Positions 1 to 64,000 of a DNA stretch of 64,000 nt are shown here, one piece after another. Source of the DNA: an uncultured Clostridia bacterium (GTDB taxonomy: Bacteria; Bacillota; Clostridia; Christensenellales; CAG-138); the NCBI GenBank assembly GCA_946614035.1, contig CAMOGJ010000001.1:59023-123022 (forward strand). Direction: 5' to 3'. A program made the translations under genes and the position numbers. Position 1 is the first letter of the stretch; every line of letters starts with the position of its first letter. The notes beneath the pieces are model-generated. The model was not told where the DNA came from. It was given only the letters and a program-made list of their open reading frames with translations, and did not search any database.

Positions 1-469
1 CGGTCGTGACGGTCCAGTTTTCTTCATCCGCCGATAGATAGATATAGGTTTTGCCGTCGATCTGTTCCCCGTACGACAGAATGTTCACCTGCGTATCGTC
101 GCCGTTCGCGATGCCGACCTCGATCCGGAACGAATACGGATCCTCGCACATCAGCTCGTCTATGGTCATCTGTACCTTGGTCTGCTGCTCGATGTGATAG
201 GCGGGAACGCCCATCGTGAAGTCGGCTTCGTAGTCGATGCCCACATGCAGGGATGCGATCTCCTGCATTTTTTCATACGCCGCCGTAAGCACGTCCTTGG
301 GATCCGGCGTCGGTTCGGGCGTGGGAGTCGGCGTCGGCTCCGGCGTAGGCGTCGGCGTGGGCGCTTCGGTCGGGACGGGGGTCGGCGTCGGCGCGATTTT
401 GCCCGGAATACAGGCGGAGAGCGCCAGCAGAAGTGCGAGAGAGAGAAGCAATGCGATGCAGCGTTTCAC
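1..469 (-). CDS. Secreted lipoprotein, function unknown (C-terminus lies beyond the window start)
   Basis: Read directly from the reverse strand; not in the ORF track. GTG start at 469-467, six nt after AAAGGAG inside the proC 3' end. N-terminus VKRCIALLLSLALLLALSAC is a signal peptide plus lipobox (LSAC). A TPTPVPTEAPTPTPTPEPTPTPTPEPTPDP linker follows. The frame stays open to position 1. Confidence 0.7.
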   Translation of the reverse strand, partial: MKRCIALLLSLALLLALSACIPGKIAPTPTPVPTEAPTPTPTPEPTPTPTPEPTPDPKDVLTAAYEKMQEIASLHVGIDYEADFTMGVPAYHIEQQTKVQMTIDELMCEDPYSFRIEVGIANGDDTQVNILSYGEQIDGKTYIYLSADEENWTVTT

Positions 470-471
470 GG

Positions 472-1278
472 CTATTCTCCTTTCTTCAGTTCCAGATTGC
501 GTTCATAGGCGGCGATGACCGCCTCCATCGCGGCGGAACGGAATCCGCCCTTTTCAAGGGCGCGCACGCCCTGAATCGTGCTGCCCGCGGGCGAGCAGAC
601 GACGTCCTTCAATGCGCCGGGATGCTGACCGGAAATCCGTGCGGTCTTGCCCGCGCCCTCCACGGTCTGCGCCGCGAAGCGGAGCGCGGTTTTGCGCGGC
701 AGTCCGCACGCCACGCCGCCGTCGGCAAGCGCCTCGATAAACAGGTCGACGAACGCCGGACCGCAGCCGAACAGCGCGCTGCCCGCGTCCATCAGATGCT
801 CGGGAAGCGGCTCGACGGTGCCCGCATGCGCCACAAGCTTGCAGAACGCCGCAAGCTCGCCGTCGTCGACGCCCTCGCTGCAGTAGGCGATGATGCCGGC
901 GCCGATCGCGATCGGCGTGTTCGGCATGATCCGGATCACCGGGTACGCGCCGCCCGCGAGCGCGCGGATCGACGCGATCGTCAGTCCCGCCGCCGGTGTG
1001 ACGAGCACGAAACGGCTCTGCCGCGCCGCAAGAACGGGCGCAACCTCGCGCAAAACGTCCGGCATGATCTGCGGCTTGACCGCAAGGACGATGAGATCGC
1101 AGCGATGCGCAATCTCCGTATTGGTCGAAACGTGCGCGCGTAGGGTCGTGGCAAGCGCGCGCGCCTTCTCTTCGGTGCGGTTTGAAAGCAGCAGCGTCAC
1201 GTTCGGATCGTCCGCCGCGAGTGCGGCGATCGCGCTTCCCATGGCGCCGGTGCCGATGATGCCGACGGTTTGAAACAT
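472..1278 (-). CDS. proC: Pyrroline-5-carboxylate reductase
   Basis: Frame of track ORF 472..1473, trimmed to ATG 1278 (MFQTVGIIGTGAMGSAIA, Rossmann GxGxxG), behind GGAAGGAG. C-terminal SPAGSTIQGVRALEKGGFR is typical of ProC. Confidence 0.9.
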   Translation of the reverse strand: MFQTVGIIGTGAMGSAIAALAADDPNVTLLLSNRTEEKARALATTLRAHVSTNTEIAHRCDLIVLAVKPQIMPDVLREVAPVLAARQSRFVLVTPAAGLTIASIRALAGGAYPVIRIMPNTPIAIGAGIIAYCSEGVDDGELAAFCKLVAHAGTVEPLPEHLMDAGSALFGCGPAFVDLFIEALADGGVACGLPRKTALRFAAQTVEGAGKTARISGQHPGALKDVVCSPAGSTIQGVRALEKGGFRSAAMEAVIAAYERNLELKKGE

Positions 1279-1282
1279 AGGG

Positions 1283-1783
1283 TTACTCCTTCCTCTGCTT
1301 TGCGATCGAGAAATAGTGCGTCGGGATATGGCAGTAGCCGGCGGGGTTCTTGTCGAGATATTTTTGGTGGTATTCCTCCGCGGACCAGAAATCTTCGATC
1401 GGCTTCTTTTCGACCGCAAGCGGCGCGCCTGCCTTTTCGGTTTGTTCCGCGAACACGGCGTCGATCTCTTCAAGCTGCGACGTGTCCGTATAGTACACGC
1501 CGGTGCGGTACTGCACGCCCGCGTCCATGCCCTGCCGGTTCACGGACAGCGGATCGATCACCATGAAATAGTATTGCAGCAGTTCTCTGAGCGAAAGCAC
1601 GGTCTCGTCATAGTCGACGCGCACCGTCTCGGCATGACCTGCGCTGTCGCACACCTCGCGATAGCTCGGATGCGCGGTCGGACCGTTCGCGTAGCCGACC
1701 TCGGTGTTCAGCACGCCGGGAAACTGGTCGATGAACTTCTGCATACCCCAGAAGCAGCCGCCCGCAAGATAGATCGTTTTCAT
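1283..1783 (-). CDS. msrA: Peptide-methionine (S)-S-oxide reductase
   Basis: 166 aa. MKTIYLAGGCFWGMQKF carries the GCFWG catalytic motif. The end of the protein reads ...EEYHQKYLDKNPAGYCHI. Confidence 0.92.
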   Translation of the reverse strand: MKTIYLAGGCFWGMQKFIDQFPGVLNTEVGYANGPTAHPSYREVCDSAGHAETVRVDYDETVLSLRELLQYYFMVIDPLSVNRQGMDAGVQYRTGVYYTDTSQLEEIDAVFAEQTEKAGAPLAVEKKPIEDFWSAEEYHQKYLDKNPAGYCHIPTHYFSIAKQRKE

Positions 1784-1784
1784 C

Positions 1785-2342
1785 TCAGTTCCTCCACTTC
1801 GCCTTCGCGTTCGGGCAGTTCTGCTGCATCAGCGTCTTGAATTCCGCCTCGGTGCAGCCGTCCTCGAACCCGGTCTTTGCGACCATGACCGTCTGCCGCG
1901 CATTGGTGCGCAGAAGCAGCAGGTCGCGCGTTTCGGTAAAGCGCGTGAACGACACAAACGGCATGGCGTTCAGGTTGTCGTTCGCGGCGTTGTGCACCGT
2001 GATGCCGCCGGTGACGACCTTTGTGGTCAGCGCACCGGGACCGCCGAACGCTTCGGTCATGCGCTTCATCGCGTTGTTCGCGTAGATGCTCGGCATCAGC
2101 ACCGCCTGCACCGCCACGATGATCGCGGCGACGCCGAGCGCGGCGAGCGGGAAGATGTTGCCGGTCGAAAACAGCGGCTTGTCCGAAAGGAGGACGGAGA
2201 CAGCGAAGATCGCCGCCATCAGCACGACCGCGCCCGCAAAGAGCAGGGTCGAGCGCTTGAGCATTTCGCTGTATGCCTGCCGGTAATGGTCGAGGGTCGG
2301 AACGAAACGGTTGATTGCGTAAACGGTAGTTTGTTCTTCCAT
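1785..2342 (-). CDS. YcxB-like membrane protein (paralog 1)
   Basis: Track ORF 1785..2507 trimmed to ATG 2342 (MEEQTTVYAINRF) behind AAGGAG. Two central hydrophobic helices, then a C-terminal soluble segment (...TRDLLLLRTNARQTVMVAKTGF...). Architecture matches the neighbouring paralog. Confidence 0.55.
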   Translation of the reverse strand: MEEQTTVYAINRFVPTLDHYRQAYSEMLKRSTLLFAGAVVLMAAIFAVSVLLSDKPLFSTGNIFPLAALGVAAIIVAVQAVLMPSIYANNAMKRMTEAFGGPGALTTKVVTGGITVHNAANDNLNAMPFVSFTRFTETRDLLLLRTNARQTVMVAKTGFEDGCTEAEFKTLMQQNCPNAKAKWRN

Positions 2343-2353
2343 GGGATTCTCCT

Positions 2354-2923
2354 TTATGCGGTAAACTGAATCTTGGCTTTGGGACATTTTTCGCGGATCA
2401 GCGCTTTGAAGCCGGGCACGTCGAGCCCTTCCAGCGCGGCTTTGTGCACCTGCACGACCTGCTTTTCCTTCGTTTCGAGCAGAATGAGGTCCCGCGTCTC
2501 CATGCACCGTACGATGATCGGATAGGAAAGGCGGATGTCCGACTGCCGTTCGCCGATCCTGAGGCGGATGCCGTCGTCATAGAACTCGGTCACGACGGTC
2601 GGCAGATCGCCGTACAGCTCGAACCCACGGCGCAGCTTGCGCTTCGCGTTGCGGCTCGGCGAGAAGAACGCCCAGATGTATAGCGCGATGAACGCGGCGA
2701 GGCATGCGACGAGAATCCAGAAACGGATCGGGTTCCTGAACACGAGCACCATCAGCGCCTGCTGGATCAGCATGGAGAGCAGGTATGCGATACATGCCGC
2801 GCCGAGCACGATCAGCAGCACGAGCCGGAGCTTGGAGCGGGCGGCGCGATAGAGCTGCAGCTCGGTTTCGTACGCGGGACGGAACACGCATCTTGCCAGC
2901 ACGGGGCTTTGTTCGGATTCCAT
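2354..2923 (-). CDS. YcxB-like membrane protein (paralog 2)
   Basis: 189 aa, ATG behind AAAGGAGG. Same layout as 1785..2342: N-terminal soluble part, two TM helices, C-terminal ...TRDLILLETKEKQVVQVHKAAL... Confidence 0.55.
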   Translation of the reverse strand: MESEQSPVLARCVFRPAYETELQLYRAARSKLRLVLLIVLGAACIAYLLSMLIQQALMVLVFRNPIRFWILVACLAAFIALYIWAFFSPSRNAKRKLRRGFELYGDLPTVVTEFYDDGIRLRIGERQSDIRLSYPIIVRCMETRDLILLETKEKQVVQVHKAALEGLDVPGFKALIREKCPKAKIQFTA

Positions 2924-2934
2924 AGAAACCTCCT

Positions 2935-4188
2935 TTATGCGTCGTCTGCCGCGAAGCGCGCGGCAAGGCGGAGCAGGATTTCGACGTTCTTTTCCATCGA
3001 CGGGATCGGCACGTACTCGAACCGGCCGTGCGCGTTCTCATAGCCCGCCGACAGGTTCGGACAGGGCAGCCCGCGCTGCGACAGCGCCGAGCCGTCCGTG
3101 CCGCCGCGAAACGCGATCGACTGCGGCGTCAGACCGGTTTCGCGGATCGCCGCGCAAAGGTGTTCGATCAGGTACGGGTGCCGGTCCACGACCTCCTTCA
3201 TGCTGCGGTAGGTCTCGGTGATCGTGAGCGCGGCGGCGCCGGGATACTGCGCGTTGATCGCGTCGGTGCATTTTTGCAGGTACGCTTCGCGGATCTCGAA
3301 CTGCGTGCGGTCGTGATCGCGCACGATGAGCTCCGTTTCCGCATGCTCGCACGCGCCGCGCATCGAGATGACGTGGAAAAAGCCCTCGCGTCCCTCGGTG
3401 AACTGCGGCTTTTCGAAGCGCGGCAGCATCGAGAGCCATTCGGTCATCAGGTCGCAGGCGTTGATCATAATGCCCTTGGCGGTGCCGGTGTGCACGCTGC
3501 GCCCGGAGAAGACGACCTTTGCGTGCGAGGCGTGGAACGTCTCGTCCTCATAGAAGCCGAGGTAGTCGCCGTCGAGCGTATAGGCGACCGGCGCGCCGAA
3601 GCGGGCAAGGTCGAGGTCCTTGGCGAGCCCGCCGACCTCCTCGTCGGGCGTGAACGCGAGCGCGATCGGACCGTGCTCGATCTTTGGATGCGAGAGCAGA
3701 TGCTCCGCCAACGTCATGACCGCGGCGATCGCCGCCTTGTCGTCGCCGCCGAGCAGCGTCGTGCCGTCGGTCAGGATCAGGTCCTGTCCGACGTAATTGA
3801 GAAGGTTCGGGAAATCCTTCGGCGACATCACGATGCCCTGTTCGGGGTTGAGCACGATATCGCCGCCGTCGTACGATTCAAGCACCCACGGGCGCACGTT
3901 CGCGCCGGGCGCATCGGGTGCGGTGTCCATGTGCGTGACGAGCCCGAACGGGCGTCCGCCGCCGTCCGCGCGCGTCGAGGGCAGCATGGCGTAGACGACG
4001 CAGCAACGCTCATCGAGCCACACGTCCTTTGCGCCGATCGCAAGAAGCTCGTCGAACAGCACGCGCGCAAGGTCGAACTGCTTTTGCGTGGTCGGCGTCG
4101 CGCTGCTCTTGGGGTCGGATTGCGTGTCGATTTTTGCATAGCGGATCAGGCGGTCTCTCACCTGCCCGTAAAACGGCGTTCGTTCCAT
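2935..4188 (-). CDS. pepT: Peptidase T (tripeptide aminopeptidase, M20B)
   Basis: Track ORF trimmed to ATG 4188 (MERTPFYGQVRDRLIRYAKIDTQSD) behind GGAGG. Contains HMDTAPD, TLLGGDDKAAIA and FTPDEEVG metal-ligand motifs characteristic of PepT. Confidence 0.88.
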   Translation of the reverse strand: MERTPFYGQVRDRLIRYAKIDTQSDPKSSATPTTQKQFDLARVLFDELLAIGAKDVWLDERCCVVYAMLPSTRADGGGRPFGLVTHMDTAPDAPGANVRPWVLESYDGGDIVLNPEQGIVMSPKDFPNLLNYVGQDLILTDGTTLLGGDDKAAIAAVMTLAEHLLSHPKIEHGPIALAFTPDEEVGGLAKDLDLARFGAPVAYTLDGDYLGFYEDETFHASHAKVVFSGRSVHTGTAKGIMINACDLMTEWLSMLPRFEKPQFTEGREGFFHVISMRGACEHAETELIVRDHDRTQFEIREAYLQKCTDAINAQYPGAAALTITETYRSMKEVVDRHPYLIEHLCAAIRETGLTPQSIAFRGGTDGSALSQRGLPCPNLSAGYENAHGRFEYVPIPSMEKNVEILLRLAARFAADDA

Positions 4189-4323
4189 AGAAATGCCTCC
4201 GTATGTCTTTGTTCTTATCATACACGTACACTGCCCGCGTTGCAAGCGGGTTTTTTGAAACTTGACTCTTTCTTTTTGGTCCGTGCTGTGGTATCATAAT
4301 TCAGTTAAGGAGAGTTTACGAGT

Positions 4324-6012
<1,689 letters not shown>

Positions 6013-6013
6013 T

Positions 6014-7294
6014 ATGCTGGATATCAAGCTCGTCCGGTCGAATCCGGACCTCGTGAAGGAAAACATCAAAAAGAAGTTTCAGGATGAAAAGCTCGTTCTC
6101 GTCGACGAGGTGCTTGCGCTCGACAAGGAATACCGCGAGGCGCACGTGCGCGGCGATTATCTCAGAAACCAGCGCAACGTCATCAGTAAGTCCATCGGCA
6201 TGATGATGGCGCACGGCGAGCGCGACAAGGCGGAGGAAGCCAAGAAGCAGGTCAGCGCGATGGCGAAGGAAATGGCGGACCTCGAAGTGCGCGAGACAGA
6301 GCTCGAGGGCGAGATCCGCAAGCGCATGCTGGTGATCCCGAACATCATCGACGCGTCGGTCCCGATCGGCAGGAACGACACCGAGAACGTCGAGATCGAA
6401 CGCTTCGGCGAGCCGGTCGTGCCCGATTTCGAGATTCCCTACCATGTGGACATCATGGAGCGGCTCAGCGGCATCGATCTCGATTCCGCGCGCAAGACGA
6501 GCGGCAACGGCTTCTACTACCTGATGGGCGACATCGCGCGGCTGCACAGCGCGGTGCTCTCCTATGCGCGCGACTTCATGATCGACCGCGGCTACACCTA
6601 CGTCGTGCCGCCGTTCATGATCCGTTCCGCGGTCGTCGACGGCGTCATGAGCTTTGCCGAGATGGAAAACATGATGTACAAGATCGAAGGCGAGGATCTG
6701 TATCTGATCGGCACCTCCGAGCACAGCATGATCGGCCGGTTCATGAACACGTTTCACGACGAGGACAAGCTCCCGATCCGGCTCACGAGCTATTCGCCCT
6801 GCTTCCGCAAGGAGGTCGGCGCGCACGGCATCGAGGAGCGCGGCGTGTACCGCATCCACCAGTTCGAAAAGCAGGAGATGATCATCGTCTGCAAGCCGGA
6901 GGACAGCATGACGCTGTACAACGAGCTTTGGCAGAACACGGTCGACTTCTTCCGCTCGCTCGACATTCCGGTGCGCACGCTCGAATGCTGCTCCGGCGAT
7001 CTGGCGGACCTCAAGGTCAAGAGCTGCGACGTTGAAGCGTGGTCGCCGCGCCAGCAGAAGTATTTCGAGGTCGGCAGCTGCTCGAACCTTGGCGATGCGC
7101 AGGCGAGACGCCTCGGCATTCGCATCAAGAACAAGGAGAAGGGCAACTACTTCGCGCATACGCTGAACAACACGGTCGTCGCGCCGCCGCGCATGCTGAT
7201 CGCCTTCCTCGAAAACAACCTGCAGGCGGACGGCACAATCCGCATCCCCGAGGTGCTCCGTCCGTACATGGGCTTCAAGGAGACCATCGGATAA
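6014..7294 (+). CDS. serS: Serine--tRNA ligase
   Basis: 426 aa. MLDIKLVRSNPDLVKENIKKK is the N-terminal coiled-coil arm. Class II core motifs are present (...YLIGTSEH..., ...FRKEVGAHG..RG..R.HQFEK...). Starts 2 nt after the argS stop. Confidence 0.94.
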   Translation: MLDIKLVRSNPDLVKENIKKKFQDEKLVLVDEVLALDKEYREAHVRGDYLRNQRNVISKSIGMMMAHGERDKAEEAKKQVSAMAKEMADLEVRETELEGEIRKRMLVIPNIIDASVPIGRNDTENVEIERFGEPVVPDFEIPYHVDIMERLSGIDLDSARKTSGNGFYYLMGDIARLHSAVLSYARDFMIDRGYTYVVPPFMIRSAVVDGVMSFAEMENMMYKIEGEDLYLIGTSEHSMIGRFMNTFHDEDKLPIRLTSYSPCFRKEVGAHGIEERGVYRIHQFEKQEMIIVCKPEDSMTLYNELWQNTVDFFRSLDIPVRTLECCSGDLADLKVKSCDVEAWSPRQQKYFEVGSCSNLGDAQARRLGIRIKNKEKGNYFAHTLNNTVVAPPRMLIAFLENNLQADGTIRIPEVLRPYMGFKETIG

Positions 7295-7303
7295 AAACCG
7301 CAG

Positions 7304-7334
7304 AAAAAGGACTGCCGCGGCAGTCCTTTTTTTC
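7304..7334. terminator. Bidirectional rho-independent terminator (serS / sigH)
   Basis: AAAAAGGACTGCCGCGGCAGTCCTTTTTTT: perfect GC-rich stem flanked by an A-run and a T-run, between convergent genes. Confidence 0.8.
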
Positions 7335-7344
7335 GTTCGGATGT

Positions 7345-7938
7345 TCATTTCCGGAAGCCTTCCAGTTTGTGCTTCACGCGCTGCATCGCATTGTCGACCG
7401 ACTTTGCGGGCTTTTTAAGCTTCGCCGCGATCTGCGGGTACGAATACCCGCAGAGGTACAGGTTCAGCACGCGCTGTTCCATCGGGGAAAGCACGTTGTT
7501 GAGGTGCTGCACGAGCTGATCGAAGTTCTCGCGCCCGATCACGACGTCCTCGGGATCGGCGACGGACAGCGAACGCACCGTGTCGAGCAGGGTCAGATCG
7601 CCGTCGCTCGTCTCCGACCGGTTCAGCGAAACATAGTTGTTCAGCGGGCCGTGCTTCTTGCGCGTCGCCTGCTTGATCGCGGACAGGATCTGCCGCGTGA
7701 TGCACAGCTCCGCAAAGCTTTTGAAGGACGCCGCTTTGCTTTCGTCGTATTCGCACACCGCCTTATACAGTCCGATCATGCCTTCCTGCACCAGATCCTC
7801 GTGGTCCGCGCCGATCAGAAAGTACGAATGTGCGCGCGAACGCACGAGCTGCTTGTACCGGTCGTACAGCAGCCCTTCCGCGGTACGGTCGCCCTGTCGG
7901 ATGCGGGCAATCAGTGCTTCATCGGACGGTGCAGTCAT
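7345..7938 (-). CDS. sigH: RNA polymerase sporulation sigma factor SigH
   Basis: 197 aa sigma-70 family protein. ...YFLIGADHEDLVQEGMIGLYKAVCEYDESKAASFKSFAELCITRQILSAIKQATRKKH... closely follows the Firmicute SigH region 2. Sits downstream of rlmB as in Bacillus/Clostridium synteny. Confidence 0.85.
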   Translation of the reverse strand: MTAPSDEALIARIRQGDRTAEGLLYDRYKQLVRSRAHSYFLIGADHEDLVQEGMIGLYKAVCEYDESKAASFKSFAELCITRQILSAIKQATRKKHGPLNNYVSLNRSETSDGDLTLLDTVRSLSVADPEDVVIGRENFDQLVQHLNNVLSPMEQRVLNLYLCGYSYPQIAAKLKKPAKSVDNAMQRVKHKLEGFRK

Positions 7939-9059
7939 ACGGTTTCGCTGTCCTGCCGCTTTTTCTCAAACATGAGGATCGCCGCCGCGACGCCCGCGTT
8001 CAGCGAATCGATGTGTCCCTGCATCGGGATCGAGACGAGAAAGTCGCAGTTTTCACGCACGAGCTTCGAGATGCCCTCGCCCTCGTTTCCGATCACGAGC
8101 GCCAGAGGACCTTTGAGCGCCGCGGAGCGCATGCTTTCGCCCTTCATGTCCGCTCCCGCGACCCACAGCCCCGCGCTCTTTAACTGCGCAAGCGCCGCGT
8201 TGATGTTGACCACGCGCGCGATCTTCACGTACTCGGTCGCGCCCGCGCTCGCCTTGACCGCCGCCGCGGTGACGGATGCGCTTCTGCGCTTGCCGATGAC
8301 GACGCCGTGCGCGCCCGCACAGTCCGCGCTGCGGATGATCGAACCGAGGTTATGCGGATCCTCGATCTCGTCGAGCACGATCACGAACGGTGCTTCGCCG
8401 CGCGCCTTCGCGACGTCGAGAATGTCTGCGATGTCGCAATAGGTCACGCCCGCCGCATAGGCGACGATGCCCTGATGGTTCGCGGTCTTGCCGCCGTGAC
8501 CGAACGGCATGCACAGCTCGTCCAGCTTTCTGCGGTCGACCTCGCGCACGACGAGCTTGCGCTCGCGCGCGAGCGTTACGATCTCGCCGAGCGAACCGTC
8601 GCGCTCGTTGGTGACGAGGATGCGGTCGATGCTTCTGCCGCTCTTGACCGCCTCGCGCACCGCGTTGCGTCCGATCAGCAGGTACGGCTGCTCGTCGTTC
8701 TCGTTCTGCTGCTGCGAACGATCCGGCTGCTGCGGTCTGCGCTCGTCATTCTGCCGGTCAAACGGCTTTTTGCCGAACGGCTTGCGCTCGTCGTTCTGCC
8801 GGTCGAACGGCTTCTTGCCGAACGGCTTCTGTCCGTCGCGCTTCTCGAACGGCTTCTTGCCGTAGGAGCGATCGCCGTCCTCGCGCCGATCGTACGGTTT
8901 TTTGCCGTAGGAACGCTCGCCGTCCTCACGACGGTCGAACGGCTTCTTGCCGTAGGGCTTGCGGTCGTCGTCGTAGCGGCGCTGCGTGTTCTTCGCGTCG
9001 CGCACGCCGGTGTCCTTCGAGGAGGGACGCTTGGAGTACTCATTCTTTTGATACGTCAT
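7935..9059 (-). CDS. rlmB: 23S rRNA (guanosine-2'-O)-methyltransferase RlmB (SpoU/TrmH family) with repeat-rich N-terminal extension
   Basis: Track ORF trimmed to ATG 9059 (MTYQKNEY) behind AAAGGAAA. The C-terminal 250 aa holds a SpoU substrate-binding domain and a TrmH knot (...VLDEIEDPHNLGSIIRSA..., ...LVIGNEGEGIS..., ...IPMQGHIDSLNAGVAAAI...). The stop overlaps the sigH ATG (ATGA). Confidence 0.85.
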   Translation of the reverse strand: MTYQKNEYSKRPSSKDTGVRDAKNTQRRYDDDRKPYGKKPFDRREDGERSYGKKPYDRREDGDRSYGKKPFEKRDGQKPFGKKPFDRQNDERKPFGKKPFDRQNDERRPQQPDRSQQQNENDEQPYLLIGRNAVREAVKSGRSIDRILVTNERDGSLGEIVTLARERKLVVREVDRRKLDELCMPFGHGGKTANHQGIVAYAAGVTYCDIADILDVAKARGEAPFVIVLDEIEDPHNLGSIIRSADCAGAHGVVIGKRRSASVTAAAVKASAGATEYVKIARVVNINAALAQLKSAGLWVAGADMKGESMRSAALKGPLALVIGNEGEGISKLVRENCDFLVSIPMQGHIDSLNAGVAAAILMFEKKRQDSETV

Positions 9060-9501
9060 ATTCGGTTTCCTTTCCGGAAGATTCAACTTGTTCCAAAATC
9101 ATCTGCATCAGTTCGCCGATGCGCGCGTCCGCACCCTTCAGGTACAGATGCCCGAGCATCGATTCAAGCCCCGTCGCCACGCGGTAGTCGCGCACGTCCG
9201 CATGCTTGGGCACGGTTGCGCTGTGCGCGTTGCGCCCGCGGCGAAACGCCGCCTGCTCCTCCTCGGTCAGCGCGCTTTGGATGCAGTAGTACGCCTGCGC
9301 CTGTCCCTTCGCACAGACGCGCTTGGCGGATTCGAGGTGCAGCGCGCGCACCTTGAGGCACAGCGTCTCCGCAAGGTAGGTGCGCACATAGAGATCATAG
9401 ATCGTGTCGCCGAGGTATGCGAGCGTCAGCGCGGGCAGCGAAAGCGGGTCCGCGGGGCGCTCGATGCGCAAGGCGTTTAAAAGTTTGGAATGCATGCTCA
9501 T
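9040..9501 (-). CDS. mrnC: Mini-ribonuclease 3
   Basis: 153 aa. ...LTLAYLGDTIYDLYVRTYL... is the RNase III-like catalytic signature of Mini-III. Lies upstream of rlmB as in B. subtilis (yazC-yacO). Overlaps the rlmB start by 20 nt. Confidence 0.85.
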   Translation of the reverse strand: MSMHSKLLNALRIERPADPLSLPALTLAYLGDTIYDLYVRTYLAETLCLKVRALHLESAKRVCAKGQAQAYYCIQSALTEEEQAAFRRGRNAHSATVPKHADVRDYRVATGLESMLGHLYLKGADARIGELMQMILEQVESSGKETEYDVSKE

Positions 9502-9582
9502 ACACCATTATCATACCTTCTTTTGGCGACGAAGGCAACAAAAATCTGAAAAAACACGCAAAAAACCGGCGCTTCGGCACGG

Positions 9583-9611
9583 TTGCGTTTCGCACGGGAC
9601 TGTGCTATACT
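9583..9611 (+). promoter_or_regulatory. Putative sigma-A promoter of pth-mfd
   Basis: TTGCGT (9583-9588), 17-nt spacer, TATACT (9606-9611), about 75 nt upstream of the pth ATG. Confidence 0.45.
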
Positions 9612-9685
9612 CTTATACGTGGAATTTTCCGCATACCCCTCCCCCAAAGCGGGCGTGGGGAATTGGAGTTTTGAGAGGAACGCAT

Positions 9686-10294
9686 ATGTATTTGATCGTC
9701 GGGCTCGGCAATCCGGGGCTGAGCTACGCCAAAACGCGGCACAACGCGGGCTTTCAGGCGCTGGACGTGCTTGCAAAGCAGCTGGACGTGCGCATCAAAA
9801 CGAAGGGCTTTTCCGCGCTGTACGGCGAAGGTCGCATCGGGTCGGAGCGCGTCGTTCTGTGCAAGCCGCAGACCTATATGAACAATTCCGGCGAGGCGGT
9901 GCAGCAGATCTTGCACTTCTATAAGCTCGAACCCGAACGGCTGATCGTGCTGTACGACGACATCGATCTGCCGCTCGGCAGCATGCGCATCCGCGCCAAC
10001 GGCTCCGCCGGTACGCACAACGGCATGCGCTCGATCCTTGCGTGCATCCATTCCGAGCAGTTCGCGCGCATCCGCATCGGCGTCGGCAAGGACGAAAGTC
10101 TGCTGCTGCGCGATTTTGTGCTGAAGCGTCCGTCCAAGGCGGAGCAGACCGAACTGAACGAGGTGTTCGAGCATGCTGCGGACGCGGCGTCGTTGATCGT
10201 GCAGGGCAAGCTCAACGAGGCGCAGATGAAGTACAACAAGAAGCACGAAAAGAACGTGTCCGTCTCGATCGACGGCAAGCAACCGGAGGCATAA
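9686..10294 (+). CDS. pth: Peptidyl-tRNA hydrolase
   Basis: Track ORF 9404..10294 trimmed to ATG 9686 (MYLIVGLGNPGLSYAKTRHNAGF, canonical Pth N-terminus) behind GAGAGGAA. Confidence 0.93.
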   Translation: MYLIVGLGNPGLSYAKTRHNAGFQALDVLAKQLDVRIKTKGFSALYGEGRIGSERVVLCKPQTYMNNSGEAVQQILHFYKLEPERLIVLYDDIDLPLGSMRIRANGSAGTHNGMRSILACIHSEQFARIRIGVGKDESLLLRDFVLKRPSKAEQTELNEVFEHAADAASLIVQGKLNEAQMKYNKKHEKNVSVSIDGKQPEA

Positions 10295-10324
10295 CATGGT
10301 GCGAATTTGCACCAATGGAGGACG

Positions 10325-13744
<3,420 letters not shown>

Positions 13745-13800
13745 CGGCCCCGAAACAAGGTATAATGAGACAATCATCGGAAAGGAATCAAATTCAAAAT

Positions 13801-15252
13801 ATGATGAAACGCAACAACAAATGGATCGCTCTGCTCACGGCGGCGCTGATGGCGCTGTCCTTCGCGGGCTGCCTCGTCCCCGAGGCAAAGACGCCGGAAG
13901 CGAACGCATCCGCATCCGCAACCGACGCCGCGCCTGCCGCGCCGGTCGACACCGCGTCCTACGATCGCGAAGCGATTGCGGTCGAGCTCGGCGACATCAA
14001 GATCACCGCGGGTGAGATCGAGGACTCCTATAACTATTACGTGAGCATGCTGCAGAGCTACTACGGCGTGGAGATCACGGACGACGCGTCGATCAAGGAA
14101 TACCGCGATATGGCGATCAACGATCTGATCCACTACTATATGCCGCAGTGGAAGGCGGCGGAGCTCGGCGTCAAGCTGACCGCGGAGGAGGAAGCCGAAA
14201 TCGAAGCCGACGTCGACGCGCAGATCGACGAGCTGCGCACCGGTCTCATCTGTGAATACGCGCATGAGTACGGCGGAGCCGAGGAGGTCTATGACGACGT
14301 TTCCAAGCTCACGACGGAGGAACTGGACGGCGCGATGACGGAGATCAATCTGGAGCTGTCGCAGTATTTCCGCGAGGGCTATACGCTGGAGGACTACCTT
14401 GCGGAACAGCAGAAGAGTCTCATCGCCGACATGCGCACGTCGGCGATCTCCGATAAGCTGCGCGAGGCGAGCATGGGCGATTACAGCGTGAACGACGAAG
14501 CGGTCGAGACCTGGTATGCGGATACGCTGGAAGCGCAGAAGACCGCATACGATGCGGACCCGTCCGCGTATCGCGATGCCGTCGAGGACTATGCGTCCGG
14601 AAATTCGACCGTGCCGGTGCTGTACGCGCCGGAAGGCATGCTGCGCGTGCAGATCATCGAGATCGCGCCTGAAGCCGAGCGCGACATCAAGATCGATACG
14701 AACCGTTCGCAGATGGCGGAGCTCGAAGCGGAATACGGCAAGCTGGCGCTGAACAACGGTGAGGCGGAGCGGATGGCGGAAATCCTTCAAGAGTACGCGC
14801 TCTTAAAGACGGAAAACGATGCGCTCGAAGAGGCGTTCATCGGCGAGGCGCGCGCGAAGATCAACAAGGCGTATGAAGCGCTCGAGGAGGAAACGCCGTT
14901 CGAAGAGGTTATGAAGCAGTACAATGCCGAAGGCGCGGCGGCGGAAACGCTGCTGTGCGCGGACGGCGACGAGCGCTACGGCGAACTGTGCGACTTCGCG
15001 GCGGAGCTTTTGGAGGGCACGTATTCCGAACCGATTCTGATCGACGACGTGTACTATATCGTGAAGCTGATCGGCAAACAGCCCGCGGGCGTGATCGACC
15101 GCAATGAGATCGCGGACGCGATCCGCGCGGCTGCTGCGGCGGACTCGGAGGACGCGGAGTGGAACGCGCTGTACGAGGAATGGGAAACGGAAGCCGAAAC
15201 GGCAGCGATCCGTCATGAGGACGCGTACGCCGCAATCGGATATCTCGCATAA
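13801..15252 (+). CDS. Secreted lipoprotein, SurA-N/PrsA-like chaperone candidate (no recognisable PPIase signature)
   Basis: Start ATGATG at 13801. MMKRNNKWIALLTAALMALSFAGC is a signal peptide plus lipobox. Long acidic helical body. The position after mfd is where Clostridia usually carry a PrsA-like foldase. I could not see a parvulin motif. Confidence 0.45.
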   Translation: MMKRNNKWIALLTAALMALSFAGCLVPEAKTPEANASASATDAAPAAPVDTASYDREAIAVELGDIKITAGEIEDSYNYYVSMLQSYYGVEITDDASIKEYRDMAINDLIHYYMPQWKAAELGVKLTAEEEAEIEADVDAQIDELRTGLICEYAHEYGGAEEVYDDVSKLTTEELDGAMTEINLELSQYFREGYTLEDYLAEQQKSLIADMRTSAISDKLREASMGDYSVNDEAVETWYADTLEAQKTAYDADPSAYRDAVEDYASGNSTVPVLYAPEGMLRVQIIEIAPEAERDIKIDTNRSQMAELEAEYGKLALNNGEAERMAEILQEYALLKTENDALEEAFIGEARAKINKAYEALEEETPFEEVMKQYNAEGAAAETLLCADGDERYGELCDFAAELLEGTYSEPILIDDVYYIVKLIGKQPAGVIDRNEIADAIRAAAAADSEDAEWNALYEEWETEAETAAIRHEDAYAAIGYLA

Positions 15253-15260
15253 AACCGAAA

Positions 15261-15284
15261 GGGAAGACGCGTTCTTCCCTTTTA
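15261..15284 (+). terminator. Rho-independent terminator
   Basis: GGGAAGAcgcgtTCTTCCC followed by TTTTA, 9 nt after the stop at 15252. Confidence 0.6.
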
Positions 15285-15305
15285 CAAAATCATAAGGAGG
15301 AAACG

Positions 15306-15728
15306 ATGATGTATTGCACCAAATGCGGAAAACAGCTTCCCGACGACGCAACGTATTGCGATGCCTGCGGCATGCGCTTTGAACCGGAACAACCCGAATT
15401 GCAGTATGATCCGCCCAAGACAAAGGCGGAACCGAAACAGAACGAGGTGCCCAACGCCTTCCGCAAGTGGGTCAAGGAGCAGGGCCTGTTCTGCCTGATC
15501 GCGAAGGCGGTCGCCGTCACCGTGATGGCGTTCTATCTGCTCGTTGCGATCGTGCACATGATCTCGCTGGCCGTCGCCGGCTATCCGGGCGGCTCGATCT
15601 TCGCCCAGTTCTTCGCGGAGCTGCTGCAGGGTCTTTCCTACGGCGTGATCATCTGGCTGCTCTCCGACGCGGTTCTTTATCTACAGACGCTGGTCAAGAT
15701 GAAAAAGCAGGAACTGAAAAACAAATAA
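15306..15728 (+). CDS. Zinc-ribbon domain membrane protein
   Basis: 140 aa behind AAGGAGG. MMYCTKCGKQLPDDATYCDACG is a CxxC...CxxC zinc ribbon. Three C-terminal hydrophobic helices. Confidence 0.6.
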   Translation: MMYCTKCGKQLPDDATYCDACGMRFEPEQPELQYDPPKTKAEPKQNEVPNAFRKWVKEQGLFCLIAKAVAVTVMAFYLLVAIVHMISLAVAGYPGGSIFAQFFAELLQGLSYGVIIWLLSDAVLYLQTLVKMKKQELKNK

Positions 15729-15758
15729 CGCTTTCGAACACATAAATCTTTCAACGTG

Positions 15759-15790
15759 TGACAGACGCGCGTCTGTCATACGTTTTTTAT
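15759..15790 (+). terminator. Rho-independent terminator
   Basis: TGACAGACGCGCGTCTGTCA perfect hairpin followed by TACGTTTTTTATTT. Confidence 0.75.
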
Positions 15791-15795
15791 TTGCG

Positions 15796-15833
15796 ACAGC
15801 AAAAAGAAGACGTCTCGAGGATGAGACGTCTCC
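15796..15833 (-). terminator. Rho-independent terminator of icd
   Basis: On the minus strand: GAGACGTCTcatcctcAGACGTCTTCTTTTTGCT, 29 nt after the icd stop. Confidence 0.7.
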
Positions 15834-15861
15834 TGTTGGTCGGTGAAAGGGGAAACCGTTC

Positions 15862-17073
15862 TTACGCGAGCTTCTGTTCGAGGCGTGTGCGGATCGCCTT
15901 GATGAAGTCGAGCGTGTTGACCGCGGTCGGCGTGATGCCTTCGACGAGGTTCACGAGGTCCTTGGTCATGATGCCGTCCTTCAGCGTATCGATGCACGCC
16001 TCCTCAAGCTTCTCGCCGAACGCGACGAGGTCAGGCAGCTTGTCGAGCTCGCCGCGCTTTTTCAGCGCGCCGCTCCAGGCATAGATCGTCGCCATCGGGT
16101 TCGTGGAGGTTTCCTCGCCCTTCAGGTATTTATAGTAGTGCCGCGTGACGGTGCCGTGCGCCGCTTCGTACTCGAAGTTGCCGTCGGGGCTGCACAGCAC
16201 GGAGGTCATCATCGCAAGCGAGCCGAATGCGGTGGAAACCATGTCGCTCATGACGTCGCCGTCGTAGTTCTTGAGCGCCCAGATGAAGCCGCCCTTGGAG
16301 CGGATCACGCGCGCGACGGCGTCGTCGATCAGCGTGTAGAAGTAGGTCAGACCGAGCTGTTCGAACGTCTCCTTGTAGTCCTTTTCGTAGACCGCCTGGA
16401 AGATGTTGCGGAAGTTCATGTCGTACTTTTTGCTGATCGTATCCTTCGCGGAGAACCACAGATCCTGCTTCGTTTCGATCGCGTACTTGAAGCACGAATG
16501 CGCGAACGAGGTGATCGAGGTGTCCTTGTTATAGATGCTCTGCAGGATGCCGGGGCATTCGAAGTCGTAGACCGTCTCGCGGAAGGTCGCGCCGTTCTCG
16601 CCGGTAAAGACCAGCTCCGCCTTGCCCTTTTCGGGAACGCGGTATTCGGTGCCCTTGTAGAGATCGCCGTACGCGTGACGGGCGATCGTGATCGGCAGCT
16701 CCCAGTTCTTCACGACCGGCTTGATGTTGTCGATGATGATCGGCGCGCGGAACACGGTGCCGTCAAGGATCGCGCGGATCGTGCCGTTCGGGCTCTTCCA
16801 CATTTCGTGCAGGTTGTACTCGGTCATGCGCTGCGCGTTCGGCGTGATCGTTGCGCACTTGACGCCGACGCCGTACTTCTTGATCGCGTTGCCCGCGTCC
16901 TTGGTGATCTGATCCTTCGTCTGATCGCGCATCGGAAGGCCGAGGTCGTAGTATTCGGTCTTCAGATCGACAAACGGCAGAAGCAGCTCGTCCTTGATCA
17001 TCTTCCAGATGATTCGCGTCATTTCGTCGCCGTCCATCTCGACGAGCGGGGTCGTCATTCTGATCTTTTCCAT
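15862..17073 (-). CDS. icd: NADP-dependent isocitrate dehydrogenase (subfamily II, eukaryote-like ~400 aa type)
   Basis: 403 aa behind AGGAGGAA. ...[13 protein letters not shown]..., ...[11 protein letters not shown]..., ...[11 protein letters not shown]... are hallmark motifs of the IDH1/2-like homodimeric enzymes. Confidence 0.92.
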
Positions 17074-17098
17074 GTGTTCCTCCTGTCAATATGCAAGC

Positions 17099-19342
17099 TT
17101 ATTTGTTCTGTGCCGCGTAGTAGTTCATGAGGCACCCTTCGAGGATGATCGTCTTTTCATCCGCGGTCAGCCCCTTCACATAGAGCATCAGGTCCTCAAC
17201 CGTGCCGTCCTTTTTGATCGCCTTTGCGGGAATCTCCTCCCTGCCGGTCGCAATCGCCTCGCGCACGCCGGGAACGAAGATACAGTCGCCTTCCTCGTAC
17301 GGGAACGCCGCGCCTTCCGCAAGCGTGAACGGGACGATGCCCCAGTTGATGCAGTTGGAGCGATAGCGCTTGGTCGCGTATTCATAGCAGATGTTCGCAA
17401 AGCCGCCGAGCACCTTCTGGCAGGATGCCGCCTGCTCGCGCGCGGAGCCGTCGCCCGGCTTGTTCGCAAACACGCAGGAACCGAACTGGGTGTTCTTGAT
17501 AAGCGCGTTCGCGTCGCCGACCTTGGACAGCGCGTTCACGATCTTTTCGGGCTTTTCGCCGCTGCGGCGCGCCGCTTCGTCGGCGCTGACCGCCTTGGAG
17601 CGTCCGACGTATTCGGGCACGCGGCGGGACAGAGCGAACTCGGAGAGGCGCAGCGGGTTGCTGCGGTACGACGATGTTTCGCCGGACGGGATCAGCTCGT
17701 CGGTCGTCGTGACCGGATCGCGGATCACCGCGTCAAGCTCCAGCAGCATGTTGTCGGTCAGCGGATACATCTTCGGCCAGTCGGTGATGTTTGGACCGAG
17801 GATCAATTCCTCTTCGGGATGCGGGTTTGCGAAGCCGTAGTAGCAGCGCTTCTCGTAAACGGAGCGGTCGAACACGTACGGTACGCGCTCGCTCTCGTAG
17901 TCGATGTCGGTTGCCGCGGTGATGTAGCCGCCGTTTCTGGCGGTTGCCGCGATCGAGCGCGCGTCCATCAGCGCGACGGCGCTGATCTGTCCCTCGCCGG
18001 GCTTGGAACCCTCGCGGTTCGGGAAGTTGCGCGTCGTGTGGCGCAGCGACAGCCCGTTGTTCGCCGGCACGTCGCCTGCGCCGAAGCACGGTCCGCAGAA
18101 CGACGGCTTGATGAGCGCGCCGGATTCCAGCAGCGCTTCGGTCTTGCCGGCGCGGGTCAGCGCAAGACTCGTCGGAACGCTCGTCGGATAGACGGAGAAG
18201 GAGAAGTAGCCGTTGCCGATGCTGCCGCCCTTCATGATGTCCGCCGCCTCGACGATGTTGTCGAACAGACCGCCGGAGCAGCCCGCGATGATGCCCTGAT
18301 CGGCGAGAACGCCCTTTTCGGACACCTTCGCGCGAAGGTCCATATGCGCCTTGGGGAACTTCTTTTTCGCTTCCGCCTCGACCTTTGCGAGGATTTCATC
18401 CGCGTGTTCGAGGAACTCATGGATCGTGTACGCGTTGGAGGGATGGAACGGCAGCGCGATCATGGACTCGACCTTGTCGAGCTCAATCGTGATCATTGCA
18501 TCGTAGAACGCGCCTTCCGCGGGCTCCAGCTTCTCGTATGCGAACGGACGCTGATGAATGTTGTAGTAGGATTCAATCTCCTCGTCGGTCGCCCAGATCG
18601 AGGACAGGCAGGTCGTTTCGGTCGTCATCACGTCGATGCCGGAACGGAAATCGTACGGCAGGTTCTTAAGACCCGGACCCGCAAATTCGAGCACCTTGTT
18701 CTTGACGAGTCCTTCGCCGAACGTCGCTTTGACGAGCGCGAGCGCCACGTCGTGCGGACCGACGCCCTTCTTGGGCGCACCGGTCAGATAACACAGCACC
18801 ACTTCGGGCGGCTTGACGTCGTAGGTGTTCTTCAAAAGCTGCTTGACGAGCTCCGGACCGCCCTCGCCGACGCCCATCGTACCGAGCGCGCCGTAGCGCG
18901 TGTGGCTGTCGGAGCCGAGGATCATATTGCCGCAGGTAGCGAGTTCTTCGCGCGCATAGGAATGGATGACGCTCTGGTTGGCAGGCACGTAGATGCCGCC
19001 GTACTTCTTAGCCGCCGAAAGACCGAAGACGTGGTCGTCCTCGTTGATCGTGCCGCCGACTGCGCACAGCGAATTGTGGCAGTTCGTCATGGCGTAGGGG
19101 ATCGGGAATTCCTTGAGTCCGCTCGCCCGCGCCGTCTGAATGATGCCGACGTAGGTGATGTCGTGCGAGACGAGCGCGTCGAAATGGATGTGCATGACGC
19201 CGTCGTTGCTCGGCTCGCGATGCGCGTTCATGATCCGATAGGCGATCGTGCCGTTGCGCCATTTCGCCTTGTCGATGTCCGCGGGCGCCGGCTGCGGCGC
19301 GCCGTTGATCCACTGCATGCCCTGTGCGTGATACGTGATCAT
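17099..19342 (-). CDS. Aconitate hydratase
   Basis: Track ORF trimmed to ATG 19342 (MITYHAQGMQ) behind GGAGGAG. Fe-S ligand regions ...ILGSDSHTRYG... and ...FCGPCFGAGD..., NFPNREGS, and a C-terminal swivel domain. Only 25 nt upstream of icd, so a likely acn-icd operon. Confidence 0.88.
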   Translation of the reverse strand: MITYHAQGMQWINGAPQPAPADIDKAKWRNGTIAYRIMNAHREPSNDGVMHIHFDALVSHDITYVGIIQTARASGLKEFPIPYAMTNCHNSLCAVGGTINEDDHVFGLSAAKKYGGIYVPANQSVIHSYAREELATCGNMILGSDSHTRYGALGTMGVGEGGPELVKQLLKNTYDVKPPEVVLCYLTGAPKKGVGPHDVALALVKATFGEGLVKNKVLEFAGPGLKNLPYDFRSGIDVMTTETTCLSSIWATDEEIESYYNIHQRPFAYEKLEPAEGAFYDAMITIELDKVESMIALPFHPSNAYTIHEFLEHADEILAKVEAEAKKKFPKAHMDLRAKVSEKGVLADQGIIAGCSGGLFDNIVEAADIMKGGSIGNGYFSFSVYPTSVPTSLALTRAGKTEALLESGALIKPSFCGPCFGAGDVPANNGLSLRHTTRNFPNREGSKPGEGQISAVALMDARSIAATARNGGYITAATDIDYESERVPYVFDRSVYEKRCYYGFANPHPEEELILGPNITDWPKMYPLTDNMLLELDAVIRDPVTTTDELIPSGETSSYRSNPLRLSEFALSRRVPEYVGRSKAVSADEAARRSGEKPEKIVNALSKVGDANALIKNTQFGSCVFANKPGDGSAREQAASCQKVLGGFANICYEYATKRYRSNCINWGIVPFTLAEGAAFPYEEGDCIFVPGVREAIATGREEIPAKAIKKDGTVEDLMLYVKGLTADEKTIILEGCLMNYYAAQNK

Positions 19343-19409
19343 CTGTTTCGTCTCCTCCGAAGTGAAATTTAGGTTCTTGCCGTGCGGGTTGCCCGCTCTT
19401 CCGATTACA

Positions 19410-19438
19410 ATTATAAGAGCAACTATGTATATTTTCAA
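19410..19438 (-). promoter_or_regulatory. Putative sigma-A promoter of aconitase-icd
   Basis: Minus strand reads TTGAAA (19438-19433), 17-nt spacer, TATAAT (19415-19410), in the AT-rich divergent region. Confidence 0.5.
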
Positions 19439-19456
19439 ATATATTTTTTATAAATT

Positions 19457-19477
19457 ATCATAGAGAATCTCTATGAT
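19457..19477. promoter_or_regulatory. Perfect 21-bp palindromic operator candidate (LysR-type T-N11-A)
   Basis: ATCATAGAGA-A-TCTCTATGAT: 10-bp perfect inverted arms. The inner TAGAGAATCTCTA is a T-N11-A motif. Lies 18 nt upstream of the acn -35 and 14 nt upstream of the citC -35. Confidence 0.55.
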
Positions 19478-19491
19478 TGCGCAATTGGGAC

Positions 19492-19521
19492 TTGTCAAGC
19501 GGTATGCGCATCTGCTATACT
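19492..19521 (+). promoter_or_regulatory. Putative sigma-A promoter of citC-citXG-lysR
   Basis: TTGTCA (19492-19497), 18-nt spacer, TATACT (19516-19521). Confidence 0.4.
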
Positions 19522-19612
19522 GAAAACGGACGGATGCGGCGTCGAAATGACCGGTTTTCGGGGAAAAGACGGGCATCTATGCGACAATATCGTGACCGAA
19601 TGGGAGGCAATT

Positions 19613-20593
19613 GTGGACGTTTCTCTGCTTCCGGCGCCGCTGAAGGGCAGAATGGCGGCACGTTATAAAGAATTTCTATCTACATGCGGACTTCGGGACG
19701 AAGGGGATGCAGACGTGATCGTGCTGATGACGGACGACGATTTCAACATCGTTGCCGCCGGTGCGCGCGCGGGGCAGACCTTGAAGCAGTTTGCCGTTTC
19801 GCCCGACTTTGAGGGCGGCGGCGCCTGCGCGACGGTGCTGTCGTCGCTGCTGAGCGACGCGATGCAGCGCGGAATCACGCGGCTGTTTCTCTGCACGAAG
19901 CCGAAGAACCGGAGCATGTTCGCGTCGATGGGCTTCGAGCCGATCGTTTCGACGGCGGACGCCGTGCTGATGGAGAACCGCAGAAACGGGCTGGAGGAAT
20001 ATCTTCGTTCGATCCCGCGCCGCGAGGGCAAATGCGGCGCGATCGTGATGAACTGCGATCCGTTCACCAAGGGACACCTGCATCTGATCGAATATGCCGC
20101 CGCGCACTGCGACGCGCTCTACGTGTTCGTGGTGTCGGAGGGCGGCTCGCTGTTTACGCCCGAAGAGCGCTTCTCGATGATCGAGCGCGGCAGCGCGCAC
20201 ATCAAGAACCGCATCATTTGCCAAAGCGAATCGTACCTCGTCTCGCGCGCGACGTTTCCGGCGTACTTCATCCGCGACGAGGCGAACGTGGACCGCGTGC
20301 GCGCCGACCTCGATATCGAACTGTTCCGCTCGCGCATCGCGCCTGCGCTGCACATCACGGCGCGCTTCGTCGGCGAGGAACCGTTTTCACCGACCACGCG
20401 TGCGTACAACGAGCGCATGAAGGAGCTTTTGCCGCAAAAGGGCATCGAACTGTGCGAGATCCCGCGCCTCGCGGGCATCAGCGCAAGCCGCGTGCGCGCG
20501 CTGATCAAAGAGGGACGCATCGAAGAGACCAGAGAACTTGTTCCGGAGACGACTTATGAAACCATCCTCCGTCACGTTGGCGCAAATGCTTGA
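19613..20593 (+). CDS. citC: [Citrate (pro-3S)-lyase] ligase
   Basis: N-terminal GNAT-like part, then a cytidylyltransferase-like part (...MNCDPFTKGHLHLIEYAA..LYVFVVSE..SLF..EERF...) typical of CitC. Start set at GTG 19613 behind GGGAGG. ATG 19547 in the same frame is the alternative. Confidence 0.8.
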   Translation: MDVSLLPAPLKGRMAARYKEFLSTCGLRDEGDADVIVLMTDDDFNIVAAGARAGQTLKQFAVSPDFEGGGACATVLSSLLSDAMQRGITRLFLCTKPKNRSMFASMGFEPIVSTADAVLMENRRNGLEEYLRSIPRREGKCGAIVMNCDPFTKGHLHLIEYAAAHCDALYVFVVSEGGSLFTPEERFSMIERGSAHIKNRIICQSESYLVSRATFPAYFIRDEANVDRVRADLDIELFRSRIAPALHITARFVGEEPFSPTTRAYNERMKELLPQKGIELCEIPRLAGISASRVRALIKEGRIEETRELVPETTYETILRHVGANA

Positions 20594-21869
20594 CGCGCGC
20601 GAGCGCCGCGCCTTTGCGCAGACCGCACTGCTGCGGCAGGCGGACGCGAACGATTGTCTCGTTTCGTTTTCCTTAAATATCGCGGGCGACGTTAAGCGCA
20701 CGCCCAAGACACGGCTGCTGTTCGATCGGGGGCTGCGCACGTTCGACGCGCTCGGCTTTGCGCAGCGGGCGCGGACGGTCACAGACGCGGTCACCGGAAC
20801 CGAAGCGCTGATCCTGGTGCGGGCGAACGCAAAGACGGTCAAAACCGTTCTCGAACGGCTTGAGGAAGCGGCGCCGTGGGCGCGTCTGTTCGATTTCGAC
20901 GTGCTGAACGCGGCAGGGGAAAAGCTGTCGCGAAAGGAGCCGCGCCGCTGCCTCGTATGCGGCGGTCCCGCGGCGGACTGCGCGCGTTCGCGCGCGCACG
21001 GACTGGACGCGGTCAGGGCGGCGACCGATGCGCTGCTGGACGAATGCTGCGCCGACACGCTCGCTTTGACGGCGCACGCCGCGCTCGAACGCGAGCTGCG
21101 CACGACGCCAAAGCCCGGCCTGGTCGATGAAAACAACAACGGCGCGCATGCCGACATGGATGTTCCGCTGTTTCTGAAAAGCGTGGCGTCGCTCGTGCCG
21201 TACTTTCGCACGGCGGTGCGGCTCGGGATGCACAGCGCCGGCATGGACGCGCTGAAGGAGGCGGGGCTTGACGCCGAGCGCGCCATGTTCGAGGCGACGG
21301 ACGGCGTGAACACGCACAAGGGCATGGTCTATTCGATGGGGCTTTTGCTGTACGGCATGGGCGAATCGCTCTGCAGCGGCGCGGACGCGATCGACTGCGC
21401 GGCGCATCTTGCGGCGGTTGATGCGAACGACCGGCTTTCCCGCGCAAAACGGTGTCGCGATACGAACGGCGGCAGGGTCTATGCGGACACGGGCGCGACC
21501 GGCGCGGTCGGCGAGGCGGCGGGCGGCTTTACACACGCGCGCTTTTGCGCGGACCGGCTGGCGTTCTACCGCGATACGGGCGCCGTCAATCCCGGCGCGC
21601 TTGCGCTGTGTGACACGATGGCGATCTTAGAGGATACGAACGTGCTGCACCGCGGCGGCAGGGAAGGGCTTGCCTTCCTGCAGGGAGAGGCGCGGCGCAT
21701 CGGCGCGCTCGATCCGGAAGAACGCGAAGCGGCGCTCTGTGCGCTCGATGCGGCCTGCATCCGGCGCAACCTTTCGCCGGGCGGCAGCGCGGACATGCTC
21801 GCGCTCGCATACCTGCTCGACGCGTGGCGCGCGCTTAAAAAGGACCTTTTTTGGGAGGTGTGCGCATGA
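20556..21869 (+). CDS. citXG: Bifunctional CitX-CitG: apo-citrate lyase phosphoribosyl-dephospho-CoA transferase fused to triphosphoribosyl-dephospho-CoA synthase
   Basis: Start ATG 20556 behind GGAGA, overlapping the citC end. The N-terminal ~170 aa (LAQMLDARERR..., LFDFDVL) is CitX-like. The C-terminal ~260 aa (...TTPKPGLVD..NNGAH.DM....F..S..., ...SPGGSADMLA...) is CitG-like. Confidence 0.75.
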   Translation: MKPSSVTLAQMLDARERRAFAQTALLRQADANDCLVSFSLNIAGDVKRTPKTRLLFDRGLRTFDALGFAQRARTVTDAVTGTEALILVRANAKTVKTVLERLEEAAPWARLFDFDVLNAAGEKLSRKEPRRCLVCGGPAADCARSRAHGLDAVRAATDALLDECCADTLALTAHAALERELRTTPKPGLVDENNNGAHADMDVPLFLKSVASLVPYFRTAVRLGMHSAGMDALKEAGLDAERAMFEATDGVNTHKGMVYSMGLLLYGMGESLCSGADAIDCAAHLAAVDANDRLSRAKRCRDTNGGRVYADTGATGAVGEAAGGFTHARFCADRLAFYRDTGAVNPGALALCDTMAILEDTNVLHRGGREGLAFLQGEARRIGALDPEEREAALCALDAACIRRNLSPGGSADMLALAYLLDAWRALKKDLFWEVCA

Positions 21870-22756
21870 CGCTGCAGCAGCTTCGCTATTTTTGCGTGAC
21901 CGCCGAGGTCCTGCACTACACACGCGCGGCGGACCTTCTGTATATCTCGCAGCCGAGCCTTTCCTATGCGCTGTCCAAGCTCGAAAAGGAACTGAACATG
22001 CCTCTGTTCGAAAAGCGCGGCAAGCAGATCGCGTTGACGACCTACGGTGCGGAGTTTCTGCCCTACGCAAAGCGCGCGCTCGCCGAGCTGTCCAAGGGAC
22101 AGGAGCGCTTGAAGGAGCTTCGCGCGCCGAGCGCGGGGATCATCAACCTCGGCTACATTTACAGCGTCAGCTTTTCGGTACTGCCGACGTTCGTGGACCA
22201 GTTCTATGCGCACAACGGCAACCGGCAGACCGCGTTCCGCTTCCATCAGGGGATGGGCGGCCTGCTGATCGAGCAGCTGCTGAACGGCTCGCTCGACCTT
22301 CTGATCGCGGGCAAGCCGGACATCGATTCGATCGACTACCTGACGATCGCCAGTCAGGAGCTGTTTTTGGCGGTTCCGGCGTCGCACCGGCTCGCCGCGC
22401 GCGAATCGGTTGCGCTGACGGACATCGCGGGCGAGCAGTTCATTTCGATCACGCACGACGCGATCATCTACCGGCAGCTTGCGGACCGGTTCAAAAAGGC
22501 GGGGTTTACGCCGAACATCGTGTTCGAGGCGGACGAATACAGCTCGATCGCCGCGTCGGTCACGCTCGGCGCGGGCGTCGCGATCGTGCCGAAGCTTCCC
22601 GTGCTCGAAAACTTCAACCTCAAACTGATCCCGTTCTCGGACGCGTCGATGAAACGCGAGGTGTGCATGCTGCGCTATAAGATGCGCGCTATGTCGCCCG
22701 CGGCGCAAAGCGTATGGACCTTCGCAAAGCAGGCGTCCGAACGCTTCCGCTCCTGA
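21866..22756 (+). CDS. LysR-family transcriptional regulator
   Basis: Start ATG 21866 behind GGGAGG, overlapping the citXG stop (ATGA). MTLQQLRYFCVTAEVLHYTRAADLLYISQPSLSYALSKLEKEL is the LTTR winged HTH. The C-terminal part is a substrate-binding domain. Confidence 0.9.
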   Translation: MTLQQLRYFCVTAEVLHYTRAADLLYISQPSLSYALSKLEKELNMPLFEKRGKQIALTTYGAEFLPYAKRALAELSKGQERLKELRAPSAGIINLGYIYSVSFSVLPTFVDQFYAHNGNRQTAFRFHQGMGGLLIEQLLNGSLDLLIAGKPDIDSIDYLTIASQELFLAVPASHRLAARESVALTDIAGEQFISITHDAIIYRQLADRFKKAGFTPNIVFEADEYSSIAASVTLGAGVAIVPKLPVLENFNLKLIPFSDASMKREVCMLRYKMRAMSPAAQSVWTFAKQASERFRS

Positions 22757-22760
22757 ACAG

Positions 22761-22805
22761 AAAAAATCCCGAAACGCCGACCGGCGCTTCGGGATTCTTT
22801 TTTAT
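22761..22805. terminator. Bidirectional rho-independent terminator
   Basis: AAAAAATCCCGAAacgccgaccggcgcTTCGGGATTCTTTTTT between the convergent LysR gene and the topoisomerase A-subunit gene. Confidence 0.75.
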
Positions 22806-22844
22806 TGGTGTTTACGGGACTGCCCGCGCGAGCGGGCGTTCCTC

Positions 22845-25253
22845 TTACTCGTCCGAGCGGTAGGCGGAGACGACGTCGTCGTCAAGAACGACGGCGAGGA
22901 GCATTTCGCCCTTGGATGCCTTGGGTTCGATATGGATCTGCTCGGTGTTGAGCGGCGTCTTGGTGCCGTGGCGCTGTTCGATGATCAGGGTATACGGCGC
23001 CTGCACGGTGGCGGCATACGCGATGCGCGTGCCGTTGCTGCCGTTCTTGCGGAAGTCGAACGTCTTGACGCCCTTGCCGTTTCTGCCCTGCTGTTCGTAA
23101 TCGAACAGGAAGCTGCGCTTGCCGTAGCCGCGATCGGTCAGCACGATGAGTTCGCCCTCGTCGCCGACCGGCATGCACGCCATGACGCGGTCCTTCGGCT
23201 CCAGCTTGATGCCGATGACGCCCGCCGCCGCGCGGCCGGTCTCCGGCACGGAATCCGCGGCAAAGCGAATGCACATGCCGCGCTCGGTCACGAGCAGGAT
23301 ATCCATCGTGGGCATCGGGTACGCGCCCAAAAGCACATCCTTATCCTTGAGGTTCAGCGCCGCGGTGCGCTTGCCGCGCACGCGATAGTCCGCGGCTTTC
23401 GACCGCTTGACCATGCCGCCTGCGGTGCAGAACAGATAGCTGCCCTCGTCCACATCGCGGAACGCGCCGACGATCGTTTCGCCCTTCTCCAGCTCGACCA
23501 TGCTGACAAGGTTTGCCGCCCTTGCGCTCGCGCGCGTTTCGGGGATGTCGGAAACCTTCAGGTTCAGCATCGCACCGCGGTTGGTGAACAGGCGGATGCT
23601 CTCGTTGCTGTTGACCTCGATGATGCGCTCCGGCTTGTCGGCACGGATCTGCGAGAGGTTGAACTGGCGCTTGAGGCATTTGCGGATCTTGAGGTCCGCG
23701 CAGACCGCGACGATCATTTCCTCGACCGTCTCCGGCTCGTTCGCGGGCACCTCGACCTCGCCCTCGGCGGAGATGATCTGCGTCTTGCGCTTGCCGTCGA
23801 ACAGCTTGCGCACGTCCAGCAGTTCCTTTTTGATTAGGTGCACGAGCTTTGCGTCGGACGCAAGGATGCCTTCGAGCTCGGCAATCAGCTTCTTGACCTC
23901 TTTGTATTCCTTTTCGATGGCGAGCAGCTCGAGGTTCGTGAGCTTTTGGAGCCGCAGATCGAGGATCGCCTGCGCCTGCACCTCGGTGAGGTTGAAGGTC
24001 TTCATCAGCCCTTCGCGCGCTTCCTTCGGAGACTTGCTCGCGCGGATCAGCTTGATCACGCGGTCGAGGTTGTTGACCGCGACCATCAGACCTTCCAAAA
24101 TGTGGCAGCGCTTTCTTGCGATCTCCAGCTCGGTCTTGGTCCGCCGCGTGACGACCGCGCGCTGATGGCGCACGTAGTATTCGATGATCTGCTTGAGATT
24201 CAGCTGCTGCGGCTTGCCGTCGGCGATCGCCACGTAGTTCGCGCCGAACGTGCATTGCAGGTCGGAGTACTTGAACAGCAGCTGCAGAATGCGCTCCGGA
24301 TCGCCGTCCTTCTTGATTTCGATGACCGCGCGCGTGCCCATTCGGTCGCTCTCGTCGCGGATGTCGGAGACGGCGGCGAACATCGCCTTTTTCTCCTGCG
24401 TGATCTCCAGAATCTTCGAGAGGCAAGCCGCCTTGTTGACCTGATACGGGAACTCGTCGACGACGATGCGCGTCTTGCCGCCCTTGACCTCCTCAAAGTG
24501 CGTGCGCGCCCGCATCGTGAGCTTGCCGCGTCCGGTCTCGTAGCTTTGCGCGATCTCCGGCGATTCGAGCAGGAACCCGCCGGTCGGAAAGTCCGGCGCC
24601 GGCATGATCTTGATCAGGTCCGCGATCTTGATGCGCGGATTGTCGAGCACGGCGATGACTGCGTCGATCGCCTCGACCGGATTGTGCGGCGGGATCGAGG
24701 TCGCAAGACCGACTGCGATGCCGTTCGCGCCGTTGACGAGCAGGTTCGGGAACCTGCCGGGCAGCAGCTCCGGCTCCTTCAGGGTGTCGTCGAAGTTCCA
24801 GGTAAAGTCGACCGTGTCCTTGTCGATGTCCTTCAAAAGGAGCATCGCCGCATCGGTCATGCGCGCTTCGGTGTATCGCATTGCCGCGGCGGAGTCGCCG
24901 TCGACCGAGCCGAAGTTGCCGTGCCCGTCGACGAGGCATACGCCCATATTGAACGGCTGCGCCATGCGCACCATCGCGTCGTATACCGAGCTGTCGCCGT
25001 GCGGATGGTATTTACCGAGGCAGTCGCCGACGATACGCGCGCTCTTGCGGTGCGGCTTGTCGGGAGAGAGCCCCAGTTCCATCATCGTATAGAGGATGCG
25101 CCGCTGCACGGGCTTCAAGCCGTCCTCGACGCGCGGCAGAGCGCGCTCCAGGATGACGTGCTGCGCATACGGCATCATCGATTCGTGCATGACCTCGTCC
25201 ATGCTTTTTAAGAGGATGGTTTCGGTCACCGTGGGGGTCGTAGTCTTGGCCAT
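22845..25253 (-). CDS. DNA gyrase/topoisomerase IV subunit A (GyrA-like N-terminal domain, no GyrA-box seen)
   Basis: 802 aa. ...[14 protein letters not shown]..., ...[48 protein letters not shown]... includes the catalytic Tyr region. About 300 aa of C-terminal beta-pinwheel. I found no QxRGGxG GyrA-box at the start of the C-terminal domain. Confidence 0.85.
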
Positions 25254-25256
25254 AGC

Positions 25257-27209
25257 TTACTCCTTGATCTTTTCAAACACGGCGTTGGACCGGTTGAAAT
25301 CGGCGTACTCGAAGATGTATTCCTTGCGCGACTGCACCTTGTCGCCCATCAGGACGGTAACGAGGTGCTCGACCTCCGCCGCGTCCTCGATCGTGACGCG
25401 CGTGAGCCGCCGCCGCTCCGGGTTCATCGTCGTTTCCCACAGCTGTTCGGGGTTCATCTCGCCGAGACCCTTGTAGCGCTGCAGAGTGTAGTTCTTGCCG
25501 GAAATGCCGCGCATCGCCGCCTTCAGCGCCGGATCGTCGTAGCAGTAGATTGGCTGCTGATTCGCCTTCTGCACGCGGTAAAGCGGCGCCATGCCGATAT
25601 AAACATGCCCTTCGGTGATCAGCGGGCGCATGTAGCGGTAGAAGAATGTCAGGAGGATCGCGCGGATGTGCGCGCCGTCCTGGTCCGCATCGGCAAGGAT
25701 GATGATTTTGTTGTACTTCAGCGAGCTGATGTCGAAGTCGTCGCCGATGCCGGTGCCGAGCGCCGTGATGATCGAACGGAACTCGTCGTTCTGCAGCACC
25801 TGTTCGAGTCGCTTCTTTTCGACGTTCAGCGGCTTGCCGCGCAGCGGCAGGATCGCCTGAAACTTGCGGTCGCGTCCCTGCTTCGCGCTGCCGCCTGCCG
25901 AGTCGCCCTCGACGATGAACAGCTCGTTCAAAGAATAGTCCCTGCCGGTGCAGCTACTGAGCTTTCCGACCAGCGGCGCGTTTTCAAGCTTGCTTTTTTC
26001 ACGCGCATTCTCCTTTGCCTTGCGCGCCGCGCTTCTCGCCTTCGCCGCCTTGACCGCTTTTTCCGCGATCAGGTTCGCGGTGTTCGCGTTCTTGAGGTTT
26101 TCGAGCCACGGTACGAGCGTCTGCTGCAGCACCGCTTCGACCGCCGGACGTGCCTCGGTGTTGCCGAGCTTCGTCTTGGTCTGTCCCTCGAACTGCACGG
26201 TGTGCATCTTCAGAGACAGCACCGCGGTCATGCCCTCGCGGAAATCCTCGCCCGCAAGCGATGGGTCCTTGTCCTTTAGGACGCCGTTTTTGCGGCAGTA
26301 GTCGTTGAAAATCTTCGTGATCGCCGCCTTGAAGCCGGTTTCATGCGTACCGCCCTCGGTCGTGGGAATGTTGTTCACGTACGACGCGATCGTCTCGGCG
26401 TACTCGTCGTTGTGCAGGATCGCGACCTCCACGCGAATGCCGTTCGACTCGCCGGACAGGTGGATCGGCGGATCGTACAGCGCGTTTTTGTCCTCCTGAA
26501 TGTAGCGCACAAAGTCCGAAAGCCCGCCGTCGTACTTGAATTCGGCGTGCTTCTGCTTGTCGCGGTTGTCGTCGAGCACGAGCTTGACCCCGCGATTCAG
26601 GTATGCAAGCTCGCGAAGCCGCTTCATGACCACCGAATACTGCATGTCGATCGTCTCGAACACGCGATCGTCGGGCAGAAACGTCACGACCGTGCCCTGC
26701 TTGCGCGTGCGGCCGATCTCGGTCAGCGGGTACTTCGGCTTTCCGGAAACGATCTTGCCCTCCTCGTTCTCGACACTCTCGAACTCGATGCGGTATGCGC
26801 GGTTCTCGTGGTACACGTCGACCTGCACCCAGCGCGACAGGGCATTGACGACCGACGCGCCGACGCCGTGCAGACCGCCCGAATACGAATACGCGGCGTT
26901 GCCGAACTTGCCGCCGGCGTGCAGCTGCGTAAAGACGACCTCAACGCCCGAAACGCCGAGCTTTTCATGGATGCCGACCGGAATGCCGCGCCCGTTGTCG
27001 CTGACGGTGACCGACCGGTCGCGGTTCAGCGTCACGGTAATCTCGTTCGCGTAGCCGTTCGCCGCTTCGTCGATCGAGTTGTCCACGATCTCCCAGAGCA
27101 GGTGATGCAGCCCGGGCAGACCGGTCGAGCCGATATACATGCCCGGACGCATGCGGACAGCGTCCAGCCCTTCCATGACGGTAATATTTTTGACGGAATA
27201 TTCTTCCAT
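25257..27209 (-). CDS. DNA gyrase/topoisomerase IV subunit B
   Basis: Track ORF trimmed to ATG 27209 (MEEYSVKNITVMEGLDAVRMRPGMYIG) behind GGAGG. GHKL ATPase motifs (...EIVDNSIDEA..., ...DNGRGIP..., ...GGLHGVGAS...) and a TOPRIM domain (...LFIVEGDSAGGSAKQGRDR..., ...ILADADQDGAHI...). Confidence 0.88.
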   Translation of the reverse strand: MEEYSVKNITVMEGLDAVRMRPGMYIGSTGLPGLHHLLWEIVDNSIDEAANGYANEITVTLNRDRSVTVSDNGRGIPVGIHEKLGVSGVEVVFTQLHAGGKFGNAAYSYSGGLHGVGASVVNALSRWVQVDVYHENRAYRIEFESVENEEGKIVSGKPKYPLTEIGRTRKQGTVVTFLPDDRVFETIDMQYSVVMKRLRELAYLNRGVKLVLDDNRDKQKHAEFKYDGGLSDFVRYIQEDKNALYDPPIHLSGESNGIRVEVAILHNDEYAETIASYVNNIPTTEGGTHETGFKAAITKIFNDYCRKNGVLKDKDPSLAGEDFREGMTAVLSLKMHTVQFEGQTKTKLGNTEARPAVEAVLQQTLVPWLENLKNANTANLIAEKAVKAAKARSAARKAKENAREKSKLENAPLVGKLSSCTGRDYSLNELFIVEGDSAGGSAKQGRDRKFQAILPLRGKPLNVEKKRLEQVLQNDEFRSIITALGTGIGDDFDISSLKYNKIIILADADQDGAHIRAILLTFFYRYMRPLITEGHVYIGMAPLYRVQKANQQPIYCYDDPALKAAMRGISGKNYTLQRYKGLGEMNPEQLWETTMNPERRRLTRVTIEDAAEVEHLVTVLMGDKVQSRKEYIFEYADFNRSNAVFEKIKE

Positions 27210-27336
27210 ATGGTGCCTCCGAATTTCAATTCTATCCATTATACCACAAGATGTTGTGCCTGTGCCGTTTTTCGACGCCGTATTTACGTTTTATTCATAT
27301 TTCATAGAAAATTCGCTTTTCTGACGCATTTGCATG

Positions 27337-27365
27337 GTGACAAGAATGCGCGATTGGTGTATAAT
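27337..27365 (+). promoter_or_regulatory. Putative sigma-A promoter of the dcw cluster
   Basis: GTGACA (27337-27342), 17-nt spacer, TATAAT (27360-27365), 48 nt upstream of rsmH in an AT-rich gap. Confidence 0.5.
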
Positions 27366-27413
27366 CTACTATGTATGTATATGTGGAAGTTTACCTTTCG
27401 AGAGAGGAGCTGT

Positions 27414-28376
27414 ATGGAAATCCGATTCGCGCACACGCCGATCATGGTGGAGGACGTTCTGCACCTTCTTGCGCCAGAACGCGGCGGCATCTTTGTCGAC
27501 GGAACGCTCGGCGGCGGCGGTCATGCCGAGGCGGTTTTGACGCGCCTTCCCGCGGACGGACGCCTTTACGGGATCGATCGCGACGACGACGCGCTGCGGG
27601 CGGCAGGTGAGCGGCTTGCGCCGTTCGGACATCGCTTCACGGCGATCAAGGGTAACTTCTTTGACATGAAAGCGCTGCTGCATGCGCAGGGCGTCGAACG
27701 GGTCGACGGGATCCTGCTCGATCTCGGCGTCAGCTCGTATCAGCTCGACGCGGCGGAGCGCGGCTTTTCGTACAAGCACGAGGCACCGCTCGACATGCGC
27801 ATGGATCAGAGCGCGCCGCTGTCGGCGCGGGACGTGGTCAATGCGTGGCCGGAGGAGGAGCTGAAGCGCATTTTCTGGGAGTACGGCGAGGAGAAGTTCT
27901 CCGGCAGGATCGCGCACCGCATCGTCGAACAGCGCGCGGCCGGCGCGATCGAAACGACGACGGAGCTTGCCGCGCTGATCAAAGGCGCGATTCCCTCGAA
28001 GTTTCGCAACGAGGCGCAGCATCCGGCGCGCCGCTGTTTTCAGGCGATCCGCATCGCGGTCAACGGCGAGCTCGACGGGCTGGCGGATGCGATCGAAAGC
28101 GCGCACGACTTACTGAACGTCGGCGGACGGCTTGCGGTCATCACCTTCCATTCGCTGGAGGACCGCATCGTCAAGAACGCGTTCCGCACGTTCGAAAACC
28201 CCTGCACCTGCCCGAAAACCGCGCCGGTGTGCATTTGCGGCAAAAAACCGACCGCACAGGTGCTGACGCGCCATCCGATCGTCGCTTCGGAGCAGGAACA
28301 GACCGAAAATTCACGCTCGACGTCCGCAAAGCTGCGGGCAATCGTGCGCATCGATCCCGATACGGGAACATATTGA
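27414..28376 (+). CDS. rsmH: 16S rRNA (cytosine1402-N4)-methyltransferase
   Basis: Track ORF 26343..28376 trimmed to ATG 27414 (MEIRFAHTPIMVEDVLHLL...FVDGTLGGGGHAEA) behind GAGAGGAG. ...DLGVSSYQLD...RGFS... motifs. First gene of the dcw cluster. Confidence 0.92.
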   Translation: MEIRFAHTPIMVEDVLHLLAPERGGIFVDGTLGGGGHAEAVLTRLPADGRLYGIDRDDDALRAAGERLAPFGHRFTAIKGNFFDMKALLHAQGVERVDGILLDLGVSSYQLDAAERGFSYKHEAPLDMRMDQSAPLSARDVVNAWPEEELKRIFWEYGEEKFSGRIAHRIVEQRAAGAIETTTELAALIKGAIPSKFRNEAQHPARRCFQAIRIAVNGELDGLADAIESAHDLLNVGGRLAVITFHSLEDRIVKNAFRTFENPCTCPKTAPVCICGKKPTAQVLTRHPIVASEQEQTENSRSTSAKLRAIVRIDPDTGTY

Positions 28377-28394
28377 TTAGAAAGGAGCCGCGGC

Positions 28395-28913
28395 ATGGAC
28401 GTCTCGTTCGACAGGGACCCACGCAAGATTCATAATCCGCAGACGCGCATTTTCTCGCCGACCCAGACGGGCACGCCCGCGCCGGTTCTGGAGGACGCGT
28501 CGATGCCCGTGCGTCCGCAGCCGACCAAGGAGGAACGCACCGCAAAAAAGACCCGCATGATCGTGCGGCTGTCCACGTCCTCGAAGGTGCTGATCCTGCT
28601 CTCGGTGTTCGCGATCGCCGCTACGGCGCTGCTTGCACTGTTCGGTTCGGCGGAGTACGCGCGCATCGTCAGCGATACGGCGACGGTCAATTCGGAAATC
28701 GAAACGTACAACGAACAGATTTCCCAGATTCGCAAGTCGCAAAGCTCGATGAACGACTTTGCCACGATCAACGAGATCTGCCGCAACCGCGGCATGACCA
28801 TGAACTGGTACCGGGGAGACAGCGCATCCGGCGCACCGGTCTCTTCGCCGGTATCCGGTAGCGCCGCGCCGCAGGCAACGCCCGCCGCGACGCCCGAAAC
28901 AAACGGAGATTGA
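28395..28913 (+). CDS. FtsL-like cell-division protein (bitopic, coiled coil)
   Basis: 172 aa behind AAAGGAG. One TM helix (VLILLSVFAIAATALLALFG) followed by a short coiled coil (...VNSEIETYNEQISQIRKSQSSMND...). Position between rsmH and the PBP gene matches ftsL. Sequence similarity itself is not assessable by eye. Confidence 0.55.
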   Translation: MDVSFDRDPRKIHNPQTRIFSPTQTGTPAPVLEDASMPVRPQPTKEERTAKKTRMIVRLSTSSKVLILLSVFAIAATALLALFGSAEYARIVSDTATVNSEIETYNEQISQIRKSQSSMNDFATINEICRNRGMTMNWYRGDSASGAPVSSPVSGSAAPQATPAATPETNGD

Positions 28914-28917
28914 TTGC

Positions 28918-31227
28918 ATGAAATTGAACCGATCCGATGCCAAGCCGATCGCTGCCGGTACGAAGGTTCGCCGCAGCAGGAACGGTCGGGTTCGCATCGC
29001 ACCGCAAAAAAGAAAACTGCTGGTCGCCATGCTGTTCGCAGGGCTTGCTTTCGCGCTCGTCATCGGCAAGCTGTTTGTCGTGTCGTTGGTGCAGGGCAAG
29101 GACTGGACGAACAAGGCGATGCGGCAATGGACGCGCGTCGTGTCCTTAAAGGCGGAGCGCGGCAAGATCCTCGACCGCAACGGCACGGTGCTTGCCTCGT
29201 CGTACACGACATATCAGGTCTGCGTGAACCCGCAGAACATTCAGGCGAGCGACCGCGAGCGAATCGCGAACATCCTGTCGATGTATCTGGATCTCGATTA
29301 TGACACCGTCTACGCGAAGATTCAGAAGAAGCGCAGGGTTGCCGTTTCCACGCCCGTGCCGACCCCGACGCCCGACCCGAACGCGGTCATCGACCCGAAT
29401 CAGCCCGTCGCGACCGCGGACCCCGGCACGTATCAGGAAGTGCTGCTGTCGCAGGTCAAGATCAAGGACCAGGTCGATAAGGAAGTCATTTCGAAGCTCA
29501 ACTCGATGCAGCTCGGCAGCGGCGTGAGCTACTATTCCGACGTCAAGCGCGACTATCCGGAGTCCGGCTACTACGCGCAGCTGATCGGGTTTACGAACAT
29601 CGACGGCGACGGACAGACCGGCGTCGAGCTGACCTACAACAAGGAGCTTGCGGGAACCGACGGCTATCAAAAGACCGACACCGACCGCGACAACAATCCG
29701 GTTCCGGGCGGCGAGGAGGAGTACATCGAATCGATCCCGGGCGCGAACGTCGTTTTGACGACGGACACGGGTCTGCAGGGCATTCTCGAAAATGCGCTTG
29801 AGGAGGCATGCTCGATCAACAACGCCAAGACCGCCTCGGGCGTGCTGCTCGATGCGAACACCGGCGCGATCCTGGCGATCGGCTCATATCCGAGCTTCGA
29901 TTCCTCGAATCCGCCGCGTTCCGACGCAAAGACGCTGCTGGAGCTTTCGAAGAACCGCATCGTGACCGATACGTACGAGCCCGGCTCGACGTTCAAGGTC
30001 GTCACGCTCGCGGCGGCGCTCGAATCCGGCGCGGTCACGCTCGGCACCGAGTTCAACTGCAAGGGCTCGCTGACGATCAAGGGCGAAAAGATCAAGTGCT
30101 GGAAGAGCGGCGGTCACGGACGCGAAACGCTGGCGGAAGCGGTGGCGAACAGCTGCAATCCGGCGTTTATGTCGATGGCGCTCAAGATGGGCATCGACAC
30201 GTTTTACGACTACATCTTCAGGTTCGGTTTCGGCGAATCGACCGGCAGCGGCGTCATGGGCGAAACGAGCGGCACGGTCACGCACAAGAAGTACATCCGC
30301 GATGCGGACCTTGCGCGCATCGGTTTCGGACAGAGCGTCAGCTGCACCGGCATGCAGCTTGCGATGGCGTTCACCGCGTGCATCAACGGCGGCGAGCTGT
30401 TGAAGCCGTACGTCATTTCGGAGATCGTCGATCAGGACGGAATCGTGCTGCAAAGAAACGAGCGCACCGTCGTGCGGCAGGTGATTACGCCGTCGACGTC
30501 CGCTATGATCCGCTCGCTGCTGCGAAACGTCGTCGAGCACGGCAGCGGCAAGAACGCGCAGGTTTACGGCTATTCGGTCGGCGGCAAGACGGGCACCTCG
30601 CAGAAGTACGAGGAGGACGGAAGCGTTTCGAAGACCAAGCTGATCGCGTCGTTCATCGGCTTCGCGCCGGTCGACGATCCGCAGTTCGTGTGCCTGATCA
30701 TCGTCGACGAGCCGCAGGTGCCGCAGGTGTACGGCAGCACGGTCGCGGCGCCGTTCGTACAGGAAGTGCTGGCGAGTGCGCTCTCGTATACGGGCGTGCA
30801 GCCGGACAACGCAAACCAGTCGGTCATGGTGCCGAACATCAAGGGACTGACCGTTTCGCAGGCGGCACGCATCTTAAAGGATGCGGGGCTCGAAGCGGTG
30901 TATCTCGAAGCGGAAGCGGATTCGACGGTGGGCAATCAGTCGCCCGCGCCGAACACGGTGGTCGTGCGCGGCAGCACGGTGCTGCTGTATTCGACCGGCT
31001 ATGCGTTCTTTGCGGAACTCAACGAGGAAGTCGAAATGGTTGAGGTGCCGGATGTGTACGGCAAGAACCGCATGGACGCGCTGGACACGCTGAAAAAAGC
31101 GGGACTCATCATGGACTACGATCGCCGCAGCTGTGCGGGAACCGTGTCGTATCAGGACGTGACGGCGGGCTTTAAGGTGCCGGTCGGGACGGTCGTGTAC
31201 GTGTGGTTCGAAATCAAAGAAGATTAA
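28918..31227 (+). CDS. Class B penicillin-binding protein (FtsI/PBP2B/SpoVD-type) with two C-terminal PASTA domains
   Basis: 769 aa. N-terminal TM anchor, dimerisation domain, and transpeptidase motifs STFK (EPGSTFKVVT), SCN (VANSCNPAF) and KTGT (GGKTGTSQ). Two PASTA-like repeats (VPNIKGLTVSQAARILKDAGL..., VPDVYGKNRMDALDTLKKAGL...). Confidence 0.9.
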   Translation: MKLNRSDAKPIAAGTKVRRSRNGRVRIAPQKRKLLVAMLFAGLAFALVIGKLFVVSLVQGKDWTNKAMRQWTRVVSLKAERGKILDRNGTVLASSYTTYQVCVNPQNIQASDRERIANILSMYLDLDYDTVYAKIQKKRRVAVSTPVPTPTPDPNAVIDPNQPVATADPGTYQEVLLSQVKIKDQVDKEVISKLNSMQLGSGVSYYSDVKRDYPESGYYAQLIGFTNIDGDGQTGVELTYNKELAGTDGYQKTDTDRDNNPVPGGEEEYIESIPGANVVLTTDTGLQGILENALEEACSINNAKTASGVLLDANTGAILAIGSYPSFDSSNPPRSDAKTLLELSKNRIVTDTYEPGSTFKVVTLAAALESGAVTLGTEFNCKGSLTIKGEKIKCWKSGGHGRETLAEAVANSCNPAFMSMALKMGIDTFYDYIFRFGFGESTGSGVMGETSGTVTHKKYIRDADLARIGFGQSVSCTGMQLAMAFTACINGGELLKPYVISEIVDQDGIVLQRNERTVVRQVITPSTSAMIRSLLRNVVEHGSGKNAQVYGYSVGGKTGTSQKYEEDGSVSKTKLIASFIGFAPVDDPQFVCLIIVDEPQVPQVYGSTVAAPFVQEVLASALSYTGVQPDNANQSVMVPNIKGLTVSQAARILKDAGLEAVYLEAEADSTVGNQSPAPNTVVVRGSTVLLYSTGYAFFAELNEEVEMVEVPDVYGKNRMDALDTLKKAGLIMDYDRRSCAGTVSYQDVTAGFKVPVGTVVYVWFEIKED

Positions 31228-31242
31228 GACAGGAGAAACGAT

Positions 31243-32676
31243 ATGCTGTTATCGAACATTGCCGCCGATCTCCGGCTGCCGGTCACCGGCGGCGACGCGG
31301 AGATCACTTCGGTCGAATACGATTCGCGAAAGGTCAGGGAAGGCAGTCTGTTCTGCTGCATGAAAGGGCTCGTTTCCGACGGGCACAACTTCGCCGCGCA
31401 GGCGGTGGAGAAGGGCGCAGCGGCGCTGATCGTCGAACACCTGCTGCCGCTCGACGTGCCGCAGGTCGTCGCGCCGGACGGACGCGTCGCGATGGCGCAT
31501 GCCGCCGCCGCGTTCTACAACCACCCCGAGCGCGAGATGATCATGCTCGGCGTGACGGGCACGAACGGCAAGACGAGCACGACCTATATGGTCAAGTCGA
31601 TCGCGGAGGCAGCCGGCAAAAAGGTGGGACTGATCGGCACGATCCACAACATGATCGGCGACGAGATGTTCGAAACCGGTCGCACGACGCCCGAATCGGC
31701 GGACCTGTTCGCGCTGCTGCGCCGCATGGCGGACGAGCGCGTCGACCTCGTGATCATGGAGGTTTCGAGCCATGCGCTCGTGCAGGACCGCGTCGCAGGG
31801 ATCCCGTTCCGCGTCGCGCTGTTCACAAACCTCACGCAGGATCACCTCGATTATCACAAGACCTTCGATCATTATCTCGAAGCGAAAAAGCTGCTGTTCA
31901 AGCAGAGCGACCTCGCGATCGTCAACATCGACGACGCCTATGCCGAGCGCATGATGGACGGGCTTACGATCCCGATCAAGACGATGGGCATTCAGCACCG
32001 CGCGGACTACACGGCGCTCAACATCGACATCCGCACCGACGGCGTGAGCTTCCATCTGCGCACCCCGAACGGCGAAGGTCCGGTGCGCATGCACATTTCC
32101 GGTCTGTTCTCGGTGTACAACGCGATGGGCGCGGCGGCGATCACGCAGTCGATCGGCATCTCGTTTGCGGACATCCTGAAGGGACTTGAGTCGCTGTCCG
32201 GCGTATCGGGACGACTCCAGTCGGTGGATACGAACGGGCGTCCGTTCGCGGTGTACGTGGACTACGCGCACACGCCGGACGCGCTCGAAAATGTTTTGAC
32301 CTCGGTTCGGCAGTTCGCAAAGGCGCGCGTCGTCAGTCTGTTCGGCTGCGGCGGCGACCGCGACCGCTCGAAGCGTCCGCTGATGGGCGAGATCGGCGGG
32401 CGGCACTCGGACTTTGTCGTCGTCACGAGCGACAATCCGCGCACCGAAAACCCGGAGGACATCGTGCGCGCCGTGGAGCTCGGCGTGCAGAAGAGCGGCA
32501 CGCCGTACCGGTCGATCATCAACCGCCGCGAGGCGATCGCCTTTGCGCTGTCGATGCTCGAAGCGGACGACATCCTTGTCATCGCGGGCAAGGGACACGA
32601 GAACTATCAGGAAATCAACGGCGTCAAGCACCATTTCGACGATCGCGAAATCGTCGAGGAGCTTTTGAAGAACTGA
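31243..32676 (+). CDS. murE: UDP-N-acetylmuramoyl-L-alanyl-D-glutamate--2,6-diaminopimelate ligase
   Basis: 477 aa behind AGGAGAA. P-loop GVTGTNGKTST. The DNPR motif (VVTSDNPRTE) is associated with meso-DAP-adding MurE. Confidence 0.92.
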   Translation: MLLSNIAADLRLPVTGGDAEITSVEYDSRKVREGSLFCCMKGLVSDGHNFAAQAVEKGAAALIVEHLLPLDVPQVVAPDGRVAMAHAAAAFYNHPEREMIMLGVTGTNGKTSTTYMVKSIAEAAGKKVGLIGTIHNMIGDEMFETGRTTPESADLFALLRRMADERVDLVIMEVSSHALVQDRVAGIPFRVALFTNLTQDHLDYHKTFDHYLEAKKLLFKQSDLAIVNIDDAYAERMMDGLTIPIKTMGIQHRADYTALNIDIRTDGVSFHLRTPNGEGPVRMHISGLFSVYNAMGAAAITQSIGISFADILKGLESLSGVSGRLQSVDTNGRPFAVYVDYAHTPDALENVLTSVRQFAKARVVSLFGCGGDRDRSKRPLMGEIGGRHSDFVVVTSDNPRTENPEDIVRAVELGVQKSGTPYRSIINRREAIAFALSMLEADDILVIAGKGHENYQEINGVKHHFDDREIVEELLKN

Positions 32677-32677
32677 G

Positions 32678-33712
32678 ATGGACGGTATTGTTGTGAACTC
32701 GCTGCTCGCGCTGCTGACCGCATGCGGCGCGGCGGCACTTCTGGGTCCGCTTCTGATCCCGGTGCTGCACCGGCTCAAGTTCGGGCAGAACGTGCGCGAC
32801 GACGGACCGCAGACGCATCTCAAGAAGCAGGACACGCCCACGATGGGCGGCGTAATCATCCTGATCGCGATCGTGCTTGCGACGCTGATCTTTGCGCGAA
32901 AGAACTACACGCTTGCAATCATAGCGCTGCTGATGGCGGTGCTGTTCGGGCTGATCGGGTTCTTCGACGACTTCATCAAGATCATGAAGAAGCGTTCGAT
33001 GGGTCTTCGCGCATGGCAGAAGATCGCCGCGCAGTTCGTGCTGGCGCTGCTGTTTTCGCTGATTTTGTACTTTCACGCGCAGGTGGGCGGCACCGTATGG
33101 TTCGACCGGCTCGATCTCGGCGTATTTTTCATTCCGTTCGCGATGTTCGTGATCGTCGCGACGGTCAATTCGGTCAACCTGATCGACGGACTCGACGGGC
33201 TTTCGAGCTCCGTCACCGCGATCTACGCGGGCGCGCTGGGGCTGATGCTGATCCTGTACGTTCTGACCTACGGTCACCGCGCGATCCTGACCCCCGAACA
33301 GACGGTTGCCGAGCAGAGCATGCTGTCCGGACTGTCCGGTCTGTCGGTGTTCGCGTTCGCGGTGTGCGGCGCGTGTCTCGGCTTTCTGGTGCACAACGCC
33401 TATCCCGCCAAGGTCTTTATGGGCGATCTCGGCGCGTTCACGCTCGGCGGCGCGGTCTCGGCGATGGCGCTGCTCTCGCGTACGTCGCTGCTGCTGCCGC
33501 TGATGGGCATCATGTACGTCGCCTCGTCGGTGTCGGTCATTCTGCAGGTCGGCTCCTATAAGCTGCGGCACAAGCGCGTTTTCCGCATGGCGCCGCTGCA
33601 TCACCACTTCGAGCTCGGCGGTACGCCGGAGACGAAGATCGTTTCGGTATACAGCGTGATCACCGCGGTCGCATCCGCGGCGGCGCTTTTGATTTTCTGG
33701 TTCTGCAAATAA
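32678..33712 (+). CDS. mraY: Phospho-N-acetylmuramoyl-pentapeptide transferase
   Basis: 344 aa polytopic protein. ...HLKKQDTPTMGG..., ...NSVNLIDGLDGL..., ...VFMGDLGAFTLGG..., ...APLHHHFEL... are canonical MraY motifs. Confidence 0.95.
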   Translation: MDGIVVNSLLALLTACGAAALLGPLLIPVLHRLKFGQNVRDDGPQTHLKKQDTPTMGGVIILIAIVLATLIFARKNYTLAIIALLMAVLFGLIGFFDDFIKIMKKRSMGLRAWQKIAAQFVLALLFSLILYFHAQVGGTVWFDRLDLGVFFIPFAMFVIVATVNSVNLIDGLDGLSSSVTAIYAGALGLMLILYVLTYGHRAILTPEQTVAEQSMLSGLSGLSVFAFAVCGACLGFLVHNAYPAKVFMGDLGAFTLGGAVSAMALLSRTSLLLPLMGIMYVASSVSVILQVGSYKLRHKRVFRMAPLHHHFELGGTPETKIVSVYSVITAVASAAALLIFWFCK

Positions 33713-33722
33713 GGAGGATTGT

Positions 33723-35072
33723 ATGGCAAAGCAAAAGACGGCGTTGATCGTCGGCATGGCAAAGAGCGGCATCGCGGCGGCGCGGCTGCTGTATCAGGAT
33801 AACTACCGCATCATCGTCAACGACATGAAGCCCGAGATCAAGGGGCTGTTCGATCAGCTTTCGGGCATCGCATACGAGGTCAAGCTCGGCGCAAACCCGA
33901 TGGATCTTCTGGACGGCGTGGACCTGCTGATCCCGAGCCCGATCATTCCGATGACGCGCAACTTCATCGTCGAAGCGAAGCGCCGCGGGATCGAGGTCAT
34001 TTCCGAGATCGAGCTCGGCTACCGCTATTCGAAGGCGGATTTCGTGTGCATCACCGGCACCAACGGCAAGACGACCTGCACGGCGCTGACCGGCGAGCTC
34101 TTTAAGGCGGCGGGGTACAACACGTTCGTGCTCGGCAACATCGGCGTCGCAATCTCGGCGCATGCGCTCGAAACGAAGCCGGGCGACGTCGTCGTGGCGG
34201 AAACCGCGGCGCTGCAGCTCGAGGGCAACGTGCGCTTCCATGCAAAAGCGGCGGGCGTGTGCAACATCACGCCGGACCACCTCGATCACTTCGGCACGAT
34301 GGAAAACTACATCGAAGCGAAGGCGAAGATTCTGGACAATCAGACCGCGGACGATACCGCGGTACTCAACTGGGACGACGAGACGGTGCGCGGCTTCCAT
34401 ACCCGCACGCCGGCGAAAGTGCTGTACTTCTCGCGCAAGGTCGAAGTCGAAAACGGCATGTTCGTGCGCGACGGACAGCTCGTGTATCGCATAAACGGCG
34501 AGGAAAAGACGCTGATGGCGGCGGACGAGATCCGCATTCCCGGCGGGCACAACCTTGAAAACGCAATGCTCTGCGCGCTGCTGGCGCTTTCGTGGGGCAT
34601 CGCGCCGGAGACGATCCGCGAGGTTCTGAAAACGTTCGCGGGCGTCGAGCATCGCATCGAATACGTCTGCACCAGAAGCGGCGTCGACTACATCAACGAC
34701 AGCAAGGGCACGAATCCGGCGTCCACGATCCGCGCGATCGAGGCGATGAAGAAGCCGACCGTGCTGCTGTTGGGCGGCTACGACAAGCATATCGGATTCG
34801 ACGAGCTGTTCGAGGCGTTCACGCCGATCGTCAAGGCGTGCGTCGTGCTCGGCGACACGAAGCAGCAGATCCTGGACTGCGCGGCGGCGCACGGCTATGC
34901 GCATCTGTGCACGACGGCGGATACGTTCGAGGACGCGGTCAACAAGGCGCGCGACCTTGCGGCGGAGGGCGACTGCGTGCTTTTGAGCCCCGCGTGCGCA
35001 AGCTGGGATATGTTCGACAACTACGAAACGCGCGGACGGGTCTTTAAGGAGATCGCGCGCGCATACAAGTAA
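33723..35072 (+). CDS. murD: UDP-N-acetylmuramoylalanine--D-glutamate ligase
   Basis: 449 aa behind AAGGAGG. N-terminal Rossmann (ALIVGMAKSGIAAARLL), P-loop ITGTNGKTT, C-terminal ...VLLSPACASWDMFDNYETRG... Confidence 0.93.
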   Translation: MAKQKTALIVGMAKSGIAAARLLYQDNYRIIVNDMKPEIKGLFDQLSGIAYEVKLGANPMDLLDGVDLLIPSPIIPMTRNFIVEAKRRGIEVISEIELGYRYSKADFVCITGTNGKTTCTALTGELFKAAGYNTFVLGNIGVAISAHALETKPGDVVVAETAALQLEGNVRFHAKAAGVCNITPDHLDHFGTMENYIEAKAKILDNQTADDTAVLNWDDETVRGFHTRTPAKVLYFSRKVEVENGMFVRDGQLVYRINGEEKTLMAADEIRIPGGHNLENAMLCALLALSWGIAPETIREVLKTFAGVEHRIEYVCTRSGVDYINDSKGTNPASTIRAIEAMKKPTVLLLGGYDKHIGFDELFEAFTPIVKACVVLGDTKQQILDCAAAHGYAHLCTTADTFEDAVNKARDLAAEGDCVLLSPACASWDMFDNYETRGRVFKEIARAYK

Positions 35073-35080
35073 GCGGAGAC

Positions 35081-36241
35081 ATGGCGGAACAGAAGGCGAA
35101 AAAAGAATCGATCTTTACGCGCATCAGGGAGGCGCGGTTTGTTCGCGGCAAGATGGACTTTTCCATCCTGCTGGTGATTTCCGTGCTCTGCGCGTTCGGT
35201 CTCGTCATGGTCTTTTCCGCGAGCTACTATTACGCACAGCACTATTCCGGCGCAAACAACGACAGCTTTTACTACCTCAAGCGTCAGATCCTGTACCTCG
35301 CGATGGGCTATCCGGTCATGCTGCTCGTCTCGCTGATCGACTACCGCATCATCGAAAAGATGCGCTCGCTGTTCATGGCGGTCTCCATCCTGCTGCTGAT
35401 CGCGGTTCTGTTGTGGGGGCGCGACTTGAACGGCGGCAAGCGCTGGCTTGTTATCGCCGGTATCTCGATTCAGCCGTCCGAGCTCGCAAAGTTCGGTCTC
35501 ATGATCTTCATGTGCTCATACATGTCGCGTCACCGGCATGAAATGAGCTCGTTCCGTTACGGCATGATCCCGATGCTGATCGCGATCGGCGTCATTTCGG
35601 GTCTGGTCATGCTGCAGCCGAACATGTCGATGGCGGTTATCATCGGCTTCATCGGCATCGTTCTTTTGTATCTCGGCGGATGCGACTTAAAGCAGCTGCT
35701 GATTCTGGGCGGTATCGCGATCGTCGCGTTCTTTATTCTGGCGTTCGCACAGCCGTACCGCGTTGCGCGAATGACTTCGTTTTCGAACCCAGAGCTCGAC
35801 CCGCAGGGCACCGGCTATCAGCTTTTGCAGTCGTATTACGCGATCGGTTCCGGCGGACTGTTCGGAAAGGGACTCAATAACAGCTATCAAAAGCTTTTGT
35901 ACATGACCTACGGCGAATCGGACTTCATCTTCGCGATTCTTTGCGAGGAGTTCGGCTTCGTCGGCGGATTCATCGTGATCCTGCTGTACGGCTGGATCGT
36001 GTTCCGCGGCATGATCGTCTCGATGCGCTGCCGCAACCGGTTCGGCAGTCTTCTGGCGGCCGGTATCTCCATCGTTTTCGGCTTTCAGGTATTCGTCAAC
36101 ATCGGCGTTGTTACCGGTCTGCTGCCGACGACGGGACAGGCGCTTCCGTTCATATCGGCGGGCGGCACGTCGCTGCTGGTCTTCCTTGCCGCAATGGGCC
36201 TGCTGCTGAGCATTTCGCGCGACACGAACCCGTACGGATAG
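35081..36241 (+). CDS. ftsW: SEDS-family peptidoglycan glycosyltransferase FtsW/SpoVE
   Basis: 386 aa with about 10 TM helices. ...QPSELAKF..., ...GYQLLQSYYAIGSGGLFGKGL..., ...ESDFIFAILCEEFGF..., ...LPTTGQALPFISAGGTSLL... are typical of FtsW/RodA/SpoVE. FtsW versus SpoVE cannot be decided here. Confidence 0.88.
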   Translation: MAEQKAKKESIFTRIREARFVRGKMDFSILLVISVLCAFGLVMVFSASYYYAQHYSGANNDSFYYLKRQILYLAMGYPVMLLVSLIDYRIIEKMRSLFMAVSILLLIAVLLWGRDLNGGKRWLVIAGISIQPSELAKFGLMIFMCSYMSRHRHEMSSFRYGMIPMLIAIGVISGLVMLQPNMSMAVIIGFIGIVLLYLGGCDLKQLLILGGIAIVAFFILAFAQPYRVARMTSFSNPELDPQGTGYQLLQSYYAIGSGGLFGKGLNNSYQKLLYMTYGESDFIFAILCEEFGFVGGFIVILLYGWIVFRGMIVSMRCRNRFGSLLAAGISIVFGFQVFVNIGVVTGLLPTTGQALPFISAGGTSLLVFLAAMGLLLSISRDTNPYG

Positions 36242-36301
36242 CGGCACATTTTCCCTTCCTTTCGCATAAGATGCAGTATCATGCGGGAGGAACCACGGAA
36301 C

Positions 36302-37552
36302 ATGTCGAACTTTGCGGTGCAAGGCGGTGCGCGTCTTTCGGGAACGGTCGCCGCGCAGGGATCCAAAAACGCGGCGCTGCCCATCCTGGCGGCAACGTTG
36401 CTGGTCAATGAGCCGGTCAGACTTTTGAACTGCCCGCGGCTTCGGGATGTGGGCAACATGCTGCACATTCTCGAATCGCTCGGCTGCACCGTCTTTCGCG
36501 AGGGGAACGACCTCGTGGTGGACAGCGGCACGGCGGACCGGTTCGTTCTGCCGACCGCGCTTTCGCACGAGCTGCGCTCGTCGATTTTTCTGCTCGGTTC
36601 GGTGCTGTCGCGCTTTTCGGAGGCGGATGCGCCGTACCCCGGCGGGTGCGAGATCGGCAATCGTCCGATCGACCTGCATCTGTACGGTCTCAAACGCCTG
36701 AACGCAGAGATCTGCGAGCGGAACGGGCGCATCCGCTGCAAGGGCAACCACCTTTGCGGCGCGGTGGTCGACTTCGAATATCCGAGCGTCGGCGCGACCG
36801 AGAATATCATGATGGCGGCGGTGCGCGCAGACGGCACGACGGTGATCCGCAACGCCGCCTGCGAGCCGGAGATCGTCGATTTGCAGGGCTTTCTGAACGC
36901 CTGCGGGTTCCGCGTTTGCGGCGCGGGCACGCCGACGGTCACAATCGAGGGCGTCGAACAGGGACACGGCACGGCGTACACGGTCATGCCGGACCGCATC
37001 GTGACCGGCACGTACCTGATCGGCGCCGCGATGACGCGCGGCGACGTGACGGTCGAGAACACGCGTCCCGATACGGTCGATGCGCTGCTCTCGAAGCTGC
37101 GCGACTGCGGGTGCGAGCTGACGCGGTACGATACGGCGGTGCGCGTCAGGGCGGCGGAGCGCGTGCGCTGTGTGGCGTTCACGGAGACGCGCCCGTACCC
37201 CGGTTTTCCGACCGATCTGCAGCCGCAGCTGTTTGCGATGCTGTCGGTCGCGCAGGGAACGTCGGTGCTCGTCGAGAACGTGTTTGAAAACCGCTTCAAG
37301 CACGCGCAGGAACTGAAAAAGATGGGTGCGCAGAACCGCATCCTGGACCGCACGGCGGTCATTACCGGCGCGGAGCAGCTGCACGGCGCGACCGTTACGG
37401 CGCACGATCTGCGCGGCGGCGCGGCGCTGGTGCTCGCGGGACTTTGCACCGACGGCGTTACCGTCATTGAGCATGCGGAGCGCATCGAGCGCGGCTACGA
37501 ACAGATCGACCGCGCGATCCGCGCGCTCGGCGGCACGATCATGCGAACGTAA
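36302..37552 (+). CDS. murA: UDP-N-acetylglucosamine 1-carboxyvinyltransferase
   Basis: Start ATG 36302 (MSNFAVQGGARLSGTVAAQGSKNAALPILAA); ATG 36281 is the in-frame alternative. The catalytic-loop region reads ...YPGGCEIGNRPIDLHL... Confidence 0.92.
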   Translation: MSNFAVQGGARLSGTVAAQGSKNAALPILAATLLVNEPVRLLNCPRLRDVGNMLHILESLGCTVFREGNDLVVDSGTADRFVLPTALSHELRSSIFLLGSVLSRFSEADAPYPGGCEIGNRPIDLHLYGLKRLNAEICERNGRIRCKGNHLCGAVVDFEYPSVGATENIMMAAVRADGTTVIRNAACEPEIVDLQGFLNACGFRVCGAGTPTVTIEGVEQGHGTAYTVMPDRIVTGTYLIGAAMTRGDVTVENTRPDTVDALLSKLRDCGCELTRYDTAVRVRAAERVRCVAFTETRPYPGFPTDLQPQLFAMLSVAQGTSVLVENVFENRFKHAQELKKMGAQNRILDRTAVITGAEQLHGATVTAHDLRGGAALVLAGLCTDGVTVIEHAERIERGYEQIDRAIRALGGTIMRT

Positions 37553-37620
37553 ACGCCCTCCGAACCGGCAGGGCTTCAAAACGACAACCTCCCGCTTGGG
37601 AGACACGGAAAGGATTACAC

Positions 37621-39006
37621 TTGGCTAAGAAGAACAAACGGTCCGACCGGGAACGGAACAGCTTTCTGTTCGATGAGGATGCGGGCGCGGAAGAGAACCT
37701 GATGGATCTGTTCGGCGACGATCCTGCGGACGAGCCCGAACCGGAGGACGAAACCGCATACGCGCCCGAGGCGGAGGATGCCGCGCCGGAAGAACCGGCG
37801 GACGGCGATCCCGCCGATGCGGACATGCCCCTGTCCGACGCGGACGATTCGGTCCCGCGGTCGGTTTCGAGCGGGTTCCGCTTCGACCGCTACGGACGGC
37901 GCGTCGATCAAAAGAAGAATCGCTACGGCAAGCGCAAGAACGCGCCGAAAGCGACGACCACGGTCGTCGAGCACGACACCGAGGCAAAGCGCGAGTACGA
38001 CGAAGCGAAGGCGCGCTCCGAGGCGCGCGCACAAAAGCGCGCCAAAGAAGAAGCGCGGCAGAAGGCGATCAAGAAGGCGGAGAAGGCGAAGCAACGCCGC
38101 CGCAGTCTGTCCACGCTCGTGTTCGGCGTCCTCGCGATCGGGCTGCTGCTCGTCATGGTCTGGTTCGTCACGCGCCTGTCCACGGTCCGCGTTGCGGACG
38201 TGCCGGACGGCTACACCGAAGAACAGATCGTTTCGATGAGCAAACTGAAGCGCGGCAGGTCGATGCTCTTTCAGAGCACGGCGGCGGCAAAGGCGGCGAT
38301 CGAGACCGATCCGTACCTGGAGGCGACGGTGCAGTACGCGTTTCCGTCCACGGTGCGCATCGCGGTGAACAAGCGCGCCGAGGCGGCCTGCGTGCGCTGG
38401 GGACCGCAGAACGAGTATCTTGCGATCATCGACGAAAAGGGCACGGTGCTGAACGAGACGGCGGAAAGCGCCGGATCGCTGCTGATCGCCGAGGGCATGA
38501 GCATTTCGAGCGCTGTGAACGGCACGCGCCTGGGCGACGCGACCGATACGCGCGTCGCGGCGCTGATCCGCATGCTGACCAAGCTGAAGGAACTGGGGCT
38601 GCTCTCCAGAACGCCGCGCATCAGCCGCATCGATATGACCGAACTGATGCAGATCCGCATCTACACCGAGGGCACGTCCTACACGATCGAGGTCGGCGAT
38701 CCATCGAACCTCGATACCAAGCTGATGCTGCTGCAAAAGCATTGGGACGCGATCATGCAGAAGGCGGCGGACTACATCAAGAGCGGTCACGCCACCGCCA
38801 CGATTTACCTGTACAGCAAGGGCGGCGTCAGCATCTCGCCGTACGAGCCGGGATACGCCTATGAGATCCCGGTCGCGACGTTCCTGCCGGACACACCTGC
38901 GCCGCAGGTGACGCCGGAGGGCGGCGTCAATCCGGAGGATTCGGCGGAACCCACCCCGCCGTCGGTCACCCCGATGCCGCACCAGAGCGACCCGTTTACG
39001 GGCTAA
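37621..39006 (+). CDS. ftsQ: Cell-division protein FtsQ/DivIB with long charged N-terminal cytoplasmic region
   Basis: TTG start behind AAAGGA, as in the ORF track. About 165 aa of acidic then basic low-complexity sequence, one TM helix (LVFGVLAIGLLLVMVWFV), a POTRA-like segment (VRVADVPDGYTEEQIVSMSKLKRGRSMLF...AAIETDPYLEATVQYAFPSTVRIAV) and an FtsQ beta domain. Last gene of the dcw cluster. Confidence 0.75.
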   Translation: MAKKNKRSDRERNSFLFDEDAGAEENLMDLFGDDPADEPEPEDETAYAPEAEDAAPEEPADGDPADADMPLSDADDSVPRSVSSGFRFDRYGRRVDQKKNRYGKRKNAPKATTTVVEHDTEAKREYDEAKARSEARAQKRAKEEARQKAIKKAEKAKQRRRSLSTLVFGVLAIGLLLVMVWFVTRLSTVRVADVPDGYTEEQIVSMSKLKRGRSMLFQSTAAAKAAIETDPYLEATVQYAFPSTVRIAVNKRAEAACVRWGPQNEYLAIIDEKGTVLNETAESAGSLLIAEGMSISSAVNGTRLGDATDTRVAALIRMLTKLKELGLLSRTPRISRIDMTELMQIRIYTEGTSYTIEVGDPSNLDTKLMLLQKHWDAIMQKAADYIKSGHATATIYLYSKGGVSISPYEPGYAYEIPVATFLPDTPAPQVTPEGGVNPEDSAEPTPPSVTPMPHQSDPFTG

Positions 39007-39019
39007 ACGCTTCGCGTTT

Positions 39020-39048
39020 CGCCGAAATCAGGATTTCGGCGAGTTTTC
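39020..39048 (+). terminator. Rho-independent terminator of ftsQ
   Basis: CGCCGAAATcaggATTTCGGCG perfect 9-bp stem followed by AGTTTTC, 14 nt after the stop. Confidence 0.65.
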
Positions 39049-39147
39049 ACCGTCTGCCTATCGCCTTCGGCGACCGGGCGGCAGCCGGTGCAAGGTGTCA
39101 AATCCGCCGCGCATGTCGCCGGATTTGACGGATTGGTGTGGTAACCA

Positions 39148-39222
39148 AATATCGTGTTCCGCAAGGGGTATATCGTGCGGCGGTGCCGTATATCGCGCCG
39201 CAGGTATATCGCGTCCCGCAGG
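39148..39222. repeat. Four iteron-like direct repeats (core ATATCGYG, three with trailing CCGCA(A)GG)
   Basis: aATATCGTGttCCGCAAGG (39148), gtATATCGTGcggcggtgcc (39168), gtATATCGCGcCGCAGG (39188), tATATCGCGtCCCGCAGGG (39205). Core-to-core spacing is 21, 20 and 16 nt. Non-coding, between convergent genes. Confidence 0.6.
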
Positions 39223-39325
39223 GACATTTCTCATGTAGGGGGCGTCGTCCCCGACGCCCCGCGTCATCCGCGCTTGCGCAAGCAAGCTCATCATGCGGCG
39301 CAGCCGCTCATCATTGTAAACTCTG

Positions 39326-39364
39326 CAAAAAGCAAAGCCCCGATCGCTCGGGGCTTTTTGCTGT
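39326..39364. terminator. Bidirectional rho-independent terminator (flotillin gene)
   Basis: CAAAAAGCAAAGCCCCGatcgctCGGGGCTTTTTGCTG immediately 3' of the flotillin stop (39367). Confidence 0.8.
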
Positions 39365-39366
39365 TG

Positions 39367-40941
39367 TTATGCGGTTGCGTCGTTCGGATCGAGCACGGTC
39401 TTGACCGCGCCCTGCGGATCGCCGCTGACCGTAACGTTGCGGTTCACCTTTGCGTCGTAGGTCTCCGCCTTCATGATGTCGACGAGATCCAGTCCGGTGA
39501 CCTCTTTCATCGTTTCGATTGTGCGGGCGAGCACGCTCGGGACGAAACCGCCCATCGTGTCCACGCCGCTTGCGCCGTGACCGCCGTCGATGATCGTCAC
39601 CTTGTCGATGGATTCGAGCGGCTTTGCGATCGACGCCGCCATTTCGGGCAGGGCCTTCACGATCATTTCCATCATGGCCGCCTGGCCGTACTTGCGCATG
39701 GCCTCCGCTTTCTTTTCGAGCGCTTCCGCTTCCGCGATGCCGCGGGCTTCGATCGCCGCCGCTTCCGCTTCGCCGACCGCCTTGATGCCTTCCGCCTCCT
39801 GCAGCTTCGCGTACATCGCGGCTTCCGCCTGCACGCGCTGCGCTTCGGCTTCCTTTTCGCGTTCGAACTTCTCGGCCTCTGCCTGAATCCTGCGCACCTC
39901 GGCCGCCTTCTCGCGTTCGAACTTTTCGGCCTCCGCCTTGCGCTGCCGTTCGAACAGCTCGGCCTCCGCCTTCTGCTGACGGGCGAACTTTTCGGCTTCC
40001 GCCTTCTTCTTGATCTCCGCTTCGAGGGTCTGTTCGGTGACCTCGACGCCCTTGCGCTTCAGTTCGATTTCACGCTCCTGCCGCGCGATGTTTGCGTTCG
40101 CGGTGGTGACTTCGATCGTCTTGCGCTGCTCCTGCTGCTGGATCTCGTACGCCGCATCGGCTTCCGCCTGCTTGATGTCCGATTCCCTCTTCAGTTCGGC
40201 CTCGCGGATGCGGAGCTCGTTTCTGCGGGAAGCGATCTCGCTCTGTGCCGCGACCTGCGCTTCGTTCGCCATCCGCTTTGCTTCCGCTTCGGCGATCGCC
40301 ACGTCGCGCTCCGCCTGTGCTTTCGCGATCGACGCGTCCTTCTGGATCTGCGACATGTTGTCCTGACCGAGTGCTACGATCAGTCCCTTTTCATCCTCGA
40401 TCTTCTGGATGTTGCAGGAGATGATCTCGACGCCCAGCGCGTTCATGTCGGTCTGCGCTTTCTGCTGCACTTCGTCGCCGAACTTCTTGCGGTCCGTGTT
40501 CAGCTCCTTGAGCTTCACGGTGCCGATGATCTCACGCATGTTGCCCTGCAGGGAGTCGGTCAGCGCTTTCGTGATCGATTCCTCGCTCATGTTCAGGAAG
40601 TTCTTCATCGCGATCTTGATGCCTTCCGGATCGGTCTTGAGCCGGACCTTCGCGACTGCGTCGATGTCCACGCCGATGAAGTCGAGCGTCGGCACGTAGC
40701 CGTTGGTCTTGATGTCGATGCTGATCTGCTTTAATACCAGCGTGTCCTTCCTTTCGAGGAACGGAAGCTTGATGCCCGCGCGTCCGATCAGGATCTTCGG
40801 CGTTTTCTTCATGCCGGAGATGATGAACGCCTTGTCCGGCGGCGCCTTGACATAGCCGCTGACGAGAATGCCGATGACGAGCGCCGCAGCGGCGGCGATC
40901 AGTCCGATCAAAAGTCCCGGGTGTGATGCAATGTAACTCAT
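39367..40941 (-). CDS. Flotillin-family SPFH/Band-7 protein
   Basis: Track ORF trimmed to ATG 40941 (MSYIASHPGLLIGLIAAAAALVIG) behind AAAGGAGAGAGG. N-terminal membrane hairpin, SPFH domain, and a long EA-rich coiled coil (AEAEKFEREKAAE... repeats) as in FloT/YuaG. Confidence 0.85.
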   Translation of the reverse strand: MSYIASHPGLLIGLIAAAAALVIGILVSGYVKAPPDKAFIISGMKKTPKILIGRAGIKLPFLERKDTLVLKQISIDIKTNGYVPTLDFIGVDIDAVAKVRLKTDPEGIKIAMKNFLNMSEESITKALTDSLQGNMREIIGTVKLKELNTDRKKFGDEVQQKAQTDMNALGVEIISCNIQKIEDEKGLIVALGQDNMSQIQKDASIAKAQAERDVAIAEAEAKRMANEAQVAAQSEIASRRNELRIREAELKRESDIKQAEADAAYEIQQQEQRKTIEVTTANANIARQEREIELKRKGVEVTEQTLEAEIKKKAEAEKFARQQKAEAELFERQRKAEAEKFEREKAAEVRRIQAEAEKFEREKEAEAQRVQAEAAMYAKLQEAEGIKAVGEAEAAAIEARGIAEAEALEKKAEAMRKYGQAAMMEMIVKALPEMAASIAKPLESIDKVTIIDGGHGASGVDTMGGFVPSVLARTIETMKEVTGLDLVDIMKAETYDAKVNRNVTVSGDPQGAVKTVLDPNDATA

Positions 40942-41179
40942 TTCCCTCTCTCCTTTCATAACCGGTCCTCAGTGGTGCGGAGGTTTTTTGTCCGCCTCCT
41001 GTTTACGGCTTCATCATAGCGCACGCCGCCGGTTTTCGAAAGGGACGCCGTCTGCAAATGGCGATCGGTATTGCCGCATAAACGGCGAAATAAGACGGTA
41101 AAATTCGCACATTCTTTTCTTTCCAAATGCACGCGCGCGTTGTATAATACAAACAGAAAAAACACCGGAGGACAACAGC

Positions 41180-41668
41180 ATGGGCAAGCGCTCGGTGAAG
41201 GAACACAAAAACGTGTATCAGCAAAGCCGCGAGGCGTGCGAGCTGAGCCGCGAGGCGGCAAGCGAACGGCTGCAGTATGTGTCGGCGGACCGCATCGAAA
41301 AGATCGAGAGCGGCAGAAGCGCGCCGCATCCGGACGAGGTGCTCCTGATGGAGCAGGGTTACGGCAATCCGGAGCTTTCCAATTACTACTGCACGCACGA
41401 GTGCCCGATCGGCATGAAGTACGAGCAGGCGGTGAGCCTGAAGGAGCTGCCGCAGCTGACCGTGGAGCTGCTTTCCGCGCTGCACGCGATGGAGGAGGAG
41501 CAGAACCGTCTGATCGACATCTCCGTCGACGGACGCGTCAACGACTTCGAACGCAAACAATTCGACGTGATCCTTTCGAAGCTCGCCGCGCTCGACCGCT
41601 CGATCCGCGGCATGCGCATCTGGATCGAACACGCGATCTACACCGGCAAGATCGACGAGGCGAAGTAA
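41180..41668 (+). CDS. XRE-family helix-turn-helix transcriptional regulator
   Basis: 162 aa behind GGAGGA. N-terminal HTH_3-like segment (...YQQSREACELSREAASERLQYVSADRIEKIESGRSAPHPDEVLLMEQGY...). The C-terminal ~90 aa is helical and of unknown function. Confidence 0.7.
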   Translation: MGKRSVKEHKNVYQQSREACELSREAASERLQYVSADRIEKIESGRSAPHPDEVLLMEQGYGNPELSNYYCTHECPIGMKYEQAVSLKELPQLTVELLSALHAMEEEQNRLIDISVDGRVNDFERKQFDVILSKLAALDRSIRGMRIWIEHAIYTGKIDEAK

Positions 41669-41716
41669 CGCGTCGCTTGCCTGCATCCCAAAGCAATCAA
41701 CACAGGAGGTAAAAAC

Positions 41717-42154
41717 ATGGAACAGTACAACTATCAGCAGCAGGTCATCGTGGAACCCGCACCGGCAAAGAAGCCGATCGGTCTGCAGGTCACGGCGCTC
41801 ATCCTCGGCATCGTCGGAATGGCGCTCGCATTCGTGGCATACTTCGCGACGATCTTTTCGAACATCGGCGCAGCAGCGGCCGCTGACGGATACCCCTTCA
41901 CGCAGAACGCGGCGGCGGTCTCCGGCGTCAGTCTGATCGCGAGCATCGTGATCATGGTGCTGTGCCTGGTCGCGCTGATCCTTTCGATCGCAGGTCTCGT
42001 CAAGAGCATCCGCCGCGCGACGCGCACGGTCGGCGGCATCATCATGAGCGCGATCGCTCTGAACCTTTCCGGCGCGGGCTTTGCGCTTTCGATCGTCGGC
42101 ATGGTCATCGGTGGGCTCTTTAGCTTCCTGATTCGTTCCGGCGCGATCCACTGA
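41717..42154 (+). CDS. Small polytopic membrane protein (4 predicted TM helices)
   Basis: 145 aa behind AGGAGG, 48 nt after the XRE gene. Hydrophobic stretches LQVTALILGIVGMALAFVAYFA, VSLIASIVIMVLCLVALILSIAGL, GGIIMSAIALNLSGAGFALSIVGMVIGGLF. Confidence 0.6.
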   Translation: MEQYNYQQQVIVEPAPAKKPIGLQVTALILGIVGMALAFVAYFATIFSNIGAAAAADGYPFTQNAAAVSGVSLIASIVIMVLCLVALILSIAGLVKSIRRATRTVGGIIMSAIALNLSGAGFALSIVGMVIGGLFSFLIRSGAIH

Positions 42155-42175
42155 CAGACGCGGTTTTTGCGCAAA

Positions 42176-42212
42176 CAAAAAGGACTTCCCGCGGGAAGTC
42201 CTTTTGTGTTGT
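42176..42212. terminator. Bidirectional rho-independent terminator
   Basis: AAAAAGGACTTCCCGCGGGAAGTCCTTTTGTGTTGTT between the convergent membrane-protein and ferredoxin genes. Confidence 0.8.
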
Positions 42213-42219
42213 TGCTCGA

Positions 42220-42390
42220 TTATTCCTGAGCCGGTGCGCCGACGGGGCAAACCTCTGCGCAGTTGCCGCATTCGATGCAGGTGTCGGGATTGATCTCGTA
42301 CTTGCCGTCGCCTTCCGCGATCGCTTCAACGGGGCACTCTGCCGCGCATGCGCCGCAGGAGATGCATTCATCACTGATTTTGTATGCCAT
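42220..42390 (-). CDS. fdx: 2x[4Fe-4S] clostridial-type ferredoxin (56 aa; absent from the ORF track)
   Basis: Own translation of the reverse strand: MAYKISDECISCGACAAECPVEAIAEGDGKYEINPDTCIECGNCAEVCPVGAPAQE*. Two CxxCxxCxxxCP motifs. ATG 42390 lies behind GAGGAGG. Confidence 0.85.
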   Translation of the reverse strand: MAYKISDECISCGACAAECPVEAIAEGDGKYEINPDTCIECGNCAEVCPVGAPAQE

Positions 42391-42585
42391 AGTAAAAAAC
42401 CTCCTCGTAAGATTACAGATTCATTATAACATGTGTTTTTGAATTTGCAACGTTTTTTTCGCAATGTTTCAGAACGATTTTCAGCGGAAAAACCTACTGT
42501 TTTTGTAGGATATTCTCTATTTTTGGGGGTCCTCTTTCTTTCGACAGCCGCCGCGGCGTAGAATGTCGGTCGGAAAGGAGGTTCC

Positions 42586-43404
42586 ATGCTGTACTCATTT
42601 CAACAGGGCCTTTTGAACATGCCGCCCAAAAGGGATCCGGACCGGCGGCTTCTGCTGCTGCCGACCGAGGAAATCCGCCCGAATGTGCATCCATCGCGCA
42701 AAAGCTTCGACCGCGCGGCGCTGTCCGAGCTCATGGTGAGCATCGCGCAGGTTGGGCTGATCCAGCCGATCACGGTGCGCGAACTGCGCGACGGCTACGA
42801 GCTGATCGCGGGCGAGCGGCGGCTGAAGGCGTGCAGGATGCTCGGCTATCGGGAGATCCCGTGCATCGTCGTGCAGGCGAGCGATGAAAAAAGCGCCGCG
42901 ATGGCGCTGATCGAAAACACGCAGCAGCAGCGGCGCGGCTGCTTTGAGGAGGCGGAAGCGCTCGAAGCGTTTCAAAAGGCGTTCGGCTATACCGACGAGC
43001 GGCTTGCGATCCGCATCGGCAAGAGCCAGTCGGTCCTATCGGGCAAACTGCGGCTTCTGGGGCTGTCGCCGCAGGTGCGCATGCGCCTGCGAGCGTGCGG
43101 GCTGCCGGAGCGCTATGCCCGCGCCCTGCTGCGATTGGACGGCGAACAGGAACAGCTGAAAGCTTTGGACTTGATCGAGCGGCGCCGGCTTTCCGCGGCG
43201 GCGGCCGACCGGCTGACCGAGGCGATGGCAAAGACGGGGGAACCGTCGCCTCTGCGGCTGCTGCGCTGCGCAAAGGACTGCCGCCTGTTCGTCAACAGCG
43301 TCAAGACCTGCATCGAGCAGCTTGACGGCACCGGCATGACCGCCACAATGGAAGAAACCCGCCGTGAGGACGGGTTGGATCTGGTCATTCATGTCAAAAC
43401 GTAG
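42586..43404 (+). CDS. ParB/Noc/Spo0J-family protein (orphan, no adjacent ParA)
   Basis: 272 aa behind AAGGAGG. ParB N-terminal domain motifs ...LIQPITVREL.DGYELIAGERRLKACRMLGY.EIPCIV... and ...ALIENTQQ... An HTH region (...ERLAIRIGKSQSVLSGKLRLLGL...) follows. Confidence 0.75.
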   Translation: MLYSFQQGLLNMPPKRDPDRRLLLLPTEEIRPNVHPSRKSFDRAALSELMVSIAQVGLIQPITVRELRDGYELIAGERRLKACRMLGYREIPCIVVQASDEKSAAMALIENTQQQRRGCFEEAEALEAFQKAFGYTDERLAIRIGKSQSVLSGKLRLLGLSPQVRMRLRACGLPERYARALLRLDGEQEQLKALDLIERRRLSAAAADRLTEAMAKTGEPSPLRLLRCAKDCRLFVNSVKTCIEQLDGTGMTATMEETRREDGLDLVIHVKT

Positions 43405-43406
43405 GG

Positions 43407-44393
43407 TCAAAAACTGCGGTAGATGGCGAGGATCAGGCCGTTCTCCTCGTCGAGCAGACCGCGCTTGAGGTCCGCGTTGATCTGCGCGAAGGCAGCGACG
43501 GCGGTGCGCAGACGGTCGACGGAGAACTTCTGCGCGTTTTTGAGCGTCATTTCGGCGGCCTTCGGGCTGCCGCCGATCGCCTTGATGATCTCCGGACGCG
43601 GACGCTTTTCTTCGAGCAGTTCCTTCGCGATCAGCATCGATTTGAGACGCCCTTCGAGGAACGACGCAATGCCGAGCGTGTTTTCGCTGCGGTCCTTGAG
43701 CGCCTCGGAAAGCTGCCGCATCGCGACCTTTTTGTTGCCGGCGAGCAGGGCGTTGAGCATCGGGAAGATCTCGAACTCCACCGACGGCGTGACGACGGTT
43801 CCGATCACCGCGTCGGTCACCGTGCCGTTCGCGCCGACGTAGTCGCACAGCTTGCCGACCTCGTTCTGCAGCCGGTACGCGTCGGTGCCGACCATCGAAA
43901 CGAGATGCAGCGCTTCGACGCGATCGAGACGCACATTGCGCGCCGCGCACACGCGCATGCACATGCGTATCGCACGATCCTCGTCCAGCGGATCGAACGA
44001 GACGAACCGGTCCTTGCCCTTAAAGAGCTTCACAAACGCGCTGTCGCGCGCCGCGCCGCGCTTTAAAAAGATTGTGATCGCATCCTGCGAAAGAAAGAGC
44101 GTGTCGAGCGCGCGCAGCTTTTCAAGCCCCGTGTAGAGCTCATCGTCGGAAAAATCGGTGACGATCGTCACGCATATCTGATCGAACACCGGGACGCTGC
44201 GCAGCGCATCGAGAAGGAGCAGCGGTTCCGGCGCTTTCAGCCGTTTGAGGTTCAGATCGGCAAATCCGGGGTCGAGCAGCGCCACGATGCGGTCGACCGC
44301 CTGCTGCTTGGTCAGCTCCTCGCTGCCCGCAAAACAGTAGGCGCCCGACAGGGTGCGGCTGTTCGTTTTTTCGAATAGATCGCGTTCGTTCAC
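43407..44393 (-). CDS. holA: DNA polymerase III delta subunit
   Basis: 328 aa, GTG start behind GGAG. Clamp-loader delta layout with ...YCFAGSEELTKQQAVDRI... and ...LSGNLLALENELEKL-type helical C-terminus. The motifs are weak and the call rests on overall pattern and size. Confidence 0.7.
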   Translation of the reverse strand: MNERDLFEKTNSRTLSGAYCFAGSEELTKQQAVDRIVALLDPGFADLNLKRLKAPEPLLLLDALRSVPVFDQICVTIVTDFSDDELYTGLEKLRALDTLFLSQDAITIFLKRGAARDSAFVKLFKGKDRFVSFDPLDEDRAIRMCMRVCAARNVRLDRVEALHLVSMVGTDAYRLQNEVGKLCDYVGANGTVTDAVIGTVVTPSVEFEIFPMLNALLAGNKKVAMRQLSEALKDRSENTLGIASFLEGRLKSMLIAKELLEEKRPRPEIIKAIGGSPKAAEMTLKNAQKFSVDRLRTAVAAFAQINADLKRGLLDEENGLILAIYRSF

Positions 44394-44464
44394 GGCTTCG
44401 GCTCCGGTTGGATATCACCGGCATTATACCATAGAAAAAAACGGATTACAATGCAAAAAAGTCC

Positions 44465-44493
44465 TTGCATTCGGGGAAAAATTGTGATATAGT
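44465..44493 (+). promoter_or_regulatory. Putative sigma-A promoter of rpsF-ssb-rpsR
   Basis: TTGCAT (44465-44470), 17-nt spacer, TATAGT (44488-44493). Confidence 0.55.
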
Positions 44494-44499
44494 ACGAAA

Positions 44500-44557
44500 G
44501 CTAACGGTCCTTCTTGCCTTCAGGAGAAGGCCACAAGACCACAAGGAGGTGAAAAAC
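44500..44557 (+). promoter_or_regulatory. rpsF 5' leader with hairpin (possible S6:S18 autoregulatory leader)
   Basis: Hairpin CCTTCTtgccttcaggAGAAGG (44509-44530) just upstream of the AAGGAGG RBS. An S6:S18-binding leader is known upstream of rpsF in many bacteria, but I cannot verify the motif by eye. Confidence 0.3.
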
Positions 44558-44845
44558 ATGAATCAGTACGAAGTTTTGTACGTGATCACGCCCGAACTGG
44601 ATGACGAAGCAAATCAGACCGTTATGGGTAAATTTGCAGACATCATCACCGCGAACGGCGGCGAGATCGAAAAGACGGATGTATGGGGCAAGCGTCGCCT
44701 GGCATACCCGATCGATTACAAAACCGAGGGCTTCTATGTTCTGGTTACGTTCAACGCGAACCCGGAACTGCCCCGTGAGCTCGAGCGCAACATGCGCAAC
44801 GATGAACGGCTCATGCGCTACATGGTCACTCGTAAGGAAGCATAA
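44558..44845 (+). CDS. rpsF: 30S ribosomal protein S6
   Basis: Track ORF trimmed to ATG 44558 (MNQYEVLYVITPELDDE...WGKRRLAYPI...) behind AAGGAGG. Confidence 0.95.
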   Translation: MNQYEVLYVITPELDDEANQTVMGKFADIITANGGEIEKTDVWGKRRLAYPIDYKTEGFYVLVTFNANPELPRELERNMRNDERLMRYMVTRKEA

Positions 44846-44888
44846 GCACACAAAGTAACAAGCACGAAAGAACGGAGGAAACGAAAGC

Positions 44889-45308
44889 ATGAATAAGATT
44901 ACTTTGATCGGCAACCTGACACATGACCCCGAGGTGCGCAGCACGCCCAGCGGCGTGACCGTATGCACCTTTACCATTGCCGTGAACAGACGCTTCGCAA
45001 ACCAGAACGGCGAAAAGCAAACCGACTTTTTCCGCATCAATGCATGGCGTCAGCTGGGAGACACCTGCGCGCGTTACCTCGCAAAGGGACGCAAGGTCGC
45101 CGTCATCGGCGAGCTGCAGGCGCGCACCTATGAAGCAAAGGACGGCACGACCCGTATGTCGCTTGACGTATCGGCAGATGAAGTCGAATTCCTGACGCCG
45201 AAGAACGCCGACGATGCCGGCAGCGGTTACTCCGCGCCGCGTCCGCAGGCAAGCGCACAGGACCTCGCCGGATTTACCGATATCAATTCCGACGACTTAC
45301 CGTTTTAA
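44889..45308 (+). CDS. ssb: Single-stranded DNA-binding protein
   Basis: 139 aa. MNKITLIGNLTHDPEVRSTPSGVTVCTFTIAVNR is the OB fold. Acidic C-terminal tip ...DINSDDLPF. Confidence 0.95.
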   Translation: MNKITLIGNLTHDPEVRSTPSGVTVCTFTIAVNRRFANQNGEKQTDFFRINAWRQLGDTCARYLAKGRKVAVIGELQARTYEAKDGTTRMSLDVSADEVEFLTPKNADDAGSGYSAPRPQASAQDLAGFTDINSDDLPF

Positions 45309-45332
45309 TCTAAAATTTTTAGGAGGCATCAC

Positions 45333-45575
45333 ATGGAAGATCGTAAACTGCGTCCCCGTCGTCCGAGAAGCAGACGCAAAGTTTGCCGTTTCTGCGTTGA
45401 GAAGGCCACATCCATCGATTATAAGGACATCAAAAAGCTGCAGGGCTTCATTTCCGAGAGCGGAAAGATCATGCCCCGCCGTATGTCCGGCGTGTGCGCC
45501 GAGCATCAGCGCGATCTCGCGGTCGCGATCAAGCGCGCGCGGATCATGGCTCTGCTGCCCTACTGCGCAGAGTAA
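45333..45575 (+). CDS. rpsR: 30S ribosomal protein S18
   Basis: 80 aa behind AGGAGG. ...[11 protein letters not shown]...IDYKD...L..FISE.GKI.PRR.SG.CA.HQR.LA.AIKRAR..ALLPY. Confidence 0.95.
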
Positions 45576-45604
45576 GGAACCATCAAAACCAAAGACCGCT
45601 TAGC

Positions 45605-45632
45605 ACGAGACCCGAAAGGGCCTCGTTTTTTT
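45605..45632 (+). terminator. Rho-independent terminator of rpsR
   Basis: ACGAGACCCgaaaGGGCCTCGT (one mismatch) followed by TTTTTTT. Confidence 0.7.
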
Positions 45633-45635
45633 GCG

Positions 45636-45661
45636 CAAAAAAACCGCCCCCGTCGGGGCGG
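45636..45661 (-). terminator. Rho-independent terminator of the mgtC-family gene
   Basis: Minus strand: CCGCCCCgacgGGGGCGG followed by TTTTTTT. Confidence 0.7.
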
Positions 45662-45679
45662 TAAAGCGTTTGAAAGGAT

Positions 45680-46414
45680 TCAGCGGCCGATCTCGCAGCT
45701 CAGCGCCTTGACGCCGTCGATCGCGGAAAGGAAGCGCACCATATCGCTGACCGTCGTTTCCGCCTTCATGCGAAGCTGCATTTCGTAGATTGCTGTGCCG
45801 TCGTCGGCAAAGGTGATCTTCGAGGACAGCACCTGCACATGGTGCTTTTCGGAGAACGTGTCGAGCGCTTCGTTGAACGCATCGGCGTCCGCTACGGTGC
45901 AGCGGAGCTGTCCGATGCACATCGAGTCCGCGCCGACCGTGAAGCGGTGCATAAGAATCTGGATCACGGAGACCAGCACCGTTGCGAAGATGCCGATCAC
46001 GTACATGCCGGAGCCGATCGCAAGACCGATGCCCGCGGTTGCCCAGATGCCCGCCGCCGTCGTCAGACCGCGCACCGAGTTGCCGGTGCGGAAGATCATG
46101 CCCGCGCCGAGGAAGGAGACGCCGGAGATGATCTGCGCCGCGATACGCGCGGGATCCGCGCCGCGGGTGCCGTTGAACATCACGCCGGTCGGCGAGGTCA
46201 GATCGGCAAACGCGTACTTCGAAACGATCATGGTCAATCCCGCCGCGCAGCAGACGATGACGTGCGTGCGGACGCCCGCCTCCTTCAAGCGCTTGGTGCG
46301 CTCGAATCCGATGCACGCGCCGCAGATGCACGAGATGAAGATACGCAGAAAGAATTCGAGATACTGGAGCAGCGAAAACTGTCCGAGCATGTAACCGGCA
46401 AGGGTACTATACAT
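45680..46414 (-). CDS. MgtC/SapB-family membrane protein with C-terminal ACT-like soluble domain
   Basis: 244 aa. ...LRIFISCICGACIGFERTKRLKEAGVRTHVIVCCAAGL... and ...DPARIAAQIISGVSFLGAG.IF... are hallmark MgtC-family motifs. Confidence 0.85.
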   Translation of the reverse strand: MYSTLAGYMLGQFSLLQYLEFFLRIFISCICGACIGFERTKRLKEAGVRTHVIVCCAAGLTMIVSKYAFADLTSPTGVMFNGTRGADPARIAAQIISGVSFLGAGMIFRTGNSVRGLTTAAGIWATAGIGLAIGSGMYVIGIFATVLVSVIQILMHRFTVGADSMCIGQLRCTVADADAFNEALDTFSEKHHVQVLSSKITFADDGTAIYEMQLRMKAETTVSDMVRFLSAIDGVKALSCEIGR

Positions 46415-46448
46415 GGAAACCTACCGCCTTTCGCAGAAAAAATGAAGT

Positions 46449-46507
46449 AGCGCAAACGTTTGCGCTGTTGATTATTTAATCTTATCATGTTCCGCCGCGC
46501 TTGTCAA
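46449..46507 (-). promoter_or_regulatory. Promoter plus 18-bp palindromic LacI-type operator of the mgtC-family gene
   Basis: Minus strand reads TTGACA (46507-46502), N17, TAAGAT (46484-46479), N12, AGCGCAAACGTTTGCGCT (46466-46449). The start codon is 34 nt further on. Identical hexamers, spacings and operator recur at 56997-57055. Confidence 0.65.
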
Positions 46508-46521
46508 TCGCAAACGCCCGT

Positions 46522-48687
46522 TTAGTGCAGAATCAACATGTAGAAGAATACGAAGCACAGCGCCGCGACCAGCATCAGCAGCGCGAATGACAGGTTGCCG
46601 AACAGACGGTGGCTCGTATCGCGAACGGTTTTGTGCGCGCGGTAGACGCCCTCCGCATAGCGGCGGCTGCCCTGCGCCTCCTTGCCGTGCCGCTGTTCGA
46701 TGCGGTCGATCTGCCGTCCGAGCCGGTAGGAGAACGAGGCGCGCGCCTCGTCTTCAACGGGCTGCGCAAGCTCGCGGTAGGCGGTCTTTCGCAGCAGCAG
46801 GATCGCCGCGTCGAGCGAATCCGACAGCGCGTGGGAGAGCAGCAAACCAAGCTTCATTGCGCCCTTTGCAAGCGGCGCGGTCAGCTTGTTTTTTCCGAAC
46901 AGCGCGGCAACGGCTTCGCTGCCGTGCAGCACGCCCCTTGCAAGCGGCGCGGAAAGCCTGTTTTCGCCGAACAGCGCGGCGATCGCGCCGAACGCGCCGG
47001 GAAGCCACTTCAACAGCAGCGGGCGATAGAGAAGCTCCTCAAGATCGAGCCATTCCGGCCAGCGGTTCACATAGACGCGCACGCCGCCCTCGCGCTTCAT
47101 CAGAACGGTGCGCACGAAGCCGAAGTACAGCGCGACGCCGATCGCGATCGAGATCAGCCCGCCCTTGAGGTTTTCCCACGAAAGGTAGTGTACCGCGTGT
47201 TCGAGCGCGCCGGCGCGGAAGAAGTCGGTGCCGAGGTCGGCGATCGCGTTCATCGAAACGGATGCGGAGAGTCCCAGCGCGGGCAGCGCGAGCGCGCACA
47301 GCAGGAGCACGGCGGTGCTGATGCGGTTCATGTACGGCCGTTTCGCGTCGAACGCCGCCTGCTTGGTCGGATGCGCTTCAACAAAGAGCGCAACGAACAG
47401 CTTGGTCATGTATGCGACGGTGACGCCGCCGGAAAAGAGGAAGATCCATTCGACGGCTCGCAGCGCGAACGCGCCGGTTGCGGCGATTCCCTCGACGATG
47501 CTTTCGTGCAGCAGCGTCTTTGAGACGTACCCGTTCAGCAGCGGAACGCCGCCGATGCCGAGCGCGCCGAGCAGGAACGCGAGCATCAGAACCGGCTTGC
47601 GCCTGCCGAAGCCGCGCACGTCGTTGAGATTCAGCGCGTGCAGGTTCATGTACACGACGGCGGCGCAGAGGAACAGGACGAGCTTGAACAGCGAATGGTT
47701 CAGCATGTGCAGCAGCGCGCCGCGGGCGGCGAGCGCGTTTTCCTCGCCGAGGATGCCGAGCATGCCGATGCCGATGAGGATGAACCCGATCTGCGAGACC
47801 GACGAGCAGGCGAGCGTGCGCTTGAGGTCGATCGAGAATAGCGCGAGCAGCGCGCCGAGCAGCATCGTGACCGTGCCGAGCGCGAGGATCACCGCGCCCC
47901 ACGCGGGATCGTTGCGGAACAGATTGCAGGTGATCGCGAGCATGCCGAAGATGCCGGATTTGGTGAGCAGACCGGACAGCAGCGCGCTTGCGGGCGCGGG
48001 CGCGACCGGATGCGCCTTGGGCAGCCAGATGTGCAGCGGGAACATGCCTGCCTTTGCACCGAAGCCGAACAGCACGCAGCCGCCTGCGACGTACAGGATC
48101 GCCTTGTTATCGCACGCCCGCGCAGCGTCGTACAGCGCACAAATCTCCGTCGTGCCGAGCGTAAATTGGAGCAGGAACAGTCCCATCAGCGCAGCAAGAC
48201 CGCCGATCACGGCGACGGCAAGGTACGTGTTCGCCGCTTTCGTCGCGGCGGGCGTCTCCTCCTGAATGACCCAGGTGTAGGATGTGAACGACATGATCTC
48301 GAAGAAGATCAGCGCCGTGAACAGATCGCGCGCGAGAAACACGCCCATCGTCGCGCCGAGCGTCATGAGGTTGAAGAAGTAGTAGCGGTTCTCGGTCGTG
48401 TAATGCGAGAAGTACTCGTTGCCGAGCAGCATCGTCATCGTCCACAGGAACGCGATCACGACGAGGTAGACCTTGCGGAACCCGTCGGTTTCGAAGTGTA
48501 TCCCGAGCCCGACGACGCCGTCGATGCCGGTCTGCATGTCCGGACGGAGCATCACCGCGACGGCGAGCAGCAGCTCGATCACGGTCGTGCCTGCGGCGAG
48601 CAGGTTGCGCGCGCGGCGGTTTTTGCGGCCGGTCAGCCATACGGCGAACGCCGCCGCCATCGGGAAGAAGATCAAAGCGTACAGCAT
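46522..48687 (-). CDS. Mrp/NuoL-type antiporter-like subunit with long C-terminal extension (MrpA-N/NuoL-like)
   Basis: 721 aa behind GGAGG. About 490 aa of proton-conducting-membrane-transporter core (...WLPKAHPVAPAPASALLSGLLTKSGIFG...). Then an extra TM helix, an amphipathic ~150-aa segment and a final TM anchor (FALLMLVAALCFVFFYMLIL), reminiscent of the NuoL/MrpA lateral helix. Confidence 0.8.
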   Translation of the reverse strand: MLYALIFFPMAAAFAVWLTGRKNRRARNLLAAGTTVIELLLAVAVMLRPDMQTGIDGVVGLGIHFETDGFRKVYLVVIAFLWTMTMLLGNEYFSHYTTENRYYFFNLMTLGATMGVFLARDLFTALIFFEIMSFTSYTWVIQEETPAATKAANTYLAVAVIGGLAALMGLFLLQFTLGTTEICALYDAARACDNKAILYVAGGCVLFGFGAKAGMFPLHIWLPKAHPVAPAPASALLSGLLTKSGIFGMLAITCNLFRNDPAWGAVILALGTVTMLLGALLALFSIDLKRTLACSSVSQIGFILIGIGMLGILGEENALAARGALLHMLNHSLFKLVLFLCAAVVYMNLHALNLNDVRGFGRRKPVLMLAFLLGALGIGGVPLLNGYVSKTLLHESIVEGIAATGAFALRAVEWIFLFSGGVTVAYMTKLFVALFVEAHPTKQAAFDAKRPYMNRISTAVLLLCALALPALGLSASVSMNAIADLGTDFFRAGALEHAVHYLSWENLKGGLISIAIGVALYFGFVRTVLMKREGGVRVYVNRWPEWLDLEELLYRPLLLKWLPGAFGAIAALFGENRLSAPLARGVLHGSEAVAALFGKNKLTAPLAKGAMKLGLLLSHALSDSLDAAILLLRKTAYRELAQPVEDEARASFSYRLGRQIDRIEQRHGKEAQGSRRYAEGVYRAHKTVRDTSHRLFGNLSFALLMLVAALCFVFFYMLILH

Positions 48688-48697
48688 GGCGTGCCTC

Positions 48698-50176
48698 CTA
48701 TATCAGCCCGAACGCGATCGCGTCCGTTGCGGCAAGGATCGGTTTTGCGAACACGCCGCACAGCAGGGTTGCGGCGGCGAGCAGAACCATCGGCACAAGC
48801 ATTTCCCACGACGCCTCGTGCACGGTTTCGAGCCCGTCGAGGTTCGAATCGCGGGCGGGGAACCACGCGCGGCGCACGCAGGTCAGCATGTAGATCGCGG
48901 TCAGCAGCGCGGAGAGCAGCAGCGCGCCTGCGCCGACGTACGCGATGCCGGACGACTGTGCGGCCGCGGTCAAAAGCTGCCACTTGCTCACGAAACCGGA
49001 GAAGGGCGGAAGCCCCATCAGCGCGAACGATGCGAGCGTGAAGCAGGCGAAGGTCACGGGCATTCTGCGTCCGAGCCCGTCGAGCTCGTAGATGCTCGTG
49101 CGACCGGTTCCGTGCAGCACCGCGCCCGCGCAGAAGAAGCCGAGAATTTTGATGTTCGCGTGCGCCGCCATGTGCATGAGCGACGCGGAGAGCCCGGCGG
49201 GGGTCATCAGCACCGCGCCGAAGAGGATATAGGACAGGTTCGCGACCGTCGAGTATGCGAGCCGGCGCTTGAAGTGCGTTTCACGCACCGCGATCGACGA
49301 GCCGTACACGATCGTGAACGACGCGAGCAGGATCGCGACGGTCTGCGCCCACGAGCCGGACAGCAGATCGACGCCGAAACAGTAGTGCGTCAGGCGGATC
49401 ACCGCGAACGCGCCGGACTTGACGACCGCCACCGCGTGCAGCAGCGCCGTCACGGGCGTCGGGGCGACGGATGCCTTGGGCAGCCATGCGTGCAGCGGAA
49501 AGATCGCCGCCTTGACCGAGAAGCCCAGGAACCCGAACAGCCAGAAGAGATAGGTGACGTCCCTGCTTGCAAACGGATGTGCGGCAAGGTTCCCGCCGGG
49601 CGCGAACGAACCGGATGCGCCGTTGACGAGCAGGAACATCATCGCGGCGAACGCGAACGCCGCGCCGCCGATCGAGAACAGGAAGTACATGCGCGTCGCA
49701 TGGACCGCCGCTTTGGTCATCGGCTGCAGCACGAGCGGGACGGTCGCGAGCGTCAAAATCTCGTAGAAGCAGTACATCGTAAAGAGATTGTCTGCCATCG
49801 CCACGCCGAGCGTCGCGCCGTAGGAGACGGTGAAGAACCCAAAGAACATCGCGATATGCTCTTCATTCTTCATGTACGAGCGCGCATACAGCACGGTCAA
49901 CGGCCAGAGCACGGACACGATCCCGACGAAGAACCGCCCGAGCCCGTCGAGCGAGAACGACAGCGCCAGCGCGGGCGCAAAGCGCACCGGCTCATATGCA
50001 CCGTTCACGCCACTTATGAGCAGCATCCAGCAGAAAGCCGAGGTCAGGAAGCTCAGAACCAGCGCCGCGTCCGCAATCGCGCGAAACGAAGCGCGCTTGC
50101 ATGCGAGAAGCAGCAGGCCGGACAGGAACGGAATCGATATGCAGATGGGCAGCAGAAACGGACTCATGCCATTCAC
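48698..50176 (-). CDS. Mrp subunit D / NuoN-like antiporter subunit (copy 3)
   Basis: 492 aa; alternative start ATG 50167. ...HAWLPKASVAPTPVTALLHAVAVVKSGAF... is the core motif of the MrpD/NuoM/N family. Confidence 0.8.
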   Translation of the reverse strand: MNGMSPFLLPICISIPFLSGLLLLACKRASFRAIADAALVLSFLTSAFCWMLLISGVNGAYEPVRFAPALALSFSLDGLGRFFVGIVSVLWPLTVLYARSYMKNEEHIAMFFGFFTVSYGATLGVAMADNLFTMYCFYEILTLATVPLVLQPMTKAAVHATRMYFLFSIGGAAFAFAAMMFLLVNGASGSFAPGGNLAAHPFASRDVTYLFWLFGFLGFSVKAAIFPLHAWLPKASVAPTPVTALLHAVAVVKSGAFAVIRLTHYCFGVDLLSGSWAQTVAILLASFTIVYGSSIAVRETHFKRRLAYSTVANLSYILFGAVLMTPAGLSASLMHMAAHANIKILGFFCAGAVLHGTGRTSIYELDGLGRRMPVTFACFTLASFALMGLPPFSGFVSKWQLLTAAAQSSGIAYVGAGALLLSALLTAIYMLTCVRRAWFPARDSNLDGLETVHEASWEMLVPMVLLAAATLLCGVFAKPILAATDAIAFGLI

Positions 50177-50177
50177 C

Positions 50178-51644
50178 TTACAGCAGGGATGCGGCGAGCG
50201 CCGACGTCCATTGCGTCAGCGGTCCCGCAAAGATGCCCGCGAGCAGAGAAATCGCCGCGAGCAGCGCGATCGGCAGCCACATCGCCGCGCCACCCTCGTT
50301 CGTGCGCGCAAGCGGCGGAAAGTCTTTGCCGGGGAAGAAACCGTTGATCGTGATCGGCAGAAGGTAGCCCGCGGTCAGCAGCGCGGAAACGAGCAGTATG
50401 ACCGGTGCGAGCCAGTTGAGCACCGGAAGACCCGTATCGAGCGCACCGAGCGCCAGATACCACTTGCTGACAAAGCCCGCGGCGGGCGGAATGCCGATGA
50501 GGCCGAGCGATGCGATCGTGAACGCCCACAGCGTGACGGGCATCGCCCTGCCGACGCCCCGAAGCTCGGATACGCGCGTCTTTTCGAGGTTCACGATGAA
50601 CGATCCCGCGACGAGGAACAGGCAGATCTTAATGCACGCATGGAACACGACGTGCAAGAGACCGCCCGCGATGCTCTGCGCCGTCATGCAGAACAGACCG
50701 CACAGGACGTAGGAAATCTGGCTGACCGACGAATACGCGAGCCGTTTTTTGAACACGTCCTCGCGGTATGCCATCATCGAGCCCATGAACACCGTGAGCA
50801 ACGACAGCGCGATCCACGTAATCTGCACCCAGGTGCCCGAAAGGAAGTCCGCGCCGACGATGTAAAAGATCACGCGCAGGATCGCAAGGACGCCCGCCTT
50901 GGTGATGACGGCGGAGAGCACGGCGCTTGCGGGCGCGGGGGCGACGGGGTGCGCGGTCGGCAGCCAACCGTGCAGCGGGTACATGCCCGCTTTCGCGCCG
51001 AAACCCAGAACGCCCAGAAAGACGGTGACTTCCAGCAGCGTGCGGTGCGACTGCGCGAGCGCATTCAGCGTGCCGCCTGCGGCGAAGGTCAGCGAGTCGG
51101 TGTATTGTGAAAGCGTAAAGATCGCGAGCAGCGCCAAAAATGCGCCGCCGACGGAATAGAACAGGTACTTCAGCGCCGCGCGGATCGATTCCTGCGTGCG
51201 CTCATGCAGCACCAGCGGCATCGACAGCAGCGTCGCCGCTTCGAAGAACAGGTACATTGTGATCAGGTTTTGGGAGGCGTCCATGCCGACGAGCGCCGCG
51301 AGCGAGAACAGCATCCATGCGTAGAACGCCGCCTGCCGCTCGCCGTGCGCCATGTAGCGCGTCGCGTAGACGCCCGCGAACAGGAATCCGAACGCGCCGA
51401 CGGACAGGAACAGCCGTCCGACGCCGTCGGTCGCAAAGCCGACGGACAGCGTGTCGGTCATCGAAAACAGATGCACGGCTGCATCCGGCAGGAACAGATA
51501 CCAGAGGCAGCAGACCGCCTCGAGCACGAGCGCGGCGACAAATACCGCGTTTGCCGTGGTGCGCTTCGCCCGCTTCATGCAGGCGAGCGCGATGCCGAAG
51601 CCGATCGGGATCAGCAGCATAGCAATTAACAGAATCCGATTCAT
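50178..51644 (-). CDS. Mrp subunit D / NuoM-like antiporter subunit (copy 2)
   Basis: Track ORF trimmed to ATG 51644 (MNRILLIAMLLIPIGF) behind GAGGAGGG. ...HGWLPTAHPVAPAPASAVLSAVITKAGV... Confidence 0.8.
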   Translation of the reverse strand: MNRILLIAMLLIPIGFGIALACMKRAKRTTANAVFVAALVLEAVCCLWYLFLPDAAVHLFSMTDTLSVGFATDGVGRLFLSVGAFGFLFAGVYATRYMAHGERQAAFYAWMLFSLAALVGMDASQNLITMYLFFEAATLLSMPLVLHERTQESIRAALKYLFYSVGGAFLALLAIFTLSQYTDSLTFAAGGTLNALAQSHRTLLEVTVFLGVLGFGAKAGMYPLHGWLPTAHPVAPAPASAVLSAVITKAGVLAILRVIFYIVGADFLSGTWVQITWIALSLLTVFMGSMMAYREDVFKKRLAYSSVSQISYVLCGLFCMTAQSIAGGLLHVVFHACIKICLFLVAGSFIVNLEKTRVSELRGVGRAMPVTLWAFTIASLGLIGIPPAAGFVSKWYLALGALDTGLPVLNWLAPVILLVSALLTAGYLLPITINGFFPGKDFPPLARTNEGGAAMWLPIALLAAISLLAGIFAGPLTQWTSALAASLL

Positions 51645-51654
51645 GAAACCCTCC

Positions 51655-53145
51655 TCAGAGCAGGCCGAGCCCGCGTTCCAGCAGCAGCACAAGCGGTTCC
51701 GCCGCGACGCCGCAGACAATGTTCATCAGGACAAAGACGATCGCAGAGATCGCATAAACGCCCTGCTTGCGCAAAGCGCTGCGCTGCGCACCGTCGTCCC
51801 GGTTCACCGGCAGGTACAGAGCGATGATGACGCGCATAAAGTACCAGCCGTTCAGAATCGTGCTGAGCGCAAGCACGATCAGCGTCGGCACAATCAGAGC
51901 CGTGCGCTCAAACGCCGCGGCCGCGAAGCGGTACTTGCTGACGAATCCCATCGTCAGCGGAATGCCGATCATACTGAACGCGCAGATCGAAAACGTCAGA
52001 GCCGCGATCCGGTTCCGGTGCCCCGCCCCGCGCCAGTTTGCGCGAAGCCGTCCGTTCGCGGTGTCGCTCAGCTGTGCCGCCGAAAGGAACAGCGGCGGCT
52101 TGGTGATCGCGTGCGTCAGGATATGGAACAGCGCGGCGAGCACGCCGAGCCGCGGCGAAATGCCGATGCCCATGTACACATAGCCGATCTGCGCCGCGGA
52201 CGAGTACGCGATCATGCGGAATACGTCCTTCTCGCGCAGCGCGCTGATGCTGCCGACGACGATTCCGATCGCGCCGAACACGTACAGAATGTTCGAGACG
52301 CCGCTTCGATAGAACACGTCGGTGCCGAACACGCGGAAGATCACGCGTAGCAGGAAGAAAATGTAGCCCTTCGAGACGAGACCGGAGAGGATCCCGCCCG
52401 ATGCGGGCGTTGCGTAGCCGTAGGTATCCGGCATCCAAAAGTGGAATGGGAACAGCCCGCTCTTGATCGCAAGACCGACCGTGATGAGACTGATCGCCGA
52501 CAGCAGCACGATGCGGTACTGTCCGCTCGCGTAAAGCTTGCCGATCGCTTCCTTCAGGTTCGGCATCAGCAGATGTCCGGTGATCGCGTAAAGCAGGATC
52601 ACGCCGAGCAGAAAGAGACCGGAGCCGATCAGCGAGAAGATCATGTAGCGGATCGAAGCGAGCGTCGTGCGTCCGATCTGACGGATCATCAGAAGCCCGC
52701 AGGATGAGATCGTACAGATTTCGATGAACACGTAACCGGTGAAGATGTCGTTCGTCGTCGCAAGCGCGATCAGCGCCGACAGCACCAGATCGCTCATTAC
52801 GTAGTACATGCGATGCTTGCCGTCCTCAAGGTCCTCGATGAGGTGCTTTCTGCCGCCGAGCAGGCACAGACCCATGACGACCGAAAACGCGCACAGCAGC
52901 AGCGGTTCGAGAACGCCGAAGTACAGTTCGTTGCCCCACGGGTGCGGGTAATGCCCCATCAGGTACGTTGTGCCGACGCCGGTGCGCATCCCGTATGCGA
53001 GCAGCATCCCCATGCCGACCGCGACGACGGCGCACAGCGCCAGCGAGAGCCGCCGCGCCGCGCGTCCGGACAGCACCGAACTGACGACGGAGCAGACCAG
53101 GCAGAGCACGATGGCAAACAGCGGAACATTCACGGAAAACGCCAT
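51655..53145 (-). CDS. Mrp subunit D / NuoN-like antiporter subunit (copy 1)
   Basis: Track ORF trimmed to ATG 53145 (MAFSVNVPLFAIVLCL), 2 nt after the mrpC stop. ...HFWMPDTYGYATPASGGILSGLVSKGYIF... Confidence 0.78.
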   Translation of the reverse strand: MAFSVNVPLFAIVLCLVCSVVSSVLSGRAARRLSLALCAVVAVGMGMLLAYGMRTGVGTTYLMGHYPHPWGNELYFGVLEPLLLCAFSVVMGLCLLGGRKHLIEDLEDGKHRMYYVMSDLVLSALIALATTNDIFTGYVFIEICTISSCGLLMIRQIGRTTLASIRYMIFSLIGSGLFLLGVILLYAITGHLLMPNLKEAIGKLYASGQYRIVLLSAISLITVGLAIKSGLFPFHFWMPDTYGYATPASGGILSGLVSKGYIFFLLRVIFRVFGTDVFYRSGVSNILYVFGAIGIVVGSISALREKDVFRMIAYSSAAQIGYVYMGIGISPRLGVLAALFHILTHAITKPPLFLSAAQLSDTANGRLRANWRGAGHRNRIAALTFSICAFSMIGIPLTMGFVSKYRFAAAAFERTALIVPTLIVLALSTILNGWYFMRVIIALYLPVNRDDGAQRSALRKQGVYAISAIVFVLMNIVCGVAAEPLVLLLERGLGLL

Positions 53146-53147
53146 AC

Positions 53148-53534
53148 TCACACCCCGTGTTCCTTCTGCGCCGACGCGTAGATTTCGTCCAGGTTCAGAC
53201 TGTGGTAGCGCTGATACAGCCGCACCGTCAGCGCGAGCATGACCGCCGTGACCGATACGGACACGACGATGCCGGTCAGCACGAGCCCCGCGGGCAGCGG
53301 ATTCACGTACCGCGTCGGGTCGGTGTCGCCGTTCTGAATGATCGGCGAGAGCCGGTTTTCGATGTAGCCGAGCGAGGTCAGCAGCAGGTATGCCGCCGTA
53401 TCCATGATGTTCAGTCCGATGATCTTCTTGAGAAGATTGCGGTGCAGCAGCAGGGTCACGAATCCCACGGCGAACAGGATCACCGCCGCAACGGCGATGC
53501 GGGAATCCCATAAACGAAGCAGCAGTTCACGCAT
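53148..53534 (-). CDS. mnhC: Mrp subunit C (NuoK-like)
   Basis: 128 aa in the frame of track ORF 53148..54401, start ATG 53534 overlapping the upstream stop (ATGA). ...LLKKIIGLNIMDTAAYLLL... and ...NPLPAGLVLTGIVVSVSVTAVMLAL... are typical of MnhC. Confidence 0.8.
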   Translation of the reverse strand: MRELLLRLWDSRIAVAAVILFAVGFVTLLLHRNLLKKIIGLNIMDTAAYLLLTSLGYIENRLSPIIQNGDTDPTRYVNPLPAGLVLTGIVVSVSVTAVMLALTVRLYQRYHSLNLDEIYASAQKEHGV

Positions 53535-54436
53535 CAGATCCGCCCCCTTTGAAAAATCGAATACAGTCCGTACATCGTACACGCGACGACGACGCCCACC
53601 GCGATATTCAGCGGCAGAATCAGCCCCGCGGAGAGGATGCGTCCCGGCGTGCCGGGCGAGAAGATCGTGTGCAGACCGTTCGCGCCGCAGAAGAACGAAT
53701 AACACTTCGACGCGCTGTAAAAGCAGAGCGCGACGAGGCAGATGATGCGGAACGATTTGAGGTTTAACATCCGTTCGAGCCGCGTAAAGCCGAACGCGAT
53801 CGCGTACAGGATCAGCCCCGCGCCGATGATCGCGCCGCCGGAGAATCCGCCGCCCGGTCCCAGATGCCCGTTCAGGAGCACGTAGATGCCGAACAGCACA
53901 ATGATCGGCACGAGCAGCGCGGCGGTCGTCGTCAGAATTCCGTCGCGGCGCATCAGCACGTCCTCCGGATCGGGCTCCGGCTCCGCGTCGCGAAGGGACA
54001 GCAGCAGGATCAGCACGGCGGTCAGCGCCGTGTAAAGCACGTGCGATTCGCCGAGCGTATCGAACGCGCGGTAGTCGAGGATCACGCCGGCGACGACGTT
54101 CACCGCGCCGGTCTCCGCCATGCCGTCGCGCACGTAGCGCGCGGGCACCTCGTTGTCGGCGGGAACGTTCGCCGCGCCGAACGGCGGCAGGTCGTATACG
54201 GTCATCAGCAAAAACGCGATCAGCACGACGCCGAGGATCGCGGCCAGTATCGGATAAATTCGGGAAAAGGCGCGCATCTCGCCGACGGCAAGCCGCTGCA
54301 CCGGCTCGTCGGATACCGTGCGGTCGGTCGGCGCGGGACGCATCGGGCGGTTCAGATCGCCCGTCGTCCGCTCGGTCAGATCGAACCGGTCCTCGTCCCA
54401 TGCGCGAAAGCGCTCACGAAAGCTTGTCTTTTTCAT
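53534..54436 (-). CDS. mnhB: Mrp subunit B (MnhB domain) with ~60-aa N-terminal cytoplasmic extension
   Basis: 300 aa behind GAAAGG. ...ETGAVNVVAGVILDYRAFDTLGES.VL... is the signature MnhB segment. Confidence 0.8.
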   Translation of the reverse strand: MKKTSFRERFRAWDEDRFDLTERTTGDLNRPMRPAPTDRTVSDEPVQRLAVGEMRAFSRIYPILAAILGVVLIAFLLMTVYDLPPFGAANVPADNEVPARYVRDGMAETGAVNVVAGVILDYRAFDTLGESHVLYTALTAVLILLLSLRDAEPEPDPEDVLMRRDGILTTTAALLVPIIVLFGIYVLLNGHLGPGGGFSGGAIIGAGLILYAIAFGFTRLERMLNLKSFRIICLVALCFYSASKCYSFFCGANGLHTIFSPGTPGRILSAGLILPLNIAVGVVVACTMYGLYSIFQRGRI

Positions 54437-54683
54437 CGTTCGCCTTTCTGCGGATGTCGCGCAGCTTCTTCAGCGTAATGAACAGCAGAATGCTCGAAAT
54501 GCCGGCGCCGACCGCCGCTTCGGTCACCGAAAGATCGGGTGCGTGAAGCAGCGCCCAGAGGATCGACATGATCGTGCTGTACGCCATAAAGATGATCAGC
54601 GAGGCAAGCAGGTTTTTCGTGAGGCAGGTCGAGATCCCGCAGACGACCAGCAGCCCCAAAAGCAGCAGCTCAAAGTATTCCAT
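54414..54683 (-). CDS. Small Mrp membrane subunit (MbhD / DUF4040-like, corresponds to the MrpA C-terminal / MrpB N-terminal region)
   Basis: 89 aa behind GGAGAAGG. Three TM helices. ...HAPDLSVTEAAVGAGIS... resembles the DUF4040 motif found next to MnhB in Mbh-type clusters. Confidence 0.6.
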   Translation of the reverse strand: MEYFELLLLGLLVVCGISTCLTKNLLASLIIFMAYSTIMSILWALLHAPDLSVTEAAVGAGISSILLFITLKKLRDIRRKANDEKDKLS

Positions 54684-55020
54684 CGGCGTCCTTCTCCGTT
54701 TCTTCCGAGTGTTCCATATGTTCGAGGGCGGTCTTGTCGGTGCGCAGCTCCATCCGCGCGACGAGGTGCGACGACAGCGGGCTTCCGATCCAGATGAACC
54801 CCAGCACGCCCAAAAGCTTCCATATAAATATAGGCGCGTCCGCCGCGAGCATCAGCGCGGCGAGGATGAACATCACGCCGAGCGTGTCGATGATCGCTGC
54901 GCATTGCATGCGGTTCAGCACGAAGCGAAAGCGGAATACGCCGAACACCGAGGTCAGAATCACAAAGATGCCGCAGGCGGCGAGCAAGGCGCAAAGCCCG
55001 AACCGAATCCATTCACTCAT
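54670..55020 (-). CDS. mnhG: Mrp subunit G
   Basis: 116 aa behind GGAGGAGG. ...FGVFRFRFVLNRMQCAAIIDTLG... and ...SPLSSHLVARM... are typical of MnhG/PhaG. Confidence 0.8.
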   Translation of the reverse strand: MSEWIRFGLCALLAACGIFVILTSVFGVFRFRFVLNRMQCAAIIDTLGVMFILAALMLAADAPIFIWKLLGVLGFIWIGSPLSSHLVARMELRTDKTALEHMEHSEETEKDADGIL

Positions 55021-55318
55021 CGTCCGATTCCTCCTCCGGCGCGTCGGTACGGCCGCGTCCCATGTGCGTGCGCGTCAGAACGACCACGGCAAGAAAGCTG
55101 ATCATGCCGTAGATCAGGCAGACGTCGAGCAGCCAGCTTTCCTTCACGAGCAGAGCGACGGTCGCGATCGCAAGCAGCGAGAGCGTGCCGATCATGTTGA
55201 TGCCCATGATGCGGTCGGCAACGCGCGGCCCGCGGATCGCGCGCACGAGCGCGAACAGGATGCCGGCGCCGAGCGAGAACAGCACGACGATAAATAAGAT
55301 GCGATATGCCTGTTCCAT
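55013..55318 (-). CDS. mnhF: Mrp subunit F
   Basis: 101 aa behind GGAGG. ...LVRAIRGPRVADRIMGINMIGT... is typical of MnhF/PhaF. Confidence 0.8.
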   Translation of the reverse strand: MEQAYRILFIVVLFSLGAGILFALVRAIRGPRVADRIMGINMIGTLSLLAIATVALLVKESWLLDVCLIYGMISFLAVVVLTRTHMGRGRTDAPEEESDDE

Positions 55319-55319
55319 G

Positions 55320-55778
55320 CTATGCCTCCATCTTTCGGATCAGCTTGACCAGCGCGCCGTCGTTGATCCCGTCGATCATGTCGCGGCTCATGCAATGCAC
55401 GGTGAAGCGGTTTTCCTCCACGCGTACCGTGATCGTGCCGGGCGTCAGCGTGATCGAGTTTGCGAGCAAAAACCGCCCGAAGCGGGTTTTGAGATCGGTA
55501 TCAAAGACGACAAGGTTCTTCTGCACCTTACGGTGCCGCCGCCAGATCAGCCGGATCATCACCACGTTCGATCGCACGATCTCAAAGACCAGTACGCAGA
55601 GGTACGCGGCGAACAGCGGGATCCGCCGCAGAAAGCGCAGGTCCTTCTTGGGCGTATAGCCGAACAGCGCATAGCTGAGCAGTCCGACCGCGGCTGTGAT
55701 GGCCGCGCCGAACAGAACGATCTCCAAGGTGACGGAGCCGTTCAGAATCAGCCATAGACAAAACAACAGCAAATACAT
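55320..55778 (-). CDS. mnhE: Mrp subunit E
   Basis: The track ORF begins at TTG 55823; I prefer ATG 55778 (MYLLLFCLWLILNGSVTLEIVLFG, the usual MnhE N-terminus). ...ANSITLTPGTITV... motif. First gene of the operon. Confidence 0.75.
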   Translation of the reverse strand: MYLLLFCLWLILNGSVTLEIVLFGAAITAAVGLLSYALFGYTPKKDLRFLRRIPLFAAYLCVLVFEIVRSNVVMIRLIWRRHRKVQKNLVVFDTDLKTRFGRFLLANSITLTPGTITVRVEENRFTVHCMSRDMIDGINDGALVKLIRKMEA

Positions 55779-55856
55779 GACGCTTGCCTCAAAAAACGTA
55801 TAAGAAATAAGGGTGCTATACAAACCGCGCAGGCGCGCGGGGAAGAGGAGCTCGGT

Positions 55857-56843
55857 TTACAGGCGAAAATCCGCCCACACGGCGTTGTGATCGGAGAGCT
55901 GATCCCCGTTTTCCAGCACCGTGGACACGCAGCCGTGCCGTACGCACGTCGTGTGCTTTGAAACGATCCAGTCGAGATGGAGCTTTAAGAATCCGTCGCA
56001 GGTCGGGCGACGCCGCGTTTCGATGCGCTCGCCGTTGCAGGCGCGGTAGTCGAAACCCTCGCGCTCGATCGCGCGGAACAGCGGTTCGTGCTCCGTCGCG
56101 TCGACGATTTCGCCGGTCTTTTGCTGCCGAACGTACTGCGCCTCGGCGGCCTCCTGGCTGTAGTCGAATCCGTTCGTGTTGAAATCTCCGCCGATCAGCA
56201 CCGGCAGATCGCCGAACATGCGCTTTGCGTGCGTGAGGATCGCCTCGACCTGCTTTGCGCGTGCCTCGGGCGAGGTGCGGTTTTCAAGGTGCAGACTGAC
56301 CGCGCCGACGTGCGTTCCGGCGACGTCGAGCTCGCAGAACACCGCCACGCGCGCGCCGATGCGCTTCTGCTCGTCGAAGTACCAGTTATAGCCCTCCGGC
56401 AAATAGAGCGCGTCCGCCTTCACGATCGGCCAGCGCGAAAAGAGCGTGTTGCCCTCGTAGCCCTTTTGATCGCGCGGGTTCACAAGCTCGATGAACTCGA
56501 GCGCGTAGGCATACTGATACCCGAGCCGCTCGGCAAGCGCGCGGGACGCGTCGATGTTGCCGCTGCGCTCCGTGCCGTCGTCGAACTCGTTTCCAAACAG
56601 GATATCGGCATCCTTCAGCGTTTCGCATGATTGGAGAAAGTCCGCAATCTCCGAGATCCGATACCCGTGCTCCACGTTGAACACCGCCGCACGGATCGTT
56701 TCCGGCGGCTTGCGCGCTTTAAGGGGCAAAAGACCGGTTTCCGGTCCGTCAAACTGCGGGATTCGGCGCATGACGCGGAACTGACCGTCCGCCGGAACGT
56801 CGTCGGACAGACGCACGCGAAGGGAATAAGGGATCGCTTCCAT
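55857..56843 (-). CDS. Endonuclease/exonuclease/phosphatase (EEP) family protein
   Basis: Track ORF trimmed to ATG 56843 (MEAIPYSLRV) behind AGGAGAA. ...AAVFNVEHG..., ...ILFGNEFD..., ...GNTLFSRWPI..., ...VSLHLE..., ...GGDFNT..., ...SDHNAVWADF... follow the EEP catalytic pattern. Confidence 0.8.
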   Translation of the reverse strand: MEAIPYSLRVRLSDDVPADGQFRVMRRIPQFDGPETGLLPLKARKPPETIRAAVFNVEHGYRISEIADFLQSCETLKDADILFGNEFDDGTERSGNIDASRALAERLGYQYAYALEFIELVNPRDQKGYEGNTLFSRWPIVKADALYLPEGYNWYFDEQKRIGARVAVFCELDVAGTHVGAVSLHLENRTSPEARAKQVEAILTHAKRMFGDLPVLIGGDFNTNGFDYSQEAAEAQYVRQQKTGEIVDATEHEPLFRAIEREGFDYRACNGERIETRRRPTCDGFLKLHLDWIVSKHTTCVRHGCVSTVLENGDQLSDHNAVWADFRL

Positions 56844-56996
56844 TGTATCTCGTTCTCCTGTATAATAAATAGATAGTATACCACTTCGCTCGATCGTTGA
56901 AAAGAGGAACGAGCGAAAATATCTGAAAGAACTCCGGAATTGCGGCGCAATATAGTAAAAAATATAGAAATTACGCGCATAATTTTGCAAAATCAA

Positions 56997-57055
56997 TTGA
57001 CAAGAAAGGCGTCGCGTGGTAAGATTGTGACAGATGGAGCGCAAACGTTTGCGCT
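56997..57055 (+). promoter_or_regulatory. Promoter plus 18-bp palindromic LacI-type operator of the HAD/ABC-transporter operon
   Basis: TTGACA (56997-57002), N17, TAAGAT (57020-57025), N12, AGCGCAAACGTTTGCGCT (57038-57055). The ATG is 36 nt downstream. Exact architectural twin of 46449-46507. Confidence 0.65.
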
Positions 57056-57091
57056 TTGTCGTATTTTCTGATGTTAAAGGGAGGAGCGCAA

Positions 57092-57850
57092 ATGATTAAA
57101 GCCGTCATGTTCGATATGGGCGGGACACTGGAGGACCTCTATTCCGACGAAAAAAACGATCGTGCAACGGCATACGCGCTGTTTGAGATTCTGAAAAAGC
57201 ATGGGATCGAAGTCCCGTATGAGGCGGAACCGCTTTGGAAGATCGTCGGCGCGGGGATCACGGCGTACAAGAAGAATTCCGAGGTGACGCAGATCGAGCT
57301 GAAGCCCGAGGAAATCTGGTGCGACTGGGGATTCAAGGATATTCCGGTCGACAGAGAAAAGATCGCCGAAATCAGCGAGGAGATCGCGCACATGTGGGAA
57401 ACCACGTTCTATGACAGAAAGCTTCGCGAGCATGCGGCGGAGATGCTGAAAGGTCTCAAGGAGGACCTCGGACTGCACGTTGCGGTCGTCAGCAATACCG
57501 GCAGTCTGTTCCAGGTGTTCGATACGCTCACGAAGTACGGCGTGCGTCAGTACTTCGATGAGATCACGCTTTCCTCGATCGTCGGCTACCGCAAGCCGCA
57601 TCCGAACATCTTCCGCATCGCCTGCGCGCAGGCGAACCTCGATCCGTCCGAATGCGCGTTCGTCGGCGACACGCTCTCACGCGATGTGGTCGGCCCGAGA
57701 AAGATGGGGTTCGGTCGGGTGTTCAAGATCAACTCGTTTTTGACCAAGCAGAAGGACATCGGCAAGTTCGACGTCGCGCCGGACTACGAGGTTACGGATA
57801 TCTACGACGTTTACACGCTGCTCAAGAAGGAACTGCAGCCGGACGCATAA
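57092..57850 (+). CDS. HAD-superfamily hydrolase (phosphatase-like)
   Basis: Start ATG 57092 behind GGGAGGAG. MIKAVMFDMGGTL is HAD motif I (DxD/G). ...VVSNTG... is motif II. ...FVGDTLSRDVVG... is motif IV. Confidence 0.8.
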   Translation: MIKAVMFDMGGTLEDLYSDEKNDRATAYALFEILKKHGIEVPYEAEPLWKIVGAGITAYKKNSEVTQIELKPEEIWCDWGFKDIPVDREKIAEISEEIAHMWETTFYDRKLREHAAEMLKGLKEDLGLHVAVVSNTGSLFQVFDTLTKYGVRQYFDEITLSSIVGYRKPHPNIFRIACAQANLDPSECAFVGDTLSRDVVGPRKMGFGRVFKINSFLTKQKDIGKFDVAPDYEVTDIYDVYTLLKKELQPDA

Positions 57851-57880
57851 GGTTTTCAATCCCGAAATGGAGGTTATCAC

Positions 57881-59722
57881 ATGGCAAAGAAAGGATGGAA
57901 ACGTCCGCCGATGACAAAGGCGCGGTTCAAGAACCAGTTCTTGAGCGTGATCGGCAATCCGTTCAACATGATCGTGCTTTTTACGCTGATCCTGCTGTTC
58001 ATTACGATTGTCATTCCGCTCCTGTCCATGGTGCAGAACACGTTTGTCGTCGCAAAATCGGAGCTGAGAAACATTCCCGGCTCGAAGGTGGGCGATTATA
58101 CACTCTGGTACTGGAAGTATCTTCTGGCGAGCCCGCTGACCAAGACGATCCTGTGGGTCCCGCTTCGCAACTCCCTGATCATCGGCGCATTCGTTACCGT
58201 CATCTCCGTCCCGCTCGGCGCGTTGATGGCGTGGCTGATGGTGCGCACCGACATCCCCTGCAAGGGGCTTCTGTCCGCGCTCATCCTGATTCCGTACATG
58301 ATCCCGTCCTGGTGCAAAGCACTTTCGTGGATGACGATCTTCCGCAACCCCAGCATGGGCGGCAACGGCGTGTTATCCAGTTTAGGCATACCGGTGCCGG
58401 ATGCGCTGGCGTCCGGCTTTGCCCCGATCATCATCGTCATGACGATGCACTACTATGCGTTCTCATACATCATGGCGAGCGGCGCGCTGCGCTCGATCAA
58501 CTCCGAGCTTGAGGAGATGGGCGAGATTCAGGGCGCAAGCAAGGCACAGATTCTAAAGAGCATCACGCTGCCGCTGATCCTGCCTTCGATCCTCTCGGCG
58601 ACGATCATGACGATCAGTAAGTCGATCGGCACCTACGGCGTGGCGGCGCGTCTTGGCGGCAACAACGCGGACGGCACCCCGTTCTATGTGCTTGCAACGC
58701 GCATGAAGGACTTCATCAACAACAGTCCGAAGGGCGTCGGCTATGCGATGTCCATCCTCATGATCCTGCTCGCGGCGGGCACGATCATCGTCAACCAGCG
58801 CCTGATCGGCACGCGCAAATCGTACGCGACGATCGGCGGCAAGGGCACGCGCTCGAACCTCATCCCGCTGCGCGGCGCAAAGTGGCCGATGCTGATCATC
58901 ATCACGATCTTTTTGATCGCGGCAATGGTCATGCCGGTGTTCTTCCTCGTGATGGAATCGTTCCAGGTCGTGCCGGGCGGCGGCTACGGCGCGGATAACC
59001 TTACGCTGTATGCGTGGATCGGCGAGCTGCAGAGCGCTCCGAACCCGGCCTTTAACCAGAACGGCCTGTTCCGCAATTCCGAGTTCACCAGAGCGCTGCT
59101 GAACACCGTCAAGCTCTCCCTGATCGCATCGCTCGTCACCGCAACGTTCGGTCAGTTCTTCGGCTATATCACGACCCGCGGCCGCGGCAAGTGGTACGGC
59201 AACATGGTCGAGCAGCTGATCTTTATCCCGTACCTGATGCCGGGCGTCGCATTCTCCGCAATCTACTTCGCAATGTTCTCGCAGCCGCGTCTCGGCGGAC
59301 TCATTCCTTCGCTGTACGGCACGTTCGCGCTGATCCTCATCGTCTCGATCGTCAAGCACTTCCCGTTCGCCAGCCGTTCCGGCTCCTCGAACATGATGCA
59401 GATCTCGGTTGAGCTGGAGGAAGCGGCGACGATCAACGGCGCCGGATTCTGGCGCAGGATCGGAAGCATCGTCATTCCGCTGGCAAAGAACGGCTTCCTC
59501 TCTGGCTTCCTGCTCTCCTTCATCAGCATCGCAAAAGAGCTCGACCTGATCGCCATTCTGATGACGCCGAAAAACTACACGCTGTCCTTCCTCGCATTCG
59601 ACTATTCGAAGGAAGCGATGCCGCAGGTGGCGGACGCGATCTGTATCGTCATCATCGCGTTCATTCTGATCACGAACCGCATTGCGGATAAGCTCGGCGG
59701 CAACGTCAGCAAGAGCATGTAA
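57881..59722 (+). CDS. ABC transporter permease, fused double (12-TM) CysTW/FbpB-type
   Basis: 613 aa behind GGAGG. Two tandem permease modules, each with an EAA-like loop (...LEEMGEIQGASKAQILKSITLPL... and ...LEEAATINGAGFWRRIGSIVIPL...). Confidence 0.85.
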   Translation: MAKKGWKRPPMTKARFKNQFLSVIGNPFNMIVLFTLILLFITIVIPLLSMVQNTFVVAKSELRNIPGSKVGDYTLWYWKYLLASPLTKTILWVPLRNSLIIGAFVTVISVPLGALMAWLMVRTDIPCKGLLSALILIPYMIPSWCKALSWMTIFRNPSMGGNGVLSSLGIPVPDALASGFAPIIIVMTMHYYAFSYIMASGALRSINSELEEMGEIQGASKAQILKSITLPLILPSILSATIMTISKSIGTYGVAARLGGNNADGTPFYVLATRMKDFINNSPKGVGYAMSILMILLAAGTIIVNQRLIGTRKSYATIGGKGTRSNLIPLRGAKWPMLIIITIFLIAAMVMPVFFLVMESFQVVPGGGYGADNLTLYAWIGELQSAPNPAFNQNGLFRNSEFTRALLNTVKLSLIASLVTATFGQFFGYITTRGRGKWYGNMVEQLIFIPYLMPGVAFSAIYFAMFSQPRLGGLIPSLYGTFALILIVSIVKHFPFASRSGSSNMMQISVELEEAATINGAGFWRRIGSIVIPLAKNGFLSGFLLSFISIAKELDLIAILMTPKNYTLSFLAFDYSKEAMPQVADAICIVIIAFILITNRIADKLGGNVSKSM

Positions 59723-59755
59723 CCCTCATCGACCGATTGAAGAAAGGATAAAATC

Positions 59756-60913
59756 ATGAGCAAGATCGTATTAAGTCACATCGATAAATTCTACGGCGAG
59801 AACCACGTTCTGCGCGACATCAATCTGACGATCGAGGACGGCGATTTCATGACGCTTTTGGGACCGTCCGGCTGCGGCAAAACCACCACGCTGCGCGTTG
59901 TCTCCGGTCTCGAAAAGCCGCAGCACGGCACGATGACGATCGACGATCGCACGATCATCGACGCCGCGGAGGCCTTCTATGAGTCGCCCAGCAAGCGCGG
60001 ACTGAACCTCGTGTTCCAGAGCTACGCGCTGTGGCCCCACATGACGGTGTTCCAGAATGTCGCGTTCGGTCTGAAGATCAAGAAAATGAAGAAGAGCGAG
60101 ATCGAAGAGACGGTCATGCGCGCGCTGAAGACCATGCGCATCGAGGAGTACCGCGACCGGTATCCGAACGAGCTGTCCGGCGGTCAGCAGCAGCGCGTCG
60201 CGATCGCCCGCGCGATCGCATCGAGCCCGAAGCTGCTCCTGCTCGACGAGCCGCTTTCGAACCTCGACGCAAGACTGCGCATCGACATGCGCGCGGAGCT
60301 CAAGCGCCTGCACAAGGATACCGGCACGACGATCATCTACGTCACGCACGATCAGGTCGAAGCGCTGACGATGTCCACGAAGATCGCGCTGTTCAAGGAA
60401 GGCGAGATCTCCCAGATCGACACGCCTCTGGGTCTCTACACGAACCCGATCGACCTGCAGGCGGCCGACTTCATCGGCAATCCGCGCATCAACTTCATCG
60501 ACGCGAAGGCGGTCTACAACGGCGACACGCTTTCGGTCACGAGCGAGTTCGGCACCTATGTGTACCCGCATGAGACCCTGAAGCTCGACGAGCAGATCCC
60601 CGAGGGCACCGAGTTCGACTGCGTGCTCGGTCTGCGCCCCGAAATGGTCGATATCTATACCGAGGATCCGCATCACAAGAACACGGTCGCCGCGAAGGTC
60701 TACGCAAACCAGCCCGCGGGCAGCGAAACGCTCGTCACGCTGACGGTCGGCGACATCGAGTTCCTTGCGATTCAGGTCGGTTTGGTAGAATATGATATGA
60801 ATCAAGATGTATTTGTTGTCTTGCATCCGGGCCGCATGAACGTGTATAATAAGGAGACGGGACGGCTCATCAAGTTTGCAAAGACGAAGCATAAGGCAGG
60901 CATCGACGACTGA
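59756..60913 (+). CDS. ABC transporter ATP-binding protein (PotA/FbpC/MalK-type with C-terminal TOBE-like domain)
   Basis: 385 aa. Walker A GPSGCGKTT, signature LSGGQQQRVA, Walker B LLLLDEPLS, H-loop YVTHD. Confidence 0.9.
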   Translation: MSKIVLSHIDKFYGENHVLRDINLTIEDGDFMTLLGPSGCGKTTTLRVVSGLEKPQHGTMTIDDRTIIDAAEAFYESPSKRGLNLVFQSYALWPHMTVFQNVAFGLKIKKMKKSEIEETVMRALKTMRIEEYRDRYPNELSGGQQQRVAIARAIASSPKLLLLDEPLSNLDARLRIDMRAELKRLHKDTGTTIIYVTHDQVEALTMSTKIALFKEGEISQIDTPLGLYTNPIDLQAADFIGNPRINFIDAKAVYNGDTLSVTSEFGTYVYPHETLKLDEQIPEGTEFDCVLGLRPEMVDIYTEDPHHKNTVAAKVYANQPAGSETLVTLTVGDIEFLAIQVGLVEYDMNQDVFVVLHPGRMNVYNKETGRLIKFAKTKHKAGIDD

Positions 60914-60947
60914 GCACCCGAATATCGATTCAGAAAGGAACCTCAAC

Positions 60948-62249
60948 ATGAAAAAGATACTTGCAATCCTTCTTGCGTTGACGATGGTCGTGTCGCTTGC
61001 GGCATGTACGGGCAGCGAAACGCAGGAACTGCCGAGCGACGACGGCGCGCCCAAGACGGGCGTTGACGCAATCAACGTGATCGGCGAGGACGGCATCGAC
61101 TGGAATCACCTCTCGATGGACGAACTGTATGAAATGGCAAAGGCCGAAGGCGGCACGGTCACGATCTACGCGACGACCGCGGACGCCGATACGGCAAGAA
61201 AGTACATCCGCGACAAGTATCCGGATCTCAGCTTCGAGTACATCTCCTGCGACACCAACACGGTCATGAAGAAGATCGAGATGGAAGCGGAGAGCGGAAA
61301 CCCGATGGCGGACGTGCTGATGGTCAAGGACGCTTCCGGCGAAATCTACAATGAGCTCGTGCTCTGGGATCTCGTCAAGGTCTTCTATCCGGCGGATGTG
61401 TGCGAACACATCAAGGACGATATGCTGGCGTACGGTCTGCCGCTGTACTCCACGTTCAACCCGTGGTTCTACAACACGCGCATGTACGATTCCGTTCCGA
61501 TCAAGAGCTGGTGGGACATCGTCGAGGGCTATAACGTCGACACCCAGGCATTCAAGGATGCGAACGGCAACAACACGCAGTTCTGGACGATCTATTCGAA
61601 GGACATCACCGCCCCGTCGTATGCGGCGCTCTGGGCGCAGCTGATCGTGGACGGCGACAAGCTGGAAGCGCAGTATGAAAAGCAGTACGGCGAAAAGCTC
61701 GTCTACACCTATCAGGATCATCTGCAGAACACCCCGGGCGTCATGGAGCTTCCGGAGAACAACGCGGGCGTTGAACTGTTCTGGCGCTTCTCGCAGATGA
61801 CGATTGTTCCGCTGGCGGACGGCGACGCGGTCGTCGAAGCGGTCAACGATTCGGTCAACGGACCAACGCTCGGTCTGTGCTCGGCATCCAAGCTCGACAA
61901 CTCCAAGATATCGATGGGCGAGAGCGGCATGGACATCGCATGGGTCACGGGTCTGGAACCGTATACCGCGCAGGATGCGGCGGCGTACTCCTACGTGGTT
62001 TCCGGCTGCGACAATCCGGCTGGCGCGCGCCTGTTCATCCGCTTCATGATGGGCGATACCGACGGCACGAGCGGCTGTTATCAGGTGTTCGACAAGCTCG
62101 GCCACTGGTCCGTGCGCGACGACGTCGAATACAAGAAGTCCGGTATCACGTATGAGGACGTCAACCTCGTTTCGCCGAACTACGCGCAGATCTACGCGAA
62201 CTACCCGAACGTCAAGGCATACTGGAGTCTCTGGAACAGCACAAGATAA
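60948..62249 (+). CDS. ABC transporter substrate-binding lipoprotein
   Basis: Track ORF trimmed to ATG 60948. MKKILAILLALTMVVSLAAC is a signal peptide plus lipobox. About 410 aa mature periplasmic-binding-protein-like body. Substrate not inferable. Confidence 0.75.
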   Translation: MKKILAILLALTMVVSLAACTGSETQELPSDDGAPKTGVDAINVIGEDGIDWNHLSMDELYEMAKAEGGTVTIYATTADADTARKYIRDKYPDLSFEYISCDTNTVMKKIEMEAESGNPMADVLMVKDASGEIYNELVLWDLVKVFYPADVCEHIKDDMLAYGLPLYSTFNPWFYNTRMYDSVPIKSWWDIVEGYNVDTQAFKDANGNNTQFWTIYSKDITAPSYAALWAQLIVDGDKLEAQYEKQYGEKLVYTYQDHLQNTPGVMELPENNAGVELFWRFSQMTIVPLADGDAVVEAVNDSVNGPTLGLCSASKLDNSKISMGESGMDIAWVTGLEPYTAQDAAAYSYVVSGCDNPAGARLFIRFMMGDTDGTSGCYQVFDKLGHWSVRDDVEYKKSGITYEDVNLVSPNYAQIYANYPNVKAYWSLWNSTR

Positions 62250-62261
62250 TTCGAAGATTCA

Positions 62262-62293
62262 TGCATTCCGCGGGAGCGATCCTGCGGAATGCA
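62262..62293 (+). terminator. Strong hairpin after the binding-protein gene (terminator-like, no clear T-run)
   Basis: TGCATTCCGCgggagcgatcctGCGGAATGCA: perfect 10-bp stem starting 13 nt after the stop. Confidence 0.4.
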
Positions 62294-62303
62294 CCTCACA
62301 CTT

Positions 62304-62846
62304 ATGGCAAAGGAACGCTCAAAACTGCAAAGACGAATCGACGCCTTTACGCGCGTGCTGTTTCTGGATGAAAACGGCAAGCCGAAAAGTGCGACGTTTC
62401 TGTATTCGTTTCTGCTGGCGATCCTCTTCGGCGTCATCTATGCCGCTTCGTATCTGCTGCTGCTCGACGTGCTGAACAACGCGTTCGGCGCGCTGCCGGT
62501 CTTTTGGCAGAACGTGCTGCAGTTTCTGATTCCGGCGATCGTGGGTTCGATCCCGTGCGTGCTGTCATTTTTCCTGTTCCGGGACGAGAATAAGCGGCTC
62601 GTGCCGGATGCATACCTGTGGCTGCTCGCCCTGCTCGTGCTGTTCATGCTTGCGGCGCTGCTGCTGATCGACTGGTCGGATGCGGCGACCGAGTACGGTC
62701 TCTTCTGGATGCTGCTCGGACTGCCGATGCTCGTCAGCGCGCTTGTCGGCGGCATACCGGCGTTTCTTCTGTACCGCGGTGAGCTGAAAAAACGCAAGGC
62801 GGCGCAGGAGCAGGCGAAAAAGAGACCTTCCTATTATAACACCTGA
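62304..62846 (+). CDS. Membrane protein, function unknown (4 predicted TM helices)
   Basis: Start moved to ATG 62304 (MAKERSK) because ATG 62289 lies inside the upstream hairpin. Lys/Glu-rich C-terminal tail. Confidence 0.5.
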   Translation: MAKERSKLQRRIDAFTRVLFLDENGKPKSATFLYSFLLAILFGVIYAASYLLLLDVLNNAFGALPVFWQNVLQFLIPAIVGSIPCVLSFFLFRDENKRLVPDAYLWLLALLVLFMLAALLLIDWSDAATEYGLFWMLLGLPMLVSALVGGIPAFLLYRGELKKRKAAQEQAKKRPSYYNT

Positions 62847-62849
62847 GAC

Positions 62850-63803
62850 ATGCTGGAACTGTTCTTTTGCAACGTCGGCGACGGCGACGCGATCCTTCTG
62901 CGCGAGCATCGCGAGAACGAACCCGATTATACCGTTCTGGTGGATGCGGGAAGACCCTTTGTGGAGCCGCAGAACGGCTCTTTGCGCAAGGAAGCGATCT
63001 ATTTTCTGAAAGCGGCGGGCGTGGAACGCATCGACCGCATGTATCTGAGTCATCTGCACATCGACCACATCGGCGGCGCGATGCGCATCCTCAACGAGAT
63101 TTCCGTCGGGCGGATCGAAGCGCTGTGCTTCCCGCCGGACGGCGCAAAGTGGCTGATGCCGTCGTTTACCTCGACCGATAAGCCGACCAACGGTCTGCTG
63201 CACATGCTGAACATTTTCCGCGATCTGTGCAGGATGGCGGCGGCAAAGGGAACGGCGCTCGTGCCGGTCAGAGAAGGAGCCGAACGGCTGACGGACCGGC
63301 TGACGGTTGAACCGATTCTGCCCAAGGCAACGGTGATCGAACGGCAAAAGCGCGTGTTCGACGCCCTGTACCGCGGCGAACCGGTCGATGAGGCCGAGTG
63401 GTTCCGCGCTTCCAAGGAGCGCAATGTTTCGAGCGTCATGCTGCGATTCACCTATGCGGGGCGCAGCATCCTGCTGAGCGGCGACCGGTACGCCTCGGAT
63501 TTCGAGGATCTGCCGATCGAACCGTGCGACATCTGGAAGCTTCCGCATCACGGCGATCCCAAGTCCGTGACCGAACCGCTTCTTGAAAAGCTTTCCCCGC
63601 GTATCGCTGTGATCTCGTGTCAAAGCGATGCGACGGCGAAGAAGGACCGACCGAACGCGGGCGTGATCGCGCTGCTGCAGTCGAGCGCGGAATTCGTGCT
63701 TTGCACGGAAAACAAACCGCTGCCCACGATGCGCGCGTCCACGCACAACGGCGTTCTCGTCACGATCGACGAACAGGGGCAGATCACCTGCTCCGTCGTG
63801 TAA
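62850..63803 (+). CDS. MBL-fold metallo-hydrolase, ComEC C-terminal-domain type
   Basis: 317 aa. LFFCNVGDGDAILL, HLHIDHIGG (HxHxDH) and LPHHGDPKS follow the ComEC/Rec2-type beta-lactamase-fold pattern. Starts 3 nt after the upstream stop. Confidence 0.75.
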   Translation: MLELFFCNVGDGDAILLREHRENEPDYTVLVDAGRPFVEPQNGSLRKEAIYFLKAAGVERIDRMYLSHLHIDHIGGAMRILNEISVGRIEALCFPPDGAKWLMPSFTSTDKPTNGLLHMLNIFRDLCRMAAAKGTALVPVREGAERLTDRLTVEPILPKATVIERQKRVFDALYRGEPVDEAEWFRASKERNVSSVMLRFTYAGRSILLSGDRYASDFEDLPIEPCDIWKLPHHGDPKSVTEPLLEKLSPRIAVISCQSDATAKKDRPNAGVIALLQSSAEFVLCTENKPLPTMRASTHNGVLVTIDEQGQITCSVV

Positions 63804-63865
63804 GCGCAAAACCGCACCTATGGCGGATTGCATACAAACCAAGACCAAAAAACAGGAGGAATAGT

Positions 63866-64000
63866 ATGAAAAAGCTACTTTCTATCGCGCTTGCTGCGTT
63901 GATGCTGCTTGCGATCTTCGCATGCACGCCGACCGCGCCGGCACAGCCCGACCCGACCGAAGCGCCTGCAGTCGAACAGCCGACCGAAGCGCCTGCAACC
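63866..64000 (+). CDS. Secreted lipoprotein (N-terminal fragment, continues beyond the window)
   Basis: ATG 63866 behind AGGAGGA. MKKLLSIALAALMLLAIFAC is a signal peptide plus lipobox, followed by PTEAPA repeats. Confidence 0.65.
   Translation, partial: MKKLLSIALAALMLLAIFACTPTAPAQPDPTEAPAVEQPTEAPAT

Follow-up and report, generated by a model that had tools for sequence, protein, structure and literature searches.

The MgtC protein of Salmonella is known to act on the balance of ATP, phosphate and Mg2+, and its gene is controlled by PhoP/PhoQ and by a sensor in the leader RNA. The role of MgtC-family proteins outside the enteric pathogens is obscure. In the current analysis we have examined an MgtC-family gene encoded in a 64-kb stretch of DNA from an uncultured Clostridia bacterium (the whole stretch is referred to here as the window). 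It has in common with the Salmonella gene a tight transcriptional control, which is predicted in the present case, and differs from it in having a putative LacI-type operator and a leader of 34 nt in the place of a long sensing leader. It is also tied to a pathway of phosphatases and an importer and not to the Mg2+ transporter mgtB.

Nearly all the motifs of LacI-family regulators are even palindromes with a central CG, a length of 16-22 bp being used as the criterion, and 72% of these regulators are autoregulated (Ravcheev et al. 2014, PMC4052901). The palindrome identified in the window is 18 bp long, perfect and even, with a central CG (C9-G10). It shares the even 18-bp form and the central CG with the sites of the local repressors of the LacI/GalR family (PMC4052901), classic LacI at lacO1 among them. 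There are two further points of likeness, namely that the promoter of the regulator gene itself carries the site (in relatives of the present organism) and that the regulon is small and local and comprises a transporter with catabolic enzymes. The differences are that the regulator gene is unlinked here from both the targets, that the operator is predicted from sequence and that the regulon is made up of an MgtC-family protein with HAD and PHP phosphatases and not of glycoside hydrolases.

PurR is a global regulator of the gammaproteobacteria that needs a purine co-repressor. Its operator in E. coli, the PUR box, with the perfect form ACGCAAACGTTTGCGT, has an inner 14 bp (CGCAAACGTTTGCG) identical to that of the palindrome in the window. 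However, the LacI-family protein encoded with the corresponding genes in related genomes (referred to below as the cluster LacI) has the recognition helix SYATVSR where PurR has STTTVSH, and no purine genes are found here; for these reasons the PurR system has been rejected. CcpA (E = 1e-48) and RbsR are also closer PDB matches of the cluster LacI than is PurR (E = 5e-41).

CcpA of the Firmicutes, the best of these PDB matches, belongs to the same family and its cre sites have the same AANCGNTT core. The sites described here differ from cre in having CG and not TG at the outer positions and in being confined to one gene cluster, the promoter of the regulator itself included. IolQ (DegA) of Bacillus subtilis is a LacI-family repressor of inositol dehydrogenase genes. 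Its likeness to the system of the relatives is one of gene content, a LacI-family repressor being linked in both to an inositol 2-dehydrogenase-type gene, whereas the regulon of the relatives' cluster differs in comprising an ABC importer, five HADs, a PHP protein and MgtC. One of the LacI database matches carries the automatic name DegA.

Two promoters and the genes they serve

The original prediction described, on the minus strand from 46507 to 46449, a promoter followed by a palindrome, and this layout is exact to the nucleotide. The -35 hexamer TTGACA (46502..46507, minus strand) is separated by 17 nt from the -10 hexamer TAAGAT (46479..46484, minus strand), and a further 12 nt lead to the 18-bp perfect palindrome AGCGCAAACGTTTGCGCT (46449..46466), from which 34 nt remain to the ATG at 46414. 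The twin described on the plus strand at 56997-57055, at a distance of 10.5 kb, is equally exact, with the same hexamers (TTGACA at 56997..57002 and TAAGAT at 57020..57025), the same spacings and the same 18-mer (57038..57055), followed by 36 nt to the ATG at 57092. Both sites are assigned by a consensus scan to the sigma-70 type of promoter, each agreeing at 10 of 12 positions, and in both a TG precedes the -10 to give an extended -10. The palindrome had been placed just downstream of the -10, and the gap of 12 nt is read on both strands; the two ATGs follow at 43 and 45 bp from the centres of the predicted operators.

The blocks common to the two promoters are slightly longer than had been given, extending to ATTGACAAG and TG-N-TAAGATT. 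The spacers, described earlier as unrelated, are identical at 11 of 29 positions, which was judged by eye not to be clearly above chance, and the description is essentially right. The 18-mer has exactly two copies in the 64-kb window when up to 3 mismatches are allowed, both at promoters; the chance expectation for matches is 0.14, and two or more matches were obtained in none of 100 shuffles. Copies of the 16-mer core that differ from it at 1-2 positions are absent from the window. A generic repeat had been named beforehand as the reading that would speak against an operator. Within the window the two copies at promoters and the absence of near-copies speak against such a repeat, and a dispersed repeat of the REP or MITE kind is rejected on the same grounds.

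Matrix scans near the two promoters revealed no auxiliary (looping) operators above 9 bits. A half-site-like GCGTTTGCGA just 5' of the mgtC -35 is common only to the close relative L135 and was judged not to be meaningful. Around the ribosome-binding site and start codon of the HAD gene (57080-57094) the sequence GGAGGAGCGCAAATG repeats the left half of the operator, AGCGCAAA, and in RNA this repeat could pair with the right arm of the operator. It is probably incidental, since it is kept only among close relatives.

The first unit consists of a single gene (45680..46414, minus strand) coding for an MgtC/SapB-family protein of 244 aa (Pfam PF02308, E = 8e-36). The score of this protein with the NCBIfam model PRK09977 is 164 bits, under the cutoff of 214. 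The unit is closed by an intrinsic-terminator-like hairpin (45643..45662, minus strand) with an 8-pair stem, 7 of the pairs being GC, and the T-run TTTTTTT. The gene upstream of mgtC ends 14 nt before the mgtC -35 with no terminator in between.

The second unit begins with a HAD-IA phosphatase of 252 aa (57092..57850, plus strand), assigned by Pfam and NCBIfam and sharing 84% identity with the cluster HAD of the related locus L126. It is followed on the same strand by a fused ABC importer permease of 613 aa with two BPD_transp_1 domains (57881..59722; 92% identity to L126), an ABC ATPase of 385 aa (59756..60913) supported by domain matches and a homologue in relatives, and a lipoprotein solute-binding protein (60948..62249) with a weak SBP_bac_1 match and a signal sequence ending in LAAC. 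A small membrane protein of 185 aa (62289..62846) and an MBL-fold hydrolase of 317 aa (62850..63803) complete the operon, and both are kept in the operon with homologues in the relatives. No sequence relative of the solute-binding lipoprotein was found in the PDB, and none of the transporter or HAD components of the operon reaches a curated cutoff in NCBIfam. The permease is closest to the ModB, PhnU and CysT models of NCBIfam, and going by these nearest models the importer may be of the anion type.

Divergent from the HAD/ABC operon is a gene of the endonuclease/exonuclease/phosphatase (EEP) family (55857..56843, minus strand), which in the lineage of the window always adjoins mgtC and lies divergent from HAD-ABC. 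A matrix scan of the window detected no operator for the EEP gene, and its 5' side (intergenic region 56844-57091) shows only a weak promoter-like TTGCAA-18-TATATT, so that it is no more than a candidate member of the regulon.

A cluster of the Mrp/Mnh antiporter type, 9.2 kb in length (46536-55738; genes 46522-55823, minus strand), lies between the stop codon of the EEP gene and the mgtC promoter. It comprises MnhE, MrpF, MnhG, MbhD, MnhB/MbhE and four NuoL/M/N-like subunits. The cluster is missing from L133/L134 and from most of the metagenome relatives; its presence in L148 is suggested by the distance between mgtC and EEP there, which is of similar size. The locus L135 (92-94% DNA identity) retains 85 nt of the first antiporter gene and 14 nt of the last, a remnant resembling the scar of a deletion at a microhomology of about 12 nt.

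A LacI-headed gene cluster in related genomes

The LacI-operator reading of the palindrome, put forward in the original prediction, is supported by comparative genomics on three sides: the association of its core with LacI genes, a LacI-headed cluster in the relatives and the orthologous promoters of the lineage. The exact 16-mer GCGCAAACGTTTGCGC occurs widely among bacteria, with at least 120 loci in a scan of a genome collection; the matches listed are mostly from unrelated taxa and have been used only for the association with LacI. Among the matches listed, a LacI-family gene is present in 36 of 120 loci of 8 kb, and in about 15 of those 36 the 16-mer lies within ~140 bp of the start of the LacI-family gene. 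By our rough estimate this is far more often than the usual density of LacI genes in genomes would give.

A scan of metagenomes with the pattern TTGACA-16..18-TAnnnT-4..20-GCGYAAACGTTTRCGC returned 115 loci, of which 25 have beside the site an unrelated gene of the LacI family (25-34% identity to the cluster LacI), starting in most cases just downstream of the site.

A LacI-family gene whose product is 38-40% identical to PurR is situated a few kb from the 16-mer in Janthinobacterium, Herbaspirillum and Collimonas. Among the matches listed, a LacI-family gene directly adjoins the 16-mer at several loci of Prevotella, and the 16-mer is also found in the Streptococcus mitis group. Its recurrence in such distant groups suggests that one core is used by many unrelated LacI-family regulators.

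The nearest relatives in the databases are labelled as uncultured 'Clostridia bacterium' MAGs from gut metagenomes. In three pairs of loci (L126/L127, L131/L132 and L128/L129, at 84%, 87% and 73% HAD identity) mgtC adjoins the HAD-ABC genes behind a LacI gene, in the order LacI-PHP-PfkB-MgtC followed by HAD-permease-ATPase-SBP-membrane-MBL. A further locus, L130 (70% HAD identity), has LacI-PHP followed by mgtC and a single HAD gene without the ABC genes. Alongside, in all those loci, is a divergent operon of 3-4 more HAD phosphatases and a protein similar to the cofactor-independent phosphoglycerate mutase (iPGM-like), often followed by an IolG or UxaE gene. The pairing of MgtC with the HAD-ABC genes is thus a conserved gene-cluster association and is not peculiar to the genome of the window.

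A regular-expression scan for promoter plus operator in nine genomes, three of them from the lineage of the window, gave 21 instances, none at unrelated genes. They are located at the promoters of LacI, of the divergent HAD operon and of HAD-ABC, at one UxaE promoter and, in the window's lineage, at the mgtC promoters. The promoter of the cluster LacI gene itself bears the motif in six lineages, every LacI promoter being included, and both units are clustered in the relatives with a putatively autoregulated LacI gene. At every promoter of the cluster, that of LacI included, the palindrome CG-N-AAACGTTT-N-CG is situated just downstream of the -10, with a gap of 5 to 19 nt in the LacI-adjacent lineages. 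The consensus of the operator is (A/T)N-CG-N-AAACGTTT-N-CG-N(A/T); some sites were collected by regular expressions demanding TTGACA and a AAACGTTT-like core, and the invariance of those columns is to that extent imposed. A matrix trained on 15 sites, all from outside the lineage of the window, scores both sites in the window at 24.8 bits, within the 20-27 bits of the training sites, and elsewhere in the 64 kb the highest score is 11.7 bits.

In the L128 locus extra operator-like sites of 18-19 bits are found at 9694-9711, 6153-6170 and 1673-1690, at 40-270 bp from the main operators, and could be auxiliary looping sites. One of them overlaps the mgtC stop codon, and there is no equivalent near the promoters in the window.

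The LacI orthologues have an invariant helix-turn-helix recognition region, VSYATVSRALSGS, and the hinge ARSMV in five of six cases, AQSMV being found in L130. The invariance of VSYATVSRALSGS matches that of the operator core AAACGTTT. The earlier statement that the window has no LacI-family gene is borne out by tblastn, in which E. coli PurR, B. subtilis CcpA and the LacI proteins of the relatives gave no match. Five loci (L136-L140) have LacI-PHP-PfkB operons without mgtC and HAD-ABC and keep the operator at the promoter, and such an unlinked LacI-PHP-PfkB operon is the arrangement predicted for the genome of the window. A large group of LacI homologues of 336 aa, at 65-71% identity, was also considered as the counterpart of the HAD group of the window's lineage; the resemblance is in abundance only and has not been relied upon.

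Based on these comparisons the two palindromes are predicted to be operators of a single LacI-family repressor with its gene outside the window, an orthologue of the protein that heads the LacI-PHP-PfkB genes of the relatives and has the VSYATVSRALSGS helix-turn-helix. We assign this reading a probability of roughly 0.8.

It could also be that the cluster LacI has been lost here, where tblastn does not find it in the window, and that the sites are used by another paralogue or by CcpA. The cre consensus accommodates the core GNAANCGNTNNC, and some half-sites of the relatives are of the TG type, like those of cre. Compared over the whole length, however, the sites in the window mismatch the cre consensus TGWAANCGNTNWCA at 4 of the 10 specified positions, with C/G in the place of the outer T/A and C/G at W positions. 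On this basis they are not good cre sites. The form CG-N-AAACGTTT-N-CG is moreover specific to the cluster promoters, including that of LacI in six lineages, and no other site above 12 bits is present in the 64 kb, unlike what is seen with a global regulon. Binding by a LacI-family protein other than the cluster orthologue is considered quite unlikely.

Conserved bases and conserved geometry

The palindrome is also the dominant hairpin when leader segments of the two units in the window are folded (-13.8 and -19.3 kcal/mol), the fold of the HAD leader has a z of -2.5, and a terminator scan flags both sites as a stem with a T-rich tail. A reading is therefore conceivable in which the conserved function resides in a hairpin of the 5' leader RNA, serving as a stabiliser or as an attenuator of hairpin plus U-tract, and the DNA palindrome is a by-product. 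The comparison of 27 distinct sites argues against it, as the two arms vary independently: pairing amounts to 77.2%, against 76.6 +/- 1.8 in shuffled sets (a value reached in 199 of 500), at the three variable pairs the bases fail to match in 12-13 of the 27 sites, and there is no excess of compensatory change, in which a test on 18 sites agrees. Specific bases (AAACGTTT and the CG) are kept and not the pairing, and half-sites that vary independently of each other and yet retain the identity of their bases are characteristic of a site bound by a protein. The hairpin is not formed by the orthologous leaders in L126 and L128, and the motif adjoins LacI genes in many phyla. An intrinsic terminator or structured leader has been rejected on the lack of covariation, on a T-run that begins 6-8 nt past the stem, which is non-canonical for a terminator, and on an Rfam search of 45400-57400 that gave no match at E <= 1. 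A hairpin as the conserved function is still less likely than a different LacI-family binder, and a secondary effect at the RNA level may accompany the function of the palindrome as an operator.

The predicted operators are kept in the lineage of the window itself. The closest relatives, L135 (96%) and L133/L134 (88%), have the order rpsR-> <-mgtC <-EEP and then HAD-ABC->, with both the promoters present and no LacI gene nearby. The metagenome scan added 17 further loci of the same arrangement, with identities of the EEP protein going down to ~60%, and the operator upstream of mgtC is kept in L133, L135 and about 15 of the metagenome loci. A search that permitted spacers of 16-18 nt and gaps of 6-18 nt gave 36 promoters of the two types in 20 loci. 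All 36 have TTGACA and a spacer of 17 nt, and a gap of 12 nt separates the -10 from the 18-mer in 32 of them, against one of 11 nt in the other 4. The -10 varies among them (TAAGAT, TAATAT, TATGAT, TACTAT) and the sequences of the spacers drift. The operator is thus kept upstream of orthologous genes, at 36 promoters in 20 loci, as the flanks drift.

This bears on the earlier suggestion that the likeness of the two promoters reflects selection on the regulatory elements and not a recent duplication, a suggestion that the retained geometry and diverged spacers of 36 orthologous promoters uphold. Judged by these alignments the twin geometry has been conserved in the lineage and is not a chance feature of a single genome, and any duplication behind it would be old. 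The view that a recent duplication or rearrangement copied a promoter cassette or left a generic repeat, without selected regulatory meaning, could draw on the common blocks reaching slightly past the hexamers (ATTGACAAG, TAAGATT), on the clear movement of mgtC in evolution and on the insertion or deletion of the 9.2-kb Mrp-type cluster at the mgtC promoter, but is the least credible of the readings, as the 64 kb contain no more than two copies, each at a promoter, spacer identity (11/29 in the window, 6/29 in L133) shows no residual similarity of the kind left by duplication, and the orthologous retention of both promoters across 20 diverged loci implies that any duplication is ancient and that the elements are held by selection.

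The strongest argument for selected co-regulation comes from the position of mgtC. As a member of the LacI operon the gene lacks a separate operator, and where it has moved away the operator is present; that mgtC bears the operator only outside the LacI operon argues that its co-regulation with the other genes has been selected.

Predicted mechanism and possible role of the regulon

With the operator placed 12 bp downstream of the extended -10, it would cover about +7 to +24 of the transcript, counted from the inferred transcription start. A dimer of the LacI orthologue on each operator would block initiation or promoter escape, repression being expected here and not activation. At mgtC the repressor, once bound, would in addition halt transcription running in from the upstream genes, since the gene before it ends 14 nt from the -35 without a terminator. 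The repressor would be released by the effector, presumably an intermediate in the form of a phosphorylated sugar or inositol, and the MgtC-family gene and the HAD-phosphatase/ABC-importer operon would then be switched on together. Induction of this kind is favoured by us over co-repression in the style of PurR; a PurR-like co-repressor mode or cross-talk with CcpA may be alternatives. The feature is real and by every testable sequence criterion appears to represent a LacI-family local regulon, the regulation of which would be mechanistically ordinary and of the textbook LacI type. The content of the regulon is uncharacterised and mildly interesting.

The gene set codes for the ABC importer, five paralogous HAD phosphatases, a PHP phosphatase, a PfkB kinase, the iPGM-like protein and the EEP and MBL hydrolases. 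The iPGM-like gene of the relatives (L126:1363-2931; also in L128, L130, L131 and L136) appears to be circularly permuted with respect to the canonical cofactor-independent phosphoglycerate mutase, as residues 15-303 align to 219-508 of enzymes of solved structure and the order of the Pfam domains is swapped.

In three lineages the divergent HAD operon ends with a GFO/IDH/MocA gene (L126:301-1314, L131:294-1307, L136:4035-5054). It passes the NCBIfam equivalog cutoff for the inositol 2-dehydrogenase IolG (448 bits against 355) in all three. In L128 and L130 an epimerase of the UxaE family takes the place of the IolG gene, with an operator of its own in L128.

The occurrence of an inositol 2-dehydrogenase equivalog together with about six phosphatases is a hint of a phosphorylated inositol or sugar. 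The regulon might speculatively serve the uptake and dephosphorylation of such a compound. A more specific proposal, which we regard as tentative and on balance unlikely, is an undescribed cytoplasmic pathway of uncultured gut Clostridia that takes up a compound with several phosphate groups, possibly phytate or another inositol polyphosphate, and removes the phosphates stepwise. It is prompted by the anion-type importer, the HAD and PHP phosphatases, the EEP and MBL hydrolases, the permuted iPGM-like mutase and the inositol 2-dehydrogenase equivalog. Searches of the literature for this gene combination or for a link with phytate gave nothing relevant, and no paper on the cluster was found. 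By analogy with the Salmonella protein, MgtC could buffer the release of phosphate. If the phytate-type reading is true, MgtC would be a built-in safeguard of the Mg2+ and phosphate balance during a large release of phosphate, and the LacI repressor would sense an intermediate of the pathway.

The predicted regulon would join three scattered loci of an uncultured lineage of gut Clostridia. Besides mgtC and the HAD/ABC operon it would include a LacI-PHP-PfkB operon with an operon of four HADs and the iPGM-like protein, both predicted for another part of the genome. A sharp motif is now at hand for finding further members. The tie between an MgtC-family protein and a phosphatase-rich import pathway may offer a route to the substrate of the pathway and to the role of MgtC in the Firmicutes.
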